Shown here: in pieces, positions 1 through 64,000 of the stretch | Position numbering within the stretch: the first letter of the stretch is position 1 | Layout: each line of letters opens with the position of its first letter | From: Planctomycetota bacterium | GTDB lineage: Bacteria > Planctomycetota > Phycisphaerae > UBA1845 | Reading direction: 5' to 3' | NCBI GenBank assembly: GCA_016200265.1 | Contig: JACQFE010000038.1 | Location: 13,539-77,538, forward strand | DNA: 64,000 bases | The notes under the pieces: model-generated | Told to the model about the DNA's origin: nothing | What the model saw: only the letters and a program-made list of their open reading frames with translations | Database searches by the model: none | Made by a program: the position numbers and the translations under genes

Positions 1-401
1 TGGTCGTTGGGATGTATCGGAACCTTTGAACCGATTTTTCCGCCTGCAAGTTCGATCGCCCGATTGCTGATGACCTCATTGGCGTTCATGTTCGTGCTCG
101 TGCCCGATCCGGTCTGGTAAATATCAAGGACAAAATGTTCGTCGAGCCGACCGTCGATGACTTGCTGGGAGGCGGTAATGATCATGTCGGCCAGCTTCGG
201 TTCGAGCTTTTCCAGGTCGCGATTGACCTTTGCCGCGGCCTGCTTGATGAGTCCCATGGCGCGGATGAACCGCCGCCCAAAGCGATATCCACTGATGGGA
301 AAATTCTCGACGGCTCGCTGCGTCTGAGCGCCCCAATAGGCCGTCGCGGGAACGAACATCTCACCCATGCTGTCTTTTTCCACTCGCGTCGCATCAGGCA
401 T
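1..401 (-). CDS. fumC: Fumarate hydratase class II (fumarase/aspartase family), N-terminal part; C-terminus lies beyond window start
   Basis: Manual minus-strand translation from ATG at 401-399. The frame runs off the window, so it is absent from the ORF track: [41 protein letters not shown]...[37 protein letters not shown] and QTGSGTxxNMNxNEV are the family N-terminal signatures. The listed ORF 135..638(+) is its antisense. Confidence 0.85.
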
Positions 402-443
402 TGCCACAAATCTCCAATAAACTCAATTCAATCTCTCGGGTGC

Positions 444-704
444 TCAAAACGTATTTTTCGGCGCCGACTTAATGTACGACTTGCGGCGCTCGGCATAATC
501 GTCCGGCGTCATCCCTTCCAACAAAAACACTTCGGGATTCTCCGCGATCTTGACGAGAAACGGAATACACCATCCACAGCCCGTGCCGGCATTCAGGCAT
601 CCGGTCATCTGGCTGGGTCGTTCCGGACGTACCCGTAGCGAGTAATTCACCAGCTTTCGCAGCGAGACGCCGTAGCAGTAGCAGATTTTGTCGTCAGGTT
701 GCAT
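444..704 (-). CDS. bfd: BFD-like [2Fe-2S]-binding domain protein (bacterioferritin-associated ferredoxin-like)
   Basis: 86-aa ORF with ICYCYGVS...CLNAGTGCGWC, the four-Cys spacing typical of the BFD-like 2Fe-2S domain. Confidence 0.75.
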   Translation of the reverse strand: MQPDDKICYCYGVSLRKLVNYSLRVRPERPSQMTGCLNAGTGCGWCIPFLVKIAENPEVFLLEGMTPDDYAERRKSYIKSAPKNTF

Positions 705-769
705 TCATTTTCACTTTGACATGTCGGGAGGCGGCGTCATGATTCTTTATGTTCTCGCGACGTTCTATT

Positions 770-1309
770 CTATTGAGCAGGACTCGGCGGCTTCAAGATT
801 GAAAGATACGCCCGCCACGGACCGACCTGATCGCGATATTGAAACGCCATCGCTTTGCAAATCTGGGCAATATGGTTGAGATCGTGGACAACCCATGTCG
901 CCAGTAGTTCGCGCATCGTGACGCTGCCCAGTGCCGAATGTTTTCCGCGTCTGTCAAGGTGGGCGCCCGTCAAATTCATTCTACACAAAGCCTCCAGGCT
1001 GGTGCACCTTTGTCGCTCGAATTCATCCAATAGCTCCCGGATCGTTTTCCCTTTGCTCCTGGAGTACATCGCGTATCGATCAAAAGGCTCAAACGCTCGC
1101 GATTCGCCATGCTCAAGAATCATAAGTGCCCGCGGAATCCAATCCGTCTCTTCTCCGTGAATCAGATGGCCGACAACATCGAACGGACTGAACGTGTCAG
1201 CGCCGTAATCGTTCGTCACCCAGGGGCCGCAAACGTCCGTCAACATTGCCCGCAGCACGTGCGGCGTGTTCCGCAAAATCTCGCTGGCTTGTTCAATTTG
1301 ATATTCCAC
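770..1309 (-). CDS. DinB-family (DinB_2) four-helix-bundle metalloprotein
   Basis: 179 aa. His-containing helices (VVGHLIHGEE ... VVHDLNHIAQI) match the DinB/YfiT-like pattern. Confidence 0.75.
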   Translation of the reverse strand: MEYQIEQASEILRNTPHVLRAMLTDVCGPWVTNDYGADTFSPFDVVGHLIHGEETDWIPRALMILEHGESRAFEPFDRYAMYSRSKGKTIRELLDEFERQRCTSLEALCRMNLTGAHLDRRGKHSALGSVTMRELLATWVVHDLNHIAQICKAMAFQYRDQVGPWRAYLSILKPPSPAQ

Positions 1310-1333
1310 GATCGATTAGCGTCCCCGATAGGA

Positions 1334-1837
1334 TCAATCTACGGATTCATCATCTACGGTGATGGCGGGGCCGAATGCAATCAGATACCCCTCCAGCATC
1401 AGGACGGCCTTGTCTCGGACTTCCTGCGTGCCGAGATCAGCCAATTCATCCAGCTTCAGCGGCGTTGCGAAATAAAAGAACTCGCCGCCTTCGCGATAAT
1501 GCTCGACCGGCGGCTCGGGCCACTCCAATCCGGCGTCTTCAAACGCGGAGCCGACGAATTCATTCATCGTGTCGCCGGAATCTTCGATCGTCTGTTCGCA
1601 TTCTTCGCTCTTCCATCGATCATTGGTAAGAAATCCCACGCGAATTTGCGGGATCAGCGGACGAATGGCGACCTCGAGCCAGCATGACTTGGAGCCTTGG
1701 AATCGCGTCGCGAGAGTTGAGCCGTCCTCGCGATCGACGCGGCTCGCCGTTCCATAACGGTCATCACGAGCCGTACTTTCCTCGATGAAATTTCGAAACG
1801 ATTCGATTCGCGATCGGTCCTGTTCACTCAATGGCAT
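1334..1837 (-). CDS. Hypothetical acidic cytoplasmic protein
   Basis: 167-aa ORF. Its ATG overlaps the stop of the upstream kinase-like gene by 1 nt (TAATG at 1837), suggesting translational coupling. I recognise no family. Confidence 0.5.
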   Translation of the reverse strand: MPLSEQDRSRIESFRNFIEESTARDDRYGTASRVDREDGSTLATRFQGSKSCWLEVAIRPLIPQIRVGFLTNDRWKSEECEQTIEDSGDTMNEFVGSAFEDAGLEWPEPPVEHYREGGEFFYFATPLKLDELADLGTQEVRDKAVLMLEGYLIAFGPAITVDDESVD

Positions 1838-2634
1838 TATTTGGCTCCTGCGACCGCCGATTCATCGTGTACTCGTCCACGTTCCGATCGTCCACGTCGC
1901 GGATCGATGCGATCCAAAATCGCCCGCCGGACATACGTAAACGGATACGTAAGCGTTCGATGCCAGCGCACAAACCACGGCTTGCGATACGACGCCGCAA
2001 GCTCATCGGCGGTCAATTGATCCGGCCGCGTACGACGCTGCAACTTTCGAAGATGATACAGGTCGCCCCGCTGAAGCCAACTCCGCACCGCCCGCATGAG
2101 CCACAATTCACCGCCTCTTCGTGCGGGCCAATACCAGGCAATTTGAAAGTCCATCAAGTAGGGCCGCCCGTCATCGCCGACCAGAACATTTTCGCATTTC
2201 TCAAGATCGACGTAGGCCATGCCTCGACGGTGCATTTCGGCGACTGCGTTCCGCAAATGCGTGTGGAAATCGTCCGCGACCCGCTCGCCTGATTGCATCG
2301 CGTGACCCTCGATGAATTGACGGGCAAATCGCGAGGGGCTTAAGCGCGCAACTGCATTCGGGACGGCTTCCAGCTCCTGCAAACGCATGAGTGCGGCCCA
2401 TTCGCGGTTCGCAAGAATTCGACCCACCCACGCAAGCGGCAAGCCCAAAAACGGGGCTTCGCGTTGAATCTTGACCAGCACGCGGTCGCCGTTGCACTCA
2501 TACATCGCTGTGGCCGCGAAAAAATCATTCTTGAAAACGCGACGTAATATGAACGATCGACCACCGATCCAAAGATCATTCGGAATAGGCTTTCGACCCA
2601 ACGCAGTCAGACTTGGCGGCACTCGCCGCAGCAT
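1837..2634 (-). CDS. Protein-kinase-like fold protein (Kdo/WaaP lipopolysaccharide-kinase or RIO-like)
   Basis: Contains MAYVDLEKCENVLVGDDGRPYLMDFQIA, which resembles a catalytic loop (D-x-x-x-x-N) plus a DFG-like DFQ. The track ORF starts at 2721, but the first ATG (MLRRVPPS) is at 2634. The start is uncertain. Confidence 0.55.
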   Translation of the reverse strand: MLRRVPPSLTALGRKPIPNDLWIGGRSFILRRVFKNDFFAATAMYECNGDRVLVKIQREAPFLGLPLAWVGRILANREWAALMRLQELEAVPNAVARLSPSRFARQFIEGHAMQSGERVADDFHTHLRNAVAEMHRRGMAYVDLEKCENVLVGDDGRPYLMDFQIAWYWPARRGGELWLMRAVRSWLQRGDLYHLRKLQRRTRPDQLTADELAASYRKPWFVRWHRTLTYPFTYVRRAILDRIDPRRGRSERGRVHDESAVAGAK

Positions 2635-2801
2635 GGCAACTCCTATTGTCGGACGGCTATGTTCTCGAGAATCTGGTCCAAGCCGCATAGTTATTGTACC
2701 TTCGCGGGCGAGCACGTCCAACGAGGACTTGCATTTGTTCTATCAATGCGTTGATCCGAATGTTCCAGAAACTCTTGCAGATCGCCGGCGTAGACAATCG
2801 C

Positions 2802-5084
2802 ATGTCTCGCATTCTTTACGGCTTCGCATTCATTACGCTCGTCGTCATCGCCGCCCTGCGTCCTCTAATTGCGGAAACCTACGACTCGTCGCCCGCGACA
2901 ATCAGCCTAGCGGACCACAACATCACCGACCCGCAACCGATTCGAACGCTGGTGATTGATTTGGCAATCCTCGCGGCGGGTCTTGCGTGGGCAGGTGCGC
3001 GACTCAAGCCGAATGTGGCCAGATATCGTTGGACGGGCCTGGAGCCGGCCCTGATCATCATCGCCTGCGCGAGCGTTTTGTCATGCACCTCCGCGGGAAA
3101 CAAGCGCCTCGCAATCAATGCTTCGATAGACTGGCTTTGCTCGGGGGTGCTTGGCATAGTGCTCGTGCAAGTCATTCGGACGCCGTGGCAAAGGAATGTG
3201 TTGCTGGCGGCTGTGCTCGCCACCGCGGCCGTGCAGTTCACCCAGTGCGTCGACCAACGCGCATCCACGGAGGATACGTGGAAGCAATACCAACAAACAA
3301 GGGCTGAGTTCTGGCGAAAGCAAGGGATCGATTCCGAATCGAATCACGTGGCCTTGTTTGAGGCCCGAATGCGAGCCAACGAGTCTTCCGGATACCTGCC
3401 GCATAGCAATGTGACGGGATCATACTTCGCGATGTGCGGCCTGGCCGCGGTCGGCGTGACGATTGCGACATGGCGAAATCTCCTGACGTCTCGGCGATTT
3501 CTGCTTTTTTTGGGCTTGGTCGCATTGATGATTGCGCTGCTTGCCGGAATCGCGATGACGAAAAGTCGCGGGGCCGCGACATCATTCGTCTTGGCATTGA
3601 TTCTTTGGCTCGTCGTGTGGCGCGCACAAGGATGGATCGACTCTCATCGGCGGCAAGCATTCATGATTGGATGGATCGGTTTAGCTTTGATTCTAGTCGC
3701 GGTAGTCGGGCATGGAATTTATCACGGCACACTTCCGACGGATTCGCTGGCGTTTCGCTGGCACTATTGGCGGAACTCGATGGGCATGATTTGCGACCAC
3801 TGGTTTGCTGGAGTGGGCCGCGAGAATTTTGGCCGTCAATATCTCTTGTACAAGCCGATCGAAAGCCCCGAAGAAATCTCCAATCCGCACGACGTGTTCG
3901 TCCAGGCCGCCGCCGAGTGGGGGATTTTCGGGTTGATCGGCATTGTGGCTTTGCTCCTCGGTGCGTCGTGGGCACTGACAATGGGCCGATCGCATACCAA
4001 TGTCGCGACAAACTTGAATCTTGAATCTCTTGAAGCGTTGGCACATAAGTCCAAAGCGTCCGCACTTCGGCTGGGACTCCTTGGAATCATCATGGCAGTT
4101 GCGTTGACCGTGATCCGAATGCCACTCTTTGGCACCTGCGACAGAAGTTATCTGTATTATATGAGCACGCTGACGGCGATTGTTTGGCTGCCAATATTTG
4201 CTTGTGTTGCCTTCGCGTTGTCATGTGTGAAACCGGAAGTGCGAAAGTCGGTGGCTCTTGCAGGCGCGGCGTTTGGATTGTTTGCGTTCGCGTTGCAAGA
4301 GCTTATCAACTTCTCCCTTTTCGTTCCAGCCACTGCGACGACTGCGTTTGCAGTGTTTGCATGCGCGATCCCCGATTCGAACCGTGCGGCGATACGTCGG
4401 GAAACGACTGGAGATCATCGTACGATTCACGCTGTGCGGCGATGGCTTTTGACTCTCGCAACAACAGTTGCAATTGTGATGATCGCGCCAATGGAGGCTG
4501 TTCCGGTTTTTCGAACAGGCGCGCTGTTGTCGGAAGCGCGATCGCAGGCAATGATTCGTCCCCTCGGACATCCGGAAAATTCCGAAGCCGCGAACTTCTA
4601 CGAGCGTGCAGCAGCGGCCGATACGCTCGATCCCACGGCGTTCGTCGAACTCGCGCGATGGCTGGGCTCGATTGCTCCATTAGCGCCGCAGTCTGCGGCC
4701 ACATTCTCGCGGGCAGTTGAATTTGTCCAGGCGGCTCAGCAGCGAGACAAGTACAGCCATTCTCTGCGCCGCCTCGAGTTGCTCCTGTGTCGCGATCAGG
4801 CACGCCGAACAAGTGCGGCCACTAACTACGAAGCGGCGATCCACGCAGGCGACGAGATGCTGAAATTGTATCCCCTTGATCCGGCTGGGTTGGTGCTTGT
4901 GGGCGAGCTTCAACTTGAAGCCGCAAGAGCTACAAACTCTGATCTTCTTCGTTTCGCCGGTCTCGACTCGCTTCAGAAGGGGTTGGATTTGGATTCGCGC
5001 CGCCCCCGATGGTCGGTGTTTCAAGGTCTTACGGAATCGGAACGGGCCCGCGTGTCGCAGGAGATCGCCAATTGGCGAAAGTGA
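2802..5084 (+). CDS. O-antigen ligase-like (Wzy_C) polytopic membrane protein with C-terminal TPR-like helical domain
   Basis: Many TM helices. PHDVFVQAAAEWGIFGLIGIVALLL matches the H-N/D-x-[FY]-[LV]...E-x-G-x-x-G Wzy_C motif. The likely start is MSRILYGFAFITLVV at 2802 (alternative ATG at 2760); the track start 2694 is an upstream extension. Confidence 0.75.
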   Translation: MSRILYGFAFITLVVIAALRPLIAETYDSSPATISLADHNITDPQPIRTLVIDLAILAAGLAWAGARLKPNVARYRWTGLEPALIIIACASVLSCTSAGNKRLAINASIDWLCSGVLGIVLVQVIRTPWQRNVLLAAVLATAAVQFTQCVDQRASTEDTWKQYQQTRAEFWRKQGIDSESNHVALFEARMRANESSGYLPHSNVTGSYFAMCGLAAVGVTIATWRNLLTSRRFLLFLGLVALMIALLAGIAMTKSRGAATSFVLALILWLVVWRAQGWIDSHRRQAFMIGWIGLALILVAVVGHGIYHGTLPTDSLAFRWHYWRNSMGMICDHWFAGVGRENFGRQYLLYKPIESPEEISNPHDVFVQAAAEWGIFGLIGIVALLLGASWALTMGRSHTNVATNLNLESLEALAHKSKASALRLGLLGIIMAVALTVIRMPLFGTCDRSYLYYMSTLTAIVWLPIFACVAFALSCVKPEVRKSVALAGAAFGLFAFALQELINFSLFVPATATTAFAVFACAIPDSNRAAIRRETTGDHRTIHAVRRWLLTLATTVAIVMIAPMEAVPVFRTGALLSEARSQAMIRPLGHPENSEAANFYERAAAADTLDPTAFVELARWLGSIAPLAPQSAATFSRAVEFVQAAQQRDKYSHSLRRLELLLCRDQARRTSAATNYEAAIHAGDEMLKLYPLDPAGLVLVGELQLEAARATNSDLLRFAGLDSLQKGLDLDSRRPRWSVFQGLTESERARVSQEIANWRK

Positions 5085-5119
5085 ATTCGACTTTGAACTT
5101 TGAATTTCGAGCCTTGAAC
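5085..5119. repeat. Tandem heptamer array, about 5 units of TTYGARC
   Basis: Read directly: attcgac tttgaac tttgaat ttcgagc cttgaac. It begins at the ligase-like gene stop codon and ends 12 nt from the tRNA-Arg 3-prime end. Confidence 0.8.
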
Positions 5120-5130
5120 TTTTTCGCATT

Positions 5131-5204
5131 CGTCCCCGACAGGATTCGAACCTGTAACCTTCGGCTTCGGAGGCCGACGCGCTATCCAATTGTGCCACGG
5201 GGAC
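5131..5204 (-). tRNA. tRNA-Arg (anticodon CCG)
   Basis: The minus strand GTCCCCGTGGCACAATTGGATAGCGCGTCGGCCTCCGAAGCCGAAGGTTACAGGTTCGAATCCTGTCGGGGACG folds as a cloverleaf. Acceptor is GTCCCCG/CGGGGAC, anticodon arm TCGGC-CTCCGAA-GCCGA, T-arm ACAGG-TTCGAAT-CCTGT. There is one A-C mismatch in the D stem and no encoded CCA. Confidence 0.88.
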
Positions 5205-5410
5205 TGCTGTTCCGTCGCAACGAGAAAGTCTAGGTCGGCGCGGATGCGTGTCAAATACGATTGCACAAATACCTGTTCTTGTGCGGAGTGCATCGAAAAC
5301 GGACGCGGACGAAGTATGTATGATGGGGAAGCGCTTTGACTTTGGACATGGGAGACGATCGATCTCTCGAATGAGAATCCACATGCTGGGTTTTGGAAAG
5401 GTTTCGCAAG

Positions 5411-5629
5411 ATGCCGCAAACATTGAAATGGACGGACGCCGAAGACTTTGGCGTTCTTCTCCATGAGAAATTTCCCGACCTCGATCCGCTGAAAGTCCGC
5501 TTTACCGACCTGCACGCTTGGGTCTGCGCCTTGCCGGATTTCCGGGACGACCCGAAGGCCTCCACCGAGCCGAAGCTCGAGGCCATCCAAATGGCCTGGC
5601 TCGAAGAATGGCGCGAGGCGAATGAATAA
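5411..5629 (+). CDS. iscX: Fe-S cluster assembly accessory protein IscX (YfhJ family)
   Basis: MPQTLKWTDAEDFGVLLHEKFPDLDPLKVRFTDLHAWVCALPDFRDDPKASTEPKLEAIQMAWLEEW is colinear with the E. coli IscX pattern as I recall it (LKWTD...YPDLDP..VRFTD.H.W...L..F.DDP..S.E..LEAI...W). The start was moved to the second Met of the track ORF. Confidence 0.85.
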   Translation: MPQTLKWTDAEDFGVLLHEKFPDLDPLKVRFTDLHAWVCALPDFRDDPKASTEPKLEAIQMAWLEEWREANE

Positions 5630-5806
5630 CCATTCCGGAGTATTGCCTGACTCGTTGTCTCTCGAAATCGTTTAAGACGGATTTGTGTTGTAACCGGGGA
5701 TATCTGTTTGCATCGCAATGTTCTTTTCTGATAGAATTGTGGGCGAACTTGGGGATTGCCGTCGTTCGAAGGGCGGATACTCAGGCATTTCTGGAGGAGA
5801 CACACC

Positions 5807-7483
5807 ATGCGTTCAATGCGGCGAAACATCTTATATGGTTGCTGTATCATGCTTTCGCTATTCGTTCCTTCGATACAAAATGCTCACGGTCAGGCCTGCC
5901 CACAATGGACTCAACAATCGCCCAGTTCATTGCCTGACGGCTTTGGACCAATGGCGTACGACTCGCTGCGCAATGTTGTAGTAATGTTTGCTATGAGCTC
6001 CTTGGGTGTGCTTGAAACGTGGGAATGGAACGGTGCCCAGTGGGTCTTCAGGACCTCGGTAGGCCCCTCCGCTAGAAATGCCGCGTTGGCATTCGATAGT
6101 AATCGTGGCATGGTCGTTCTTTTCGGGGGACTGCTTCCCAACGGACTTGGCCAGCCGCCACCGCTTTCCTCGGAAACGTGGGAGTGGGATGGAAGCGATT
6201 GGACCTTTCGAACTGACGAGGGTCCACTCTGACGACTTGACCACGCCATGGTGTTCGATTCGCACCGAAACCGCGTAGTGCTGTTTGCAGGAGATCGGCC
6301 ACAACAACAACCTACGCTTTTGAGTGATACCTGGGAATGGAATGGAAGTGTGTGGGTGCAAGTGGCGACTGCCGGCCCTGACAAGCGTGCAAGTCACTCG
6401 ATGGCCTTTGACGAACATCGTGGTGTCACGGTGATGTTCGGCGGAGCGAATATTAGTGGCCGTTTGGCGGACACGTGGGAATGGGATGGTTCAATTTGGC
6501 GTCGAGTGGAAGACGGAACTTCAGGCCCGTCACGGCGAGTGGGCGCAGCGATGGCCTATGATCTTGACCATCAACGAAGCGTTGTTTTTGGGGGAAGCGG
6601 CACGAATCCACCCTGGTACTCCGATACCTGGGTTTGGGACGGGCAATACTGGGATATTTTGAACACATCCGGTCCCACAGCCCGAACTGGTGCATACCTG
6701 GCGTACATGTGTGCGTCGCACTACATGTTAATGGCGGGCGGCAGCGGATTCGCCCCGTTCTCCGATTTGCAATGGCAGCTTAGAGACATAGCGGATTTCC
6801 CGAGTGATGGGCCGAGGGCGGAACGGTATCCGTCTTGCGAAAGCTTTTATTCATATGCCAAAAAAAACCGCGTCATTTCGTTTTCGCCACCCCTTGTACC
6901 ACTGGGAGCGAGCGGGATCGGTTTGCGGGTGACGTTTGAGTCGCTACCAAATGGCTCAATTTGCGCTACGCCGAATTTTTCGTCATTCAACGGCGCTCGA
7001 ATGTGGGTGGGCGAGGAAGTGCTTCAAAGCGGGCAGCAGAGCGGCGTCTTCAAATTGCAAACAGACCCTCTGTTCCGCGATTGGACCACGGTCCCCGGCG
7101 GTGTCATTCACGTAAGCGATTGCAACATTGTTCCCTGCGCCACATACACCATCCAATCCATTTCGGACGTTGACTATCCTTTGGGCACGTATTCGACACC
7201 GCTTCTGCTTTCGACTGCCCCTGCCTGGGGAGATGTCGTTGCCTCGAATGACCCCGTGCCGCCGAACGGCGTTGTGAACATTTCCGACGTAGCCGCAATC
7301 GTCGATTGCTTTAAGGACATACCCGGCGCGCCGCCAAAGAGCTGGTGTGATCTGGTGCCGGACAATGTCACTCATCAGATGAACCTCGTCGTCAATATCT
7401 CAGACGTTGCAGCGGGTGTCGATGCATTCAGGGGTCGGACGTACTCACTTTCCGGCCCAACCGCTCCCAGTGCGTGTCCATGA
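5807..7483 (+). pseudogene. Secreted Kelch/galactose-oxidase-like beta-propeller protein with dockerin-like C-terminal repeats, interrupted by one in-frame TGA (6230-6232)
   Basis: Track ORFs 5756..6232 and 6248..7483 are in the same frame (offset 492 nt). Both carry the same repeat (TWEWNG/TWEWDGxxW ... GPxxRxxxxMAFD). The TGA sits at a variable position of that repeat: GPL*RLDHAMVFD versus GPSARNAALAFD, GPDKRASHSMAFD, GPSRRVGAAMAYD. The signal peptide MRSMRRNILYGCCIMLSLFVPSIQNAHG starts at 5807, preceded by GGAGGAG. Confidence 0.6.
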
Positions 7484-7496
7484 GACCTCGGGCCTG

Positions 7497-8618
7497 TCAG
7501 GTCGCTAACTCACGGATGATGGCGCAGCCGCGGCGGAGGCGATCGTCGGGGACACCGAAGCTGAGGCGGAAGTGAGTGTCCTGGCGGCTGAAAACTTCGC
7601 CGGGGATGACGAGCAGTTTTCGTTCAATGGCGGCGGCGACGAACTCGGTCGAGTTCTTGTAGCGCTTCGGAACTTTCGGAAACAGATAGAACGCACCGGA
7701 CGGTTTCACAAATTCGAGGCAGCCGCGCAATTCTTCGCAGGCGAGATCGCGCTTGCGGCGATAATCGTTCACTTGCTGCGAGATGTCGGTATCCAAGGCC
7801 TCCAGTGCGCCCCATTGACCCGGCTGCGGCGCGCACACGAACGTGTACTGCTGGAGCTTGGCCATTTCTTCGATGATTTCGCTCGGTCCGGCGGCAAAGC
7901 CGAGGCGCACGCCGGTCAATGCATACGATTTTCCGAAGCCGCGCAAGAGCAAGGTGCGTTCGGGCGCGAATTTGACGGGCGACGGGATTGGTGCGTCAAA
8001 ATGAAGAAGATCGTAAATCTCATCGGCGATGATCAACAGATCGTGCTTGCGGGCCAATTCGCAGATCGCGCGAACGTCGCTCTCGCGAAACACGACGCCG
8101 GTGGGGTTGCTCGGTGAGGCGATGATGATCATCTTCGTTCGCGGCGTGATGGCGGCCGCAATTCGCTCGGGGTGCAATTGAAAATCGTCGTAAAGACTCA
8201 CTGGCACGGGCACGCCGCCGGACAACTTCGGTAGATGGGCATAAGAAACAAAATACGGATCCGTGATCAGCACTTCGTCGCCGGGATTCAGACATGCGAA
8301 CATGGCCAGCAAAATGCCGCCGGATACGCCGCAGGTGACGAACAAATCCGGCGACCAGCCGAACTCGGCCTTGAGCTGCTCGGCGATGCGCTTGCGAAGC
8401 TCCGGCAGGCCTCGCGTGGGCGTGTAGCCGTTCTTGTTCGATTCAACGGCCCGCGTGATGGCTCGTTTGATATTGGCCGGCACTTCGAAATCCGGCTGCC
8501 CAAGCGAAAGATCGATGGGGTCCTTGAGCTGGCTCCCTAGATCGAAAATCCTGCGAATGCCCGATGAGCCGATACTCTTGATGCGGTCGGAGAGAAAGTG
8601 ATTTGCGGATGAAGGCAT
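7497..8618 (-). CDS. Class I/II pyridoxal-phosphate aminotransferase (aspartate/aromatic type)
   Basis: The sequence from MPSSANHFLSDRIKSIGSSGIRRIFDL...LSLGQPDFEVP...SFGKSYALTGVRLGF... is a typical aminotransferase layout (the SxxK Lys motif appears here as GKSYALTG). The track ORF (to 9074) is over-extended through stop-free repeat DNA. The ATG at 8618 gives 373 aa. Confidence 0.85.
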   Translation of the reverse strand: MPSSANHFLSDRIKSIGSSGIRRIFDLGSQLKDPIDLSLGQPDFEVPANIKRAITRAVESNKNGYTPTRGLPELRKRIAEQLKAEFGWSPDLFVTCGVSGGILLAMFACLNPGDEVLITDPYFVSYAHLPKLSGGVPVPVSLYDDFQLHPERIAAAITPRTKMIIIASPSNPTGVVFRESDVRAICELARKHDLLIIADEIYDLLHFDAPIPSPVKFAPERTLLLRGFGKSYALTGVRLGFAAGPSEIIEEMAKLQQYTFVCAPQPGQWGALEALDTDISQQVNDYRRKRDLACEELRGCLEFVKPSGAFYLFPKVPKRYKNSTEFVAAAIERKLLVIPGEVFSRQDTHFRLSFGVPDDRLRRGCAIIRELAT

Positions 8619-8713
8619 CAATTCATTCTTCAAGAGGCCCGGAGTTCGGCAACTCTGGGACAGCATATTCGGGCTTTGCGAGCCGTCAATCTTCTTGAGG
8701 AATGCACGGTTTC

Positions 8714-8740
8714 CGCAGATTGCGCAGATTTTCGCAGATC
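8714..8740. repeat. Triplet of CGCAGAT[TC] octamers with 9- and 10-bp spacing (array 1)
   Basis: CGCAGATT at 8714, CGCAGATT at 8723 and CGCAGATC at 8733. The array is followed by 9-nt-period GAAGTGCAC GAAGAACAC GAGGAGG. Confidence 0.8.
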
Positions 8741-8978
8741 TTTTACGACGAAGTGCACGAAGAACACGAGGAGGCCGGGTGCCGCATGGTTTGCGCGGCG
8801 AATCGAGAGTAACCAACTTAAGATCATGAAATCGCGCCACCAGATTGCAAACGTCGCAACCTGGGCCACTCCGGGCGTAAAGCGAAACTTTGAGTTGGGT
8901 TCGTTTGGTAAGGATAAATTTCACTAATGTCATGGCGTGGCACCGCAGTGCGGATTGCCGATTCTCGAGAGCAAGACT

Positions 8979-9006
8979 GAAGATTGAAGATAGAAGAGTG
9001 AAAAAG
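8979..9006. repeat. GAA-heptad array (4 units)
   Basis: gaagatt gaagata gaagagt gaaaaag, read directly. Confidence 0.75.
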
Positions 9007-9020
9007 GACGAGACAATCGC

Positions 9021-9047
9021 CGCAGATTCCGCAGATTGGCGCAGATT
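9021..9047. repeat. Triplet of CGCAGATT octamers with 9- and 10-bp spacing (array 2)
   Basis: CGCAGATT at 9021, 9030 and 9040. The order and spacing are the same as array 1, 307 bp upstream. Confidence 0.8.
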
Positions 9048-9129
9048 GAAGATGCGGGGGCACATGATTTCCACGTAGATAGAACGTTAAAGGTGATCGG
9101 CGAATTGTGGGAATTCGGCGAGCCCCGAG

Positions 9130-10980
9130 CTATGGCGCTACGAAGACTTGCTGCAGGCCGGAGAAGTCTTTGAGGTCCACGTCGCCATCGACATCGAAGT
9201 CGAAGGCTGCGCAGTTTGGCATTTCCGAGATGCGGCCGTCAGGGAGCGGTCCACTTGCGCACGTCGCCCAATTCGCGAAGTCCGCGATATTCACGCTTTG
9301 ATTGCAATCGAAGTCACCGATGCCGAATTCGTACGCGCCGATATCTGTGCGGCCGCAGAGGATGCGAGGGTGGCCGTCGAGGTCGGTTTCGCCGAAAGTA
9401 GGTGTGAATTTCGGATCGCCTGCGTTAATGCATGGCGAGCCGACGGAAAGCCGCAGGTCATCATCATTGGTGCCGGCGATTCCGTCTGCGCCAAGAGGAT
9501 CGACAAAATCTGGATCGACGTCGATGTTGAAAAAGCTGTAAAAACAGGGCTGCGGATCGGGAAGCCCTTGGATGTTTGAATACTCGACAATCATGCAATG
9601 CCCCCCCAACTCGTATCCGCCGTCGCGGAAGATGGAGTTGCAAATCTCCATTGAGTCAGATTGAACGCATGGACCGAAAGCGGCACGAACCGAATTATTC
9701 AAAAACGTGCTGTTGTAGGCTCTGAAATCACTTTGAGCATCGATGGCACCAACCGAAAGGCCAAGATTCCCATTGAAAAGGCTATTCGTAACCGCGACAT
9801 TTTTCGCAGTCACTGCGCCGCCTCCAGCCCCAAAGTTACCAACGAATTGGCAGTGATCGATTGAGGTCTCGTTTGCACTGATCGCCGCGAAGCTATTTTG
9901 ACCTGGTGTGCCGTTGTTTAGAAATTGGCAGTTCGAAAAATGGAAAACCCCGTTGAACGCGTTGTAGGTAGTAATTCCGCCGATGGCATTGCGCACAAAG
10001 GTTGAGTTTGTCACGGTGCCGCCACCGAGATTCGCGGCGCTTCCCTTATTGTCCGCAAACGTACACTGATAAATTGTGCATTCCTGGCTGTAAGACTCGG
10101 AATCGGCGCAGCTTGCGGCCGCCCAAGGCTGAATTTGTGAGCCGTTTGCTACGAATTTAGAGTGAATGTATCGCACCGGAGGTGGCGCTTCGACAGCGGA
10201 AAACGCGTTCTGATAAAAAACACAGTCGCGAAAAATGACGGAGGAAGCCGTCACGGATACCGCACCGCCGTAGGGAAAGTTGGTATTGCCATCGCGTTGC
10301 GTAGCTTCGCCACCCGTGAATGTCAGCCCGTCAAACAAAACATTCGATCCAGCCTGCGTCACTCGCACGACGTTACCGCTGTTGTCGCATCGCGTTGGTC
10401 GGCAGATGTCGCAACAAATTCCCGCAGCCGCCACGGAACAGTATTGCAACCACCCCCCACGGGGGTTTGAAACGCATCGCGCATAATCGGGAATGTCTGC
10501 GACAACTGCTGCTGCACACGTCGGATTGTCGCAACCGAGGTGGCCCGGGCCACGATTCGTGCAGCAGTTGCTTGTGACCAATGCGTCGGGATCGGGAAAG
10601 TCGTCGCCAGCCAAATCGCCGCTGAGGACGACAAGATGGGCCTGCGGGCCGCGTTGGTCAGGGCACTCTTCGAAGCCTCCGAAACCACCGTAAAGAGAGA
10701 CGTCGCCCGCAGGCTCAAATGCCAAGCGAACGTCGCCGGTTCCGCGATCGGGCTTGTACGTCCCTTCGGCAATCCAGATATCGCACGGACAACTCCCATT
10801 GAGGGCGACATTATCTAGAGCGTCCTGCAAGTCGACATAGGCATCGAGCCAACTCATGCCGTCATTTCTCCCATTGGCCGACTTGCTCACATAAATGATT
10901 CTCGCAGGTTGCGCCGAAGCGGGGCCGATGAGCAGCGTGATCGCGAGGATTGCAAGTGCGCAGTGTATTTGGTCAAACAT
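9130..10980 (-). CDS. Secreted right-handed beta-helix (pectate-lyase-like/adhesin-like) repeat protein with C-terminal dockerin/EF-hand-like module
   Basis: The signal peptide MFDQIHCALAILAITLLIGPASAQP starts at 10980. Repeated N-x-[AF]/G-G-A-[IV] beta-helix rungs are present (FRDCVFYQNAF.., CTFADNKGSAANLGGG, STFVRNAIGG, CQFVGNFGAGGGAV, SLFNGNLG). The C-terminus is DFDCNQSVNIADF...DFDVDGDVDLKDF. Confidence 0.7.
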   Translation of the reverse strand: MFDQIHCALAILAITLLIGPASAQPARIIYVSKSANGRNDGMSWLDAYVDLQDALDNVALNGSCPCDIWIAEGTYKPDRGTGDVRLAFEPAGDVSLYGGFGGFEECPDQRGPQAHLVVLSGDLAGDDFPDPDALVTSNCCTNRGPGHLGCDNPTCAAAVVADIPDYARCVSNPRGGWLQYCSVAAAGICCDICRPTRCDNSGNVVRVTQAGSNVLFDGLTFTGGEATQRDGNTNFPYGGAVSVTASSVIFRDCVFYQNAFSAVEAPPPVRYIHSKFVANGSQIQPWAAASCADSESYSQECTIYQCTFADNKGSAANLGGGTVTNSTFVRNAIGGITTYNAFNGVFHFSNCQFLNNGTPGQNSFAAISANETSIDHCQFVGNFGAGGGAVTAKNVAVTNSLFNGNLGLSVGAIDAQSDFRAYNSTFLNNSVRAAFGPCVQSDSMEICNSIFRDGGYELGGHCMIVEYSNIQGLPDPQPCFYSFFNIDVDPDFVDPLGADGIAGTNDDDLRLSVGSPCINAGDPKFTPTFGETDLDGHPRILCGRTDIGAYEFGIGDFDCNQSVNIADFANWATCASGPLPDGRISEMPNCAAFDFDVDGDVDLKDFSGLQQVFVAP

Positions 10981-11110
10981 GTTAAGAAGCTCCAAGGCGC
11001 GTGCATGCCACCCACCATTACAACACGCGAACACCGCACTTGGCGGGAGAAATTTCGGAAATTTTTAGATTGCGGCGTATTTGTACTTGCAAGGTCGAGT
11101 GTTGAGACTT

Positions 11111-11167
11111 ACCCCCTTCAGGCTCCCTCCTTGGTCGCCTTCAGCCCCCCTTGTAAAGGGGGGAGGC
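11111..11167. repeat. GC palindromic element (ACCCCCTT...CCCCCCTTGTAAAGGGGGGAGGC)
   Basis: Perfect hairpin CCCCCCTT-gta-AAGGGGGG at 11145-11163. It lies about 55 nt downstream of the RNase P RNA 3-prime end on the minus strand. A related copy occurs at 52723-52757. Confidence 0.75.
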
Positions 11168-11221
11168 TTCGTCGTATGTGCGTTTTGTCCGTTCGCGAAT
11201 GTGCAGTTTGCTTAGGAAATT

Positions 11222-11969
11222 GGCCGTGGAGCGGGCGGTAAGCCGAATCCTGTTCGTCCGCGTTTACTTACCGCTTCCTTACGGGGCGCGGCTCTGTTCA
11301 AGAAACCGCGCGAACTGAAGTTCGCGGCTCGCGTTTGGGCGCGGCTCGGAAAATATATGGTGCATCAAGATGCACCCTACGAAGTGCGGACGCGGCGATC
11401 ATGTGTCTAGGTCGGCGGTCACCCGTCGACTCAAGCGCCCTACCCGCAGCTGTCGAGCTTTCGCTCATCGAGGCGGGCCGCCTCTCGCTGCTTATTTGGG
11501 CTTGCTGGCGGTGGGGTTTGCCCTGCCGCGATGGTCACCCACCGCGCGGTGCGCTCTTACCGCACCATTTCACCCTTACCGGGGAAACGTTGAAACATCG
11601 AAAAGTCGAAATAACGTCGTTCAATAGAGGAGAAAATCGAGCGATCCGAACGATCATTTCACAAGGCGGCCAAGGAGATTCAAAGCCCCTAAGAAAATCC
11701 AATGAATCGTCGGGCCGATTGACCGACCGATTCGATTCAAATGTCCTGCCCTTTTGATCCCAAGGTGCTTTCCTTTTCGATATTTCGACTTTTCGATGTT
11801 TCAACGCTTCCCCGGCGGTTTGTTTTCTGTGGCACTTTCCCTCGGCTTACGCCGGGTTGGCGTTACCAACCACCGTACCCTGTCCAGTTCGGACTTTCCT
11901 CTCGAAGGGTATTGGCCGCAAGCATCGAGATTGCGCCCTTCGAGCGATCGCCTTGCCCGCTCCACGGCC
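11222..11969 (-). ncRNA. rnpB: RNase P RNA, bacterial type A, unusually long (about 748 nt)
   Basis: All conserved blocks are present on the minus strand:
- GAGGAAAGTCCGAAC (11901-11887).
- ACAGAAAACAAACCGCC.
- AAGGGTGAAATGGTGCGGTAAGAGCGCACC (about 11577-11548).
- GGCAAACCCCACCGCCAGCAAGCCCAAATAAG.
- GGGTAGGGCGCTTGAG.
- CCTAGAC.
- ACAGGATTCGGCTTA.
P1 is formed by GGCCGTGGAGCGGGC (11969-11955) pairing with GCCCGCTCCACGGCC (11236-11222). P4 shows compensatory changes relative to my recollection of E. coli M1 RNA (AAGUCCGAA pairs with UUCGGCUU). The ends are good to about 10 nt. Confidence 0.88.
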
Positions 11970-11975
11970 ATTGGC

Positions 11976-11981
11976 ATTGTA
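11976..11981 (-). promoter_or_regulatory. Candidate -10 box (TACAAT) for rnpB
   Basis: Minus strand reads ...GAATTGTGTACAATgccaatGGCCGTGGAGC. TACAAT ends 6 nt before the first P1 nucleotide. No convincing -35 was seen. Confidence 0.35.
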
Positions 11982-12004
11982 CACAATTCGTGCGGGGTGG
12001 ACTA

Positions 12005-12071
12005 GAAGTTCAAAGTTTGAAATTCGAAGTTCGAAGGAAGATCGAAGAGCGAATGGCGAAGATTGAAGAAT
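12005..12071. repeat. Composite heptad array: block A GAAGTTC-type (12005-12036) plus block B GAAGAKC/GAATGGC-type (12037-12071)
   Basis: gaagttc aaagttt gaaattc gaagttc gaag | gaagatc gaagagc gaatggc gaagatt gaagaat. Positions 12043-12063 are identical to 47425-47445 (21 nt). Confidence 0.85.
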
Positions 12072-12213
12072 GTAAAGGCAACATGGCATAAAAACCCGGA
12101 GAAATCGCGGAATCCGAGAAGGTTCGCTTCGCTCAGCATGACAAGTCCTTTGGTCAGAATGACGGTCGCGCGGTCAGTGGACACGGTTCCTCAAACGCAC
12201 AATAATCTCGTTC

Positions 12214-12825
12214 ATGGAAACGCAGCGTATTGAACAATTTCGAAAAATGGCCAAGGAAGACCCGGATAATGAGTTGGGTCATTTCAGCCTTGGGAAGGCC
12301 TGTCTGGATGCGGGAATGCCTAAGGATGCGATCGCGCCGCTGGCACGGGCGATTGAACTGAAGGCGACGCTTTCAAAGGCGTATCAACTGCTGGGCGAAG
12401 CGCATGATCGTGCCGGTCAACGAGCCAAGGCGATCGATGTCCTGACGCGGGGCGTGAAGATTGCGGACGCCCAGGGTGACCGAATGCCGCGTGATGCGAT
12501 GGCGAAAATGCTTCGCGATTGGGGCGCACCGGTGCCGGAATTCAAGTCCGCATCGGCAGGGGGTTCAACCGCCGGCGACACCGGATCGGTGTCGGCCACC
12601 GGATTTCATTGCACGCGCTGCGGACGACCGACGGGTCAACTCGCCAAGCCGCCGTTCAAGGGCGAAATCGGCAGCAAGATATACGACCATATTTGCCAAA
12701 GCTGCTGGCGAGAGTGGATCGGCATGGGGACCAAAGTCATCAACGAATTGGGTCTCGTGCTAAGCACACAAAGCGGCCAGCAGGCGTACGATCAATACAT
12801 GTTGGAATTTCTGCAGCTCGAATAG
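12214..12825 (+). CDS. TPR-domain protein fused to Fe(2+)-trafficking / oxidative-damage protection protein YggX
   Basis: The C-terminal 75 aa (FHCTRCGRPTGQLAKPPFKGEIGSKIYDHICQSCWREWIGMGTKVINELGLVLSTQSGQQAYDQYMLEFL) follow the YggX pattern. The N-terminal roughly 110 aa are TPR-like helices. Confidence 0.8.
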   Translation: METQRIEQFRKMAKEDPDNELGHFSLGKACLDAGMPKDAIAPLARAIELKATLSKAYQLLGEAHDRAGQRAKAIDVLTRGVKIADAQGDRMPRDAMAKMLRDWGAPVPEFKSASAGGSTAGDTGSVSATGFHCTRCGRPTGQLAKPPFKGEIGSKIYDHICQSCWREWIGMGTKVINELGLVLSTQSGQQAYDQYMLEFLQLE

Positions 12826-12866
12826 CAAGTCACATTTCACGCCCGTTCAGACGCGAAGAAAAAGAT

Positions 12867-12932
12867 CGAAGTGCGAATACTGAAGATCGAAAAAAGCGAT
12901 CAACCCCTTCGATCTTCGCCATTCGCACTTCG
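12867..12932 (-). terminator. Long hairpin built from inverted GAA-heptad blocks; likely intrinsic terminator for the pseudopilin gene (possibly bidirectional)
   Basis: CGAAGTGCGAAT (12867-78) pairs with ATTCGCACTTCG (12921-32). GAAGATCGAA (12882-91) pairs with TTCGATCTTC (12908-17). The stem has a 3x3 internal loop and a 16-nt apical loop. On the minus strand it is followed by ATCTTTTTCTTCG. Confidence 0.6.
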
Positions 12933-12948
12933 CTCTTGGTCACCTCGG

Positions 12949-13479
12949 TCAATACTCGTCGTACGCTTGTGAATTGTCCAGATTGGCGTCGTCGGAGTTG
13001 GCGATGATTTCGCCGGTGGTCGGATTGTAGACCCATCCTTCTGTCCCTGCGGTCACGACTGGCGGAGAACTCGTGGTGTCGATCGCGATGCCGGTGCTTT
13101 GTTGGTTCTTTCCAACCGGCAAGACTGGAATCTTGCGAAGGTAGGGTCCATATTGATGTTGCACATCTCTTGACGCCGCGACGGTGCCGTCGGGCGTTGA
13201 ATATTTTGTAAGCTGGCTGATGAATGCAGCCGCGGAGTTGGCGGCACCTCCCGATCCATCCGCCTGGCTTCCGGGGAGCGCATGGTTGTGTTCGGCGGCA
13301 TACATGTCGATGGCCTTTCGCATCGTGACCAGATCACTTGCGAGGGCGTTTTCCGCTGATCGGCCATACGACGTGGATATGCGCGGCACCGCAATCGCGG
13401 CGATCACGCCAATGATCACCACGACGATGACCAATTCGACGAGGCTGAAACTCTTGCGAAGCATCATGACTGGGTCCAT
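12949..13479 (-). CDS. Type II secretion/type IV pilin-like pseudopilin (prepilin N-terminal cleavage/methylation domain)
   Basis: The N-terminus RKSFSLVELVIVVVIIGVIAAIAVP matches the prepilin-type motif (F-[ST]-L-[IV]-E-L plus a hydrophobic helix). Confidence 0.8.
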   Translation of the reverse strand: MDPVMMLRKSFSLVELVIVVVIIGVIAAIAVPRISTSYGRSAENALASDLVTMRKAIDMYAAEHNHALPGSQADGSGGAANSAAAFISQLTKYSTPDGTVAASRDVQHQYGPYLRKIPVLPVGKNQQSTGIAIDTTSSPPVVTAGTEGWVYNPTTGEIIANSDDANLDNSQAYDEY

Positions 13480-13646
13480 CGGACTCGGCGCATCGACCGC
13501 GCAATTCTGTCCAGAGCTCTAATTCCCAGGCAGTATTAGGGTTCCTTCCTGGGAATCGGAAAACGCCGATACCCACTGAATCCACCGCAAGTCAGTGCCG
13601 ATAATAACGTGAAAGTGTCCATCTCCTGCAGAAAGGACTTGTTCGC

Positions 13647-14906
13647 ATGATGGTATTGATCCAACGTCCAAGTGTGAAAATCTCGGTGCGAGGCGCTCGC
13701 CCCAATGCGCCCCTTGCTCTTGCCGCATTGCTATCAATATTTTGGGCAGCGACGACTACGGCAAGAGCCTCATATCATTTCATGCAAATTGAACAAATCA
13801 TTGCGGGCGTTGACGGCGACGTGACCGCTCAGGCCGTACAACTTCGCATGAGGCAGAACGGGCAGAATTTCGTCAGCAAAGCGCGACTCGTGGCGTGGGA
13901 CGCGAACGGAGCAAACCCGATCGTGGTGGTTGACGTCTCGGCTGACGTCGCGAACGCATTGGCTGGTGACCGTGTTCTTTTGACAAGCACTCGCTTCTCG
14001 TCGTACACGTCGCCGGCGGCGCAGCCGGACGCGCTTTTTCAAAATCGGATACCACAGTCGTATCTTGCGGCCGGAAGCCTCACATGGGAAAACGATGACG
14101 GGACGCTGCTGGTTTGGCGATTGAGTTGGGGTGGGGATGCGTATACGGGAGATACGACGGGTGCACTTACCAATGATGATGACCGGGAATTTGGTCCGCC
14201 CGTCGCCGATCCACTTCCGACGGACGGGCTGGCAGCACTTCTATTTCAAGGTATATCTGACGCCAAGAGTTCGACGAACCTGGCCGACTATGCGTTGACG
14301 AGTGCCGCGGCATTGTTCACGAACAACGCAGGTACGTCATTTCAAGTGACGAAACTGCAGTGCCCGAACGATCCAGACAACGACATTGATGGCGATCACG
14401 TCTGCGGCGACGTCGACAATTGTCCGACGATCTCAAACCCCGATCAATTGGATTCGGATGGTGACGGCGTGGGCGACGCCTGCGACGTATGCCCGGACGA
14501 TCCGCGCACGTCCACCGACCCTACGATTTGCGCACAGACCGGTGGGAACACCGGCGGTACGACTGGTGGAACCGTTGGCAGCTCGGGTTCAGGGACAGGC
14601 GGCTCAGGAAGCGGGACCGGCATCACAGGTGGCGGCAATACAACCGGAGGCTCTGGAACAGGCTCTACGACGGGCAATACAGGCTCCACGGGCGGCACTG
14701 GGACGGATGGGGGCGGAGCCACTGGAAGCGACTCCGGCGGCGCGGGCAATGATGGAGCTGGTTCGACCGGTGACGGAACAGGTTCGATCAGCGGCCCACG
14801 CGCCTGTGGTATCGGCCTCCTACCCGTATTCTTTTTCTTTACATTGCGAATAGCGAAACTTGCCGGTGGGAAACGCGACAGGCCTTCAGTGAGCATCGCA
14901 CCGTAA
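13647..14906 (+). CDS. Secreted protein with thrombospondin type-3-like Ca-binding repeats, Gly/Thr/Ser-rich linker and C-terminal hydrophobic anchor
   Basis: A signal peptide ends ...AATTTARA. The motif [48 protein letters not shown] is present. About 90 aa are G/T/S low complexity. The C-terminus is [23 protein letters not shown]. Confidence 0.65.
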
Positions 14907-14948
14907 CTGAATCATTGGCTCATTCACTTTGATGATTCGATCAAACCG

Positions 14949-16559
14949 TCACGCTCGCACGGGCGCACCGACTTGCGGGCCCGCAGCGGCGACGGCGGCA
15001 CTGACGTTTCTGAAGGATTGGAAATTTCGCGAGAACAGCTCGGCTAAGTGCCGGGCGCGAGAATCATAAGCAATCGGATCGGACCAGGTGGAACGCGGGG
15101 TGAGCAATTCGGTCGGAACATCGGGGCATCGTTGCGGAACCATGATTCCGAAGACAGGATCAGGAGTGGTCGGCACGCCGTTCAGCCGACCGGCGAGGGC
15201 CGCTGAAACGAGCGCCCGTGTGTAACGCAGGCTGATTCGGTCTCCCACGCCGACTCCGCCGCCGCTCCAGCCGGTGTTCACCAGCCAGCAATCAACTCGA
15301 TGCCGCGTCAACTTCTCGCCCAGCATGGTCGCGTATCGCTCCGCCGCCAGTGGAATGAATGGCGCAGAGAAGCAGGCACTGAAAGTGGCCTGCGGCTCAG
15401 TGACACCGGCCTCGGTTCCCGCGATTTTCGCCGTGTAGCCGGACAGAAAATGGTACATCGCATGGTGCTGTGAGAGCTTCGCGATGGGCGGCAGGACTCC
15501 GAACGCATCACAGGTGAGAAACACGATGTTTCGAGGATGCCCGCCGACGCTGGGCAGAACCGCGTCCTCAATGTGCTCCAATGGATACGCGGCGCGCGTA
15601 TTCTCGGTGTACTGGCTCGAATGATAGTCGATCATTCTTGTCGCCTCGTCCATGGCCACGTTTTCAAGAACAGCGCCGAATCGAATGGCTTTGTAGATCT
15701 GCGGCTCGAGCTGCGGCGAAAGTCGAATGCACTTCGCATAACACCCGCCTTCGATATTGAACACACCGTGATCGCTCCAGCCATGCTCGTCGTCACCGAT
15801 GAGGCGACGCTCCGAATCCGCGGACAAGGTCGTCTTACCGGTGCCGCTTAGACCAAAGAAAAGCGCTACATCCCCGGCGCGGCCGACGTTGGCCGAGCAG
15901 TGCATGCTCAGCACTCCCTGGGTCGGAAGCATGTAATTCATCACCGTGAAGATGCTCTTCTTGATTTCGCCGGCGTACGACGTCCCACCGATGAGCACCA
16001 TCCGCTTGCCCATGTGAGCCACGATAAAAGACTTTGAATTTGTCCCATGGAGCGATGGGTCGGCCTGGCACGACGGCACCGAAATAACCGTGAATTTCGG
16101 CTCATGACCGGTGGTGCTTCCGGGTGCAGGGCGAATGAAAAGCTGCGATGCGAAGAGGTTATGCCAGGCGAGTTCGGTGATGACCCGAATCGGAAGACGC
16201 GAAGACTCGTCGGCTCCGGCAAACATGTCGCGCACGTACAGCCGTCGGCCACGGCAATGACGAAGAAAGTGTTCAAGCAAAGCATTGAAATGTGCTTCGC
16301 TCATTGGGCGATTGGATTTCCCCCAGGCGATCTGCTCGTGCGAACCCGGCTCATCGACGAAAAATTTGTCATTGGGTGAGCGGCCGGTGAACTTGCCGGT
16401 GCGACAAACGATCGCTCCATTGTTCGCAAGTTGGGCCTCCTGATTGCGGAGCGCCTGCTCGTAAAGTTCCGCCGCGGGCAGGTTCCAATGAATCTCTCCG
16501 CAATCCACGAAGCCGTGATGATCGAGCCCGATGCGACTTTGGCCGTATCCTTTGACCAA
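14949..16559 (-). CDS. pckA: Phosphoenolpyruvate carboxykinase (ATP)
   Basis: 536 aa with FFGLSGTGKTTLSAD (kinase-1a) and an overall ATP-PEPCK layout. The start is TTG, preceded by GAGAGGA. Confidence 0.92.
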   Translation of the reverse strand: MVKGYGQSRIGLDHHGFVDCGEIHWNLPAAELYEQALRNQEAQLANNGAIVCRTGKFTGRSPNDKFFVDEPGSHEQIAWGKSNRPMSEAHFNALLEHFLRHCRGRRLYVRDMFAGADESSRLPIRVITELAWHNLFASQLFIRPAPGSTTGHEPKFTVISVPSCQADPSLHGTNSKSFIVAHMGKRMVLIGGTSYAGEIKKSIFTVMNYMLPTQGVLSMHCSANVGRAGDVALFFGLSGTGKTTLSADSERRLIGDDEHGWSDHGVFNIEGGCYAKCIRLSPQLEPQIYKAIRFGAVLENVAMDEATRMIDYHSSQYTENTRAAYPLEHIEDAVLPSVGGHPRNIVFLTCDAFGVLPPIAKLSQHHAMYHFLSGYTAKIAGTEAGVTEPQATFSACFSAPFIPLAAERYATMLGEKLTRHRVDCWLVNTGWSGGGVGVGDRISLRYTRALVSAALAGRLNGVPTTPDPVFGIMVPQRCPDVPTELLTPRSTWSDPIAYDSRARHLAELFSRNFQSFRNVSAAVAAAGPQVGAPVRA

Positions 16560-16741
16560 CTCAATAATCCTCTCAATGATTTCGCGTTCCGCGAGCCATG
16601 AGACCGCAAAACGCTCAGTTTAAAACATCGTCGCGGCGACTACAACTCCTAAAGGCCTTGAATCGCAAGCGTCGCACTTTCATTAAAGGTCTTGAAATTC
16701 GTCACAACTCGTGTTGGTGCGATTGCACAAATGGGCGGCGA

Positions 16742-17038
16742 CTATTCGCTGGAACAATGACGACAGGTGTGGTTTTCGGGGACAGGATCAAACCCACCCC
16801 GCGCGAGCGGGCGACATCGGCAGCCCCTTCGGATCGTAAGAATGACGCCGCGAAATGCCCCATGCGACTGAAGGGCGTCCACGGCATATTCACTACAAGT
16901 GGGGTGAAAAATGCAATGACCGATCAAGTGTGGACGAACCAGAATCTGGTAAGCCTGCACCGCAACGATCAGCGCGTGGACTGGCAAATTACAAACGTGT
17001 CGAAACAAGGTTGGGCTGAGGCGTCTTCTCGCGACCAC
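16742..17038 (-). CDS. yidD: Membrane protein insertion efficiency factor YidD
   Basis: ALIVAVQAYQILVRPHLIGHCIFHPTCSEYAVDALQSHGAFRGVILTIRRGCRCRPLARGGFDPVP is the YidD signature. An in-frame GTG at 17038 avoids overlap with the upstream gene. The track start (TTG at 17104) would overlap it by 56 nt. Confidence 0.75.
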   Translation of the reverse strand: MVARRRLSPTLFRHVCNLPVHALIVAVQAYQILVRPHLIGHCIFHPTCSEYAVDALQSHGAFRGVILTIRRGCRCRPLARGGFDPVPENHTCRHCSSE

Positions 17039-17048
17039 GCCGGCGATT

Positions 17049-17831
17049 TTATCGGTGAGCGAGGCATAGGACAACCACCGCAGAGGCGAAGAACACCAAT
17101 CCAACCCAGCCGAGAATCGACTTCACCTTCGGGTTGATTCGGGCCAGTGGCTTGTCCATCGCTTCGAGCACGCGAATTCCGGAGTCGCATACTCTGGTGG
17201 CAGCCGGCGACACGCGATCGGTCAGGATATGCATTTTTCGTTTCCCGGCACGAGTGGGCGTATCAGCAATTTGAGTGGATAAATCGGCACTGTCGTCAAG
17301 TGCCGGTGCGGCAGCGGCCCTTTTTTTTCCCGTAACTTCCGTCGCCGCGGTCACGACGGCGTTGGGCGCAGTGACCGCCGCGTTAAATCCTCCATGTGGC
17401 GCACTGGTCGGGGGCTCGGGAGCTATGGAAGTCGATGCTGGCTCTTCCGGGCGAGTAAATTCTGACATGAAATCCGGGACTACCGTAGCTTGCCGAGTCA
17501 AACTCTGGTGTTGAGGGGTCTCAATTGAGGGTGCATGATCCGAAAAGTCTTCGACATGAGTGCCATTTGCTTCCACAGACTCAATCTGCCTCTTGGTTTC
17601 CGCGAGAAGCTTGTCCAGCTCTTCGATTTCTGAATCGGCATCGCGCAGTTCAATGGAATTTGGGAGATTTGCCGCGGCTTGCAAGGAGTTGGAGTCAGAT
17701 ACTTCTTGAGCGAGATTTCCAGCGAGGGTCGACGCACGGGAAAGTGCATCATCAAGCTGCTGCTCCGAAATCTGATCCCACTCGGTCGAAGCCGATAGTG
17801 GATCTGGTTTGTATCCTTCAGGTGAACTCAT
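17049..17831 (-). CDS. Hypothetical acidic, low-complexity protein with C-terminal TM anchor
   Basis: 260-aa ORF with a coiled-coil-like segment (EIEELDKLLAETKRQIESVE) and the terminal helix ILGWVGLVFFASAVVVLCLA. I recognise no family. Confidence 0.45.
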   Translation of the reverse strand: MSSPEGYKPDPLSASTEWDQISEQQLDDALSRASTLAGNLAQEVSDSNSLQAAANLPNSIELRDADSEIEELDKLLAETKRQIESVEANGTHVEDFSDHAPSIETPQHQSLTRQATVVPDFMSEFTRPEEPASTSIAPEPPTSAPHGGFNAAVTAPNAVVTAATEVTGKKRAAAAPALDDSADLSTQIADTPTRAGKRKMHILTDRVSPAATRVCDSGIRVLEAMDKPLARINPKVKSILGWVGLVFFASAVVVLCLAHR

Positions 17832-17961
17832 GTTGCCTCTATGATAGCTGTTCTCCGTTGCTCTCGCTGTTGCGCATACGGCGTATGTTTATCGGCCCTT
17901 ACGGCAGGCGACCTGAGATCGCGGAAGTGACTCGCACGATTTCCGGATGCATAATCTGTAG

Positions 17962-18720
17962 ATGGTTGAACGACGCTTTTTTTGTCCAGACCTCGTGGTG
18001 GGGGGAGTATCGCTTCCTCCTGAGGAAGCCCATCACGCCATTTCCGTCCTTCGCCTGCGAAGCGGTGACACTGTAATTCTATTTGATGGAAATGGCGCGG
18101 AAGCAGGGGGGGTTGTGACGGACATTTCGCGTCGAGATGTTCGCGTACAAATCGACGCCGTGGAAACACGTGAGTTTGAGTCCTCGATTCGGTTGACTCT
18201 CGCGGTCGCCATGATCAAAGCTCATCGACAGAATTACATGATTGAAAAGTGCACTGAGCTGGGCGTTTTCGCAATTCAACCGCTGGCGACGCAAAGATGC
18301 GTCGTTCAAACGGCTGAGGCCGGGGTGGAAAAATGGCGACGCCGTGCCATCGAGGCGGCCAAGCAGTCGAAGCGCGTTTGGGTGCCGAAGATTCACGCCC
18401 CAGCGTCGGTTGCAGAAAGCGTAACTGCGGCGCCCGAATTCGATTTTCGGGCGGTTGCCGATTTTCACGTAACGGTCAATTCGCTTTCGATTGCGCTCGC
18501 TGCGGCGAAGAACATGAAATCGGCGATCATTTTCATCGGACCCGAGGGCGGTTGGACGGACGATGAGCGGGCCATGTTTGAAGCGTCGGAATTCCAATGC
18601 GTGCTCTTGTCTCCCACGGTATTGAGAACCGAGACCGCAGCCATCGCCGCTTGCGCAACTGTGGCCATGCGGTCGGTTGCATTGGCGAAGTGCGAAAGGA
18701 CAATTCCCGGATCGCGTTGA
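17962..18720 (+). CDS. rsmE: 16S rRNA (uracil1498-N3)-methyltransferase RsmE
   Basis: RFFCPDL...LPPEEAHHAISVLRLRSGDTVILFDGNG...IGPEGGWTDDE... is a typical RsmE (SPOUT) layout. Confidence 0.85.
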   Translation: MVERRFFCPDLVVGGVSLPPEEAHHAISVLRLRSGDTVILFDGNGAEAGGVVTDISRRDVRVQIDAVETREFESSIRLTLAVAMIKAHRQNYMIEKCTELGVFAIQPLATQRCVVQTAEAGVEKWRRRAIEAAKQSKRVWVPKIHAPASVAESVTAAPEFDFRAVADFHVTVNSLSIALAAAKNMKSAIIFIGPEGGWTDDERAMFEASEFQCVLLSPTVLRTETAAIAACATVAMRSVALAKCERTIPGSR

Positions 18721-18746
18721 TGTGAATACGAACATAGGATGAGGGC

Positions 18747-19529
18747 ATGAGGCTGATTCGGGAATTTCGTTTTTTCCATGACGCGCCGCGTGGCGAAAAG
18801 GCGATCAATTCATGGGCGGGCACGACAATGAACCCGCCAACGTCGGCGTTTTGGGTCATTCGTGCGATTCTGGAAGGGGAGATTGATCGCCAGTCCGGAT
18901 ATCTTTGCGACATCAAGATCATTGATGATCTTGTGCGGGCAAACGTTCAGCCGGTGATCACTCGATCGAATGGCCCCCCTCTCTCACTGCGAAACGTATG
19001 CGAAGAGCTTCAGGGTGCGTTGGCAAACGCGGATTGCCCCGTCCCGCGAAATGGTTCGCTGATTGCGCTCGAATTGCATCTTTCACCCTATACTCGTGTC
19101 CGTGTCGGTCGGAGAAATTTCATGGTCAAGCTGACTCAATCGTTCGAATTCGCGGCCTCTCATCGGTTGAATTGCGCAAACCTCAGTGAGTCCGAGAATC
19201 GGCGCTTGTTTGGCAAATGCAATTATCCACATGGCCACGGGCATAACTACATTCTCGAAGTCACCATCGAGGGCGAGCCAAACGAAAGATCTGGAGGTGT
19301 TCTGGACCTGCCGTCTTTCGATCGTGTCGTTCGTGAGCGAGTGATCGACCCCTTTGATCATCGCAACTTAAATGTGGAATGCGCAGAATTTGCCGACACG
19401 AATCCAACGGTCGAGAATATCGCGAGCGTCATCTGGCAACGTCTGACAGGCGCGTTCACGAATTGCCGGCTTGCGTCTGTTCGGGTCTGGGAAACTGCGA
19501 AGACGTGCGCGGAATATGGTGGAGAATAG
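18747..19529 (+). CDS. 6-pyruvoyl-tetrahydropterin / 6-carboxytetrahydropterin synthase family protein (QueD-like), double-length
   Basis: The C-terminal half FEFAASHRL...GKCNYPHGHGHNYILEVTIEG...VLDLPSFDRVVRERVIDPFDHRNLN carries the PTPS catalytic His/Cys pattern. The N-terminal half appears to be a degenerate second PTPS-like domain. Confidence 0.78.
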   Translation: MRLIREFRFFHDAPRGEKAINSWAGTTMNPPTSAFWVIRAILEGEIDRQSGYLCDIKIIDDLVRANVQPVITRSNGPPLSLRNVCEELQGALANADCPVPRNGSLIALELHLSPYTRVRVGRRNFMVKLTQSFEFAASHRLNCANLSESENRRLFGKCNYPHGHGHNYILEVTIEGEPNERSGGVLDLPSFDRVVRERVIDPFDHRNLNVECAEFADTNPTVENIASVIWQRLTGAFTNCRLASVRVWETAKTCAEYGGE

Positions 19530-19574
19530 GGCCCAGACCTGGGTTCGCTCTTCACGGGGTCATTTCCTTCATCG

Positions 19575-19606
19575 CTTTCGACTTTTCAATTCAACTCTCT
19601 TCAATC
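19575..19606. repeat. Short irregular TTCRAY low-complexity tract
   Basis: ctttcgacttttcaattcaactctcttcaatc shares the 12-mer tttcgacttttc with the RNase P P12 arm (11784-11795). Confidence 0.5.
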
Positions 19607-19655
19607 AGTCGGCCCCATAACCGCCCGATCTGGTTCAAATTTATCGTAAGCTTAG

Positions 19656-21146
19656 GTGATATTCTCCGTATTGGCTTGGTTTGCGCTGGATCGCCTTGAT
19701 CGGCAGCGTCTGGATTATTTCACTGTCTTGCAACTGATGAATGCAGAGTACCTACAACCCCTCACACCGGCGTTTTCGCGAACCGCGAGACGAATGGTTT
19801 TTATTCTCGCTTTCTTTTCGATCCTCGCTTTTGGTGTCGGATCGAAAACTCTGCTGCATCTGCTCAATGCTCGTCACTACGCTCAGCAGGCGGAGCTCTG
19901 CTCGGCCGCATTGGGTGCCAGTGATGCATCCGCGCTTCCACGGCGGATGAATGGGCTCCAATCGCGTACGGATCGCCTGATTGCCGTGGCACTCTTGGAT
20001 TCCAATGGCAAACCTCAGCAGGTATTTCCCGACCGTTCGGCTCATCATTCGCTCATGGAAAAGCTCGCCGAATCGCCGATGTCGGAATTCGAAATCACGT
20101 CGCCGATCAGCGATGAATCGCAGCGGGTGATCGGAGTGCCGGTGATGTATCAGGCGGCGGCGTTTGGCCGGGGTGCGCAAATGCTGGTCGCTCTGCGCGT
20201 CGATTCGGACTGGAAGGCGTGGCTCCCAATGATGGGAAGCGTCACATTTGCTGTGTTTGTCATCGCGCTTCTGCGATTGCGAACGCTTCAGCGGTGGTTT
20301 GATGAGCAGATTGCGTTTCCGCTAGGCCAGATTGTAGGTGCGGTTTCGGAATTGGGCGGCAAAGGCCGGCCGGATGAAACGCAGCTTCCGCCGCCTCGTT
20401 TTCGCGAAACGGCCCGCATCACGGAGACATTCCAGGAACTTCTCGATTCACTTTCGGAGAGCCATTCGAAGAGTCAGAAATTGCAGCGCGAGGTGGCGCA
20501 CCGGATCAAGAGGCACGAGGCCGGCATGGACATGCAACTCCGGCGCGTGCGAGATCAGGCGACAACGGATCCGCTGACCGGACTTCGCAACCGCCGCTTC
20601 CTCGATGAACAGCTCGATGCTCTTTTCGAACTTCATCAGAAACGCGATGCGGAATTCTGCGCCGTGATGATCGACGTGGATAATTTCAAAGGCTACAACG
20701 ATTCCAACGGTCATCAGGTTGGCGACGCATTGCTGCGGTTCCTGGGGGCGCTGCTTCGCGGGTCGATCCGGCCCACGGATCACGCGGTTCGTTACGGCGG
20801 AGACGAATTCCTGCTCCTGCTTCCGGAAACGAAGATGGAGGATGCGGCCGCAGTCACGCTGCGAATGATCAAATTGTTTGGTCAGTACGTCAGCCGGCTG
20901 GACAACAACGCGGGCCTCTCCATGAGCGCTGGAGTTGCGTCTCTGCGACTTGAGAAATGCGACAGCGGAAACGCGCTGATTGCACGCGCCGACGCCGCAC
21001 TGTACAACGCCAAATTCAATGGAAAAAACGGATTGATCTGCGGGCCTGTTGCCTCTGAATTTGTTGGACGACGAGAACTGTTGCCGGCAACTTCGCGAAA
21101 GCAAAGTAGCATCGGGCGAACTCCAGAAATAGCGGGGGCGTCGTAG
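19656..21146 (+). CDS. Diguanylate cyclase (GGDEF) with N-terminal membrane/periplasmic sensor region
   Basis: The C-terminus TDPLTGLRNRRFL...DVDNFKGYNDSNGHQVGDALL...RYGGDEFLLLLPE is a GGDEF domain with intact GGDEF. Two or more TM helices lie upstream. The GTG start is uncertain. Confidence 0.85.
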   Translation: MIFSVLAWFALDRLDRQRLDYFTVLQLMNAEYLQPLTPAFSRTARRMVFILAFFSILAFGVGSKTLLHLLNARHYAQQAELCSAALGASDASALPRRMNGLQSRTDRLIAVALLDSNGKPQQVFPDRSAHHSLMEKLAESPMSEFEITSPISDESQRVIGVPVMYQAAAFGRGAQMLVALRVDSDWKAWLPMMGSVTFAVFVIALLRLRTLQRWFDEQIAFPLGQIVGAVSELGGKGRPDETQLPPPRFRETARITETFQELLDSLSESHSKSQKLQREVAHRIKRHEAGMDMQLRRVRDQATTDPLTGLRNRRFLDEQLDALFELHQKRDAEFCAVMIDVDNFKGYNDSNGHQVGDALLRFLGALLRGSIRPTDHAVRYGGDEFLLLLPETKMEDAAAVTLRMIKLFGQYVSRLDNNAGLSMSAGVASLRLEKCDSGNALIARADAALYNAKFNGKNGLICGPVASEFVGRRELLPATSRKQSSIGRTPEIAGAS

Positions 21147-21248
21147 CCCTTGATAATCTGACAGCGCGCAACATATGGAAGGGCAAACCTGCCGGCGCAC
21201 GGTAGCGTAGCCAGTGCTTGGCATTCCTTGGAAAAAACCTGGCGTTTG

Positions 21249-23126
21249 CTAACGACGATTTGCTTGCGATGAGCAGCCTGGAACCCTGCCACTCAACCAC
21301 TCTTCGAAGAGCAGAAGATCACCAGCATCGACCTGGCCATCGCGGTTAAAATCCGTCAAGGCGCATTGAGATAAGTCGACCGGCTCGATCCCAGTCGTGC
21401 CGAAGCACTGTTGAAAGGCGGCGAAATTCGAGAGATTGACTGAATAGCGATAGATTGCTGAGCCGTCGGGCGCTTGCTCGATTGTGTACCGCCGATCAAT
21501 CTGCGTGGTCGTAAACTGCACTTCGTCGCGATTCGGCCAAACCACGCGAATCTGAACCGACGATACGTCGTCAACACCCAAACCAAAGTGCAAATCGTAA
21601 GGCCGGCCGGAAAGATAGCTTCCGCCGGCGATGATGTCGCGCCGGTAGGTAGGGCCGCCGGACTGCAGAAACACTTTTGCTCCGATCGCATCGGAATTGA
21701 ATCCGCACGTGCCGACCAGATGCACGTCGATCCAATGCCCGCTCGGCGTCGTTTGATTCTCGATTAGGACCACAGAGGCCGGAGGTTGACCGATGCTGGT
21801 GACGAGCAAATCCTGTCGGCCGTCCTGGTTGTAATCGAAGGCGATTGCGCAGCGGGCATCGGTTGTAAAGTCCGCGCCGGTGCCAGAAGAACGCGTGAAG
21901 TGCCCCATTCCATCGTTGAAGAAAAGCACCTCGGGCGTGTTCGCAAGAGGATAAGCCGGTCCAACAAAGGCGCTGATGAACTCCTTAAATCCGTTCACAG
22001 CGTACAGATCGAGCGAGCCGTCATTGTCCACGTCGATCCATTCCGTGCCCCAGCCCCAATATGTATTCGCGACCCCGCGGGCGACGGCCTGATCAACAAA
22101 TGTCAGCGTGCCCGTCTCGCTCAACTGATTGATCAGCAGAGTGTTGTTTTGACCGTTCCCAAAATGATTGCCTGTGTCGGTGATATTGGTAGAGTAGATG
22201 TCGAGATCGCCGTCATTGTCGAAATCGCCTACCGCAAGACCCATGTCATTTCCCTTATGCGTCGCGCCCACGGCCACGGTCTGCTCCACGAAGAATCCAC
22301 CGTCATTGCGGAAATACGCGTCGGATGTGTGGTCGATGGCTAAATACAAGTCCACATCGCCATCGTTGTCGAAATCCGCGAAAATGCACGTATACGTGTC
22401 GCGATTGATTTCAGGCAAGCCAGCGGCGGTCGTGGCATCTTCGAATTGAAAATTGCCGAGATTTCGGAACAGCCGATCATGGCCGGGCCATGTTGGAGGG
22501 GGCATTGCAACGTCCATTAGCCATAGTCCGACAAAGATGTCAATCAGTCCGTCGCCGTCATAATCGCCAAGACAGGCGCCGCCTTTGATGTAACCCACAG
22601 CATCAAATCCGGATGTGGCAGTCATGTCCGTAAATGTCGAACCGTTGTTCTTGTAGACGCGGCAGGGGGGAGTCGTTCCCGTTGTGTCCTGATCATTGAT
22701 GATCAGGAGGTCTTTGAGGCCGTCGTTGTCCAAATCAACGAAGAATGCGACTCGACCGATCGCGGCGTCATTCACACCCGTTGTGGCAGTTATGTCGCTG
22801 AAGACTCGGGCGCCGTTGACCAAATCATTTCGATAAAAGTGCCGTGGCTGGTTGGCATTATTGAGCAGATACACGTCGAAGTCGCCGTCGTTGTCAAAGT
22901 CGCCGACAGCGGCCCCGTTGCCCATGTTGCGCTGCATTATTTGCATCGTAGTAAGATCGGCCTCGGCATCTAATGCATCACTAAAAGTGAATGAGTATGG
23001 GTTCCCATACTGCACGGTATGCACCAGTCCTCGCTGTGTGGCAATGTTGACAAAACGAACTTGAGCGAAAGCGGGCGCGAACAAGGCCAAATTCAACGCA
23101 AAGCTGCAGAGCCAAAGTGGGCGCAT
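21249..23126 (-). CDS. Secreted FG-GAP/VCBS-repeat protein with ASPIC/UnbV-like C-terminal region (CRTAC1 family) and dockerin-like tail
   Basis: Repeated GDFDNDGDxDxY motifs, and the tail DFNRDGQVDAGDLLLFEEWL. The signal peptide MRPLWLCSFALNLALFAPAFAQ begins at 23126. The track start 23177 would translate the heptamer array (MKSEVQNSKFEVQIQNF). Confidence 0.8.
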   Translation of the reverse strand: MRPLWLCSFALNLALFAPAFAQVRFVNIATQRGLVHTVQYGNPYSFTFSDALDAEADLTTMQIMQRNMGNGAAVGDFDNDGDFDVYLLNNANQPRHFYRNDLVNGARVFSDITATTGVNDAAIGRVAFFVDLDNDGLKDLLIINDQDTTGTTPPCRVYKNNGSTFTDMTATSGFDAVGYIKGGACLGDYDGDGLIDIFVGLWLMDVAMPPPTWPGHDRLFRNLGNFQFEDATTAAGLPEINRDTYTCIFADFDNDGDVDLYLAIDHTSDAYFRNDGGFFVEQTVAVGATHKGNDMGLAVGDFDNDGDLDIYSTNITDTGNHFGNGQNNTLLINQLSETGTLTFVDQAVARGVANTYWGWGTEWIDVDNDGSLDLYAVNGFKEFISAFVGPAYPLANTPEVLFFNDGMGHFTRSSGTGADFTTDARCAIAFDYNQDGRQDLLVTSIGQPPASVVLIENQTTPSGHWIDVHLVGTCGFNSDAIGAKVFLQSGGPTYRRDIIAGGSYLSGRPYDLHFGLGVDDVSSVQIRVVWPNRDEVQFTTTQIDRRYTIEQAPDGSAIYRYSVNLSNFAAFQQCFGTTGIEPVDLSQCALTDFNRDGQVDAGDLLLFEEWLSGRVPGCSSQANRR

Positions 23127-23137
23127 AAAGTTCTGTA

Positions 23138-23170
23138 TTTGAACTTCGAACTTTGAATTTTGAACTTCAC
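23138..23170. repeat. Tandem heptamer array TTYGAAY x4.5
   Basis: tttgaac ttcgaac tttgaat tttgaac ttcac. It ends 12 nt upstream of the FG-GAP gene ATG on the minus strand. Confidence 0.85.
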
Positions 23171-23185
23171 TTTTCATAAGAATTC

Positions 23186-23222
23186 GGGCAGGGGGCGAAA
23201 GAAGGTCTTTCGCACCCTGCCC
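23186..23222 (-). terminator. 17-bp hairpin (1 mismatch) between the giant secreted-protein gene and the FG-GAP gene
   Basis: GGGCAGGGGGCGAAAGA-agg-TCTTTCGCACCCTGCCC. No U-tract follows on either strand, so its role (terminator, processing or stability) is open. Confidence 0.4.
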
Positions 23223-23266
23223 GATCCAATTAATTCTAAATCACGATTTTGGCGCCGATCGAAACA

Positions 23267-23297
23267 TCACATTCGATCTTCGCCAATCACTATTCGC
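23267..23297. repeat. Degenerate GAA-heptad block (minus-strand reading GAATAGT GATTGGC GAAGATC GAATGTG)
   Basis: The plus strand attcgatcttcgccaatcactattcgc resembles cttcgatcttcgccattcgc at 12907-12926 and the reverse complement of 47430-47449. Confidence 0.6.
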
Positions 23298-23307
23298 AAT
23301 TGTCCCA

Positions 23308-26300
23308 TCACGGCGCGTCGCAGCCGGCGTTGGGATCGACCGGCTTGCTGGTGATGGTTCCAGTGATGCCGATGTAATCCTGGAAGCCGTCGGGATTGTG
23401 GTCCGTTTCAATGGCCACGATCCGCTTGCCGGTGAAGTTCACGAAACCGCCCAGATCCAAGCCGTTCTGTTCCAGCGGCGGGGTGTTGTCCTTCAGCTTG
23501 TTCTGCAAAATGTCGAATGTTTGCGTCTTGCCCGCCTGATTGTTTAGGAAGTCCAGATCAAACGTGGCCGAACTTCCGTTGCACGCCACGCCGAAAGGCG
23601 TGTCCCGATTGATCGACAAGAAGTTGAACTTCAATCGATCTCGTCCCGTGTTCGGATTGTGGTCGAACTGCATGGAGAGATTCAAATCAATGGTCATGCA
23701 GAACTCCCACAGGATGCAATCCGAAGTCGCCGTGCTGTTCGGCAGATTGTCTGCATCGAGGTCCCCGAACGTACACATCGGCGTCGAATCAATCGATCCA
23801 GTGTCGAGGATCTGATTGTTCGCCCGGTCCGCGATCAGATAGAGCGAGATCTGCGGATAGCGCAGGGTGACTTCCACATCCGGCGTGTTGGGATCGTCAT
23901 CCAGCAACAATACTGGCGGATTTTGCACGGAACCGTGGAAGATGATGTTCGTTCCCGTGCGGATGTTGGTGTTCCGCCCGATGCGACTGCCCCGACGACA
24001 CTGCCGCCGGAACTCCGACCCAAATGGGAACTGCGTGCAATCGCCATCCTGGAAGCCGATACATCGGGCCTCCTGCGAACTGTCGACAACACTCGTATTT
24101 CCGCCGATGCCTGCACAGTCCGACGGAACCAACGTGCCAAGCTGCTTGCTCACCTCGAATTGTGTCTTGAGCTTGCCCGTCTGCACCATGCTGTAGAACA
24201 ACTGATTAAACACGTCCGCAGCGATGGCGATTGTAACGTCTTCCACTGGATTGCCGGCCGCGTCCACGATCGGCGGGATCGGGATTGGAGCGTTTTTCAG
24301 CGGAGTGCCCGGAATGTTCGCCGCCTGCGGATCAATGTCGGCCGCATCCGGAGCGAAGCCGGCGCCAATGGTCACGGCGATGCCCGTACTTCCGATCGCT
24401 GCATCCGTGATCTTGCTGTCCTTCTGCTTCGTGCCGAACTGCGGCAGATCGTCGTTCTTGAACTTCACGAAATCCGTGTCCATCGGGTCACCGTCCTGAG
24501 AATTGAGCCGCTGCTGAATCTGGTCTCCGGTCATCTCGAAGGAGATGTCGCTGAGACTTGGATCCCATAATCCGAATGTGATTACCTCCGCGAAGAAGTC
24601 GATCACGTCGAGAATGAAGCCCAGCAGGCAGCCGATGTCCACATCGCCGCTGATCTTGGTGAAATCGTTGGGGTCGCTCTCGCCCAGGTCGAACGTCATG
24701 TGCAATTTTTCGCGCTGATCCCGCGGCAGATTGCCCTGCAAGATGTGGGGTCGATCGAGGTCGAAGGACACAGACATGTTCTTCTGATTGAAGCGTCCAT
24801 CGACGTTCACCGTGACGCACACCGCGCACGCGCAGCCGCCGAATGCACAGATGCATCCGTCCTGGCAGTAGCCGCTGAAATGTGCCGTGATGTCCACCGG
24901 CGGCAACCCGATCTTCACATGGATGACGCCCTCTCGCGGATCGGGGGTTACCGAGTTGTCCGATGTCACGTTCAGTGAGAACTGGTCCAGCGTGATATCC
25001 GTGTTGTTGACGATCATCTTCGTCGGCGGATCGCACGCTCCGTCAACTTTCAGTTTTTTCTCCTTGGTCGGCGTTCGCTTCAAGGCGTCCTTGGCCTGGT
25101 CGCCCAGGCACTTCTTGCTCTTGTTCTTCATCGCGTCGAAAAAGTTCGTCACGCCAGAGTCGTTGATGGCCAGCACGAATGCTCGATCAACAAAGCTTGG
25201 ATCGGTCGCCGTGTTGGAATGGGCCGAGGAGGTGACCGGCGCCGGTCCGGGGATGACCGGACCCACGGCGAAGAAGAACGAGTCATAAACCGCGTTGAAG
25301 TCTCCGTCGAGAGCCTGGGCGATCAAACGGTTGGACCCCGGATCGAACGTGCCCGGTAATCCACCATGTGCCGAAACCGCATTCCGAAGGTCGGTCACAG
25401 GAACATTGACGTTAATCGGAAGAACGTATTTCTCGCCGCCCGATGACCCACCCGGGGTGTGAATCTGCCCACTTGGATCCACGGAGAAACCGTTGATGTT
25501 TGCGCTCGCGATCGGAACACCGTGGCACGCCTCGCCCTGGACATTTATCGTCGCCGGATGATCGCCGACGATTTGGCCCGCTATTGGCGAAGTAATATTG
25601 ATCGTGAACACGATCGATGTGCCCGTATCCTTCAGATCATCGATATAGCACGAAGCGGCCGGACGACCCGGTGGACTTGGGAAAACGCCCGCCTGTCGCT
25701 GGCCGGAGATTTCAACGACGTGTGTTCCGCAGCCCAAACCGCCAACGGTGAAGCCCACAGTGTTCGACGCGGAAACGTCTATCGCGCCGGAACTTACGGT
25801 CAACAAGCTAATGGACACCGTGGCCCCATTGATGTTAGCTGTGCCGCTGTAGGGACCGCCGGGGAACGCCGTTGCGGGATTCAAACCGATCCCGATCGGA
25901 GTCGCCTGCAGGATATCGACCCCATCAATCATGATGACCAGGGTCTTGGGATCAACCCGCGGCATCGCCGCCAGCACCGGCGTGTCGCCACCGGCCCCTG
26001 TGACCACTGAATTGGAAGGCTGAATCACTTCGAGGAAGGGAATATTCGAACAATACGCCTCCGCACGGTTATCGCCGTCCTGGGCGATGACCCGCAGCAT
26101 CGGCACGGGCGCAAACACCTGATGGCTCACTCCCCGAGCGCTGGTCGTGTCCTTGAAAATGAAATCCTTTGGTGAGATTCGGCTGGCCAGATGGGCTTCG
26201 TCACCTTTCTTGACCAGCTCGCTGCGGAGGACATTTCCTTCCTGATCCAAAGCCATGATTTCCGCGGTAATCACCGTGTTCGCGCTGCCATTATGGCTCC

Positions 26301-27666
26301 ACAGGATCGTGTGCTTGCCGGTGCAATCATTTCCCGGCCTTCCGTTGGTGTAAGGAAGAGAGCAACCGACTTTCAGGTTTGCCGCGCCACAGCCCGGATC
26401 GGCTGAGTCCACGAGACCGTCGCAGTCATTGTCGATGCCGTCGGTGCAGGTTGTTCCAGCAGGACCTTCCGGCGAACCCTTCAGCGGAATCGCCGAACAA
26501 ACGGTCGAAAGCCCGTCCGCGCTGCAAATTTTCACGCCAAATGCCTTGCACGCGCCCACTCCGGCACTGCAAAGGGCGCCGAGGTCAATGAAGGTCTCAT
26601 CGATTTGACCATCACCGTTGTTGTCTTTTCCATCGCACTTCTCCGGTTCCTGACAACCGGGATCGGCCAAGTCCGTCAGGCCATCGCAGTCGTTGTCGAT
26701 ACCGTCCGTGCACCGCGCGGAGCCCGGTCCGGTTTCGCTGAATGGCGGGTACGGAACGGCGCTGCACTTTGTTCCGCCGTTGCTGTCACAAACGATTTCT
26801 CCGGTATTTTGGCAGGCACCAACGCCGACAGTACATGGCGTACCAAGTCCGAGACCATCATCGATCAGGCCGTTGTTGTCGTCGTCAAAGCCGTTGCAGA
26901 TTTCGGGGCCTTTGCACGGGGAAATGGCACTGGGGTTGTTCGCATCGCCGTGGTCGACCAGACCGTCGCAATCGTTGTCGAGACGATCGAAACAAGTCGC
27001 CGCAGTGATGTCGATGATGCAATGGCCGGGGTTTCCCGGATCAGGAACGGCCACGCCATTGCTGTCCAGCAGACAACCTTCGCCACGCGGATCGGGAGTG
27101 CCGGGAACTGCATCGCAGGTCGCCGATAATCCATCCTGCGAACACACCACGTTTCCAATCCGCAGGCAGATTCCCGAGCCATTGACACACTGTCGACCCA
27201 ATGGCAAGTTCGCGAGCGTTCCGAACACGCCGGAATCGCCGAGACAGAATCCACCGGAACAATCCGACGCCTGCTTGCAAAGGCTGCCGTCGTCGGCGCC
27301 GCCCTTGCAGTGCGATGTGCCATCGCGGCCGAAGAACGAGAATCCTTCGTCGATGTTGCCATCGCAGTTGTCATCCTCACCATTGCAAATTTCGGTTGCA
27401 CCGGGATGAATCGCAGCCCCACCATTGTTCGGATCGTCGTTGCAGTCATCGCCGGGGGCGCAACCTGCGCCGTAACCATCACCATCGTTATCCACGCACG
27501 CGGCAACAGTTCCGGCTGCACCTCGCACTGTTTCCGTGGAACGGCTCTTGTTGGGGATTGGTCGTTCCGCAAAAGCAGAACAAACGCAGCAAAGAACAAC
27601 TACAGTACAGAACGCGACGTTTGTTTTCAATTGTTTTCTCACTATTGATCCAGGTTCGCTAAACAT
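23308..27666 (-). CDS. Very large secreted protein with N-terminal Cys/Asp-rich DNDCDG (MopE-like putative metal-binding) modules
   Basis: Likely start MFSEPGSIVRKQLKTNVAFCTVVVLCCVCSAFA at 27666 (alternative 27675). At least four modules are present, for example CVDNDGDGYG..CNDDP...ICNGEDDNCDGNIDEGF, CFDRLDNDCDGLVDHGD, CTDGIDNDCDGLTDLADPGC and CTDGIDNDCDGLVDSADPGC. The remaining roughly 1000 aa are beta-rich with no family I recognise. Confidence 0.75.
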   Translation of the reverse strand: MFSEPGSIVRKQLKTNVAFCTVVVLCCVCSAFAERPIPNKSRSTETVRGAAGTVAACVDNDGDGYGAGCAPGDDCNDDPNNGGAAIHPGATEICNGEDDNCDGNIDEGFSFFGRDGTSHCKGGADDGSLCKQASDCSGGFCLGDSGVFGTLANLPLGRQCVNGSGICLRIGNVVCSQDGLSATCDAVPGTPDPRGEGCLLDSNGVAVPDPGNPGHCIIDITAATCFDRLDNDCDGLVDHGDANNPSAISPCKGPEICNGFDDDNNGLIDDGLGLGTPCTVGVGACQNTGEIVCDSNGGTKCSAVPYPPFSETGPGSARCTDGIDNDCDGLTDLADPGCQEPEKCDGKDNNGDGQIDETFIDLGALCSAGVGACKAFGVKICSADGLSTVCSAIPLKGSPEGPAGTTCTDGIDNDCDGLVDSADPGCGAANLKVGCSLPYTNGRPGNDCTGKHTILWSHNGSANTVITAEIMALDQEGNVLRSELVKKGDEAHLASRISPKDFIFKDTTSARGVSHQVFAPVPMLRVIAQDGDNRAEAYCSNIPFLEVIQPSNSVVTGAGGDTPVLAAMPRVDPKTLVIMIDGVDILQATPIGIGLNPATAFPGGPYSGTANINGATVSISLLTVSSGAIDVSASNTVGFTVGGLGCGTHVVEISGQRQAGVFPSPPGRPAASCYIDDLKDTGTSIVFTINITSPIAGQIVGDHPATINVQGEACHGVPIASANINGFSVDPSGQIHTPGGSSGGEKYVLPINVNVPVTDLRNAVSAHGGLPGTFDPGSNRLIAQALDGDFNAVYDSFFFAVGPVIPGPAPVTSSAHSNTATDPSFVDRAFVLAINDSGVTNFFDAMKNKSKKCLGDQAKDALKRTPTKEKKLKVDGACDPPTKMIVNNTDITLDQFSLNVTSDNSVTPDPREGVIHVKIGLPPVDITAHFSGYCQDGCICAFGGCACAVCVTVNVDGRFNQKNMSVSFDLDRPHILQGNLPRDQREKLHMTFDLGESDPNDFTKISGDVDIGCLLGFILDVIDFFAEVITFGLWDPSLSDISFEMTGDQIQQRLNSQDGDPMDTDFVKFKNDDLPQFGTKQKDSKITDAAIGSTGIAVTIGAGFAPDAADIDPQAANIPGTPLKNAPIPIPPIVDAAGNPVEDVTIAIAADVFNQLFYSMVQTGKLKTQFEVSKQLGTLVPSDCAGIGGNTSVVDSSQEARCIGFQDGDCTQFPFGSEFRRQCRRGSRIGRNTNIRTGTNIIFHGSVQNPPVLLLDDDPNTPDVEVTLRYPQISLYLIADRANNQILDTGSIDSTPMCTFGDLDADNLPNSTATSDCILWEFCMTIDLNLSMQFDHNPNTGRDRLKFNFLSINRDTPFGVACNGSSATFDLDFLNNQAGKTQTFDILQNKLKDNTPPLEQNGLDLGGFVNFTGKRIVAIETDHNPDGFQDYIGITGTITSKPVDPNAGCDAP

Positions 27667-28145
27667 ACCTACCATCGGAATGACCCTCCAATTCAACATA
27701 AAGTGGCACATTGGTTCAATTCTTCCAAAAATCGAAATTACTAATTTTTCAAGGTGCGCCGCACTCGGCCTTGGAATCGCGACGACACCCGCTTTCGAGC
27801 CGAACGGATCGGAGCACTGCATAAAAGTTGTAATCTAAAAAAGGTTACAGAATGGGCGACCGCCTGATATCTGTCCCAAGTTCTGCCGCATAGTGCACGC
27901 TGAATCTCAAGCTTGAGCGTGCCAACTTAGACTACCTGTATAAAAAACCCCGATTGCCCCGATCATAGCGAAAAGTGCATTGGAACGCAATCATCCAACC
28001 TGTAATTTGGGTCTTTCGGAGCGTTTGGATAGTGGCAAGGATGGAGGATTGGACAGACTGAACTGCATTGGTTATCGGATGCGTTCGGAAAAAGGAAAAA
28101 TACTCCTGAGAATCTAGATGCAAAGACGGGGCGGAAACAAAACAA

Positions 28146-28169
28146 CCAGCATCGCAATTACGATGCTGG
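28146..28169 (-). terminator. Intrinsic terminator (9-bp stem, 6-nt loop, T-rich tail) on minus strand
   Basis: Minus strand reads CCAGCATCG-taattg-CGATGCTGG followed by TTGTTTTGTTTCC. It begins 4 nt after the stop of ORF 28174..28368. Confidence 0.55.
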
Positions 28170-28173
28170 TCGC

Positions 28174-28368
28174 TCACTTCTCCCTCTCCGAGCTCCCCTC
28201 CCTCATGTCCGAATCAGGGCGAAAAAGCAGATCCGACAACGTGCGGAAAATGCACTCCCCTCCAAAGCGCACTTTCCTCGCGTGTCGGACATCCTTTCCC
28301 GCAGTTTCCCCCTCGCTTGCAATTCTACTGGATATGCCGACGAACTCCCGCGAAAAGCAGAACTTCAT
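28174..28368 (-). CDS. Candidate small protein (64 aa), or the body of a small RNA, in the AT-richer gap
   Basis: ATG-initiated ORF MKFCFSREFVGISSRIASEGETAGKDVRHARKVRFGG... It is bracketed by a sigma70-like promoter (TTGACA-18-TAACAT, -10 ending 12 nt before the ATG) and the terminator at 28146-28169. There is no SD and no recognisable family. Confidence 0.3.
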   Translation of the reverse strand: MKFCFSREFVGISSRIASEGETAGKDVRHARKVRFGGECIFRTLSDLLFRPDSDMREGSSEREK

Positions 28369-28380
28369 CTGATAGGCCGC

Positions 28381-28410
28381 ATGTTACCGATGTCCACCCA
28401 ATCCTGTCAA
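28381..28410 (-). promoter_or_regulatory. Candidate sigma70-type promoter (TTGACA - 18 nt - TAACAT)
   Basis: The reverse complement of 28405-28410 is TTGACA and of 28381-28386 is TAACAT. A second TTGACA (28432-28427) is preceded by a T8 tract. Confidence 0.3.
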
Positions 28411-28560
28411 TGGAGACTAGCCAAATTGTCAAAAAAAATTTCTAAAATGTTAAGATCGTGTAAGAAGGGTTCTAAGATAGCGTTCGTTTCATGGGATTTG
28501 GGAATCGAAATTGTGTGAGCGGTATACGATTTAAGGATTATGGTATAAATTCCCCAAACC

Positions 28561-29076
28561 ATGAATTCGTCTCCGACTCCGGTTATTGGCACCAGTGTTT
28601 TTATTGCCTCGACCGCCTATGTGGGAGGTCATGTTATCATTGGGGACCAATGCACCATCATGCACCATGTAGTGATTCGGGGTGACATCGCCCGGATTCA
28701 GCTCGGGAACCGCGTCAACATTCAAGACGGGTCAATTCTCCACATTCAACGGGGTGTCCCGCTGGAAATCGCCGACGGCGTCGGGGTCGGCCACCGTGCG
28801 GTCGTTCATTGCCGGCGAGTGGCGGAACGATCGTTGATTGGTACAGGTGCCATCGTGCTCGATGGATGCGAAATCGGCCGCGAGTGCGTCATTGCCGCGG
28901 GAACGGTCCTACCACCACAGACCATAATTCCGGACGGCTCCGTGGTCATGGGGGTGCCGGGGAAAATCATACGGCGCACGAACAATGCCGACCTTGATCT
29001 AATTGACCATGTCGTGACCAGCTATGTGGAACTCGGCAGGCTCCATTCCGCGGGAAAATTTCCAAATTTCGTTTGA
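28561..29076 (+). CDS. Gamma-carbonic-anhydrase-like / hexapeptide-repeat (LbH) family protein
   Basis: 171 aa with left-handed beta-helix hexapeptide periodicity and the YrdA/PaaY-like pattern ...IGDQCTIMHHVVIRGD...VNIQDGSILH...IGHRAVVH...GAIVLDG..IG... Confidence 0.85.
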   Translation: MNSSPTPVIGTSVFIASTAYVGGHVIIGDQCTIMHHVVIRGDIARIQLGNRVNIQDGSILHIQRGVPLEIADGVGVGHRAVVHCRRVAERSLIGTGAIVLDGCEIGRECVIAAGTVLPPQTIIPDGSVVMGVPGKIIRRTNNADLDLIDHVVTSYVELGRLHSAGKFPNFV

Positions 29077-29524
29077 TTTCATCCGAATACACATTGGTTT
29101 GCCCCCGATCTAAAAGGTAACGCGACAAGAAATTGCTGAGAGTTTCGCAAGATTATCGGGCGAGAGTGCACCCGATACTGCGTCAATAACGTACATCTGG
29201 CAAGGGATATTGTTGATGAAGTCGGCGCACTTGTTGCCAGTATGGAATGTGGTAGGCTTGTGGCACTTGGCGCTTGAAAGTCAATGGGCAAAGTCAACGG
29301 AAGGGCTTGCCTCCAGAGAGGGAGAAGGTGCCGGGTAACATGTTCGCGCAAATCAAAACTGTGTTCGAGATCCTGAGGCTGGAATTGCAACCATCGCATT
29401 TGGCGATGTTTATGGAATCGACGGAGCCGCTCTCGGGCTTTGGGCATGGCGTCGCCAGCAAAAAATGCAAACCAGACGGATTTTGGAAGAGTCAGAAACA
29501 GTAGTGCGCTGCAGTTTCGATTGA

Positions 29525-31939
29525 TTGGCTATTGAGGTTTTCTTCTTGTTTGTAGACGGCAGTGACGAGGAGCGTGACTTGGTAAGCCATCCCGAGAACA
29601 TCTCAGCCTCAAGCCAAGGCGAAGCGCTTCCCCGCGCGAATACGGTTCCGCCTTCACCGGTCACTCTGGGCGATTTCGAACTTCGCCAAGAAATTGGGAG
29701 GGGAGGGATGGGCACGGTCTATGAGGCCTGGCAGAAATCGCTCCAGCGAGTGATCGCATTGAAAGTGCTTGCCCGCCATATCAGTGGCACACCGCGGGCC
29801 GTCATGCGGTTTCAACGAGAGGCCCAAGCCGCGGCAAAACTCCACCATACACACATTGTGCCGATCTTCGCGCAGGGTGAAGTGGACGGGAATTACTTTT
29901 ATGCGATGGAACTAGTCCATGGCCGCAGCATCAACGCGGTCATTGCAAGCCTACGAAGCGCGCAATTCGACAACGCGACGACGGCCAATCTCCAGGAAAC
30001 GGTTGACCTGAAGCGAACGGACGGCTCGGCAGCCCGTAGCGCAGAAACATTGGGCGGCGTCAACATGGATTCTCCAGGCAGCAGCGGGGCGATGCGAGCG
30101 ACCCGCGGTGCCCGCGTCGAACTGGATTTCAATGAAATTGCGAGACACATCTCCGATGTTGCCGACGCGCTCGATTATGCGCATGGACAAGGGGTCATTC
30201 ACCGCGACATCAAACCGCACAATTTGCTTCTTGGAGATGATGGTCGAATCCGCGTATCAGATTTTGGATTGGCGAGGCTCGCGGAACAGCCCGGTGTCAC
30301 CGTTACCGGGGAACTTCTGGGATCGCCGCTCTACATGTCGTCGGAGCAGATCCGCGGCAATCCTGATGACGTTGACGCGCGGGCTGATATTTACTCGCTG
30401 GGCGCCACGCTGTATGAATGGCTCACTCTTCAACCCCCTTATCCCGGTGAGACGCGCGAGCAGGTCATCAGCATGATCCTGAGCAGCGAGCCGAGACCGG
30501 CCCGCGCCTGCAATCCCGCCGTACCGGTGGACCTTGAGACGATTTGCATGAACGCGATCGAACGCGATCGCGAAAGACGATATCGCACGGCGGGAGAAAT
30601 GCGCGATGATTTGCGGCGTTTTCTCGTTGGGCGAACTATTGTGGCCCGCCGGGCGAGCATCCGCAAGCGTCTGGCCAAATTCGTTTCCCGTCACCCGAAC
30701 GCGGCGATCGCAGCGTTTGCGTTGATCCTGGCCTTCCTGCTCGGGTTGCAGATTCTCCAAAAGCAAAAAAAAGTCGAGACGTTTACGGCCAAGGCGGACG
30801 AAGCGACGCGCCGCGCTGAGGAAACCGCGGTCGAGAACGAGACGCTGCTGAACATGGTGGCCTATCTGCAGGGCGGACCGGCAAAAGTAGCGGAGGCTTT
30901 CGTCGGGGGCATCGCCCAGGCCGACCCCGCAAAGATCATTTCCGCGCAGATGCAGTCCGGCAATCCGCAAACGGAGGCCGTGGGCAAGCCCGCGGGCATC
31001 GCCCGCCGAGCCGCTATTGATTTCTTTGGGGCCGTGACGCCCAAAGATTGGCCGCCTCCGCAGCGGCCGGGTGAGGACGGATCGTTTGCGGACTTGCGCG
31101 ACGCCATGACAAAATGGTCCGCGGGCGATGTGCCCACGGCGTTAATCGTCTTAAGCAAATACCTTGATGGTCATGCGTCCGATCTTGCGGCCTTGCAGCT
31201 GCGGGCCATTCTGAACGCACAGATCGGCCAATACGATGACATGGAGCGGGATACCCAGACCATGACGGCGCTGGGTGAGCATGTGGCGCATGCCAAGACG
31301 TGGCACGGTCTTTCCCAGCTTCTTCGCATGCAGCTCAACGAGTGCGTTGATGAGTTTTCCGCCGCCATCGAGATCGATCGCAAGCTTCCATGGCCGCACG
31401 TGCTTCGCGGGCTTGCGTTGATTCAACTGGGCAGGGGTTCGGAGGCCCTTGCGGAGTTCGACACCGTGCTGGTCAATTCACCCAGGATGATCACAGCGCT
31501 TCTGGGCCGCGCGACCGCAAGAAAGTCGATGAATTTCATCGAGGCGGCGATTCCCGATGCCACTGAAGTGCTGCAGATTGAGGCGAACAACGCGGATGCG
31601 CTGGCGATTCGTTCCGAGTGCTACCTGGCGGCGGGAGAACTCGCACCGGCCCGTGAAGACATTGATCGAGCGATGCGAATCGCAGGACATACTCCGGGGC
31701 TTTTGCTTCAAAAAGCGGCGATCCAAATGGCTGAGCGAGCCCAGGAGGGGTCGAAGCCAAAGAGTGACGGGAAGTCCACTCCGAAGCAGCTTGCCCCGAC
31801 CGGAACGGACGTTGAAGAACACAAGTCGAGCGGTCCGTTTCTCGATTGGTGGAATCGTCATTCGCCTCCCCGCGGCGCCGGCGGACCCGGGGCCGGTGCA
31901 GGCTTGCGGATTCATTTTCCCAGTGCATTCAAGAATTGA
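29525..31939 (+). CDS. Ser/Thr protein kinase with TM segment and C-terminal TPR domain
   Basis: FELRQEIGRGGMGTVYEA...ALKVL; HRDIKPHNLLL; DFGLA; SPLYMSSEQ. The TM helix is AAIAAFALILAFLLGLQIL and the C-terminus has TPR-like repeats. The start is uncertain (TTG 29525 or TTG about 29578). Confidence 0.85.
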   Translation: MAIEVFFLFVDGSDEERDLVSHPENISASSQGEALPRANTVPPSPVTLGDFELRQEIGRGGMGTVYEAWQKSLQRVIALKVLARHISGTPRAVMRFQREAQAAAKLHHTHIVPIFAQGEVDGNYFYAMELVHGRSINAVIASLRSAQFDNATTANLQETVDLKRTDGSAARSAETLGGVNMDSPGSSGAMRATRGARVELDFNEIARHISDVADALDYAHGQGVIHRDIKPHNLLLGDDGRIRVSDFGLARLAEQPGVTVTGELLGSPLYMSSEQIRGNPDDVDARADIYSLGATLYEWLTLQPPYPGETREQVISMILSSEPRPARACNPAVPVDLETICMNAIERDRERRYRTAGEMRDDLRRFLVGRTIVARRASIRKRLAKFVSRHPNAAIAAFALILAFLLGLQILQKQKKVETFTAKADEATRRAEETAVENETLLNMVAYLQGGPAKVAEAFVGGIAQADPAKIISAQMQSGNPQTEAVGKPAGIARRAAIDFFGAVTPKDWPPPQRPGEDGSFADLRDAMTKWSAGDVPTALIVLSKYLDGHASDLAALQLRAILNAQIGQYDDMERDTQTMTALGEHVAHAKTWHGLSQLLRMQLNECVDEFSAAIEIDRKLPWPHVLRGLALIQLGRGSEALAEFDTVLVNSPRMITALLGRATARKSMNFIEAAIPDATEVLQIEANNADALAIRSECYLAAGELAPAREDIDRAMRIAGHTPGLLLQKAAIQMAERAQEGSKPKSDGKSTPKQLAPTGTDVEEHKSSGPFLDWWNRHSPPRGAGGPGAGAGLRIHFPSAFKN

Positions 31940-32387
31940 ATCAATACGCGATCCCGATCCCGCTCACGCGATCCGAGCCTATCTGGTTGAGCGGATTACC
32001 GACGTTTGTCTTGGGTTTCGGTTTTCGCGAAGCGGCGGTCCGGGCGGGCAAAATGTCAACAAAGTAAGCACGCGCGTCGATCTGGCATTCGACCTTGACC
32101 GCTCGCGACTGTCCGAACAGGAGAAAAGCCGAGTGCGCCACGTCTTGAAGTCGCGCATTCATGCGGATGGCGCGCTCCACGTCGTGGCGTCTCGGCATCG
32201 CACACAGTCGGCCAATCGAAACGCCGCGATTAAGCGTCTGCATGAATTGCTTTTGCAAGTCTTGACGCCGCGAAAACCTCGTCATTCCACAAGACCCACG
32301 CGAGGCTCGCGGGAACGTCGTTTGGGCGCGAAACGAAAAATAGGCGAGAAAAAGTCACTTCGGCGAAGCTTGATGATTAGCATCTGA
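31923..32387 (+). CDS. arfB: Alternative ribosome-rescue factor ArfB (peptidyl-tRNA hydrolase, GGQ domain)
   Basis: SRSGGPGGQNVNKVSTRVDLAFDL... plus the basic C-terminal tail RKPRHSTRPTRGSRERRLGAKRKIGEKKSLRRS. The nearest in-frame start is GTG at 31923, overlapping the kinase gene by 17 nt. The track ORF start 31557 is an out-of-frame read-through of the kinase. Confidence 0.8.
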   Translation: MHSRIESIRDPDPAHAIRAYLVERITDVCLGFRFSRSGGPGGQNVNKVSTRVDLAFDLDRSRLSEQEKSRVRHVLKSRIHADGALHVVASRHRTQSANRNAAIKRLHELLLQVLTPRKPRHSTRPTRGSRERRLGAKRKIGEKKSLRRSLMISI

Positions 32388-32407
32388 TTTCTTGGAAAAC
32401 GAAGGAG

Positions 32408-32806
32408 ATGATCATGGCGGCAACAGGCTCCGCGAAACGATTCCGATGGGACGAACTGACGACGGATGCGCCGATGGCATTACTCGATCGAAGGCGGGTA
32501 ATCGGCGAGCACGCCATGATTTCGCAGGTGCATCTGCAAAAGGGTTGTTTTGTGCCCAGCCATGCCCACGCCAATGAGCAATTCGTCTGCATCATGAAGG
32601 GTCGGCTGCATTTCGTCCTGAATGAAGGCTCAGAGTTGCTGCGTGAGAACGTCACCGTCGGCGCTGGGGAAGTGCTGCATCTGCCACCGAACGTGCCGCA
32701 TTCGGCCGAGGCCTTGGAGGACACAATCGTGCTCGACGTGTTTTCACCGCCGAGCCAAAAGACGGGCATCGACGGTCCCGCGCAGGCTCGTGGTCACTCG
32801 GATTGA
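32408..32806 (+). CDS. Cupin-domain protein
   Basis: 132 aa with a two-motif cupin pattern (G..VPSHAHANEQFVCIMKG ... GEVLHLPPNVPHSAE). Confidence 0.72.
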   Translation: MIMAATGSAKRFRWDELTTDAPMALLDRRRVIGEHAMISQVHLQKGCFVPSHAHANEQFVCIMKGRLHFVLNEGSELLRENVTVGAGEVLHLPPNVPHSAEALEDTIVLDVFSPPSQKTGIDGPAQARGHSD

Positions 32807-32856
32807 ACGCTCAGCCTGTTGGAGCGTTACGAGCGATTGGACAGAATTGTATCGCA

Positions 32857-33333
32857 CTACCAGGCGAAGTGGGCGAACGCCTTGTTCGCTTCGGCCATGC
32901 GATGGACGTTGTCTTTCGTCGTGACGGCCGTGCCTTCGCCTTTGGCGGCATCGAGCAATTCCTGGGCAAGTCGCTCAGCCATAGGCTTACCCTTCTTGCC
33001 TCGTGCGGCATCGCGAATCCAACGGAATGCCAGAGACTGCTGACGCTTGCGGTTGACCGGCATGGGAACCTGATAGTTGCTGCCTCCGACACGCTTGGAG
33101 CGGACTTCGACGTTGGGGCGACAATTGTTGATGGCGCGTTCAAAGACCTCGATCGGCTGCTCCTCTTTCATGCGTTTGGAGATAATTTCCATCGCCTCGT
33201 AGAACGTGCCGGTGGCCGTGCTCTTCTTGCCCTGGTACATGATCGAGTTGATGAACTTGGAGACCAGCACGCTGTTGAACCGCGTGTCGGGCTTGAGCTG
33301 TTCCGAAGAGTGAGTGAATTTCTTGAACGCCAT
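32857..33333 (-). CDS. rpsG: 30S ribosomal protein S7
   Basis: ...[12 protein letters not shown]...[19 protein letters not shown]...RWIRDAAR...[18 protein letters not shown]. Confidence 0.95.
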
Positions 33334-33369
33334 GGTTTCTCTTTGATCCTTCTCTACGAATTTCGAAAA

Positions 33370-33984
33370 CTACGCTTTTCCAATCGCCGATTCTTGATTG
33401 CGTCCACGCAATCGCAAGACTGACGACGATGCCACAACGGCCACGCCGACTTCCACAATGCCCTTCACCGCGAAGGGTGCAAAGCCAAGCATTGCCGCAG
33501 ACTTCGCGCTTCCGCCAGTCCACATCGAAAGCCAAGTGATGCCGCACGCAAACAACGCGCCAAGCCCCACGCCAGCGGCCAATGTGCGGCGAATGACTCC
33601 CGGCGAGCGGCCCTTACATAGCGAAATGAAAGCGGCCGCCACAACGAAGCCAACCAGGTAGCCGCCGGTCGGACCCCATACGCCGTGCGAATGCGTCGCA
33701 AAAACCGGTGCGCCGAAAGTTCCGGCTCCGAGATACAAAAGCATCGCGCCGGCCGCCTGCGTTGGCGTAAGCATCAAACCCGCAAGAAGCACGCTCAACG
33801 ATTGCAGAGTCATGGGCACCGGGTTGCCTGGCACCGGCACGCGAACCTGCGCCGCAAGCGCGGTCAATGCGCTAAAGGCGAGCACCTGGAGCAGCCATGT
33901 CCGCGCCGACAATCTCGACGCGACCGGCTTAAGAAAGCCGGCTACATCAGAAGATACGCTGGACTGGATTGGAACGCCGCTCAT
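33370..33984 (-). CDS. bioY: Biotin transporter BioY (ECF S-component family)
   Basis: Polytopic membrane protein with LTPTQAAGAMLLYLGAGTFGAPVFA...GPTGGYLVGFVVAAAFI, the BioY signature. Its ATG lies 7 nt after the rpsL stop. Confidence 0.82.
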   Translation of the reverse strand: MSGVPIQSSVSSDVAGFLKPVASRLSARTWLLQVLAFSALTALAAQVRVPVPGNPVPMTLQSLSVLLAGLMLTPTQAAGAMLLYLGAGTFGAPVFATHSHGVWGPTGGYLVGFVVAAAFISLCKGRSPGVIRRTLAAGVGLGALFACGITWLSMWTGGSAKSAAMLGFAPFAVKGIVEVGVAVVASSSVLRLRGRNQESAIGKA

Positions 33985-33991
33985 TTCTGGT

Positions 33992-34384
33992 TTACTTATT
34001 CCTGCGCTTCACGCCGTATTTGCTGCGGCTTCGATTGCGAGGCCGGCCATCCTTGTCATTCTCAACGCCGGCACAGTCCAGCGTGCCGCGAACAATGTGA
34101 TAGCGCACGCCGGGCAGGTCCCGCACCCGACCGCCGCGCACGAGCACGATCGAGTGCTCCTGGAGGTTGTGATCGACGCCGGGAATGTACGACGTGATTT
34201 CCTTGCCATTGCTCAGGCGAACACGGGCGACCTTTCGAAGCGCGGAATTCGGCTTCTTGGGTGTCTGCGTCTTCACGATTAAGCAGACGCCGCGCTTTTG
34301 CGGTGACTTCTCCAGGTCACGGACCTTGGACTTGCCCTTCAGGTTCCGCCGCCCGATCCGGATCAATTGGTTAATTGTTGGCAT
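33992..34384 (-). CDS. rpsL: 30S ribosomal protein S12
   Basis: MPTINQLIR...SPQKRGVC...[51 protein letters not shown]. Confidence 0.96.
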
Positions 34385-34408
34385 CGATCTCTTTCAATCT
34401 CTCGTTTT

Positions 34409-38830
<4,422 letters not shown>

Positions 38831-38908
38831 CGTGTCTTGATCCTTTGGTGCCTCTTCGTGACGCCCGGCGAGGGTGGCGGCCTCGCGAAGCGATTCGTCT
38901 TTGTCTTG

Positions 38909-39424
38909 CTAAGCGTTCACTGTGGTGTTTGTCGTTTCAAGAATCGGCGTTGAGTTCGCCGCGGCAATGTTGACGCCGGCGGGCAGCTCAAGAGCCACCA
39001 GGCCGCGCATCCGCCGAAAGCCGAGTTCTTCGCAAAAATCCACTTCCGTGCCGTGAGCCAGTGCTTCAATTCGATCGGCACCCTGCAATCGGAGTACGTC
39101 AACGACCCGGCGGGCCATTTCGCGGGCGATTCCCGCTTCATCATGTTCCACGCGGCCGTCAGTGCGCGTCAGACACGCTGGACCCTGATACGCCGGATCG
39201 AGCTTGCATTCCGCCAGACGACCCCAGGTGCCTGCAATCACTCCACGAGCGAAACCAATCAGTTCGTCATGGCGCCGGGCGGTGACAAAACAGAAGGTGT
39301 TTTCTATCAGCTCCCGAACCTTGGTTCGATTCGCCGCGAACGAATTCCGCTGCCGCGCGTAGAAATCGAGCAGCTCGTCGACCGTCGGCGGCGAATTCGA
39401 TTCAAACACAATGTCATTGAACAC
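38909..39424 (-). CDS. GNAT-family N-acetyltransferase-like protein located between rpoB and rpoC
   Basis: 171 aa. LIGFARGV...AGIAREMARRVVDVLRLQGADRIEALA...FCEELGFRRM follows the GNAT motif A/B layout, with a divergent acetyl-CoA loop. The GTG start is preceded by GAAGGAGAT. It is on the same strand as the flanking rpo genes, with gaps of about 70 and about 78 nt. Confidence 0.68.
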   Translation of the reverse strand: MFNDIVFESNSPPTVDELLDFYARQRNSFAANRTKVRELIENTFCFVTARRHDELIGFARGVIAGTWGRLAECKLDPAYQGPACLTRTDGRVEHDEAGIAREMARRVVDVLRLQGADRIEALAHGTEVDFCEELGFRRMRGLVALELPAGVNIAAANSTPILETTNTTVNA

Positions 39425-39493
39425 GCTCGATCTCCTTCATCCAGATGCGATCGAATTCGCCGCCGCCGTCGCATCGGCGCCCGAATGCGGCCC

Positions 39494-43270
<3,777 letters not shown>

Positions 43271-43537
43271 CGACGGTCCTCTCGTTTCGAGGTCAACAGG
43301 GAACCTGTACCCATGGGCGATGCGCGCGGCACCGCGTCTGATTCCAACGACCATTCCGGGACAGGTTCAGGATCAAGGCATCCGGTAGACCGACGGTCCC
43401 AACGCGCCGGTCGTTCTCGCCTCAATCCGGAAATGAAATACTATGATGCGGCCGCAGCATTGCGTGACGGCCACCTTTCACTACGATTGCCGAGCAAAGA
43501 AGGTCAATTTGGTCCTGAAAAAGATTCAGCAAACAAA

Positions 43538-43945
43538 CTAACTGATCGTGACCGTACCGCCTGACTCCTCGAGCTCTTTCTTGAGTTTATCTGCCTCGTC
43601 TTTGGCGACGCCTTCCTTAATCGTCTTCGGCACACCCTCAACCAGGTCTTTGGCCTCTTTCAAGCCAAGTCCGGTGATGGCTCGGACGACCTTGATAACC
43701 TGAATCTTCTTGTCGCCAAAGCCCGTCAGAACCACGTCAAACGTCGATTTTTCGGCAGGAGGGGTCGCCGCTGCAGCTCCTCCGCCCGCAGCCGCCATCA
43801 TTACGCCGCCCCCGGCGGGTTCGATGCCATGATTGGTCTTGAGGCAATCGACAAGCGATTGCGCTTCTTTTACCGTCAGGTTCACGAGCTTATCCGCCAG
43901 CTCGGTAATCGCCGGGCCGTATTCAGCAGTAGGGGCCGAAGCCAT
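43538..43945 (-). CDS. rplL: 50S ribosomal protein L7/L12
   Basis: ...[46 protein letters not shown]...KK.LEE.G..V. Confidence 0.95.
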
Positions 43946-44080
43946 GGTGAAAACTTCCTTTCCTTAACGATTCGTCACGCCGATAGGCGGTCTGCCCGAT
44001 GCAGGCCATTTCATCCCAGCGAGCCGGGACCAATCAGCAACTGACATTGATGTACGAACAAAATAAGATTTCTTCTTGTG

Positions 44081-44102
44081 TGACCGACTTTCCAGTCGGT
44101 CA
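44081..44102 (-). promoter_or_regulatory. 9-bp hairpin with GGAA (GNRA) loop 9 nt after the rplJ stop
   Basis: Minus strand reads TGACCGACT-GGAA-AGTCGGTCA. It lies in an unusually long (166 nt) rplJ-rplL spacer. Confidence 0.35.
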
Positions 44103-44111
44103 AATCCAATA

Positions 44112-44624
44112 TCACGCGGCCTTATCCGCCAGCGTCTTCAGGCAGCCGGCGATCTTGCCGCCCGGCGAGCCGATACAACCGGCCAATCGCCGTCCCGGCG
44201 AGGCGATCAACATCGCCACTTCGCCGAGCAACTCCAGCTTGCCCTTCATTTTCGAAAGTTGTTCAACCGTCAGCAGGGACGCATCGCCCTCGAAGATCGC
44301 ATTCTTGAGCTTGAGTTTCTTGAATACCTTCGCGGCCTCGACGAGCATCCTGGCAACGTCAACCACCGATTGCTCAGTGGTGACCAGCGCACAAGGTCCG
44401 ACCATCGCCTTCCCCAGCGGCGCCAGCGGGCCGCCCTCAAACGCCCGGCGTGCGAGGCTGTTTTTGATCACTCGCAATCGCCCTGACTTGGCGCGAAGGT
44501 CTTGTCGCAGTTTTTCCTGTTGCTTGACGTCCAGACCCGAAAGCTCGACGACGCACGCGCTCGCGACGCCCGCGAAATCCTTCTTCAGGTCTTCGGTCAG
44601 CAATCCTTTGACGAATTTGCTCAT
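44112..44624 (-). CDS. rplJ: 50S ribosomal protein L10
   Basis: 170 aa with an L10-like sequence, positioned between rplA and rplL. Confidence 0.92.
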   Translation of the reverse strand: MSKFVKGLLTEDLKKDFAGVASACVVELSGLDVKQQEKLRQDLRAKSGRLRVIKNSLARRAFEGGPLAPLGKAMVGPCALVTTEQSVVDVARMLVEAAKVFKKLKLKNAIFEGDASLLTVEQLSKMKGKLELLGEVAMLIASPGRRLAGCIGSPGGKIAGCLKTLADKAA

Positions 44625-44642
44625 CGTCGCTCCCGATTCAAA

Positions 44643-45374
44643 TTACGCATGACTGACCGCCAGCAAGACCGACGGCGTATGCGTGCCATGTAATGACACT
44701 TTCTTGAAATACGTCCCCTTTGATGACACGGGCTTGATTCGCGTGAAATGCTCGATCGCCGCGTCGATGTTGGCCTTCAAATCCGCGTCCGCGAAGCTCA
44801 ATTTGCCCACCGGAAGGTGGATATTGCCGCCGTCGTCGTTTCGAAATTCAATTCGACCGGCCGCAAATTCCTTCACCGCGGAAACAATATCCTGAGCCAC
44901 AGTGCCCGCCTTCGGAGTCGGCATTTTTCCCTGTGGGCCAAGCACGCGGCCGAGCTTTCCAACCTTGCCCATCATGGAAGGATGAGCGATGGCCACATCG
45001 AACTCCGCCCAGCCGCCTTCGACCTTGGCGATCAGCTCCTCGGCGCCAGCTTCAATCGCACCAGCCTCTTTGGCTTTTGCCGCCGTGGCCGCATCGCAAA
45101 AAGCGATCACCGTTCGCGATTTGCCAATCCCCTTGGGAAGTGAAATCGCGCCGCGAAGCATTTGCTCGTTGTTCTTGGGGTCGATGCCCAAGTGTATGCA
45201 CAACTCGACGGTCTGGTCTTTCCCCTTCCGCTTCTTGCCGTTCTTGTACGAACGATCGGCCTTGATCACGCCCATTTTCTTTAGGCGAGCGATGCCCTCA
45301 TCCAATGCAAGCGGAGAATGATCGGTCCCGCGAACTTCCAACTGCTTCTGATATGCGACGCCGCGTTCGGCCAT
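44643..45374 (-). CDS. rplA: 50S ribosomal protein L1
   Basis: ...FDVAIA.P.MM..VGKLGR.LGP.G.MP.PK.GTV..D...AVKE...G..EFR.D..G..H...GK.SF. Confidence 0.95.
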   Translation of the reverse strand: MAERGVAYQKQLEVRGTDHSPLALDEGIARLKKMGVIKADRSYKNGKKRKGKDQTVELCIHLGIDPKNNEQMLRGAISLPKGIGKSRTVIAFCDAATAAKAKEAGAIEAGAEELIAKVEGGWAEFDVAIAHPSMMGKVGKLGRVLGPQGKMPTPKAGTVAQDIVSAVKEFAAGRIEFRNDDGGNIHLPVGKLSFADADLKANIDAAIEHFTRIKPVSSKGTYFKKVSLHGTHTPSVLLAVSHA

Positions 45375-45412
45375 GCCATTAACCTCTTATCCCACTGATT
45401 CAGCGGAATCTT

Positions 45413-45871
45413 TCAATCCACCACATCCACGCCCATTGACCTCGCCGTGCCGGCCACGATTCGTTCCGCAGCCGCAACCGTCGAACAATTCAAATCGGGC
45501 AACTTCTTCTCAGCGATCGCGCGAAGCTGGGCTTTCGTGACGACACCCACTTTTTCCTTATGCGGTACGCCACTGCCTTTTGCGACTTTTGCCGCATCTT
45601 TCAAGAGTACCGACGCCGGCGGGCTCTTTACCACAAAAGTGAATGATCGATCGGAGTACACATTGATCACTACGCCTACCGTCATCCCGTTCATCGCAGC
45701 CGTTTGCGCATTGAATTGCTGGACGAACTGTCCGATGTTGACGCCATGCTGACCGAGCGCAGGACCGATCGGCGGCGCAGGCGTCGCCTGACCGCCCGGT
45801 GCTTGCAGCTTGATCTGGGCCGTCATTTCCTTCGGCCCGCCTTTTCCTCCGCCTCCCGCTGCTTTTGCCAT
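45413..45871 (-). CDS. rplK: 50S ribosomal protein L11
   Basis: [35 protein letters not shown]... is the L11 N-terminal signature. Confidence 0.95.
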
Positions 45872-45886
45872 GATCTTGCCTCGCGC

Positions 45887-46513
45887 CTACTCGACTTTTT
45901 CCAACTGCCAATAGCCAACTTCCACTGATGTGGAACGCCCGAAGATCGTCACCAGCACGGAAACCATTCCTCGCCGATCGTCCACGGCCTCGACCTCGCC
46001 CTCGAAGCTCTCAAAGGCGCCATCGGTAATCTTGACCTTGTCACCCTTCTTGATCTGCAGACCGGACAGACCCGGCTGCTCTTCCGCCTTCTCCGAAGCC
46101 GCCAGCATCGCGGTGACTTCATGATCCGGCATACTGGTGGGCTTGCCATCGGAGCCGATGAAATCGCCGACACCGGTCGTTTCCTTCACGAGGAACCAGA
46201 CGTTTTCCGCGATCGAGCCGTCCTCCTCGCAGGCCATTTCTACGAAAACGTACCCGGGATAGAGTTTACGCTCGACAATCTTGAGCACGCCGGCCTTCAT
46301 GCGCTTTTCTTTGAGCGTCGGCACCAAAATCCGACCGACGCGACTTTCCAGGGCTTCGATTCGCACTTTTCGGGCGAGCGCATCTCGAACCTGCTCCTCC
46401 TTGTTCGACGCCACGCGGAGCACATACCACTTCATGCCCGGCGCGCTCAGCGGAACCGTCTCACTTACGGCCGGGGGGGAAGCGACAGATTGTCCTTGCT
46501 CCTGCTCGGTCAT
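45887..46513 (-). CDS. nusG: Transcription termination/antitermination factor NusG
   Basis: MKWYVLRVASNKEEQVRDAL... (NGN domain) and a C-terminal KOW (KGDKVKITDGAFESFEGEVEAVD). The ATG at 46513 overlaps the secE stop (ATGA). The track ORF start 46789 is over-extended into secE. Confidence 0.92.
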   Translation of the reverse strand: MTEQEQGQSVASPPAVSETVPLSAPGMKWYVLRVASNKEEQVRDALARKVRIEALESRVGRILVPTLKEKRMKAGVLKIVERKLYPGYVFVEMACEEDGSIAENVWFLVKETTGVGDFIGSDGKPTSMPDHEVTAMLAASEKAEEQPGLSGLQIKKGDKVKITDGAFESFEGEVEAVDDRRGMVSVLVTIFGRSTSVEVGYWQLEKVE

Positions 46514-47067
46514 TTCTTGAGCTTCAGAACGCCGATCGCCTGGAACAGCGTTTGGAAAACGATATCCACGACGAACAAATACAGAGCCATTGCCATGGAG
46601 AACAAGATCACCACTTTGGTGGACCCAACGACTTCCCGCCGGCTCGACCAATTTACCTTTTTCATCTCGCCTTCCGTTGCAATCATGAAGTCGCTGGCGG
46701 ATCGGTTGACGTAGGCCGCCCACCAGATCAATCCACCCATGATCACCAGGAAAAGAATGGGGATACCCGGCGTAATCAACAAACGCCAAGCTTCGTCGCC
46801 TTCGTACGGTTGCAGGCGCTCATACAAAAAGTACGAGCCCCAGGCCGCGAGTGCGGCGCCGCACGCCACAGTTCCCATCCGAATGGCCTTGCCTTGTTCA
46901 GGTTTGTATTGCTTGAAAAAACCGCCGCCACCACCCGTAGGTCGCGGACCAAAGTCATCGCCATTTCGGGTTGAAGGCGGCTCGCGAGGCGGATTCGCCG
47001 GTTCACGGTCGGTTCGCTGTGGCGTAATTGTCGTTGTGCTGGATTCATCCATTGAAATGTTCGCCAT
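46510..47067 (-). CDS. secE: Preprotein translocase subunit SecE (long form, with Pro/Gly-rich N-terminal extension)
   Basis: The C-terminus ...EMKKVNWSSRREVVGSTKVVILFSMAMALYLFVVDIVFQTLF is the conserved SecE TM segment. It sits in the canonical position between tRNA-Trp and nusG. Confidence 0.82.
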   Translation of the reverse strand: MANISMDESSTTTITPQRTDREPANPPREPPSTRNGDDFGPRPTGGGGGFFKQYKPEQGKAIRMGTVACGAALAAWGSYFLYERLQPYEGDEAWRLLITPGIPILFLVIMGGLIWWAAYVNRSASDFMIATEGEMKKVNWSSRREVVGSTKVVILFSMAMALYLFVVDIVFQTLFQAIGVLKLKK

Positions 47068-47138
47068 CAGACCGGTTTCCGCCGGACTCGGTCTTCCTTC
47101 CTTGCGCCCTTCGCTTCTTCACCAGCGGCTTCTGCCGA

Positions 47139-47211
47139 CAGGAGCGGAGGGATTTGAACCCCCAACCGCCGGTTTTGGAAACCGGTGCTCTGCCAATTGA
47201 GCTACGCTCCT
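47139..47211 (-). tRNA. tRNA-Trp (anticodon CCA)
   Basis: Minus strand AGGAGCGTAGCTCAATTGGCAGAGCACCGGTTTCCAAAACCGGCGGTTGGGGGTTCAAATCCCTCCGCTCCTG. The anticodon arm is CCGGT-TTCCAAA-ACCGG. Confidence 0.92.
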
Positions 47212-47242
47212 AGCAAAACCCGTCCGCATTCCGGCTCAACCA

Positions 47243-47410
47243 CTACTTCCGCTTGATTTTGTGGGCCGTATGCTTCCGCTCGCGCGGACAATATTTGGAC
47301 AGTTCCAGCTTTGGCGTGCCACCAAGCACGCTTACCGTCGTGCGATAATTCAAGTCATCGCACGTTTTGCACTGGAGCCAGACATATTCTCGTTTAACTG
47401 CTTTCGCCAT
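47243..47410 (-). CDS. rpmG: 50S ribosomal protein L33
   Basis: This 55-aa ORF is not in the track because it is under 60 aa. Manual translation gives MAKAVKREYVWLQCKTCDDLNYRTTVSVLGGTPKLELSKYCPRERKHTAHKIKRK. It has a Zn-ribbon C..C...C..R.H pattern and the canonical position upstream of tRNA-Trp/secE. Confidence 0.9.
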   Translation of the reverse strand: MAKAVKREYVWLQCKTCDDLNYRTTVSVLGGTPKLELSKYCPRERKHTAHKIKRK

Positions 47411-47424
47411 AATTCACTAAATGC

Positions 47425-47492
47425 CGAAGAGCGAATGGCGAAGATCGAAGCGTGTTTTTTCCGGAATCCCGATCCACCGTATTCGCTCTTCG
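47425..47492. repeat. GAA-heptad block plus inverted partner forming a 12-bp-stem hairpin in the tuf-rpmG spacer
   Basis: gaagagc gaatggc gaagatc gaagcgt occupies 47426-47453. CGAAGAGCGAAT (47425-36) pairs with ATTCGCTCTTCG (47481-92). Positions 47425-47445 are identical to 12043-12063. Confidence 0.8.
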
Positions 47493-47498
47493 CTTTTC

Positions 47499-48704
47499 TT
47501 AATCCGCCAACACTTTCGTCACTACACCCGAACCCACCGTGCGTCCGCCTTCGCGAACCGCGAATCGCAGACCTGATTCCATTGCCACGGCCTTGAAAAG
47601 TTCCACGTTCATCGTGATGTTATCGCCGGGCATGCACATTTCGGCGCCTTGCAGCGTCAGTCCGCCGGTGACGTCCGTCGTGCGGAAATAGAATTGTGGG
47701 CGATAGCCGTTGAAGAACGGCGTATGTCGTCCGCCTTCCTCCTGCGTCAAAACGTAAACCTGTGACTCAAACTTCTTATGTGGGTGAATCGTGCCCGGGG
47801 CTGCAAGCACCTGGCCTCGTTCGATTTCTTCTTTCTTCGTACCGCGGAGCAGGCAGCCGACGTTGTCGCCCGCGATACCTGAATCCAGCGTCTTGTTGAA
47901 CATTTCGACGCCGGTGACAGTTGTCTTTTGAGTGTCCATCAGGCCGACGATTTCGACTTCCTCGCCGACCTTGATCTGTCCGCGTTCGATACGCCCAGTA
48001 GCGACCGTGCCGCGACCCTTGATGCTGAACACGTCTTCGACGGACATGAGGAACGGCTGGTCGATGTCGCGCTTCGGCATAGGAACGTAGGTGTCCAATG
48101 CAGTCATCAACTCATCGATGCACTTAGTTTTCTCGGGATCCTTCGGATTCTGAAGGGCGGGCAGCGACGATCCACGTATGACAGGAACGGCATCGCCCGG
48201 GAAATCGTACTTGGTAAGTAGCTCGCGCACTTCCATTTCGACGAGGTCCAGGAGCTCCGGATCGTCAACCAAGTCGATCTTGTTCAGGAACACGACGAGG
48301 CACGGCACGTTCACCTGGCGAGCCAGAAGAATGTGTTCACGAGTTTGAGGCATCGGACCGTCCGCGGCGGACACGACGAGAATAGCACCGTCCATCTGGG
48401 CCGCGCCCGTGATCATGTTCTTCACATAATCCGCGTGTCCCGGGCAATCGATGTGCGCGTAGTGTCGATTCGCGGTTTCATATTCAACGTGTGAAGTTGC
48501 GATCGTTAGAATTTTCGTGGGATCGCGGCGACCTTGCGATTCCGACGCCTTGGCGACTTCGTCATAGGAAATTGGCTTTCCGAGTCCTTTTGCCGCCTGA
48601 ACCGTACAAATCGACGCAGTCAGCGTCGTCTTGCCGTGATCTACGTGCCCGATGGTGCCCACGTTGACGTGGGGTTTCGTCCTTTGGAATACGTCTTTCG
48701 CCAT
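47499..48704 (-). CDS. tuf: Elongation factor Tu
   Basis: [30 protein letters not shown]...[26 protein letters not shown]... Confidence 0.98.
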
Positions 48705-48920
48705 GTAAAACCTGCCTCCACTCGCCCGATGGCGACGCCACCGGAAACCATGTGCAAATCAACGTTTCGAGCCCGCCACAAGCGGCCTCGTTAACCAACG
48801 TCCTTACGCTTAGTACCGTTTGCAAATGTCAGGCCGATTTACGCGTTGCGGAAATTCGACGCTGAAATTATTGCGCTACGACACCTGTGTCTTCAAATCT
48901 GGAACCGCCAAACAGTCGAA

Positions 48921-48993
48921 AGCTGCTGACGGGAATCGAACCCGTGACCTCGTCCTTACCAAGGACGCACTCTACCAGCTGAGCTACAGCAGC
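48921..48993 (-). tRNA. tRNA-Thr (anticodon GGT)
   Basis: Minus strand GCTGCTGTAGCTCAGCTGGTAGAGTGCGTCCTTGGTAAGGACGAGGTCACGGGTTCGATTCCCGTCAGCAGCT. The anticodon arm is CGTCC-TTGGTAA-GGACG. It sits in the classical position upstream of tuf. Confidence 0.92.
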
Positions 48994-49452
48994 GCGAATC
49001 CCGATGCATCGCCTGCACCAGCCAACAAAGACGGCTAGATACCGACACTGAAGCCGGCTAGTCCGGGCCGCACTGGCAATGCTGCAACTCTGTTCGATCC
49101 AATCACGATCGAAACGCGCGCAAGTCCAGAGCCGGGCTACTGTATCCAGTTATGGATCGCTGTCAAATCCATGATCAAGCTCAGCATTGAAGTTGTTTTT
49201 TGTGCAACAATCGCTCGTACCATTGACAATATGGTCTGGGAATGGCAGGAGGCACGGGGACATTGAAGCTGCAAATGAGTAAGGGTTGTCGAGTTGGAAT
49301 AAGAAGTATTACTGGCAATATTGCATTTATAATGCAGTGTTAATGGAGCGGGTTTGTGAGCCCAGTCGTTCGAAAATTGACACACACTACTTTCCCGCGA
49401 AGAGTTCATCCATTGTGTTCGCGAAAGATCGCCTAGGTACGGGAAAAATTCA

Positions 49453-51243
49453 GTGAGCATACTTCCAAAGCCAGTCCCGCCGACATATCGAATCGCGCCG
49501 AGAGGCGAACAACCGATCGCCGTTGTGCGGCCGCCACGTCGCGCTGCGATTTTCATTCCGGCGATTGTGTCGTTTGTGCTGGGTGGTGGCTTGTTTTTCC
49601 TTGGACCGTTTGAGTATCCGGGCCGGGCATCATTTCGAATTGGCAGAACCCCCAGCGGCGATATTCCTCCCATTGATTCCACTACATCGCAGATCAACAT
49701 CGTGCAAAGAGAGCTTGCTGCATTCATGTCGGAAAATCATGCGATTGCGGCGTCTCCGAATGGATTGCTGCGCTGGCAGATTGATGCTGCCGACGCAAAT
49801 TCGTTGGAACTGCGAGTCATTTATTCTGCTGCCGCACATGCGAATGCCCGACTTCGTGAAGTCTCCGATTCTTACCTTGCGCAACTTAAGGAAGTTGGTC
49901 GAGTGCGGCGCACAATGCCATCGCAGGCCGAGCAAATTCTTGGTGAATACGTTGGACAACTGGAGACGCGTGTTGCGTCGGCCACGAAACTCGCGGACGA
50001 AGCGGAAGCCGCACTTCTAATTGCCGATCCCCGGGTCGACCGGAAAGCACTGCTCGAGAAATGGCGGAATTTGCGTGGAGATTTGCAGGTTCGCCGCGAC
50101 GAGCTGCGAAACACGACCGCCGAATTGGACCGTCATCGCATTGAATCGATCCCTGTTTCAGGAATCGTCAATTCGGAGGATCGCAAGACGGCCATCGAAT
50201 CAGACGCCGCGCTGACTGAAGATTTACGAGAACTCACCGTCCGCTTTACGGAGGTCAAGCGGTTCATTCAGAAGGTGAATGAGGATTCGCGCGAGCCGCT
50301 CGACGCCACGGGAACGGCCGCCGATCAGCTTACATCCGCACTTTCAAGTGCCGATCGGGCGAAGCTTGATCGGACAACAGGTGAAGTACTCGACAAGCTC
50401 CAACAAGATGCAGCGGGGTTTGTGTCGGCGTTGGCGACGTTTGCGGACGCCTGGCGCGGCGCCTTTCGCAGCGTCGATCAAACTTCGATCGATAATCAAT
50501 CGGCCTCTTTGTTCGATCAACATCTTCGATTGGAAATCCTTTTGTCTTCGATGCTGTTCGACTCCGGCAAGCGGCTGACCACGATGCGCACGCAGATCGG
50601 CGCGATAGAGCAAAGTCCGACGGACGACGCGCGGCACCACGTGCTGATATCCGAAATCACTCACGGCTTTCAGGCGATGCAATCGTCATTTCATCGCTTC
50701 GAATTCGCTGCGGGAGCGATCGACAGTCGGAACAATTTCAGGCTTGATGCCGCACTTCGCTCCGCGCGAGGCCTGCATCGCCGAACGCAGGAGGCTATCT
50801 CGCAAATCGACAAAGCGCTTGCGAAGCAGGCCGGCGAACGCGCCAAAAAAGAACACGAACTCGCGACGGTCCGGGCCGAGGAACATCTGGCCCGGCTTCG
50901 AGCGGCCTCCGAACAATCCGTCGATTTGTTGCTCACCGCGCAGGATGGAATTAACACGGCCGACAATGTGAATGAAAATCTGGCACGGGCCGCGCTTCGG
51001 GCTGAACTCGCGGCCGCACACGCCCGCTCCGCACAAGAAGACCTCGACCGCGCTCGCAGTCAATTGCAGGCGCTGACAACTCAGCGCATGAGCAGCGACA
51101 TCAGCGAAGGCATAACATTAGCGTCGTGCGCGGTCGATTCGCGGCCGTCGAATCTTCTCGACCGCGCCTGGACCAGCGCCTTGGCCGCCATGTGCGTGTT
51201 TATCACGCTGCTTGTCGTACAGCTTTGGACGACACGAACTTGA
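49453..51243 (+). CDS. Hypothetical bitopic membrane protein with long coiled-coil ectodomain (Wzz/polysaccharide-co-polymerase-like topology)
   Basis: There is an N-terminal TM (AAIFIPAIVSFVLGGGLFFLGPF), about 480 aa of helical/coiled-coil sequence, and a C-terminal TM (ALAAMCVFITLLVVQLW). The PCP-like call rests on topology only. GTG start. Confidence 0.45.
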   Translation: MSILPKPVPPTYRIAPRGEQPIAVVRPPRRAAIFIPAIVSFVLGGGLFFLGPFEYPGRASFRIGRTPSGDIPPIDSTTSQINIVQRELAAFMSENHAIAASPNGLLRWQIDAADANSLELRVIYSAAAHANARLREVSDSYLAQLKEVGRVRRTMPSQAEQILGEYVGQLETRVASATKLADEAEAALLIADPRVDRKALLEKWRNLRGDLQVRRDELRNTTAELDRHRIESIPVSGIVNSEDRKTAIESDAALTEDLRELTVRFTEVKRFIQKVNEDSREPLDATGTAADQLTSALSSADRAKLDRTTGEVLDKLQQDAAGFVSALATFADAWRGAFRSVDQTSIDNQSASLFDQHLRLEILLSSMLFDSGKRLTTMRTQIGAIEQSPTDDARHHVLISEITHGFQAMQSSFHRFEFAAGAIDSRNNFRLDAALRSARGLHRRTQEAISQIDKALAKQAGERAKKEHELATVRAEEHLARLRAASEQSVDLLLTAQDGINTADNVNENLARAALRAELAAAHARSAQEDLDRARSQLQALTTQRMSSDISEGITLASCAVDSRPSNLLDRAWTSALAAMCVFITLLVVQLWTTRT

Positions 51244-52228
51244 ATCTAAGCACAAGCGTTCCGGCAGTAAGGATTAAGAGCCCTATGGCTGTCAGGCCCC
51301 AAGTCGAAACTGCTGGAACCGCTGGGCCCGGTCCGAGCGTTATCACGCCAAGGAAGCTGTCGCCGACTTGATTGCTGTCCGTAAGAACATTTAGCAGACC
51401 CGTGCCGTCGAGATTCGATCGCCAGATTTTTTTTGGGGTTTCAATCCAATAGATTTGTTGAGCAGCAGGGTCAACCGTCAGTTCCCATCCATTGGGAGTC
51501 CCGTTGAATAACTGCATTTGTGTGCCATCCATATTCACTCGGCCGATGCGTGTCGCATCGGCGTAAAATATTTTTCCATTCACCGGATCAACGGCCAATG
51601 AGTGTGACTGAGTGTTGATTCCCGAGGCAACCACCGTCTGCACATTGTTTAAGTTTAAATCGGCGGATTGGATCTGCCGCCCAGAAGTCAACCACCAAAC
51701 CTTCCCTCCTTGATGGTCAACGTCAATTGACATTAGCTCCCCAGTAGGATTACTCACGATGTGCGGGGCCCCGCCGTCGACGTTTGAATAGCCGACCAAA
51801 CCTGGATCCTGCTCATTGTCAGTCGGAGAGAGACCGAAGTAAAGCCGTTGGGCTACCTGGTCGATCGCGAGGCAAAAGAAGCCCCTGTAAAACTGCGGAG
51901 CCGTCATGATTGTTTGGACGGATGTTCCATCGAGATTCGAGCGGAAAAGATGCCCGCCGTCGTTGTCAGACCAATAGAGTTTGCCCGCCGATTGCAAAAC
52001 TTTGAAAGTATTCAGAGCTGCAGCACTGAGTGAGAAGACGTTTTGTTTCGTTCCAACGACGTCAGTCGGGTCGGCCCGTCGAACTTCGTTGCCCGTGCCA
52101 GCCCAATAAATGAATTGCTGCCCCTGGGCTACTGAAGACAGCATGCCAAGCAAGACCAACATGGCAAAACCCTGGGCCGTTTGCGTGTTAGACGTATTGC
52201 GAGCCAAGTACGCTTTTTGCGAGTTCAT
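51203..52228 (-). CDS. Secreted YWTD/LDL-receptor-class-B-like beta-propeller protein with IPTL-CTERM-like sorting tail
   Basis: Repeats of the type (I/L)YW(A/S/I)...(N/R)(L/M)DG(T/S).. occur six times (FIYWAG, LYWSDN..SNLDGTS, KVWWLT, KIFYAD..VNMDGTQ, QIYWIE..SNLDGTG). The C-terminus VPAVSTWGLTAIGLLILTAGTLVLRFK resembles the IPTLSEWG...hydrophobic...basic sorting signal. Its 3-prime end overlaps the convergent gene by 41 nt. Confidence 0.62.
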   Translation of the reverse strand: MNSQKAYLARNTSNTQTAQGFAMLVLLGMLSSVAQGQQFIYWAGTGNEVRRADPTDVVGTKQNVFSLSAAALNTFKVLQSAGKLYWSDNDGGHLFRSNLDGTSVQTIMTAPQFYRGFFCLAIDQVAQRLYFGLSPTDNEQDPGLVGYSNVDGGAPHIVSNPTGELMSIDVDHQGGKVWWLTSGRQIQSADLNLNNVQTVVASGINTQSHSLAVDPVNGKIFYADATRIGRVNMDGTQMQLFNGTPNGWELTVDPAAQQIYWIETPKKIWRSNLDGTGLLNVLTDSNQVGDSFLGVITLGPGPAVPAVSTWGLTAIGLLILTAGTLVLRFKFVSSKAVRQAA

Positions 52229-52401
52229 CGAAGTGCCTCCAACGTACAGCGATTCACACCGCAGGGGGCGACGCGCTCATCCAAACGGCGTGAACGATGT
52301 GATTGTCCAAGTGGTGGGCAATGTTACCATCAATCCGAGCGAAGCACAACGGTTTCTTATGAAATGTGGAGTGCTGAAGCAGTTCACCGATAGGAGTCAG
52401 A

Positions 52402-53559
52402 ATGGACTTGGACCGCCGCGAGTTTCGCGAAAACATAATGAAAACCAGGATTTTGCCTCTCGGTGTAGAGATTGTTCTAGGCGTTTCCGGCGGGCCGGAT
52501 TCCGTGGCGCTGTTGCACTTATTCGCCGAGTTGCGGCACGACACAGAATTGGCGCCGCGGCCAATCGTCGCGCATCTGAATCATCAGCTGCGCGGCGCGG
52601 AATCGGATGAGGATGCGGAATTCGTGCGGTCGCTTTGCGCGTCACTGGAAGTTCCGTGCCACATCGAGGCGCGAGAAGTAGGAAGCAAGAACCCCAAGAA
52701 AAGGAGTGGGAAAGGCACAACGACCCCCCTTGATCCCCCCTTGGTAAGGGGGGAGGCGGGATCGCCCGCCGAACCGTATGAGCCGCACAGCACAGCGATG
52801 CCACCGAAAGACAATCCGCCGTGCGAAAATCGCGCAAAGGCGGGCATTGAAGAAGCCGCTCGTCGGACGAGATATGACTTTTTTTATCGCGTTTGTTTGT
52901 TGACCGGATCGAAATATGTGGCCGTCGCTCACCATGCTGACGATCAAGTCGAGACCGTGCTGCACCGAATCATTCGCGGGACAGGAATTCGCGGGTTGGC
53001 GGGAATGCCCGTGAAAAGACCATTGCGACATGGCAGCGACATCACGCTGATTCGGCCACTACTTCCTTTCAGCCGTGAGTACATTCTTTCGTATCTGAGA
53101 CGCAATTCGTTTCCATTTCGCCAGGACTCGTCCAATGATCTACACGGCCCGACGCGGAATCGCATCCGTCACAAACTGATCCCATTGCTTGCGGGAGAGT
53201 TCAACGTGCGAGCATCCGATGCGGTACTTCGTCTTTCGGCACAGGCACGACTCGTCTACGATCATTTGTCCGATGCGGCCGCTCGCGGATTCGAGCCATT
53301 GCTCGTTTCGCGCGACCCAGGTGTGATTGTGCTCGACGCCGAAGGGCTTCGACACAAGAGTCCTATCCTTCAAGCGGAGATCATTCGCATCGCCTGCGTG
53401 GAGTTGGGGCTGGGCGAGCGCGACCTGTCCTTTGAACACATGAATTCGGTCGCGGCGCTGCTGGACGAGACGAGTGAAGAGTGGCGGATCAACTTGCCCG
53501 GTAATACATTTGTTGAACGTCGTGGAAATCAATTGATTTTTTCTCTGTCTCCACATTGA
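52402..53559 (+). CDS. tilS: tRNA(Ile)-lysidine synthetase TilS, with an insertion of about 45-50 aa carrying a palindromic repeat element
   Basis: The PP-loop VLGVSGGPDSVALLHL is present, with downstream AHHADDQVETVLHRIIRGTG. The insertion spans roughly GSKNPKKRSGKGTTTPLDPPLVRGEAGSPAEPYEPHSTAMPPKDNPPCENRAKA. Confidence 0.85.
   Translation: MDLDRREFRENIMKTRILPLGVEIVLGVSGGPDSVALLHLFAELRHDTELAPRPIVAHLNHQLRGAESDEDAEFVRSLCASLEVPCHIEAREVGSKNPKKRSGKGTTTPLDPPLVRGEAGSPAEPYEPHSTAMPPKDNPPCENRAKAGIEEAARRTRYDFFYRVCLLTGSKYVAVAHHADDQVETVLHRIIRGTGIRGLAGMPVKRPLRHGSDITLIRPLLPFSREYILSYLRRNSFPFRQDSSNDLHGPTRNRIRHKLIPLLAGEFNVRASDAVLRLSAQARLVYDHLSDAAARGFEPLLVSRDPGVIVLDAEGLRHKSPILQAEIIRIACVELGLGERDLSFEHMNSVAALLDETSEEWRINLPGNTFVERRGNQLIFSLSPH
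52723..52757. repeat. GC palindromic element copy inside tilS (ACCCCCCTTGATCCCCCCTTGGTAAGGGGGGAGGC)
   Basis: The hairpin CCCCCCTT-ggt-AAGGGGGG lies at 52735-52753. It shares its stem and flanks (ACCCCC[C]TT... ...GGGGGGAGGC) with the element at 11111-11167. Confidence 0.75.
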
Positions 53560-53600
53560 ATCGCAATTCATCTATATTGGCACTACAATTCCATTAACTC

Positions 53601-54857
53601 ATGGTGGACGAGAAGTTTCATGTCTCGCGAAAGGTCTTGGCTGGATTGTTCGTGCTCGCGCTCGCGCTGCGTGCCATCTGGGGCGCGTATTCATTTGTGC
53701 GATCGAGCAACGTGGACGCGCTCGATTTTCCTGACGAGCAGCAGTATTGGATGATTGCTTCGTCGCTTCGAGCCGGGAATGGATTGACCGATGAACTCGG
53801 ATTTCATGCCGGACGAATGCCGCTGTATCCTGCGATTCTCGCGCCCTTTACTACCTTGTCGCACGGAGTCGCATGGGCCAAGGTGCTGCAATGGTTTATG
53901 GGATCGCTTGCGGCGCCGTTGGCGGCCATCGTCGGCGCGAGAGTTTTTCAACGAAGAGTCGGGTTGTTGGCAGGAGCTTTCGTTGCGATTGATCCCTATC
54001 TGATCGTCACGGCTTCGCTTCTTTTGACGGAGACAATGTTTACGGTTGCATTGTTGGGGTTCTTGGTCCTTGTAGCTCGATGGAGTGGACCAGGGAGAGA
54101 TCCTCTTTCGGATCAATCGAATCACGCACGATTCAACTGGCTATGCGTGGGCCTCCTCGGTGCGGCGTGCATCTATTCCAAAGAATCCAGCATTGCGCTC
54201 GTCGCATTGGCGATTCCAATCGCTGCATTTGTGCCCGAATTCAAGATCACACGAGTAGGGGGCGCGATCGAAGCATTTCTCGTGATCACCGCTGCGCTCG
54301 CGCCGTGGGCCATTCGCAATCGCCAGGTTCTGGGTGAAACTCGTTGGCTCACGCTTCGCGGCGGAATCTCGCTTTATGATGGCGTTCGACCCGGTGCGAC
54401 CGGCGCCAGCGACCTTGGGGACGTCAAGCGGATGCCAGCCGTTCGCGGGCTTTCCGAATTGGAGTGGGACACCTACTTCCGCCGGCAGGCCTGGCAGTGC
54501 ATTCGCGACGACCCCGGTCGAATTCTCCGGCTTGCAATTGTCAAGCTTGCTCGCACATGGAATCCGTCTCCGAATATTGATACGCACAATTTGAGCACAT
54601 TCAGCCTTGCTGCCGGAATTTGGACCATTGGACTTTTCGTTGCGGCCATCGCGGGTCTTGCGCTCAATTGGAGTTTCTTGTCAAAATTCGCCATTGCAAT
54701 TCTGGTGCTGCCCATCATCTATTTCTCAGCCGTCCATTGTCTCTTCGTCGGCAGCGTGCGTTATCGAATTCCTCTCCATCCGCTGCTCGCCATCCTCGCG
54801 GCATCGGGCATATTGGCTATAATTCATGGGCGAAATCCGCAGGGCGCGAGAGATTGA
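53601..54857 (+). CDS. GT-C fold glycosyltransferase (family 39/83, ArnT/PMT-like) membrane protein
   Basis: About 10 TM helices. The first periplasmic loop has FPDEQQYWMIASSLRAGNGL (a DE-containing motif typical of ArnT/PMT-like enzymes). Confidence 0.68.
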   Translation: MVDEKFHVSRKVLAGLFVLALALRAIWGAYSFVRSSNVDALDFPDEQQYWMIASSLRAGNGLTDELGFHAGRMPLYPAILAPFTTLSHGVAWAKVLQWFMGSLAAPLAAIVGARVFQRRVGLLAGAFVAIDPYLIVTASLLLTETMFTVALLGFLVLVARWSGPGRDPLSDQSNHARFNWLCVGLLGAACIYSKESSIALVALAIPIAAFVPEFKITRVGGAIEAFLVITAALAPWAIRNRQVLGETRWLTLRGGISLYDGVRPGATGASDLGDVKRMPAVRGLSELEWDTYFRRQAWQCIRDDPGRILRLAIVKLARTWNPSPNIDTHNLSTFSLAAGIWTIGLFVAAIAGLALNWSFLSKFAIAILVLPIIYFSAVHCLFVGSVRYRIPLHPLLAILAASGILAIIHGRNPQGARD

Positions 54858-57800
54858 TTGCCCATCCCGGTTGATCGTCCTCACGCCGAGAGATGGAGCA
54901 TTGCGCGGAACGCGCGATTCGGGAGCCAAATTGGGGTGAGTGCTAATCCAACGATCTCCACCGCCGTCCGACGCCGTTCTCGCCGCGGATTGATCGCATT
55001 GCTGATCGTGGGAGCGATCATGGGCGGAGCCTGGATTGCACTCCGACGGCTTGTGAATCCGGAGACGATCCGCATCGCGGCCGAATCAATCCTGCAAGAT
55101 CAGATCAATGGCCGCGCGTCGATCGGCAGCGCGGAATTGTCCTGGAGCGGCGGTATCCGATTTCGCAATGTGCAGATTTTTGGTGATCAACTTGTCGCTC
55201 ATTTGAAAGAACCGAATTCGCGCAGAGCCGATTCGGCTCGTGCAACATCGTCGCTGAATTTGACGCATGAGCATACTGCCCCATCCGCCCGGGAATTACC
55301 CATCATTGAAATCCCGGAAATTCAGCTTGATCAGAGCTTTTGGTCGCTTGTTTTCCGGCGCATTGATGTCCGTTCCGTTACAAGTGTTCAGCCGACAGTC
55401 CGATTGTCATTTGATTTGTCTGATGGCAAACCGACCATCGCAAAGCTATTCAAGGCTCGGCTGAACGGAATGCCGCAAGGACCTTTGCCCCCCATTGAAC
55501 TACGCGACGCCCGACTGATCTTCTTTCGGCGCGGTCCGGACGGCAGCGAATCCAGCAGCGAAGAAATCCAACTCACGTTACGGGGACGAGCTTCGGGAAC
55601 CGATCCCGCTCTTTATGACGTTGTGTGGCAGAATACGCGCGACGAAGGCGGATACCTGCAACTCGACGTGCGCAGCGGTTTGGCCAGAAACGTGCGGGGC
55701 GGACTGCCTTCAATTTCCGTTGAGACGTTGCTCGATGCTTTTTCAGGCAGCGTTTCGGAGTCCGCGGGACAATTGCGAGACTTCAAGCCTTCCGGCTGGG
55801 TTGTTGCGACTGATTTTGATTTTCTGGGAAGCGCCACCGACACTGCATCGTTCATTGAGCTTTCACTTACTGGCGGTGCGATCGCCATCCCTATTTCGGA
55901 GAATGAAAAGACGGTGAGTTCAGATGATCGTTATCTTCACTTTCATGGCATCCATGGTCAAGCCCGATTCACGCAAGACGGCGCGACGGCTGAGCTCAGC
56001 GCCATTTTCCGGGGTGCGGAATGTCGAATTTCGGCATCGGCCACAGCCCCCAATTTGCCGCCAATTTTCCCATCGTCCCAGGACTTCGCTTCGCTCACGT
56101 CGGCTGCATTGCGTGACCGTTTCGGACTGCATGTCACTGCGGATATCACCGGTCTGCGTGTGCCGCGAACTGATGCGGATGCGCCGGATTCAGAACGACG
56201 ATTTGTTCAGTGCTTCACCGAAGTGGAGGACTTCTATCGGCATTACGATCCCCGGGGCACGGTCGATGCGCACTTGGAAATCGAAAAGCCTCCGGGCATG
56301 CAGGATCCAGCAATCATCAAATTGCTCCGCGTGACCGCTCTCAATGGATCTGCGTCCTTTTTTCAGCACCCCTATCTTTGCACGGGTCTGACGGGCGTGG
56401 TGGAATACGGTGTCGGTGGAATCGCGATCCGCGATTTGTGCGGCAAACATGAAGACGCCACGGTTTGTGTGAATGGTTCGCTCGAGCGGCCTTCAGCTTG
56501 TGCCCCGGCCAAGATTGATGTCACCGCCACGGACCTGGCCATCGACGACAATCTTTACGCGGCCGTCGGACCCAAATATGACGGAATTCGTGATCAATTT
56601 TCTCCGCATGGCAAGCTTGATGCGAGAATCCATCTGGAGCGAAACGAATGCGTCGAAGGAGAAACTCGGGCGGCATTCCGATCCGCAGTGGAGATCGACT
56701 TTAAGGATATTGAAGCAAGATACGACAGACTGCCTCTCTCCGTAGACGCAATTCAAGGAAACGTCAAAGTCGGAGGAGATCGATTTTCGATTTCGAAGCT
56801 CTCCGGCCATGCGTCGGGTGGAACAATTTCAGTCAAAGGCGGTGGTCGAATTCGCTCCAAGGGCGAGTCGGAGTTGACCCTCGACTTGACAGGTCGCGAC
56901 CTGCGAGTCGATGAAGGCCTCATTTCTGCGCTTCCCAAGGATTGTGCGCGGCAAGTGGCCCAGCTTCATCCGTCAGGCCGATTTGATTTTCATGCCGAAT
57001 CCGCGACCGACGCGGCCACGAAAGCGCTCAAGCATCACACCATCATCCAGTTGAATGATGTTGCGCTGCAGGATGTGCGCTACCCACTTTCGCTAAGCAA
57101 CGTGCGTGGTGAAATTGATGTGAAACCAGATGAGCTGGTGATTCGTGGTGTCACAGGACGGCACGAAAATGCGACCGTAAGTGTTGGCGGAACCATCGGA
57201 ACCGCGGAAATTCCGCGGATCAACCTCGCCATTGAAGCTCGTGATTTGTTGATCGACGATTCCGTACGAAGCGCCGTTTCGCCGAGGATTCGTGAAATCC
57301 TGACCGATTGGAGAGTCGACACTCCGATCGACGCGAATCTCTTTGTTCGAAACGACGAGTCAGACCCGAAGGGGGTGGTCGTTCACGGCGATGCCCGATT
57401 GGATGGTGACATCATCCGGCCCGCACATCTTGCCGAACCGTTCCGCGACGTTCATGCAACAGTTGAATTCGATGGCGTCGGGACACGCGCCGAACATATT
57501 GAGGCGAAGTATGCAGGAGTGCCCATCACGGCATCCTTCGATGTGTCTCGAGACGACGACGCCGAGCGCGGAACCATCTGCGTCAGCGTCAAAGACCTGC
57601 CGCTCGACGCCCACACTCGAGATCTGCTCCCCGCAAGATTGCAAGGCACATGGGATTCCATCAAACCCGCCGGCAAGGCCAATCTCAATATCGAGACACT
57701 TCGATACGTCCGCCCGAATTCACACGGCCCGTCCATCGATCCGTCAAGCCCTGGCGTCGGGGCCGAAACATGGGAAGTATCCGGCCGATTGGAGTTGCGC

Positions 57801-58691
57801 GACGCGTCATTTTCTGAATTGGCCCGCATGAGCAAAGTGAATGGCGTGATTTCAGCCGAAGGATTCCTGCAGGATCGGGCGGGCGGCACAAGCCTGAACG
57901 GAATGATGAATCTCGCCCATGCCGAATTCTATGATCGCTTGGTCGAGGACTTTTCGGGCAATTGGGCGTTTGCCAGGACGAAGGGTGGCAGCGGCCACTT
58001 CGTTCTCGATCGCTTTACAGCCGCGATGTACGGCGGTGAATTGGCCGGAAAAACAGACGTTCGATTTGACGTTGATCGTGCCAATTACGATTTGTCGGCC
58101 ACCTTGAACAAAGTCTCCGCGGGACCGCTCATCAATGCGGGCCGGGTCGCCCATTCGCCTGCGGATACGCCCGTGGAGGTGCGCGGGCAAACCAGCGCCA
58201 GCTTGTATCTCTCCGGAATCGCGGGGGCGCCGGATACGCGTCGCGGCGGGGGACGCGTCGAAATCCAGGACGGCTATATTTGCAAACTTCCCTTGTTGTT
58301 AGCGCTCTTTAACGTCGTGAACATGGCAATTCCGAGCGATGATACGATTGATCAGGCCGAATCCGATTTCTTTATCATGGGCAAGACGTTGACGATCCGC
58401 AGCCTTTTCCTGCAGGGCGGTGGAGCGACGTTTGAAGGCTCGGGAACAATTTCCATTCCCGATGAGGCGGTCGATCTTTCGCTGGTTAATGCCCGGTCGC
58501 AAAAAGGATTTCGCGTGCCGCTCATTTCCAACCTCATCCAGGGCGCATCGCGGGAGCTGATGGAAATCAACGTTACCGGGCCGCTTTCGCACCCCGTGGC
58601 TAGAGCGCGTCCATTGCCCAATCTAAGCGATGAAATGCACCGGATCTTTCAGGCTCGTCGTGCGCGACCGATCGCGCCTTCATCGAATTAG
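54858..58691 (+). CDS. Very large envelope protein, AsmA/YhdP/TamB-like (N-terminal TM anchor, long beta-rich body)
   Basis: The TM anchor is LIALLIVGAIMGGAWIALRRL and the protein is 1277 aa. The C-terminal part (…GRVEIQDGYICKLPLLLALFNVVNM...FFIMGKTLTIRSLFLQGGGATFEGSGTI...) resembles AsmA-like C-terminal regions. The family call is from memory and the TTG start is uncertain. Confidence 0.55.
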   Translation: MPIPVDRPHAERWSIARNARFGSQIGVSANPTISTAVRRRSRRGLIALLIVGAIMGGAWIALRRLVNPETIRIAAESILQDQINGRASIGSAELSWSGGIRFRNVQIFGDQLVAHLKEPNSRRADSARATSSLNLTHEHTAPSARELPIIEIPEIQLDQSFWSLVFRRIDVRSVTSVQPTVRLSFDLSDGKPTIAKLFKARLNGMPQGPLPPIELRDARLIFFRRGPDGSESSSEEIQLTLRGRASGTDPALYDVVWQNTRDEGGYLQLDVRSGLARNVRGGLPSISVETLLDAFSGSVSESAGQLRDFKPSGWVVATDFDFLGSATDTASFIELSLTGGAIAIPISENEKTVSSDDRYLHFHGIHGQARFTQDGATAELSAIFRGAECRISASATAPNLPPIFPSSQDFASLTSAALRDRFGLHVTADITGLRVPRTDADAPDSERRFVQCFTEVEDFYRHYDPRGTVDAHLEIEKPPGMQDPAIIKLLRVTALNGSASFFQHPYLCTGLTGVVEYGVGGIAIRDLCGKHEDATVCVNGSLERPSACAPAKIDVTATDLAIDDNLYAAVGPKYDGIRDQFSPHGKLDARIHLERNECVEGETRAAFRSAVEIDFKDIEARYDRLPLSVDAIQGNVKVGGDRFSISKLSGHASGGTISVKGGGRIRSKGESELTLDLTGRDLRVDEGLISALPKDCARQVAQLHPSGRFDFHAESATDAATKALKHHTIIQLNDVALQDVRYPLSLSNVRGEIDVKPDELVIRGVTGRHENATVSVGGTIGTAEIPRINLAIEARDLLIDDSVRSAVSPRIREILTDWRVDTPIDANLFVRNDESDPKGVVVHGDARLDGDIIRPAHLAEPFRDVHATVEFDGVGTRAEHIEAKYAGVPITASFDVSRDDDAERGTICVSVKDLPLDAHTRDLLPARLQGTWDSIKPAGKANLNIETLRYVRPNSHGPSIDPSSPGVGAETWEVSGRLELRDASFSELARMSKVNGVISAEGFLQDRAGGTSLNGMMNLAHAEFYDRLVEDFSGNWAFARTKGGSGHFVLDRFTAAMYGGELAGKTDVRFDVDRANYDLSATLNKVSAGPLINAGRVAHSPADTPVEVRGQTSASLYLSGIAGAPDTRRGGGRVEIQDGYICKLPLLLALFNVVNMAIPSDDTIDQAESDFFIMGKTLTIRSLFLQGGGATFEGSGTISIPDEAVDLSLVNARSQKGFRVPLISNLIQGASRELMEINVTGPLSHPVARARPLPNLSDEMHRIFQARRARPIAPSSN

Positions 58692-58751
58692 TTATGATTC
58701 CAAGATCCTGCGAGCCGCAAACTTCAGACGCACGGTATTGGAGGAATTCGA

Positions 58752-59273
58752 ATGACCAAGTGGCCCTGGATCGAACGAACATTTACCTTCGATTTTCCAG
58801 CTTCGAAATGGCCTGATTTGCTCGAACGCGTTCGCGGCACGCCGGCGCGAATCGAGGAGCGTGTTCGCACTTTACCGGAAGTGATGTTGACTCCTAGACA
58901 TAATGATCAGGGCTGGTCAATCAAGGAAAACATCGGTCATTTGCTCGACCTTGGCTACCTGCCCAAGCGCCGCATTGAGCAGATTCTCGCGGGCGAGAGC
59001 GCACTGATTGCCGCGGACATGAGCAATCAGGCCACGCACAAGGCAAATCACAATGCGACGCCTATCTCGAAACTGCTCAACGATTTTCGCTCTGACCGCG
59101 CGGAGCTCGTGGCGATGTTTGAGCGACTCAATGAAAGTGACTGGGAAAAATCCGCCATCCACCCGCGATTGAAATCTCCAATGCGGATCGTGGACATCGC
59201 CTACTTTGACGCCGAACACGATGACTACCATCTTGGGCGAATCGGCCAACTCATTCGCATGTTTTCGCGATAA
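58752..59273 (+). CDS. DinB-family (DinB_2) protein
   Basis: 173 aa. ...WSIKENIGHLLDL...DAEHDDYHLGRIGQL is the His-triad helix pattern of the DinB superfamily. Confidence 0.78.
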   Translation: MTKWPWIERTFTFDFPASKWPDLLERVRGTPARIEERVRTLPEVMLTPRHNDQGWSIKENIGHLLDLGYLPKRRIEQILAGESALIAADMSNQATHKANHNATPISKLLNDFRSDRAELVAMFERLNESDWEKSAIHPRLKSPMRIVDIAYFDAEHDDYHLGRIGQLIRMFSR

Positions 59274-59300
59274 TATGCGTAATCGCGAAAGCGGCGGTCT

Positions 59301-60671
59301 CTACTTCGCCGCCAAAAGCTGAATAAACTGTGCCGACGCTTTCGCGCCGTTGTGCAAATCGCTGACGCCAAAAAACTCATTCGGGCCGTGGGCGTTGCAG
59401 TCCGGCATGCAGAAGCCCATCATGATGGAATCCGCGCCGAGTTCCTTCTTGAACATCGGCAGGATTGGCAGCGAGCCGCCTTCACGAATGAACACCGGCG
59501 GCTTGCCGTAGGCGAGTTCGAGGGCCTTCACTGCGGCCTTCATTCCCGCACTGTCCGTCGGACTGACGTAGGCGGCGCAAGAACTATGGTCCTTGATCTC
59601 CACGCGCACGCCCTTCGGCGCCGCGGCCATGACGGCTTGTTCGAAGATCTTGCTGATTTTCGTGGGGTCCTGGTCAGGCACGAGCCGCATCGAGACCTTG
59701 GCGAACACTTTCGCAGGAATTACCGTCGAAGCGCCTTCTCCTGTGAAACCACCGAACAGTCCATTGACGTCAAACGTCGGCCTCGCCCCGCGGCGCTCCA
59801 GAGTCGTGTAGCCTTCCTCGCCGGTGAGAGCCGGAACGCCCATGCCCTGACGATACGCGTCCTCGTCGAAGTTGAGCGCCTTCATTTGCTGCTTTTCTTT
59901 GTCAGTGATTGGCCGCACGTCATCATAGAATCCGGGAATCAGCACTCTGTTGGTCTTTGGATCTCGTAGCGAATTGAGGATCACAGCGAGCGCGTTGCCC
60001 GGATTCGTGAGCGTACCGCCGTACGAGCCACTGTGCAGATTTTGTTTCGGGCCATAGACAACGATTTCCTTGTAAACAAGACCTTTGGTTCCATATGTGA
60101 TGGCCGGCGTCTTCTCATCAAACTTCGGCGTGTCGGAGAGTGCCACGTAATCGCACGCGAGTCGATCCTTGTGCTTTTGAATCACCGGGGCGAGGTTGCC
60201 CGAGCCAATCTCCTCCTCTCCTTCGATCAGGAATTTCACGCGAACGGGCAGTTTCTTTGCGACCTTCATCCACGCTTCCGCCGCAAGCATATGCGTCAGC
60301 ACTTGGCCCTTGTCATCCGCGGAGCCGCGTGCATACAAGTTTCCATCACGAACCGTCGGCTCAAATGGCGGCGACTTCCAAAGCGATTCATCACCCGTCG
60401 GCTGCACGTCATAATGGCCGTACATCAGCACGGTCGGGCCGCCATCCGCCGGGCCGGTATCTGCGATGATGCACGGGTGGCCCGGCGTGTCGAGCAATTC
60501 ACTCTTGATGCCTGCCTCAGAGAAAAGCCGATTCACCCATTCTCCGGCCTTTCGCGTATCTGCTTTGCGCTCGGGCTCCGTGGAGACGCTTCGGATGCGA
60601 AGAAAGTCCTTGAGGCGATCGAGGTGCTTGTTTTTGTATTCTTCAAGATAGGCGATGACTTTTTCGATCAT
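59301..60671 (-). CDS. M20-family metallopeptidase (dipeptidase / ArgE-DapE-CPG2 family)
   Basis: ...FLRIRSVS...VLMYGHYDVQP...W.SPPFEPTVRDGNLYARGSADDKGQ...EGEEEIGS... carries the canonical M20 metal-ligand motifs. Confidence 0.87.
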   Translation of the reverse strand: MIEKVIAYLEEYKNKHLDRLKDFLRIRSVSTEPERKADTRKAGEWVNRLFSEAGIKSELLDTPGHPCIIADTGPADGGPTVLMYGHYDVQPTGDESLWKSPPFEPTVRDGNLYARGSADDKGQVLTHMLAAEAWMKVAKKLPVRVKFLIEGEEEIGSGNLAPVIQKHKDRLACDYVALSDTPKFDEKTPAITYGTKGLVYKEIVVYGPKQNLHSGSYGGTLTNPGNALAVILNSLRDPKTNRVLIPGFYDDVRPITDKEKQQMKALNFDEDAYRQGMGVPALTGEEGYTTLERRGARPTFDVNGLFGGFTGEGASTVIPAKVFAKVSMRLVPDQDPTKISKIFEQAVMAAAPKGVRVEIKDHSSCAAYVSPTDSAGMKAAVKALELAYGKPPVFIREGGSLPILPMFKKELGADSIMMGFCMPDCNAHGPNEFFGVSDLHNGAKASAQFIQLLAAK

Positions 60672-60727
60672 GGCTTCGTCTCCGCATTCAAACGTCTTTC
60701 AATCGATTTCATTCACAAAGCAACAAA

Positions 60728-60763
60728 AGAGGCGCTGCAATCATAGTTGATTCCAGCGCCTCT
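60728..60763 (-). terminator. Intrinsic terminator downstream of the PepSY-like gene
   Basis: Minus strand reads AGAGGCGCTG-16 nt-CAGCGCCTCT followed by TTTTGTTGCTTTG. Confidence 0.6.
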
Positions 60764-60819
60764 CGCCAAAATTTTGGAAATCGCCTCTTGGAAAGCGGCG
60801 GAACAATCGCCAATTCCAA

Positions 60820-61434
60820 TCAGCCGCCCTTGGCCGGGGGCATGACTTCCGTCTTCATGTCCGGAAGCGCCTTTGCTTCTTCCATCTTGTCGGCCTTACC
60901 GGTGTTGTCGACATCGGCCTTCATCAATTTCTCGCCCGCCACCGTGTACACTTCCGCGGCGAGCTTGTCCTTCTTCATCATCGCCAGCGCGGCGACCGCC
61001 TTGCCCTTCGACGCAGTCTCAGCCGCCTCGATCATCTTGGTGAGCGGCATCTTGTCCGCTTCCATCGCCTTGGCGCATTTTTCGCTGGCCGCTGCGTCCA
61101 TGCCGTTCACGGATTTCATCTTCTTCGTTGCACCACCCTTGCCTGAAGCATCCATCTCGACGACCATCATTTTGCCTTCGGCGACGCAGGCGGCCTGGTA
61201 AGACATCTTGCCATCGTCCGCCATCGCTGCCATGACGCTGACGATTTTGCCCTTGCATTCCGCGGCCGCGGCATCGACGACCCTGCTCAACGTCGTCTTC
61301 GCGCCTTCCATCGTCTTGACCATTGTCGCCGCCTCGGCCGGACTCTTGCCACCCTTCGCCAGAGCAAGCCCGCCGAACAGCGCGATGACTCCGAAACCAA
61401 CGAGAACCGAAATTGACTTGCTTCTTGGTGACAT
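60820..61434 (-). CDS. Secreted Met/Lys-rich protein with two PepSY-like modules
   Basis: A signal/anchor (ISVLVGFGVIALFGGLALA) is followed by two similar modules: TLSRVVDAAAAECKGKIVSVMAAMADDGKMSYQAACVAEGKMMVVEMDASGK and PLTKMIEAAETASKGKAVAALAMMKKDKLAAEVYTVAGEKLMKADVDNTGK. I counted 20 Met in 204 aa by hand. Confidence 0.55.
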   Translation of the reverse strand: MSPRSKSISVLVGFGVIALFGGLALAKGGKSPAEAATMVKTMEGAKTTLSRVVDAAAAECKGKIVSVMAAMADDGKMSYQAACVAEGKMMVVEMDASGKGGATKKMKSVNGMDAAASEKCAKAMEADKMPLTKMIEAAETASKGKAVAALAMMKKDKLAAEVYTVAGEKLMKADVDNTGKADKMEEAKALPDMKTEVMPPAKGG

Positions 61435-61560
61435 CTCTTACTCCTAAAATGTGCTCACACGCCGAATCAAACGGCCCGCGCCGCGATGCCGTATGAGCTA
61501 TCTGGGAACGATATTACTCTACGTTGAAGTTTCGGCATGGTCAATGATTGCCGGCATCTC

Positions 61561-64000
61561 CTACCGCGACGCGGACGAACTCGTCAGCTCGCGGCTCAGC
61601 TCCGGGCACGGGGCCACGAACATCAGCGGCTTTTGACCGTGTGGTAGAATTTTGATTTCCGCACCGTAATCGTTCCAGCTTGAGGTCGACACACTTCGCA
61701 CCGTCGCTTCGGCAGAAAGCCCTGCGTACATGACCAACGCATATCGTTCATTCAATGGATGCCGTCCCGCCACGATCAACGCTGTGTCCATGTGCGCGTA
61801 TGTTTTAATTCGAATCGTGAACGATTGCGGCCCGAACTGCACTGGGAATGAATCCTTCAGGCGATCCGCGATCGCATTCGTCCCCGGTCGCCCAATCAGC
61901 ACAAGGTGATGCGACTTCATCATTTCATCCGTCAGTTCACGATCGCTCACCATGCCAACGACGACGTTCGATCCCTCACTCGTGCGGAGTCGGTCCTGAA
62001 GCATCTCGGCGGCCTCGCGATTACCGACCGCATCATCCAACGTCCCGTACACAATGAGCGTATGTTCGAGATCGGGCATGAACGCCTTGATGTCCATACG
62101 CCCACCGTTGGCCTTCGCGACGCGACCGAATCGATCAATCGTGATTCGCGAGGGTGCTTCTTTGGAGTCCAACGAGAACTGGCCATTCGCGGGATCGACA
62201 TCGACCGTTTCAGTTTTCTCGTTCGCGCCGCAATCGACAGTGACTTCAACAGTTGCGGGCAACAGTCCCTCTTCGGCTTTCAGAGTTCCGACAATGCGAT
62301 ACCTTGACTGGGCGTCATCGGGTTGCGTTTCCACCGAAGCATCGACGAGCTTCAATCTCGGCAAGCCCGGTTGGTTGAGCCAGTATTCGAAGAACTTGTC
62401 GAGCTTTTTGTCCGACTTGGCCTCCACGTGAGCGATGAACTGCTCGCTATCGACTGTCTTGCCGCCATTTTCCACGCCGAATGAATCCATCGCCGCGATG
62501 AAGGCGTCATCGCCAATCGTGCGGCGCAGCTCGCTTAAGACAAGCATCCCCTTGCCCGCCGCAACCTGATACCAATCGTTGTCGATGAAGCGGGATTGAA
62601 TCTGGCGAAGCGGAGTATCTCCGCTCACGCCAACCCCGCGATAATATCGCGATCGCGCCTGGAACAGGCTTGTGGCGGCCTTATCCATGTCGCTCTGGCA
62701 GGGGCATTTCGACTTCGCCGGATCGATTTCGGATTTTTCCTTTTCGACTACGCGGTGATAATCCGCGAACGCCGCGGCCAGCCAGACGTCGCCATCGGAT
62801 TTCGGCAAAATCGTTCCGCGCCAAATGACTTTCGATGCCTTGGGTCGCCATTCTTCCTTGTTCCGATCCTTATCATCGTGCCCCAGGCCATTCTCATCGG
62901 AATTGATATTGTCTGTCGGGATATCCACGACTTTGGTGGCGTGCTCTGCATCGCGCGGCGGAGTGCCGTGCAGGATTGCCCACGGGTTGCTCACCATCGG
63001 ACGAATTTCTTCGAATTCGCGCTTCTCCTCATCCGTCGGCTTCCAGGTCTTGCCCATCGGCGGACCGTATGTCGCCCATGTTTTCAAATTTTTCGCAAGC
63101 GAAGTCGTCGTGAACTTGGCATCAACAGAAGACGATTTGCAGATCGGGGCCGACGTGAAAATCTCTTTCGCGGCCTTTTCGTCGATCTTGCCCTTGTGCG
63201 AGTTGTAAAACTTGAGCCAGGCGATGTCGCGATCGGTCGGTCGCCACACGGCGTTTTCCGGTCGATCATTCGTGCCCGCGATCGTTTCGAGTCGAACGGC
63301 CAAGTCCTTCGTATTGTTGCATCCCCAATAGAATCCCTCCGTGCCGCCGAACCAGTCGTTCTTGCTGCTTCGATACAGCATGCTCGTCTTCGTGCCGAGC
63401 TCAAACATCGCGATCTCATTGGTGTTCGCGTCGCCGATCATCCACTCATTCGTATACAGGCCGTTGTTCGCGCCTTTCAGAACCTCCACGACGTCATCAA
63501 TCGAATTCCCGTATTGCAATGCATGTCGAATTCGCGACGCCAACGGCGTTCCCAGATTTCCGAATTGCGTCTGTTCGATCGTCGTCTCCGCGACCATGAT
63601 CCCCGAGTCGCTGATGTAATAATCCATCCCGCTCTGAATGCCACCGGGATAACTCTGCATCACCACGCGATGCCCCTTGGTGGGCTGCACATCGAGCCAC
63701 ACGTTGTAAAACGTCGAAGGATACAACATAAACATCGTGATATGACCAAAGACGATTTTTCCATCAGCCGTTGCCGGACCCGTCGCCGCGAATGCTGAAC
63801 ATCGACTCACGTGCGGCGTCGATGGCTCAGGGATAGGGGTCGGCTCGAATTTCTTTCCTTCCAATCCCGTTGGCGTGGCCTTGAGCGCCCAATCCAGCGT
63901 CATGATCTCCGGCCAGAGATTGATCGCCACGATATCCACGAGATCGACCGATCGGCCATAGACTTTCGCGCCCATTTCCGCCGTGCCATCGGCGATCCCC
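61561..64000 (-). CDS. C45-family Ntn-hydrolase/acyltransferase-like protein with large C-terminal extension; the N-terminus probably lies beyond the window end
   Basis: VSRCSAFAATGPATADGKIVFGH... is a C45-like nucleophile context. The frame stays open upstream of the listed Met (GIADGTAE-MGAKV...) to position 64000, so the true start may be outside the window. Confidence 0.65.
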   Translation of the reverse strand, partial: GIADGTAEMGAKVYGRSVDLVDIVAINLWPEIMTLDWALKATPTGLEGKKFEPTPIPEPSTPHVSRCSAFAATGPATADGKIVFGHITMFMLYPSTFYNVWLDVQPTKGHRVVMQSYPGGIQSGMDYYISDSGIMVAETTIEQTQFGNLGTPLASRIRHALQYGNSIDDVVEVLKGANNGLYTNEWMIGDANTNEIAMFELGTKTSMLYRSSKNDWFGGTEGFYWGCNNTKDLAVRLETIAGTNDRPENAVWRPTDRDIAWLKFYNSHKGKIDEKAAKEIFTSAPICKSSSVDAKFTTTSLAKNLKTWATYGPPMGKTWKPTDEEKREFEEIRPMVSNPWAILHGTPPRDAEHATKVVDIPTDNINSDENGLGHDDKDRNKEEWRPKASKVIWRGTILPKSDGDVWLAAAFADYHRVVEKEKSEIDPAKSKCPCQSDMDKAATSLFQARSRYYRGVGVSGDTPLRQIQSRFIDNDWYQVAAGKGMLVLSELRRTIGDDAFIAAMDSFGVENGGKTVDSEQFIAHVEAKSDKKLDKFFEYWLNQPGLPRLKLVDASVETQPDDAQSRYRIVGTLKAEEGLLPATVEVTVDCGANEKTETVDVDPANGQFSLDSKEAPSRITIDRFGRVAKANGGRMDIKAFMPDLEHTLIVYGTLDDAVGNREAAEMLQDRLRTSEGSNVVVGMVSDRELTDEMMKSHHLVLIGRPGTNAIADRLKDSFPVQFGPQSFTIRIKTYAHMDTALIVAGRHPLNERYALVMYAGLSAEATVRSVSTSSWNDYGAEIKILPHGQKPLMFVAPCPELSRELTSSSASR

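Follow-up and report, generated by a model that had tools for sequence, protein, structure and literature searches.

Does the 748-nt stretch on the minus strand of this planctomycete contig encode a genuine RNase P RNA and, if so, what makes it so long? The candidate gene, rnpB, lies within 64,000 nt of contiguous DNA that we analyzed as a whole (hereafter, the window). In an initial annotation it had been read as a type-A RNase P RNA about twice the normal size, with its excess length ascribed to two discrete inserts. Answering the question involves the integrity of the ribozyme core, the authenticity of the assembled sequence, the size of the same gene in relatives, and the composition of the additional segments.

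A type-A core with enlarged peripheral helices

Window 11222–11969 is a genuine and complete type-A RNase P RNA (Table 1). The covariance model RF00010 matched this locus from end to end (cmscan; model positions 1–367 of 367, 258.2 bits, E = 5.1e-83), i.e., at 2.5× its gathering score of 100, and this was the only RNase P match of Rfam in the 64-kb window. Every block was placed in one molecule on the minus strand, which confirms the initial reading of a full set of type-A blocks. Class A was the best clan member retained by cmscan, and assignment to type A was evaluated through helices P13, P14, P16-17/P6, and P18 as opposed to the type-B set (P5.1, P10.1, P15.1): the type-A helices were aligned with high posterior probability and were also present in the free fold. 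The conserved nucleotides of RF00010 are all intact. When folded without constraints, the entire 748 nt yielded a minimum free energy of −339.7 kcal/mol (z = −9.1), with helices P1, P2, P3, P8, P9, P12–P14, P15-17, and P18 recovered, and with P12 and P19 standing as self-contained domains.

The perfect P1 pairing that had been noticed initially is present and 16 nt long. The P4 long-range pairing joins AAG(U)CCGAA to UUCGGCUU, and the compensatory changes postulated for this helix take the form of two G-C pairs replaced by A-U pairs, i.e., double changes relative to the model consensus (CCGGg/CCCGG). Overall, the RNA displays the same conserved regions and P1–P18 order as other type-A RNAs such as E. 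coli M1 RNA and Thermotoga maritima P RNA, with the same P4 pseudoknot strands and the same P8, P9, P13, P14, and P18 hairpins. It departs from a typical type-A RNA in the length of P12 (233 nt) and of the branched P19 (138 nt), in the enlargement of P3, and in one additional hairpin within P15-17. The coordinates first proposed for the P12 and P19 elements proved exact, and the two hairpins named within the latter were both found by folding. In the model alignment, the excess length was absorbed at P3 (~20 nt), P12 (~230 nt), P15-17 (13 nt), and the P19 position (~120 nt), so that the attribution of the excess to two discrete inserts is right for the P12 and P19 sites but incomplete, part of the excess coming from smaller additions in P3 and P15-17. 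At P12 and P19, the inserts are extended stem-loops that replace the tips of conserved helices, and an Rfam scan with permissive E-values detected no intron, riboswitch, or other Rfam family inside them.

Table 1 Coordinates of rnpB and associated features in the window.
Feature	Position	Strand	Details
rnpB, type-A RNase P RNA	11222..11969	-	~748 nt from P1; 740 nt by covariance model (11224-11963)
P1 5' strand	11955..11970	-	16-nt inverted repeat, 100% complementary to 11221-11236
P3, enlarged	11899..11945	-	Helix, internal loop, helix; ~20 nt over model (cmscan insert states); folded
P4 5' strand in CR-I, GGAAAGUCCGAAC	11887..11899	-	GAA in place of consensus GGg, compensated in 3' strand
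P12 expansion, 233-nt hairpin	11581..11813	-	~230-nt insert in the P12 loop of the model
P12 5' arm, 8-nt tandem repeat GUCGAAAN (RNA sense)	11775..11802	-	~3.5 copies; TRF, period 8
P12 interior, fast-evolving	11617..11777	-	Comparison with L032
P12 3' arm, complementary 8-nt repeat UUUCGACN	11584..11611	-	~3.5 copies; TRF
P15-P17 block	11446..11491	-	13-nt insert; includes GAAA-capped P16.1-like hairpin 11452-11469
P2 3' strand	11394-11400	-	Just before P19 element in RNA
P19, multi-branched, 138 nt	11255..11392	-	Closed by GCGUCCGC/GCGGACG; between P2 3' and P4 3' strands
P19 hairpin A, GGGUGCAUC-UU-GAUGCACC, then AUAUAUUUUC	11359..11377	-	Fold; conserved in L032
P19 unit 2, GAGCCGCGAACUUCAGUUCGCGCGG	11306..11330	-	Dispersed hairpin repeat; 26/26 nt match to L096 intergenic site
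P19 unit 3, AGAGCCGCGCCCCGUAAGGAAGCGGU	11270..11295	-	Second dispersed repeat type; 29/31 nt match to L020-L028 intergenic sites
P4 3' strand in CR-V, ACAGGAUUCGGCUUA	11239..11253	-	Covariance-model alignment
P1 3' strand	11221..11236	-	Pairs with 11955-11970, joining RNA 5' and 3' ends
Probable -10 box TACAAT	11976..11981	-	6-7 nt upstream of first P1 nucleotide
7-nt tandem arrays GAAGTTC, GAAGAGC	12005..12062	.	TRF; just upstream of rnpB promoter

No obvious GGU could be found in the L15 region of the RNA, and the tRNA genes of the 64-kb window do not encode CCA. The gene rnpA, which encodes the RNase P protein, was not found in the 64-kb window either, where yidD (16742–17104) has no recognizable rnpA beside it. 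Upstream of rnpB, the hexamer TACAAT is probably the −10 box of the gene: it is kept at an equal distance in two related contigs (L032 and L033) while the flanks diverge. A scan for promoter consensus sequences yielded no full sigma-70 promoter upstream of rnpB.

Authenticity of the sequence and size of rnpB in relatives

Over 7.5 kb, the window matches JACOTE010000040.1 with 100% identity; this contig belongs to an NCBI metagenome-assembled genome (MAG) deposited as “Planctomycetes bacterium” (GCA_016178855.1). Beyond this record, L032, a JGI contig from a different sample, carries rnpB in the same place, next to a YggX-like neighbor that is 90% identical, and shares the enlarged P3, both P12 junctions, and the 5' junction of P19 (first 51 nt). 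In L033, the YggX-like neighbor is 85% identical and is accompanied by the same TACAAT box and rnpB 5' end, and for YggX-like homologs at ≤82% identity rnpB is no longer adjacent. An identical 725-nt rnpB was also assembled from two different metagenomes (L040 and L107). Because junctions recur in contigs from independent samples, a mis-assembly is very unlikely. A possible contig boundary at window position 9299 was considered and rejected, as the identical PEPCK gene sits on a 147-kb NCBI contig and the window thus stems from a longer record.

With 740–748 nt, the window RNA is about twice the normal size as initially stated: published prokaryotic RNase P RNAs range from 250 to 550 nt, with a mean of 374 nt for the A-type (PMC7191817). 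To place this value among relatives, we relied on a metagenome scan keyed on the P8 hairpin of the lineage, which returned at least 81 loci and represents a sample rather than a census, L032 not being among them. A block-anchored set of 51 distinct complete rnpB genes sharing the P8 signature was derived from the loci listed. Across these 51 distinct relatives among the loci listed, rnpB measures ~390–725 nt, and while two core blocks are constant in length (85 nt and 40 nt), three spans are hypervariable, namely P12 (20–295 nt), P15-17 including P16.1 (32–124 nt), and P19 (16–152 nt). The largest genes by Rfam among the loci listed reach 725 (L040/L107), 681 (L106), 585, 582, 570, 565, 559, and 549 nt. 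Compared to these listed loci, the window rnpB (740 nt) is the largest, with the largest P19 and the second-largest P12. Every expanded segment displayed z-scores between −5 and −10 relative to shuffled sequences, with 70–87% of its nucleotides paired.

The large size is thus extreme yet not isolated: it is part of a previously undescribed trend across an uncultured planctomycete clade. The initial annotation knew of no RNase P RNA this large, and the literature that we searched indeed contained no report of a bacterial one of this size, or of tandem repeats in planctomycete rnpB. As a claim of an unprecedented size, however, this does not hold in full, since related planctomycete contigs carry rnpB genes of 500–725 nt, and the reservation made at that stage, i.e., that the RNA would be real but not novel if relatives had the same size, applies in part. 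The comparison between rnpB loci also established that both P12 junctions and the 5' junction of P19 are shared by L032 and that insert sizes are hypervariable across the clade.

Among the loci listed, the nearest relative after L032 is L076 (95% core identity), with a P12 span of 96 nt and a P19 region of ~20 nt, followed by others near 92–93% core identity. Given that a relative as close as L076 has a far shorter P12 and P19, the final growth of both elements was recent. A scan of GTDB for the GAAC variant pattern of P4 returned 16 unrelated species with rnpB of 339–515 nt, and did not recover the lineage of the window. Among named genomes, the nearest protein matches come from Planctomycetota and Phycisphaerae MAGs, with ≤75% identity (PEPCK), which indicates that the lineage is poorly sampled.

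Composition and evolution of the P12 and P19 expansions

Evolutionary rates were estimated between the window and L032, with the adjacent gene as a neutral yardstick (57.8% identity at 4-fold sites and 64% at third codon positions). The rnpB core is 96.2–96.4% identical without any indel (97.5% for the core in the ranking of relatives), and this contrast with the 58% identity at neutral sites indicates that purifying selection on this core is strong. Over the first 51 nt of P19, identity is 96–98%. The P12 arms are only 70–74% identical (~28% divergence), yet their pairing is free of mismatches in both genomes, while the P12 interior is 61% identical in ungapped columns and 41% across all columns, with 58 gap columns. 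We read these values as suggesting a P12 tip that is nearly neutral filler, a P12 helix whose pairing may be maintained by selection or else follow from the mechanism of the repeats, and a P19 whose comparable part seems to be constrained as strongly as the core. The sequence of the P3 loop also differs between the two genomes. Open reading frames predicted over the inserts (e.g., 11535–11804, 89 aa) were judged spurious, the underlying sequence showing no conservation in L032.

The P12 expansion folds into a stable hairpin (minimum free energy −97 kcal/mol, z = −6.9), with arms (11579–11616 and 11778–11815) that are 95% complementary over 38 nt, and an outer helix of 36 consecutive base pairs, Watson-Crick or G-U, in the window and 30 in L032. 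Within the window, an exact 25-mer, GTTGAAACATCGAAAAGTCGAAATA, occurs on the two P12 arms only, and the P12 interior has no further copy in either the 64-kb window or 0.7 Mb of related contigs. The inverted repeat continues directly into the native base of P12, and no target-site duplication was found at the junctions of the P12 insert. Differences between the window and L032 involve whole 8-nt units on both arms, along with one U-A to C-G double change. The same type of unit is found throughout the clade: the 5' arm carries a period-8 family (GAAACGYM / AAAAGUCA) whose complement lies on the 3' arm, the family of the GUCGAAAN unit occupies the P12 5' arm in most clade members, and in the window, as in most members with a P12 longer than 85 nt, both arms carry period-8 arrays. 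In a few clade members the unit is 7 nt instead (ACUAGAA). The P15-P17 span, which measures 47 nt in the window, reaches up to 124 nt in relatives, where the enlarged hairpin is made of period-7 arrays (GAAUGNC).

The P19 element behaves as an autonomous domain in folds and includes three GAGCCGCG units. Unit 2 belongs to a family of hairpins of the form GAGCCGCG-RRC-UUCA-GYY-CGCGCGG, with 5–6 further copies outside rnpB on other contigs, and stems that display compensatory changes (GGAC/GUCC, GAAC/GUUC, GGGC/GCCC). Unit 3 is also found in L058 (two copies) and L061, and the matches of the P19 repeats to dispersed copies have E-values of 2.6e-7 and 3e-6. Some copies of the GAGCCGCG hairpin form inverted pairs (L051, L110). 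The remaining 63 kb of the window yielded no additional GAGCCGCG hairpin unit, the dispersal being seen in related contigs; no Rfam family covers these dispersed repeats, even at permissive E-values. The conservation of P19 relative to L032 covers the first 51 nt in this one relative, as the L032 contig ends there; the beta-helix neighbor of rnpB has no close homolog (≤42% identity) that would lead to the 3' two-thirds of P19 in the L032 lineage. For the part covered, a sequence as constant as the core suggests that the 5' third of the domain is integrated into the fold.

Origin of the expansions, alternative explanations, and precedents

The most probable explanation, in our view, is that of a working type-A ribozyme with a canonical core, in which repeat-driven expansion segments occupy surface sites tolerant of insertion. 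The P12 and P19 helices are peripheral, face away from the active site, and vary in other bacteria or are even missing, so that insertions would be acceptable at these positions. In planctomycetes, P12, P16.1, and P19 were reportedly found to be highly variable in length by Butler and Fuerst in 2004. Based on sequence comparison, we infer that the RNA would be active as a single ~750-nt transcript, that slippage is the likely mechanism of P12 growth, and that repeat capture is the likely origin of the enlarged P19. Specifically, P12 (as well as P16.1 in relatives) would grow and shrink through slippage of short tandem repeats located on both arms, the uninterrupted 36-bp helix resulting from the pairing of GUCGAAAN units in the 5' arm with complementary units in the 3' arm. 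Since any register of the repeats still pairs, this helix would tolerate unequal copy numbers. The P12 tip drifts at about the neutral rate. P19 would instead have been enlarged by the capture of dispersed hairpin repeats that subsequently became part of the fold, two of its three GAGCCGCG units being members of hairpin repeat families that are scattered through intergenic DNA in related genomes. The P16.1-like hairpin of relatives is inflated in a similar way by 7-nt repeats.

In an alternative reading, the inserts would be cut or removed after transcription, with RNase III acting on the P12 duplex, as on the intervening sequences in helices of 23S rRNA, and leaving either a two-piece RNA or one lacking the P12 tip. 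The long run of consecutive pairs in both the window and L032, the maintenance of this pairing in spite of the divergence of the arms, and the behavior of the P12 interior as dispensable sequence all point in this direction. Further, the intervening sequences of rRNA, which form extended stem-loops at the tips of helices, are excised by RNase III and the cut ends are not religated; in vitro, bacterial RNase P RNA is amenable to reconstitution from separate fragments. We nevertheless regard this processing as unlikely, because to our knowledge, and in the literature searched, a fragmented RNase P RNA is unreported in bacteria, and because the repeat-lengthened P12 helices of cyanobacteria described by Vioque in 1997 are said to be part of the mature RNA. 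A small but appreciable chance should be granted to a broader idea, in which genomic repeats would collect in the ribozyme, as in a sink, and would have gained a role there, either in an RNA split by RNase III or in a P19 that became a functional module. If the former were true, i.e., if the 30–36-bp helices were cut by RNase III, this would be the first bacterial RNase P known to be split in nature. The latter would make P19, e.g., a docking site for an extra protein or the source of a tertiary contact via its GUAA loop, and thereby the bacterial equivalent of those expansions that bind proteins in archaeal and eukaryal RNase P.

Other explanations were given much less weight. The exact 25-mer on both arms, the high complementarity of these arms, and an interior unrelated to anything else are reminiscent of a miniature inverted-repeat transposable element (MITE) that inserted into the loop of P12 and whose terminal inverted repeats are perfect over 25 nt. 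Such an element should not, however, lack any other copy in the window and related contigs, be composed of 8-nt units from a family found at the same P12 position clade-wide, differ from its counterpart in L032 by whole units on both arms, or merge into the native P12 base without a target-site duplication, and we consider this origin very improbable. Hardly credible, finally, is the notion of an assembly artefact or of a decaying pseudogene, e.g., one replaced by a protein-only RNase P, even though the sequence stems from a metagenome-assembled genome, repeats are prone to assembly errors, and no rnpA was found in the window. Protein-only RNase P of the HARP type occurs sporadically in Planctomycetes (PMC9945441), which also counts in favor of a pseudogene. 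An artefact is contradicted by the junctions, which recur in a second NCBI record and in a contig assembled independently from a different sample, and by similarly large genes assembled identically from different metagenomes, while the rate of core evolution relative to neutral sites, without indels and with all conserved nucleotides intact, contradicts decay.

For the preferred reading of a functional ribozyme expanded by repeats, the closest precedent is found in heterocyst-forming cyanobacteria, in which P12 was reportedly shown by Vioque in 1997 (Nucleic Acids Res 25:3471, a study cited in PMC2858038) to be lengthened by STRR heptamers that are unrelated between strains. In both cases, short tandem repeats lie on the two strands of P12, pair with each other, and lengthen the helix, and close relatives differ in repeat content, as the window does from L032. 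The planctomycete repeats differ from STRR heptamers in unit length (8 nt in P12, 7 nt in P16.1), sequence, and phylum. Their unit family is moreover conserved across the clade, as opposed to that of the cyanobacteria, and the expansions are much larger and affect three helices rather than one. The P12 of the window is an analog of the STRR-expanded P12, and not a member of that group, being built from an octamer of different sequence and in a planctomycete.

Closer in taxonomy, P16.1 and P19 expansion elements have been reported for the PVC group, including in the context of the Methylacidiphilum P RNA (PMC9945441). In cultured planctomycetes and other PVC bacteria, the variable helices of RNase P RNA are the same ones (Butler and Fuerst 2004; Herrmann et al.), but the expansions in the clade of the window, an uncultured lineage, are several-fold longer. 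Resemblances extend to two other types of elements. Similar to rRNA intervening sequences and expansion segments, the inserts are stem-loops on peripheral helix tips of an essential RNA and are hypervariable among relatives, although the host RNA is different here and part of the window P19 is conserved like the core. As for REP/BIME-like repeats, these share with the P19 units the short GC-rich hairpins, the many intergenic sites, and the compensatory changes in stems, whereas the GAGCCGCG copies described here lie inside a structural RNA gene and are part of its transcribed span. We know of no transposase associated with the GAGCCGCG hairpin repeats, nor, for planctomycetes, of any description of a repeat-built RNase P RNA architecture.

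An uncultured lineage with 500–750-nt versions of this RNA exceeds the size range quoted for bacteria (~250–550 nt), and the route of growth is legible from the sequences themselves, i.e., slippage-prone repeats of 7–8 nt that are perfectly paired, and one helix built from dispersed hairpins. These RNAs may hence offer a small-scale bacterial model for the origin of expansion segments in essential RNAs, as well as natural variants with which to probe the tolerance of the ribozyme for peripheral RNA. In practice, annotation of rnpB with length filters would miss or truncate such genes.

A further, tentative parallel with STRR-containing cyanobacteria is that short tandem arrays are also found in the intergenic DNA of the same genomes. 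The 7-nt arrays that precede rnpB in the window have counterparts immediately upstream of the gene in L047, L086, L106, L111, L083, and L098, and the 64-kb window contains similarly composed 7-nt arrays at five further intergenic sites. The 8-nt unit of the P12 type occurs outside rnpB in a single array, in L111 only, and differs from the 7-nt intergenic arrays of the window.

Repeats inside and outside rnpB

Related metagenome contigs (L numbers) carry dispersed GC-rich hairpin repeats of two families, both beginning with GAGCCGCG. In the first family, stem changes are compensatory and copies form inverted pairs in some cases; neither family is matched by any Rfam family. One copy in L051 lies between a TAGAAT box and the 5' end of the RNase P RNA gene (rnpB), and one in L036 sits ~45 nt beyond the rnpB 3' end.

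Relatives' contigs carry other repeats. L040 and L107, contigs from two metagenomes, share an identical 725-nt rnpB with a 285-nt P12 hairpin. In the P12 interior, a module of ~50 nt (hairpin GGUGGGCGAUGCCCACC then CUACGAAG) is repeated ~2.5 times in tandem: this module is a further type of repeat captured by P12. The motif GGGTTCGTTTGGTAAG ... GTCATGGCGTGGCACC is common to the window and L111, where it occurs three times in 250 nt and adjoins arrays of the P12-type octamer (AAACGTCA) located outside rnpB. Finally, matches to the Acido-Lenti-1 RNA motif exceeded the gathering score in three related contigs, 0.3-1.4 kb from rnpB, with several copies on a single contig suggesting that this motif is itself a repeated element.

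Coordinates of repeats, genes and predicted hairpins in the window and related contigs
Feature	Position	Remark
Dispersed hairpin repeats, first family	L036 ~498; L051 ~234; L096 33-58; L099 ~1674; L101 ~89; L110 ~1169	
Dispersed hairpin repeats, second family	L058 88, 192; L061 ~2690; L020 2590-2619	also L021-L028
rnpB of L040/L107	L040 4965-5689; L107 1975-2699	
GGGTTCGTTTGGTAAG ... GTCATGGCGTGGCACC motif	window ~8897-8945	
GGGTTCGTTTGGTAAG ... GTCATGGCGTGGCACC motif	L111 ~2305-2355, ~2470, ~2535	rnpB-sense orientation
Acido-Lenti-1 RNA motif	L047 1058-1104, 1151-1197, 2079-2125; L086 10153-10198; L058 12512-12558	RF01687
7-nt tandem arrays	window 4013-4028, 5082-5122, 8973-9002, 12005-12062, 23138-23168	intergenic
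CCGCAGATT arrays	window 8710-8739, 9019-9048	9-10-nt unit
Aminotransferase-domain ORF	window 7497-9074	
tRNA genes	window 5131-5204, 47139-47211, 48921-48993 (all -)	
yidD	window 16742-17104 (-)	PF01809, E 1e-23
P19 terminator-like hairpins, predicted	window 11359-11376, 11309-11326 (-)	GGUGCAUCUUGAUGCACC then AUAUAUUUUC; CGCGAACUUCAGUUCGCG then CGGUUUCUUG

Tandem arrays between genes

The 7-nt arrays of the window are built from the units GAAGTTC, GAACTTC, ACTTTGA and AAGATTG; one directly precedes the rnpB promoter, and another lies immediately 3' of the tRNA gene at 5131-5204. Comparable arrays stand close upstream of rnpB in L047, L086, L106, L111, L083 and L098, that of L086 repeating AGGTCGA 7.4 times. 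The region between the two CCGCAGATT arrays is read through by an ORF. Since the aminotransferase domain of this ORF is confined to residues 185-520, its first ~180 codons are probably non-coding, and window positions 8520-9130 probably intergenic.

tRNA 3' ends, yidD and the P19 element

None of the three tRNA genes in the window encodes its 3' CCA, in agreement with the L15 region of the window's rnpB, which displays no obvious GGU motif; cyanobacteria and chlamydiae show the same combination. Linkage of yidD to the RNase P protein gene rnpA is the usual arrangement. Here, yidD is located ~5 kb from rnpB, no ORF upstream of yidD in the window matched rnpA, and the linkage is not evident.

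Within the P19 element of rnpB, two hairpins scored as intrinsic-terminator-like on the RNA strand. If these terminated transcription, the resulting rnpB RNA would be devoid of the 3' strands of P4 and P1. The first of the two is kept in L032, the nearest relative sampled.

Follow-up and report, generated by a model that had tools for sequence, protein, structure and literature searches.

Heptanucleotide repeat arrays in the intergenic DNA of a planctomycete genome

Short tandem arrays with a strict 7-nt period are scattered through the non-coding DNA of a Planctomycetes MAG, of which a 64 kb window (the whole stretch of DNA analysed here) was studied. These arrays probably belong to the short heptanucleotide simple-sequence repeats that have been catalogued between the genes of other bacteria. 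They show every hallmark of long simple-sequence repeats: head-to-tail units, an excess over composition, an intergenic bias, and variation at the same locus between relatives. Slipped-strand mispairing inside an array would both create it and homogenise its units. Such arrays would survive only outside reading frames, since 7 is not a multiple of 3 and any change in the repeat shifts the frame. No dedicated reader protein would be necessary. An inverted pair of same-family arrays may fold, as DNA or as transcript, into a stem-loop of 13–33 bp, as folding predictions in part bear out. Random births of simple repeats do not predict one unit recurring at several sites per genome and across phyla, an observation that counts against this interpretation.

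Excess, period and placement of the arrays

A sequence-only reading of the window had listed a set of heptad arrays, and each was recovered in place or within a few bases of it. The shuffling control that it had proposed came out in its favour: GAANNNY arrays of at least three units numbered five in a strict scan, whereas 200 dinucleotide-preserving shuffles averaged 0.185 (maximum 2); arrays of at least four units numbered three versus 0.005. The strictness of the period was likewise upheld. A relaxed scan, in which four heptads had to match at ≥15 of their 16 defining positions, returned eight period-7 clusters at seven sites and zero to two clusters each for periods 5, 6, 8, 9 and 10, and unit-blind self-similarity also picked out period 7. 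All eight clusters were 100% non-coding, as the reading had held, and GATCGAA and GTTCAAA were the 7-mers most enriched in the intergenic DNA of the window. TRF reported period 7 with 3.7–4.7 copies at 5090-5122, 8973-9002, 12005-12036, 12037-12062 and 23141-23168. The arrays do create spurious ORF extensions, e.g. MKSEVQNSKFEVQ....

The array sequences are identical in the NCBI MAG contig and four independent Logan assemblies, and are thus not assembly artefacts. No length heterogeneity was seen in the four Logan assemblies of the window strain, which counts against simple repeats. In Rfam searches of the window, gathering thresholds and a looser limit of E ≤ 1 alike gave only rnpB and tRNAs. 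A promoter and terminator scan of the window left the arrays unflagged, with site counts equal to those of shuffled sequence.

Array types in the window

Two flavours had been proposed, and both recur; the array at 8973-9006 is a third unit type, so the arrays do not form one family. Flavour A (RAARTTC) builds unstructured direct arrays of ∼4.5 units. The first, at 5085-5122 (minus strand: AAAGTTC AAGGCTC GAAATTC AAAGTTC AAAGTCG), lies 1 nt past the stop of a plus-strand gene with a Wzy_C domain and 9 nt past the 3′ end of a minus-strand tRNA (5131-5204); its fold is not significant (z −0.8 and +0.65). The second, at 12005-12036 (plus strand: GAAGTTC AAAGTTT GAAATTC GAAGTTC GAAG), covers about −36 to −68 relative to rnpB, directly beside the −35 slot of its promoter. 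This promoter has a −10 element, TACAAT, at 11976-11981 (minus strand) and no recognisable −35 hexamer. The third, at 23138-23170 (minus strand: GAAGTTC AAAATTC AAAGTTC GAAGTTC AAA), precedes the gene of an FG-GAP/ASPIC protein, 12 nt from its probable true start (ATG near 23128, MRPLWLCSFALNLALFAPAFAQ), and is the only one of the three near a start codon. All three lack an inverted partner. Flavour A was also considered as an ECF-sigma −35 (GAAC) or sigma-70 −35 (TTGAAC) element and rejected, as its spacing to any −10 is unsuitable. In the rnpB transcript itself, the base of a ∼270-nt P12 insertion is built of tandem GAAAnnUC repeats in both arms, with period 8.

Flavour B (GAAGAKC/GAATGGC) is a dispersed ∼35-nt sequence whose copies occur as inverted pairs. 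Six copies with a conserved core of ∼25–35 nt occupy four sites within the 64 kb, an inverted partner is present at all four, and an nhmmer model built from these six detected no further copy in the window. The copy at 12030-12071 (plus strand: GAAGATC GAAGAGC GAATGGC GAAGATT GAAGAAT; nhmmer E 3.7e-8) is 4 nt out of phase with the neighbouring flavour A block. Its weak, degenerate inverted partner (GAGCGAAGCGAACC; 12108-12138, minus strand) pairs with it in the minimum-free-energy fold, which is not significant (z −0.5). Between convergent genes, the copies at 12854-12899 (plus strand, E 1.4e-7) and 12904-12945 (minus strand, E 3.4e-9) are the 5′ and 3′ arms of a long hairpin (−38.0 kcal/mol, z −6.1 on the plus strand; −42.6 kcal/mol, z −5.4 on the minus strand). 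At 23241-23308 (minus strand, E 1.7e-7), a copy at 23268-23308 and a short inverted partner at 23241-23262 follow directly on the stop of a 1504-aa gene, and a GC-rich hairpin comes next (23184-23226). The fold pairs UUGGCG with CGCCAA and GAUCGAA with UUCGAUC, and its z of −6.1 is that of the whole 146-nt region including the GC hairpin. The last hairpin fills the tuf–rpmG spacer (47412-47505; −30.2 kcal/mol, z −2.9), with arms (GCGAAGAGCGAAT / ATTCGCTCTTCG) at 47412-47453 (plus strand, E 3.8e-9) and 47466-47505 (minus strand, E 1.2e-5).

The third unit type, AAGATTG ×4.3 at 8973-9006 (plus strand: GAAGATT GAAGATA GAAGAGT GAAAAAG), was found by TRF and by self-similarity. Its unit, GAAGAKT, lacks the closing C; it sits inside a ∼510-nt repeat-rich spacer upstream of a minus-strand aminotransferase gene that truly begins near 8618, and its fold is not significant.

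The contexts named in the sequence-only reading proved correct for rnpB (11224-11963, minus strand), for the EF-Tu and L33 genes around 47412-47505, and for the convergent genes around 12854-12945. It had noted one inverted partner, at 12908-12932, which is real (arm 12904-12945); 23268-23303 and 47412-47453 have partners as well. Its view that the flavours adjoin twice stands for 12005-12071 and fails for 23138-23297, where ∼100 nt and the GC-rich hairpin split them. Adjacency is not obligatory, as the relative L015 carries flavour A without flavour B. Among the metagenome matches listed, flavour B-like 6-mers are not enriched beside flavour A arrays, and both flavours occur together at a few metagenome loci (L021, L041 and L082).

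Flavour B's placement can be explained without a protein, since its copies form inverted pairs, two of which fold significantly. It is possible, though we rate it well below the simple-repeat interpretation, that the hairpin is the functional unit: the inverted pairs would be selected 3′-end RNA elements (terminator-like, sites of RNase III-type processing, or stabilisers), and solo arrays their precursors or remnants. The strong folds at 12850-12945 and 47412-47505 speak for it, as does their siting: gene 3′ ends directly precede both hairpins and the short pair at 23241-23308, with 7–33 nt from stop codon to hairpin start for the two strong ones. Variants shared between arms point the same way (GAAGTGC in both arms of the 12854-12945 hairpin, GAAGAGC in both arms of the tuf–rpmG hairpin). 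Yet flavour B stems are long (to ∼33 bp), of mixed composition and with variable loops; no T-run follows them, and no array or flavour B hairpin in the window is among the terminator-like sites. The weakly folding pair at 12030-12138, moreover, is sited in the promoter region between divergent genes.

A further alternative, which we rate as quite unlikely, is that a transposase has spread the flavour B hairpins, which would be small REP/REPIN- or MITE-like mobile elements with incidental heptads. Six core copies at four sites in 64 kb would suit such an element, as would the ∼131-nt block that holds the 12030-12071 copy and is present in the window but not in L015. However, the boundaries of this indel show neither a target-site duplication nor clean terminal inverted repeats, and arm spacing and loop differ at every site. 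The 20-mer of flavour B is nearly missing from 185,579 species genomes (the window genome not included): there were five matches, four of them coding and seemingly due to chance, and the fifth a similar inverted pair in an unrelated MAG (L007), the one match that favours mobility. Flavour B does resemble REP/BIME elements, to which roles in termination or mRNA stability are ascribed, in being a dispersed, intergenic, imperfect palindrome often found past gene 3′ ends. It differs in its ∼35-nt arms, internal heptads and variable loops. The GTAG/CGTC head tag of the REP superfamilies (PMC3733652) is missing from its arms, which with stems of this length argues against membership.

Flavour A in metagenomes and its turnover between relatives

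Searching with the core 19-mer of flavour A retrieved at least 120 metagenome loci, with GC from 0.31 to 0.76; their gene maps are crude longest-ORF maps, and the context statistics are correspondingly crude. The unit (AGTTCRA) occurs in Planctomycetota, Bacteroidia and Ca. Auribacterota, i.e. in at least three phyla. Among the matches listed, 57% of arrays fall in gene gaps versus 18% of random positions. The 51 classifiable gaps among these matches comprise 14 and 16 co-directional, 11 convergent and 10 divergent cases, against gap-length shares of 0.29, 0.25, 0.25 and 0.21, so there is no preference for a gap type; nor, at 14 versus 16 among the matches listed, is there one for orientation relative to co-directional neighbours. 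A link to tRNAs or other stable RNAs, suggested by 5085-5122 and 12005-12036, was rejected: among the matches listed, 2 of 120 arrays lie beside a tRNA, an insignificant number given their intergenic siting. Viral contigs gave three chance coding matches to a flavour B 18-mer and two matches to the flavour A 19-mer, so the arrays are not phage-borne.

The same loci carry 93 other period-7 arrays with unrelated units, compared with 20, 12, 5 and 3 arrays of periods 8, 6, 9 and 10 (all among the matches listed). Period and unit are thus unlinked, and GAA is missing from most of these other heptamer arrays among the matches listed. The sequence-only reading had invoked an oligomeric RNA- or DNA-binding protein that reads a GAA every 7 nt. 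This claim was not supported: unrelated units without GAA share the period, no gap or orientation preference exists, and turnover is rapid.

A version of that idea confined to RNA is very improbable. Here one triplet per heptad would be read by an oligomeric protein resembling TRAP or HutP, or by a string of cold-shock or S1 domains whose footprint is ∼7 nt. There are precedents in its favour, as HutP reads UAG triplets 7 nt apart and cold-shock domains cover 6–7 nt. For TAACTGA heptads, cold-shock, S1 or CsrA proteins have been proposed (MacGregor 2015, PMC4679880). The array that precedes a probable start codon by 12 nt would fit, and sense-orientation arrays may cluster directly past stop codons: among the matches listed, 16 of 43 lie <10 nt past the upstream stop versus 4 of 37 in the opposite orientation, a signal that may be an artefact. 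On the other side, window arrays occupy divergent, convergent and co-directional spacers and none sits in a terminator/antiterminator leader, orientation is inconsistent, and the triplet itself is usually absent from the neighbouring heptamer arrays. The spread over all spacer classes and the 14 versus 16 split among the matches listed speak against TRAP/HutP-type RNA sites.

The inverted pairs are a different matter. Among the matches listed, 28 of 120 flavour A arrays have an inverted partner and 92 have none, and the pairs are polar: the A-rich arm is 5′ and the U-rich arm 3′ in 26 cases, with 3 the other way. All four flavour B pairs in the window share this polarity. Metagenome pairs fold at −12 to −67 kcal/mol, and none of the 10 classifiable among the matches listed lies in a divergent spacer. 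A 26:3 polarity is not neutral, and the simple-repeat interpretation offers no explanation for it; it suggests selection of the pairs as transcript 3′-end hairpins acting in termination, processing or stabilisation. Polarity and the empty divergent spacers thus add to the case for the hairpin as functional unit. That case is weakened by the 92 partnerless arrays and all three in the window, and by the many metagenome stems that carry a periodic A–C mismatch every 7 nt in place of compensated pairs. Such a mismatch means that each arm has been homogenised on its own; slipped-strand homogenisation fits, since the arms are more uniform internally than they are complementary to their partners.

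Relatives with 85–90% protein identity have gained or lost arrays, and the unit at one site can change. In L015 (90% protein identity), flavour A is kept upstream of rnpB, and flavour B is missing together with the ∼131 nt around it. The L015 array is identical to that of the window at 26 of 32 positions, compared with 8 of 20 in the adjoining spacer, which counts against a simple repeat. Every change keeps RAARTTY, and the position beside the rnpB −35 slot is held within 2 nt. The window array at 23138-23170 differs from this L015 array at 1 of 31 positions. L016 (85%) lacks both flavours at the rnpB site and keeps both promoters, and four more distant genomes (L017, L018, L011 and L013; 68–82% identity) showed neither synteny nor arrays. 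Upstream of ftsK, three related Bacteroidia (L068, L144 and L145) carry (AGTTCRA)×9, a decayed array and (TTCCATTG)×5.6; past an NlpC/P60 gene, one relative has GTTTCGC ×6.9 and another GTTGCAG ×3.9.

Conservation beside rnpB is one argument that the arrays are DNA sites, either operator-like with one heptad per subunit, in the style of the omega repressor, or UP-element-like or nucleoid-protein sites. We regard this as unlikely. Beyond the conserved position and RAARTTY pattern at a promoter without a −35 hexamer, it can draw on contiguous heptads in direct and inverted orientation, on a preferred size of 4–5 units (72 of 120 arrays among the matches listed, a regularity that also counts against simple repeats), and on flavour A being AT-rich although the genome is 56% GC. 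The lack of any gap-type or orientation preference is what a DNA-level site would be expected to show. But promoter-free convergent spacers hold the arrays equally, L016 has both promoters and no array, and the unit at one site changes between relatives. The many unrelated heptamer units in the same genomes would, in addition, need many reader proteins.

It would be bolder still, and we give it little credence, to read AGTTCRA arrays as a cross-phylum cis element, and not as drifting simple sequence, that a conserved factor with a ∼7-nt footprint recognises or generates, the polar pairs being a widespread, undescribed class of U-tract-less 3′-end hairpins. The spread over three phyla, the 4–5 units, the 26:3 polarity and the possible clustering past stop codons allow for it. 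A factor that binds the tRNA T-loop would be one candidate reader by analogy, as the GTTCRAA core has the same letters as the T-loop (GGTTCRAAUCC).

Relation to known heptad repeats and significance

Heptanucleotide repeats, our preferred interpretation, are a well-populated class: heptamers are described as the most abundant among long simple repeats (Mrazek 2007, as cited in PMC4679880 and PMC4692102). The nearest match is with GGGAATC in Xanthomonas, where arrays are intergenic, sometimes inverted and variable between close species (PMC4692102), and with GGGGAYT in Nostoc (Rehm et al. 2015, PMC4692102). These too are head-to-tail 7-nt units, strongly intergenic, with period 7 over-represented and some inverted pairs, and they keep the same gene neighbours in relatives as length and sequence vary widely. 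Unlike them, the window arrays are in a planctomycete, are short at 4–5 units, and have units that are not G-rich and hence form no quadruplex. In Geobacter metallireducens, GGGACCG ×4 occurs at 49 sites and MTYCTGA ×5 is paired on opposite strands (Aklujkar et al. 2009, PMC2700814). The resemblance extends to 4–5 heptads, dispersed copies and some inverted pairs, and the differences to units, host and the presence of some Geobacter copies inside genes; a role as global-regulator sites was proposed and never shown (PMC2700814).

TAACTGA repeats, found in marine Beggiatoaceae, some cyanobacteria and Bacteroidetes (MacGregor 2015, PMC4679880), share with flavour A an intergenic siting in sets of 2–6 copies and an occurrence in phyla far apart, no means of transfer being evident. 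They are mostly forward and a few nt upstream of start codons, a preference that flavour A lacks (1 of 3 arrays in the window is near a start codon, and the metagenome matches listed show no such bias), and their unit differs; flavour A was accordingly not assigned to the TAACTGA network. In the literature searched, no description of the unit AGTTCRA was found.

The STRR of heterocystous cyanobacteria are likewise tandem heptamers in non-coding DNA that have a counterpart in a repeat-built extension of an rnpB helix, and STRR heptanucleotide copies reportedly lie inside the cyanobacterial RNase P RNA gene. They differ in phylum and units and are often longer, and the repeats inside the window rnpB have period 8. 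Membership of STRR1-3 was rejected for a Planctomycetes MAG with units RAARTTC and GAAGAKC/GAATGGC. Omega repressor operators are contiguous 7-bp WATCACW heptads, direct and inverted. With these and with TRAP and HutP sites the arrays share a strict short period, readable by one subunit per repeat, and both orientations. As in omega/ParR-type sites, 7-bp repeats follow one another without gaps and occur both direct and inverted; by siting, one array is at the rnpB −35 slot and others lie between convergent genes. The arrays differ from omega, TRAP and HutP sites in their unrelated unit and in a siting beyond promoters and leaders.

The practical value of these arrays is modest. They yield false ORF extensions, and long hairpins (e.g. 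rnpB P12) break assemblies, so masking them is advisable when environmental genomes, those of planctomycetes included, are annotated. Intergenic heptanucleotide repeats, a known class, now have members in Planctomycetota, and one unit, AGTTCRA, is common in metagenomes and spans at least three phyla. Two questions are thereby sharpened: why a 7-nt unit is favoured in bacteria, and how one unit reaches distant lineages. Both gain a sharper edge from two asymmetries, the polarity of paired arrays and a possible closeness to stop codons.

Period-7 arrays and their flavours in the window

All of the heptad arrays listed by the sequence-only reading were found in the window, and they are real, non-random and non-coding. 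Strict GAANNNY runs of at least three tandem units occur five times, far more often than in dinucleotide-preserving shuffles (mean 0.185), and runs of at least four units occur three times versus 0.005. A relaxed search, accepting at least 15 of 16 defining positions across four heptads, returned eight clusters at seven sites for period 7, versus 0–2 clusters for periods 5, 6, 8, 9 and 10; all eight were 100% non-coding, as claimed. The 7-nt period was confirmed by this search and by a unit-blind self-similarity scan of the window, in which it also stands out. GATCGAA and GTTCAAA are the 7-mers with the strongest intergenic enrichment in the window. The arrays are not assembly artefacts, because they are unchanged in the NCBI MAG contig JACOTE010000040 (GCA_016178855.1, Planctomycetes) and in four independent Logan assemblies. 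The idea of one family stood only in part: the period is shared, but flavour A, flavour B and a third unit type differ.

Flavour A (consensus RAARTTC, ∼4.5 units; 5085–5122, 12005–12036 and 23138–23170) showed no sign of folding (z −0.8 and +0.65). Flavour B (GAAGAKC GAATGGC), dispersed and ∼35 nt long, has six copies at four sites by alignment and nhmmer in the window, and its copies are inversely paired at all four. The third type, a GAAGAKT array at 8973–9006, shares its spacer with two AATCTGCGS repeat sets of period 9–10 (9012–9050 and 8708–8745). The likely start of the aminotransferase, MPSSANHFLSDRIKSIG..., lies near 8618 on the minus strand rather than at the GTG at 9074, and this spacer is therefore ∼510 nt long (8619–9129).

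The flavour B pair at 12850–12945 occupies all the DNA separating the stop codons of two convergent genes. Its folding energies are −38.0 and −42.6 kcal/mol (z −6.1 and −5.4), and a GAAGTGC variant is common to both arms. The pair at 47412–47505 (−30.2 kcal/mol, z −2.9) fills the tuf-rpmG spacer between the EF-Tu and L33 genes and has GAAGAGC in both arms. These contexts, together with rnpB beside an array, agree with the sequence-only reading. At 23241–23308 a shorter hairpin directly follows a stop codon; its z of −6.1 comes from a 146-nt region that takes in an adjacent GC-rich hairpin and so is no measure of the pair alone. Pairing at 12030–12138 is weak. That strong GC-rich hairpin (23184–23226, GGGCAGGGNGCGAAAGA...TCTTTCGCNCCCTGCCC), which separates the flavour B array from the flavour A array, has no clear U-tract and is probably the true 3′-end structure of the 1504-aa gene. 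An ORF at 23126–23177 (minus strand) has alternative starts at MKSEVQNSKFEVQIQNF... or, 17 codons on, at MRPLWLCSFALNLALFAPAFAQ, a typical signal peptide; the first would put the flavour A array into translation. At metagenome locus L134, an array following an ATG with GGAGG 6 nt upstream would encode MKIQSSKFKV and then a hydrophobic stretch. It is therefore possible that some of these arrays are translated and form the N-terminal region of a signal peptide.

Retention, loss and unit change in relatives

In L015, a relative with 90% protein identity, synteny is retained between rnpB (window 11224–11963, minus strand) and the gene that encodes a YggX-like Fe(2+)-trafficking domain plus TPR repeats (window 12214–12825). 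Its flavour A array lies in the same place as in the window, adjoining the −35 slot of the rnpB promoter, and 26 of 32 positions are identical versus 8 of 20 in the adjoining spacer; every difference preserves the RAARTTY pattern. This conservation leaves room for the alternative that the arrays may be functional and not just simple repeats. L015 is without the flavour B copy and ∼131 nt around it. L016 (85% identity) keeps both promoters and has neither flavour A nor flavour B arrays, and no arrays were found in relatives more distant than these two. The window array at 23138–23170 differs from the L015 rnpB-upstream array at one of 31 positions, which makes flavour A a dispersed repeat and more than a motif.

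At 740 nt, the RNase P RNA itself is roughly double the typical size and carries two insertions, one in P12 (∼270 nt) and one close to the 3′ end (∼130 nt). At its base, the P12 extension has a helix with tandem GAAAnnUC repeats of period 8 in both arms (11577–11612 and 11774–11811), an arrangement also seen in L015. It parallels the STRR repeats in P12 of cyanobacterial rnpB; Vioque reportedly described in 1997 STRR heptamers even within that gene. All four Logan contigs of the organism end at 11545–11552 in the long P12 hairpin, an inverted repeat that probably breaks short-read assemblies. On the other side, a promoter-like TGGACA-17-AATAAT (12178–12213), kept in L015 and L016, ends 7 nt short of the YggX-like gene's ATG; its position suggests a leaderless or nearly leaderless mRNA.

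Upstream of ftsK, three related Bacteroidia carry (AGTTCRA)x9, a decayed array, or (TTCCATTG)x5.6, and in two relatives the spacer after an NlpC/P60 gene holds GTTTCGC x6.9 and GTTGCAG x3.9, respectively. Arrays thus persist at a site while the unit evolves. This is concerted evolution of a simple repeat and not the behaviour expected of a fixed recognition sequence. The oligomeric protein reading a GAA triplet every 7 nt, as earlier proposed, accordingly appears neither needed nor supported. In one of these Bacteroidia (L144), three heptamer arrays, each with its own unit (4869–4937, 5950–5981 and 15522–15569) and all intergenic by called genes, lie in a 22-kb stretch of a 4.38-Mb contig; L145 7680–7706 is orthologous to one of these sites and has a different unit.

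AGTTCRA arrays across metagenomes

The 19-mer TCAAAGTTCGAAGTTCAAA, common to the window and L015, matched at least 120 metagenome stretches, where a rough estimate, the collection size being unstated, gives a few by chance. The matches listed, on contigs of 31–76% GC, sit within (AGTTCRA)n arrays, 72 of 120 with 4–5 units and a tail to 21. Nine units occur on a Bacteroidia contig (FtsK 82–85% identical to named Bacteroidia/Bacteroidales MAGs) and 21 on a Ca. Auribacterota contig (89% identity to Ca. Erginobacter occultus). That one unit recurs in different phyla and that, among the matches listed, 4–5 units are preferred likewise leave room for a function. In the same matches, arrays fall in gene gaps in 57% of cases versus 18% of random positions on a crude longest-ORF gene map. 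The classifiable gaps (14 and 16 co-directional, 11 convergent, 10 divergent) agree with gap-length shares of 0.29, 0.25, 0.25 and 0.21.

The matches listed hold 93 further period-7 arrays, counted >300 nt from flavour A seeds, with many different units (including ATTTGCG, CAGTAGT, AATGAGC, GGTGAAT and TAACTCT) and some inverted pairs; periods 8, 6, 9 and 10 gave 20, 12, 5 and 3. The 7-nt period does not depend on the unit. At L054 2967–3139, three 5-unit flavour A arrays ∼66–72 nt apart, with a GC-rich palindrome between, form a higher-order tandem repeat of array plus hairpin. Flavour A lies within 6–40 nt of tRNA genes at L072 2465–2614, L081 1042–1158 and window 5085–5204 (tRNA at 5131–5204); such adjacency is not significant overall (2/120 among the matches listed). 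The core of the unit, GTTCRAA, matches the tRNA T-loop letter for letter.

Simple repeats and possible selection on inverted pairs

As Mrazek 2007 is summarized in PMC4679880 and PMC4692102, the long simple repeats of many bacterial genomes most often have heptanucleotide units. Arrays of GGGAATC in Xanthomonas and of GGGGAYT in Nostoc lie between genes, are inverted in some cases and vary at the same loci between close species (PMC4692102), and Geobacter metallireducens has dispersed 4–5-heptad elements, some paired on opposite strands (PMC2700814). TAACTGA arrays of 2–6 units occur in Beggiatoaceae, cyanobacteria and Bacteroidetes (PMC4679880). A long period-7 array (L031 2482–2564) that shares its contig with a flavour A array has TAACTCT and TAACTGA units, the latter that of MacGregor 2015 (PMC4679880). 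The window arrays have the tested defining features of the heptanucleotide class. Rejected for them were REP elements (flavour B has no tag), intrinsic terminators (no U-tract), TAACTGA repeats (unit and position differ) and TRAP/HutP-type leaders (array position and strand).

We favour, with moderate confidence, slippage-made intergenic heptanucleotide simple repeats barred from genes, with inverted-pair 3′-end hairpins possibly co-opted. Slippage would both generate and homogenise the arrays; since 7 is not divisible by 3, they would be excluded from genes.

Among the matches listed, an inverted partner array lies within 200 nt of 28 of the 120 flavour A arrays, and TTGAAC and GAACTT appear 57–60 times in the 3′ flank (read AGTTCRA) versus ∼4 expected. 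These pairs fold at −12 to −67 kcal/mol, the majority at −30 or lower; in many stems every seventh base is mismatched, since the two arms are homogenised separately, each toward a variant of its own. A promoter/terminator scan found no canonical terminator features. Sense-oriented arrays are possibly clustered just after stop codons (16/43 vs 4/37 among the matches listed), which would also suit a functional role, but the first array unit itself makes stop triplets and the clustering may be an artefact. The pairs are also asymmetric in orientation: 26 are 5′-(AGTTCRA)n...(TYGAACT)n-3′ and three the opposite among the matches listed, none of the 10 classifiable pairs there lies in a divergent spacer, and all four window flavour B pairs have the analogous polarity. 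Neutral, independent arrays would give 1:1, and we therefore infer some selection on the pairs, which may most simply act on them as transcript 3′-end hairpins, A-rich on the 5′ side and U-rich on the 3′ side. On this view, inverted pairing of slippage-made repeats would give hairpins just past the 3′ ends of genes, and these may have been co-opted.

Follow-up and report, generated by a model that had tools for sequence, protein, structure and literature searches.

A conserved gene with a predicted GNAT fold lies between rpoB and rpoC in Planctomycetota genomes

The rpoB and rpoC genes are direct neighbours in nearly all bacteria and form one of the most stable bacterial gene pairs. In the DNA studied here (the window, meaning the whole 64,000-nucleotide stretch that was analysed), the two genes are separated by an ORF of 171 codons. 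Is this ORF a real gene, what does it encode, and why does it lie between the two large subunits of RNA polymerase (RNAP)? Pfam and the ORF map of the window revealed a ribosomal-protein and RNAP gene cluster of the classical type, encoded on the minus strand. It starts with rplK (45871-45413), rplA (45374-44643), rplJ (44624-44112) and rplL (43945-43538). The upstream neighbour of the ORF is rpoB (43354-39494; beta subunit, 1286 amino acids), with Pfam Rpb2 domains 1, 2, 3, 45, 6 and 7 (domain 6 at an E-value of 1e-126). Its downstream neighbour is rpoC (38830-34409; beta' subunit, 1473 amino acids), with Pfam Rpb1 domains 1-5. The genes rpsL (34384-33992), a BioY gene (33984-33370) and rpsG (33333-32857) follow on the same strand, and were likewise assigned from Pfam and the ORF map.

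The entire rpoB-rpoC spacer spans positions 38831-39493. The ORF lies within it on the minus strand (39424-38909, GTG start and TAA stop; delimited from its translation, Pfam, AlphaFold and homologues), flanked by 69 nt on the rpoB side (39493-39425) and 78 nt on the rpoC side (38908-38831). This agrees with the first-pass annotation, which had described a 171-codon ORF on the same strand as its neighbours. That annotation had also given the ORF a ribosome-binding site of its own, 6 nt before the start codon. The Shine-Dalgarno sequence GAAGGAGAT is indeed present in the 69-nt spacer (39438-39430, minus strand), at a distance of 5 nt from the GTG rather than 6 nt. Homologue alignments start at the same residue (MF.DI...), and GTG is therefore the true start of the ORF.

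A word-indexed search retrieved 785 homologues of the window protein, the best 120 of which were 56-82% identical to it and approximately 165 amino acids long. A further 730 homologues, which form a second subclade, were obtained with P0123 as the query, a divergent member 44% identical to the window protein. A protein identical to the window protein was already recorded, as a hypothetical protein of a Planctomycetes metagenome-assembled genome (MAG). The source annotations of family members read just 'hypothetical protein' or 'GNAT family N-acetyltransferase'. Among the matches listed, the carriers were nearly all labelled Phycisphaerae, Phycisphaerales or Planctomycetota MAGs, and none was a cultured isolate. 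Strain labels among them, such as NC_groundwater, BroJett003 and HBSAPP02, hint at groundwater and bioreactors as habitats. The family is tight: an exhaustive scan over 1.84 billion 50%-identity representatives gave 12 matches below 1e-30, mostly fragments, and the next scores, at approximately 75 bits, belonged to distant relatives. Our literature search found no account of any gene interposed between rpoB and rpoC in Planctomycetes, of a GNAT linked to rpoBC there, or of this family.

Purifying selection, whose lack would have spoken for a spurious ORF according to the first-pass annotation, was evident at the codon level. Among 81 distinct genes, dN/dS ranged over 0.04-0.21 in the closest pairs and stayed below 1 throughout, with values for distant pairs that are inflated because their synonymous sites are saturated. 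The window (56% G+C) has many long chance ORFs on its other frames, which would favour a spurious ORF inside an expanded rpoB-rpoC spacer; this explanation has practically no probability left, being refuted by the hundreds of homologues, a dN/dS well below 1, the 26 residues that are invariant in 81 species-level sequences and a confidently predicted fold. The ORF is a real gene under purifying selection.

Next, we analysed the position of the gene in relatives. The survey used one genome per GTDB species, 159 of which encode a relative. The best 80 of these 159 loci and five others (85 loci altogether) were examined by tblastn with the C-terminus of the window's rpoB and the N-terminus of its rpoC. 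The gene immediately follows rpoB in all 85 loci, the 80 species-representative genomes included, and rpoC comes next in 83 of them; the other two end at a contig edge. The conservation of position in relatives that the first-pass annotation had asked for was thus found throughout. Three loci carry additional DNA: 5.3 kb of extra ORFs ahead of rpoC in L056, approximately 0.7 kb ahead of rpoC in L064, and approximately 1 kb following rpoB in L037. The gaps on both sides are generally short, with medians of 54 nt between rpoB and the ORF (84 loci) and 84.5 nt between the ORF and rpoC (83 loci). The start codon was ATG in 63 of the 85 loci, GTG in 21 and TTG in one, and a GGAG-like motif precedes most of the ORF starts in related loci.

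Signals that might separate the gene from its neighbours were searched for in the window and in the related loci. Neither a sigma-70-like promoter nor an intrinsic-terminator-like site was detected between positions 38600 and 39800, a scan in which the sigma-70 consensus may not fit the promoters of this phylum, and no Rfam family matched the rpoB-ORF-rpoC region. The 78-nt spacer ahead of rpoC contains a GC-rich hairpin without a T-run (RNAfold, -17.1 kcal/mol). Terminator-like hairpins were rare among the related loci (3 of 84 rpoB-ORF gaps and 5 of 82 ORF-rpoC gaps). The absence of an evident promoter or terminator from either gap, as reported in the first-pass annotation, was thus borne out. 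Its further proposal, that the ORF is part of the rpoBC transcript, gains indirect support from the shared strand, the short gaps and the rarity of terminator-like hairpins, and from these features we infer that the gene is co-transcribed with rpoB and rpoC. Pairwise identities of the ORF product correlated with those of rpoB (r = 0.80) and rpoC (r = 0.81), compared to 0.88 between rpoB and rpoC. The fixed position, short gaps, rare hairpins and tracking divergence are consistent with one insertion in an ancestor, after which the gene descended vertically and was transcribed with its neighbours.

The GNAT assignment made in the first-pass annotation was then examined by profile search and structure prediction. 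Pfam Acetyltransf_1 matched at 24.5 bits (cut-off 20.7) and covered just residues 37-81. Acetyltransf_10 remained below its cut-off (19.8 bits, residues 96-139), as did Acetyltransf_7, and many family members have no precomputed Pfam match. AlphaFold2 gave a pLDDT of 86.1 with a 30-sequence alignment, and a pLDDT of 92.6 with a pTM of 0.83 with a 58-sequence alignment that included distant relatives. Both models follow the GNAT order b1-a1-a2-b2-b3-b4-a3-b5-a4; the canonical order ends in a C-terminal b6, which DSSP did not call as a strand in the monomer model. Foldseek against the PDB placed the rice serotonin N-acetyltransferase SNAT1 (OsSNAT1, acetyl-CoA-bound) first for both models (E-values of 1e-9 to 2e-8), with a TM-score of 0.68 by query and 0.75-0.82 by target, an rmsd of 1.6-1.9 Å and 21% identity. 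More than 230 PDB GNAT chains matched at E <= 1e-3, and polyamine, aminoglycoside and other GNATs came next after SNAT1. The predicted GNAT fold is thus confirmed by the HMM match and by two structure predictions. The models describe a GNAT-fold domain of approximately 150 residues with a short variable tail: conserved columns end at about residue 148, and codons 149-171 (38912-38980, minus strand) are non-conserved and modelled at a pLDDT of 72-82. Such a fold is ordinary; the variant anatomy of its motifs, described below, and the clade-wide fixation inside rpoB-rpoC are not.

Rice SNAT1 (PDB 6K5M, 7DAI-7DAL) was also the best sequence match to the ORF product (profile E-value of 9e-4). Both are single-domain proteins of GNAT topology with approximately 150 residues, and both carry 'DP.YQG' at the end of strand beta4, 'G-x-G/A' at the start of helix alpha3 and 'VDF.xxLGF' in helix alpha4. 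SNAT1 is a plastid enzyme without any link to RNAP genes, and 21% identity does not indicate orthology. Given this low identity, together with the motif-A insertion and the Tyr-to-Cys change described below, the likeness to SNAT1 and to the plastid GNAT1, GNAT2 and GNAT3 proteins is one of fold, not of family membership.

GNAT motif A (Q/R-x-x-G-x-G/A), in the loop between b4 and a3, binds the CoA pyrophosphate. Motif A is uninterrupted in SNAT1 (YQGQGLG) and split in the ORF family, where Q80-G81 are followed by 15 extra, invariant-rich residues and then by G98-I99-A100. In the profile-to-PDB alignment, SNAT1 VDPSYQG-QGLGKAL is paired with LDPAYQG-PACVTRTDGRIEHDS-AGIAREM of the family. The insertion in the window protein, PACLTRTDGRVEHDE, corresponds to codons 82-96 (39137-39181, minus strand); it contains R91, E93, H94 and D95, which are invariant in the 81 species-level sequences, and was modelled as an ordered loop (pLDDT 91-96 with the 58-sequence alignment). 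Its location inside motif A explains why the weak Pfam match falls into two halves. The positions Q80, G98 and A100 align with Q, G and G of SNAT1, and each of them is either invariant or 99% conserved among the 81 sequences.

Codons E72 and C73 in strand beta4 (39206-39211, minus strand) are invariant in 81 of 81 sequences. E72 remains invariant in the wider alignment with distant relatives and aligns with an Asp of SNAT1, and is likely, judging by the alignment, to be the general base. C131 in helix alpha4 (codon at 39032-39034, minus strand; DFCEELGF) is also invariant in 81 of 81 sequences, and it takes the place of the alpha4 'FY' Tyr, which donates the proton in many GNATs and is present in SNAT1 and in the distant relatives. 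C73 corresponds to a Val of SNAT1. The residues E72, E93, D95, E127 and D129 form a set of invariant acidic positions, D64 is 99% conserved in the 81 sequences, and the core has a pI of approximately 5.3; the invariant acidic residues suggest a cationic acceptor. The family is an atypical GNAT variant: its CoA motif is split, and a Cys stands where the catalytic Tyr would be. These two changes, which the first-pass annotation did not notice, could have altered or abolished activity. Whatever the target, the same features make the chemistry of this variant of interest. A four-Cys Zn or Fe-S site was considered as well, as Cys 45, 73, 84 and 131 were invariant in the first 30 sequences, and was rejected with the full set of 81, in which position 45 is Cys in 69 and position 84 in 56; of the four, only C73 and C131 are invariant.

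Proteins beyond the tight family bear on its origin. Distant relatives approximately 23-28% identical, such as P0148 (Chloroflexota MAG) and P0150 (Planctomycetota MAG), share with it an insertion of the pattern QG-x7-G-xx-[IV]-E-x-D-xx-G. Y22, R60, E72, Q80 and D95 are invariant across the rpoBC-embedded family and the distant relatives, and E93 is almost invariant. In the distant relatives the canonical Tyr is present, whereas C73, C131, H94 and R91 are all absent. None of those found on a sufficiently long contig (those of two others were too short to tell) has RNAP genes as neighbours; they lie beside purA, within a recombinase-bearing region or close to transporter genes. The insertion-bearing distant relatives are probably the parent family. 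The shared insertion, the residue changes of its own and the unrelated contexts of the relatives indicate that the rpoBC-embedded group is a derived, specialised subfamily of a wider set of insertion-bearing GNATs.

The GNATs that modify ribosomal proteins were an obvious comparison. RimI, RimJ and RimL are small GNATs that modify S18, S5 and L7/L12, respectively; L7/L12 is encoded two genes upstream of the ORF, and some automated JGI names of family members read 'RimI-like'. By contrast, the ORF family is set apart by its insertion in motif A and by the Cys that replaces Tyr, and to our knowledge rim genes do not sit inside rpoBC. In NCBIfam, whose models cover the RimI equivalog and other named acetyltransferases, the window protein matched no family at E <= 1, the family members P0123 and P0018 gave no matches or matches of approximately 15 bits, and distant relatives scored just 13-26 bits against rimI TIGR01575 (cut-off 86.4 bits). 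Membership of RimI, RimJ or RimL was ruled out, as no NCBIfam Rim model was reached. A GNAT toxin of the TacT/AtaT type was rejected as well: there was no PADLOC match, the neighbours are rpoB and rpoC, and spacers of 69 nt and 78 nt leave no room for the ORF of an antitoxin partner.

What, then, might the protein do? We propose that this is a housekeeping gene of one Phycisphaerae lineage which entered the rpoB-rpoC junction once, in a common ancestor, and that it would since have been inherited vertically under purifying selection, transcribed with rpoB and rpoC and translated from its own ribosome-binding site. Judging by the retained residues, the product is probably an active enzyme. It would be an acyl-CoA-dependent N-acyltransferase in which E72 acts as the general base while Q80, G98 and A100 are retained for the CoA pyrophosphate, and its acceptor would be a cationic amine, for example the side chain of a lysine, the N-terminus of a protein or a polyamine. 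Cys131, in place of the Tyr proton donor, might together with Cys73 allow thiol-assisted or redox-sensitive chemistry, and the insertion loop and these two invariant cysteines may shape specificity or chemistry.

Our best guess, a tentative one, is that the substrate of this acyltransferase is a protein belonging to the machinery of transcription or translation, an idea already raised in the first-pass annotation. The acceptor may itself be encoded in the cluster, with the RNAP subunits beta and beta', L7/L12 and neighbouring products as candidates. The machinery is suggested by expression that appears to be locked to that of rpoBC. It is favoured because the gene has stayed at the junction in all loci examined, and because the residue changes of the subfamily coincide with its location in the operon. 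A clade-wide, strongly selected gene fixed in such a stable pair points naturally to something that has to be supplied in step with RNAP synthesis. Should RNAP or a ribosomal protein be the target, the gene would represent a rare instance of a modifying enzyme built into the polymerase operon, and a way into the transcription biology of the Phycisphaerae, which are mostly uncultured and little studied.

The strongest competitor is a passenger metabolic enzyme: an active GNAT that modifies a small cation (a polyamine, an arylalkylamine or an amino sugar) and lies in rpoBC only for strong, growth-rate-coupled expression. We regard this as somewhat improbable taken on its own, and as nearly as likely as a machinery target given the BioY gene. 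Of 52 of these loci, 49 have the BioY biotin-transporter gene between rpsL and rpsG. This indicates that genes of unrelated function can be carried as passengers inside the core operons of this lineage, and weakens guilt by association for the ORF. The best structural matches, SNAT1 (serotonin), DpA (polyamine), SSAT and aminoglycoside acetyltransferases, also point towards small molecules, as do the acidic invariant residues around the active site and the unrelated contexts of the distant insertion-bearing relatives. However, a passenger would be expected to move or vanish sometimes, and translocation was seen in none of the loci. Moreover, C73, C131, H94 and R91 appeared along with the move into the operon, and this suggests that the protein has become newly specialised. 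The match to SNAT1 itself cannot separate protein from small-molecule substrates, since Arabidopsis plastid GNAT2, which is closely homologous to SNAT1, has acetyltransferase activity towards both the lysines and the N-termini of proteins (PMC11585782). A passenger enzyme would be chiefly a curiosity of operon evolution and, together with BioY in rpsL-rpsG, a handy synapomorphy of the lineage.

A bolder form of the machinery reading, which we consider unlikely, sees in the protein a dedicated RNAP partner specific to this lineage. The protein might acylate beta or beta' (or nascent machinery), or might be a stably bound GNAT-fold subunit, with the loop and Cys73/Cys131 coupling transcription to acetyl-CoA or redox state. 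Such a partner, encoded within rpoBC itself, would represent a new type of RNAP-associated factor in bacteria. Less probable still is an accessory subunit or regulator in which the GNAT domain is mainly a binding module on beta and beta' that could sense acetyl-CoA, or redox state through Cys73/Cys131, instead of turning over a substrate. Stable gene adjacency often marks physical interaction, and this gene sits between the two genes for the catalytic core. The strong Shine-Dalgarno sequence of the ORF and the predominance of ATG starts are compatible with substantial synthesis, and interruption of motif A by an ordered loop and replacement of the catalytic Tyr would suit a protein that binds rather than catalyses. 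The ORF also diverges in step with rpoB and rpoC about as closely as these track each other, but the same correlation, like the fixed position, is expected from plain vertical inheritance. Invariance of Q80, G98 and A100, which define CoA binding in GNATs, and of E72 in beta4 fits catalysis. The acyltransferase acting on transcription or translation proteins remains our preferred reading.

The resistance-type enzyme hitch-hiking on a strong operon, offered as an alternative in the first-pass annotation, is disfavoured. Aminoglycoside acetyltransferases are among the fold matches, but an antibiotic- or toxin-modifying enzyme (of aminoglycoside, streptothricin or microcin type) is very unlikely in view of the lack of any NCBIfam model at or near cut-off and of any PADLOC match, the 10-16% identity to any AAC structure, and the strictly vertical descent at a single locus seen in 80 species-level genomes (the best 80 of 159) with no sign of mobility.

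Other lineages have also modified the rpoB-rpoC pair: the two genes are fused in Helicobacter and Wolbachia, and rpoC is split into rpoC1 and rpoC2 in cyanobacteria and plastids. Like the insertion described here, these are lineage-wide, vertically inherited changes of a near-universal gene pair. Fusions and splits alter the polymerase genes themselves, whereas in these Planctomycetota genomes an unrelated gene with an enzyme fold lies between two intact ones.

The str operon is normally contiguous. In the window, a gene encoding BioY, the S-component of a biotin transporter (PF02632), lies between rpsL and rpsG (33370-33984, minus strand), and counterparts occupy the same position in L001 (13368-13949) and L004 (13406-14029), two of the related loci from other genomes that carry the GNAT gene at the rpoB-rpoC junction. 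The same rpsL-BioY-rpsG order was also seen in most of the loci L006 to L080. By tblastn, it was present in 49 of the 52 related loci in which the region was covered, while BioY was not found between rpsL and rpsG in the other three (L038, L042 and L051). Besides the GNAT gene, BioY is the second case in this lineage of a lineage-wide insertion within a core operon.

Past rpsG, fusA does not follow in the window (29525-32856), unlike L004, where the str operon runs on from rpsG into fusA. The next large gene here encodes a Ser/Thr protein kinase with TPR repeats and is in the opposite orientation (29525-31939, plus strand). A PIF1-type helicase gene comes after rpsG in L001.

In one related genome (L056), a stretch of approximately 5.3 kb with extra ORFs lies between the GNAT gene and rpoC (6490-11790), one of the ORFs with a dockerin domain and the others without a Pfam match, so this junction can take further insertions. 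L064 also has an enlarged spacer between the GNAT gene and rpoC (approximately 720 nt, ~1005-1765), and L037 has one between rpoB and the GNAT gene (approximately 980 nt, 5025-6000); the ORFs within the L037 spacer gave no Pfam match.

In five related loci (L045-L048 and L052), the tblastn match to rpoC started at query residue 4, the back-projected start codon was GTA and the GNAT-to-rpoC spacer was longer (168-225 nt). This subgroup probably has a different rpoC N-terminus or a different start site.

The longest nusG ORF in the window (45887-46789, minus strand) encodes 300 amino acids, with the NusG domain beginning at residue 119; the NusG proteins called in relatives have 182-210 amino acids. 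Translation may truly begin inside this ORF; otherwise NusG of the source organism is extended at its N-terminus. The bacterial RNase P RNA (RF00010, 258 bits; 11224-11963, minus strand) is 740 nt long, compared to the 367 positions of the model, and therefore contains approximately 370 nt of inserted extra sequence.
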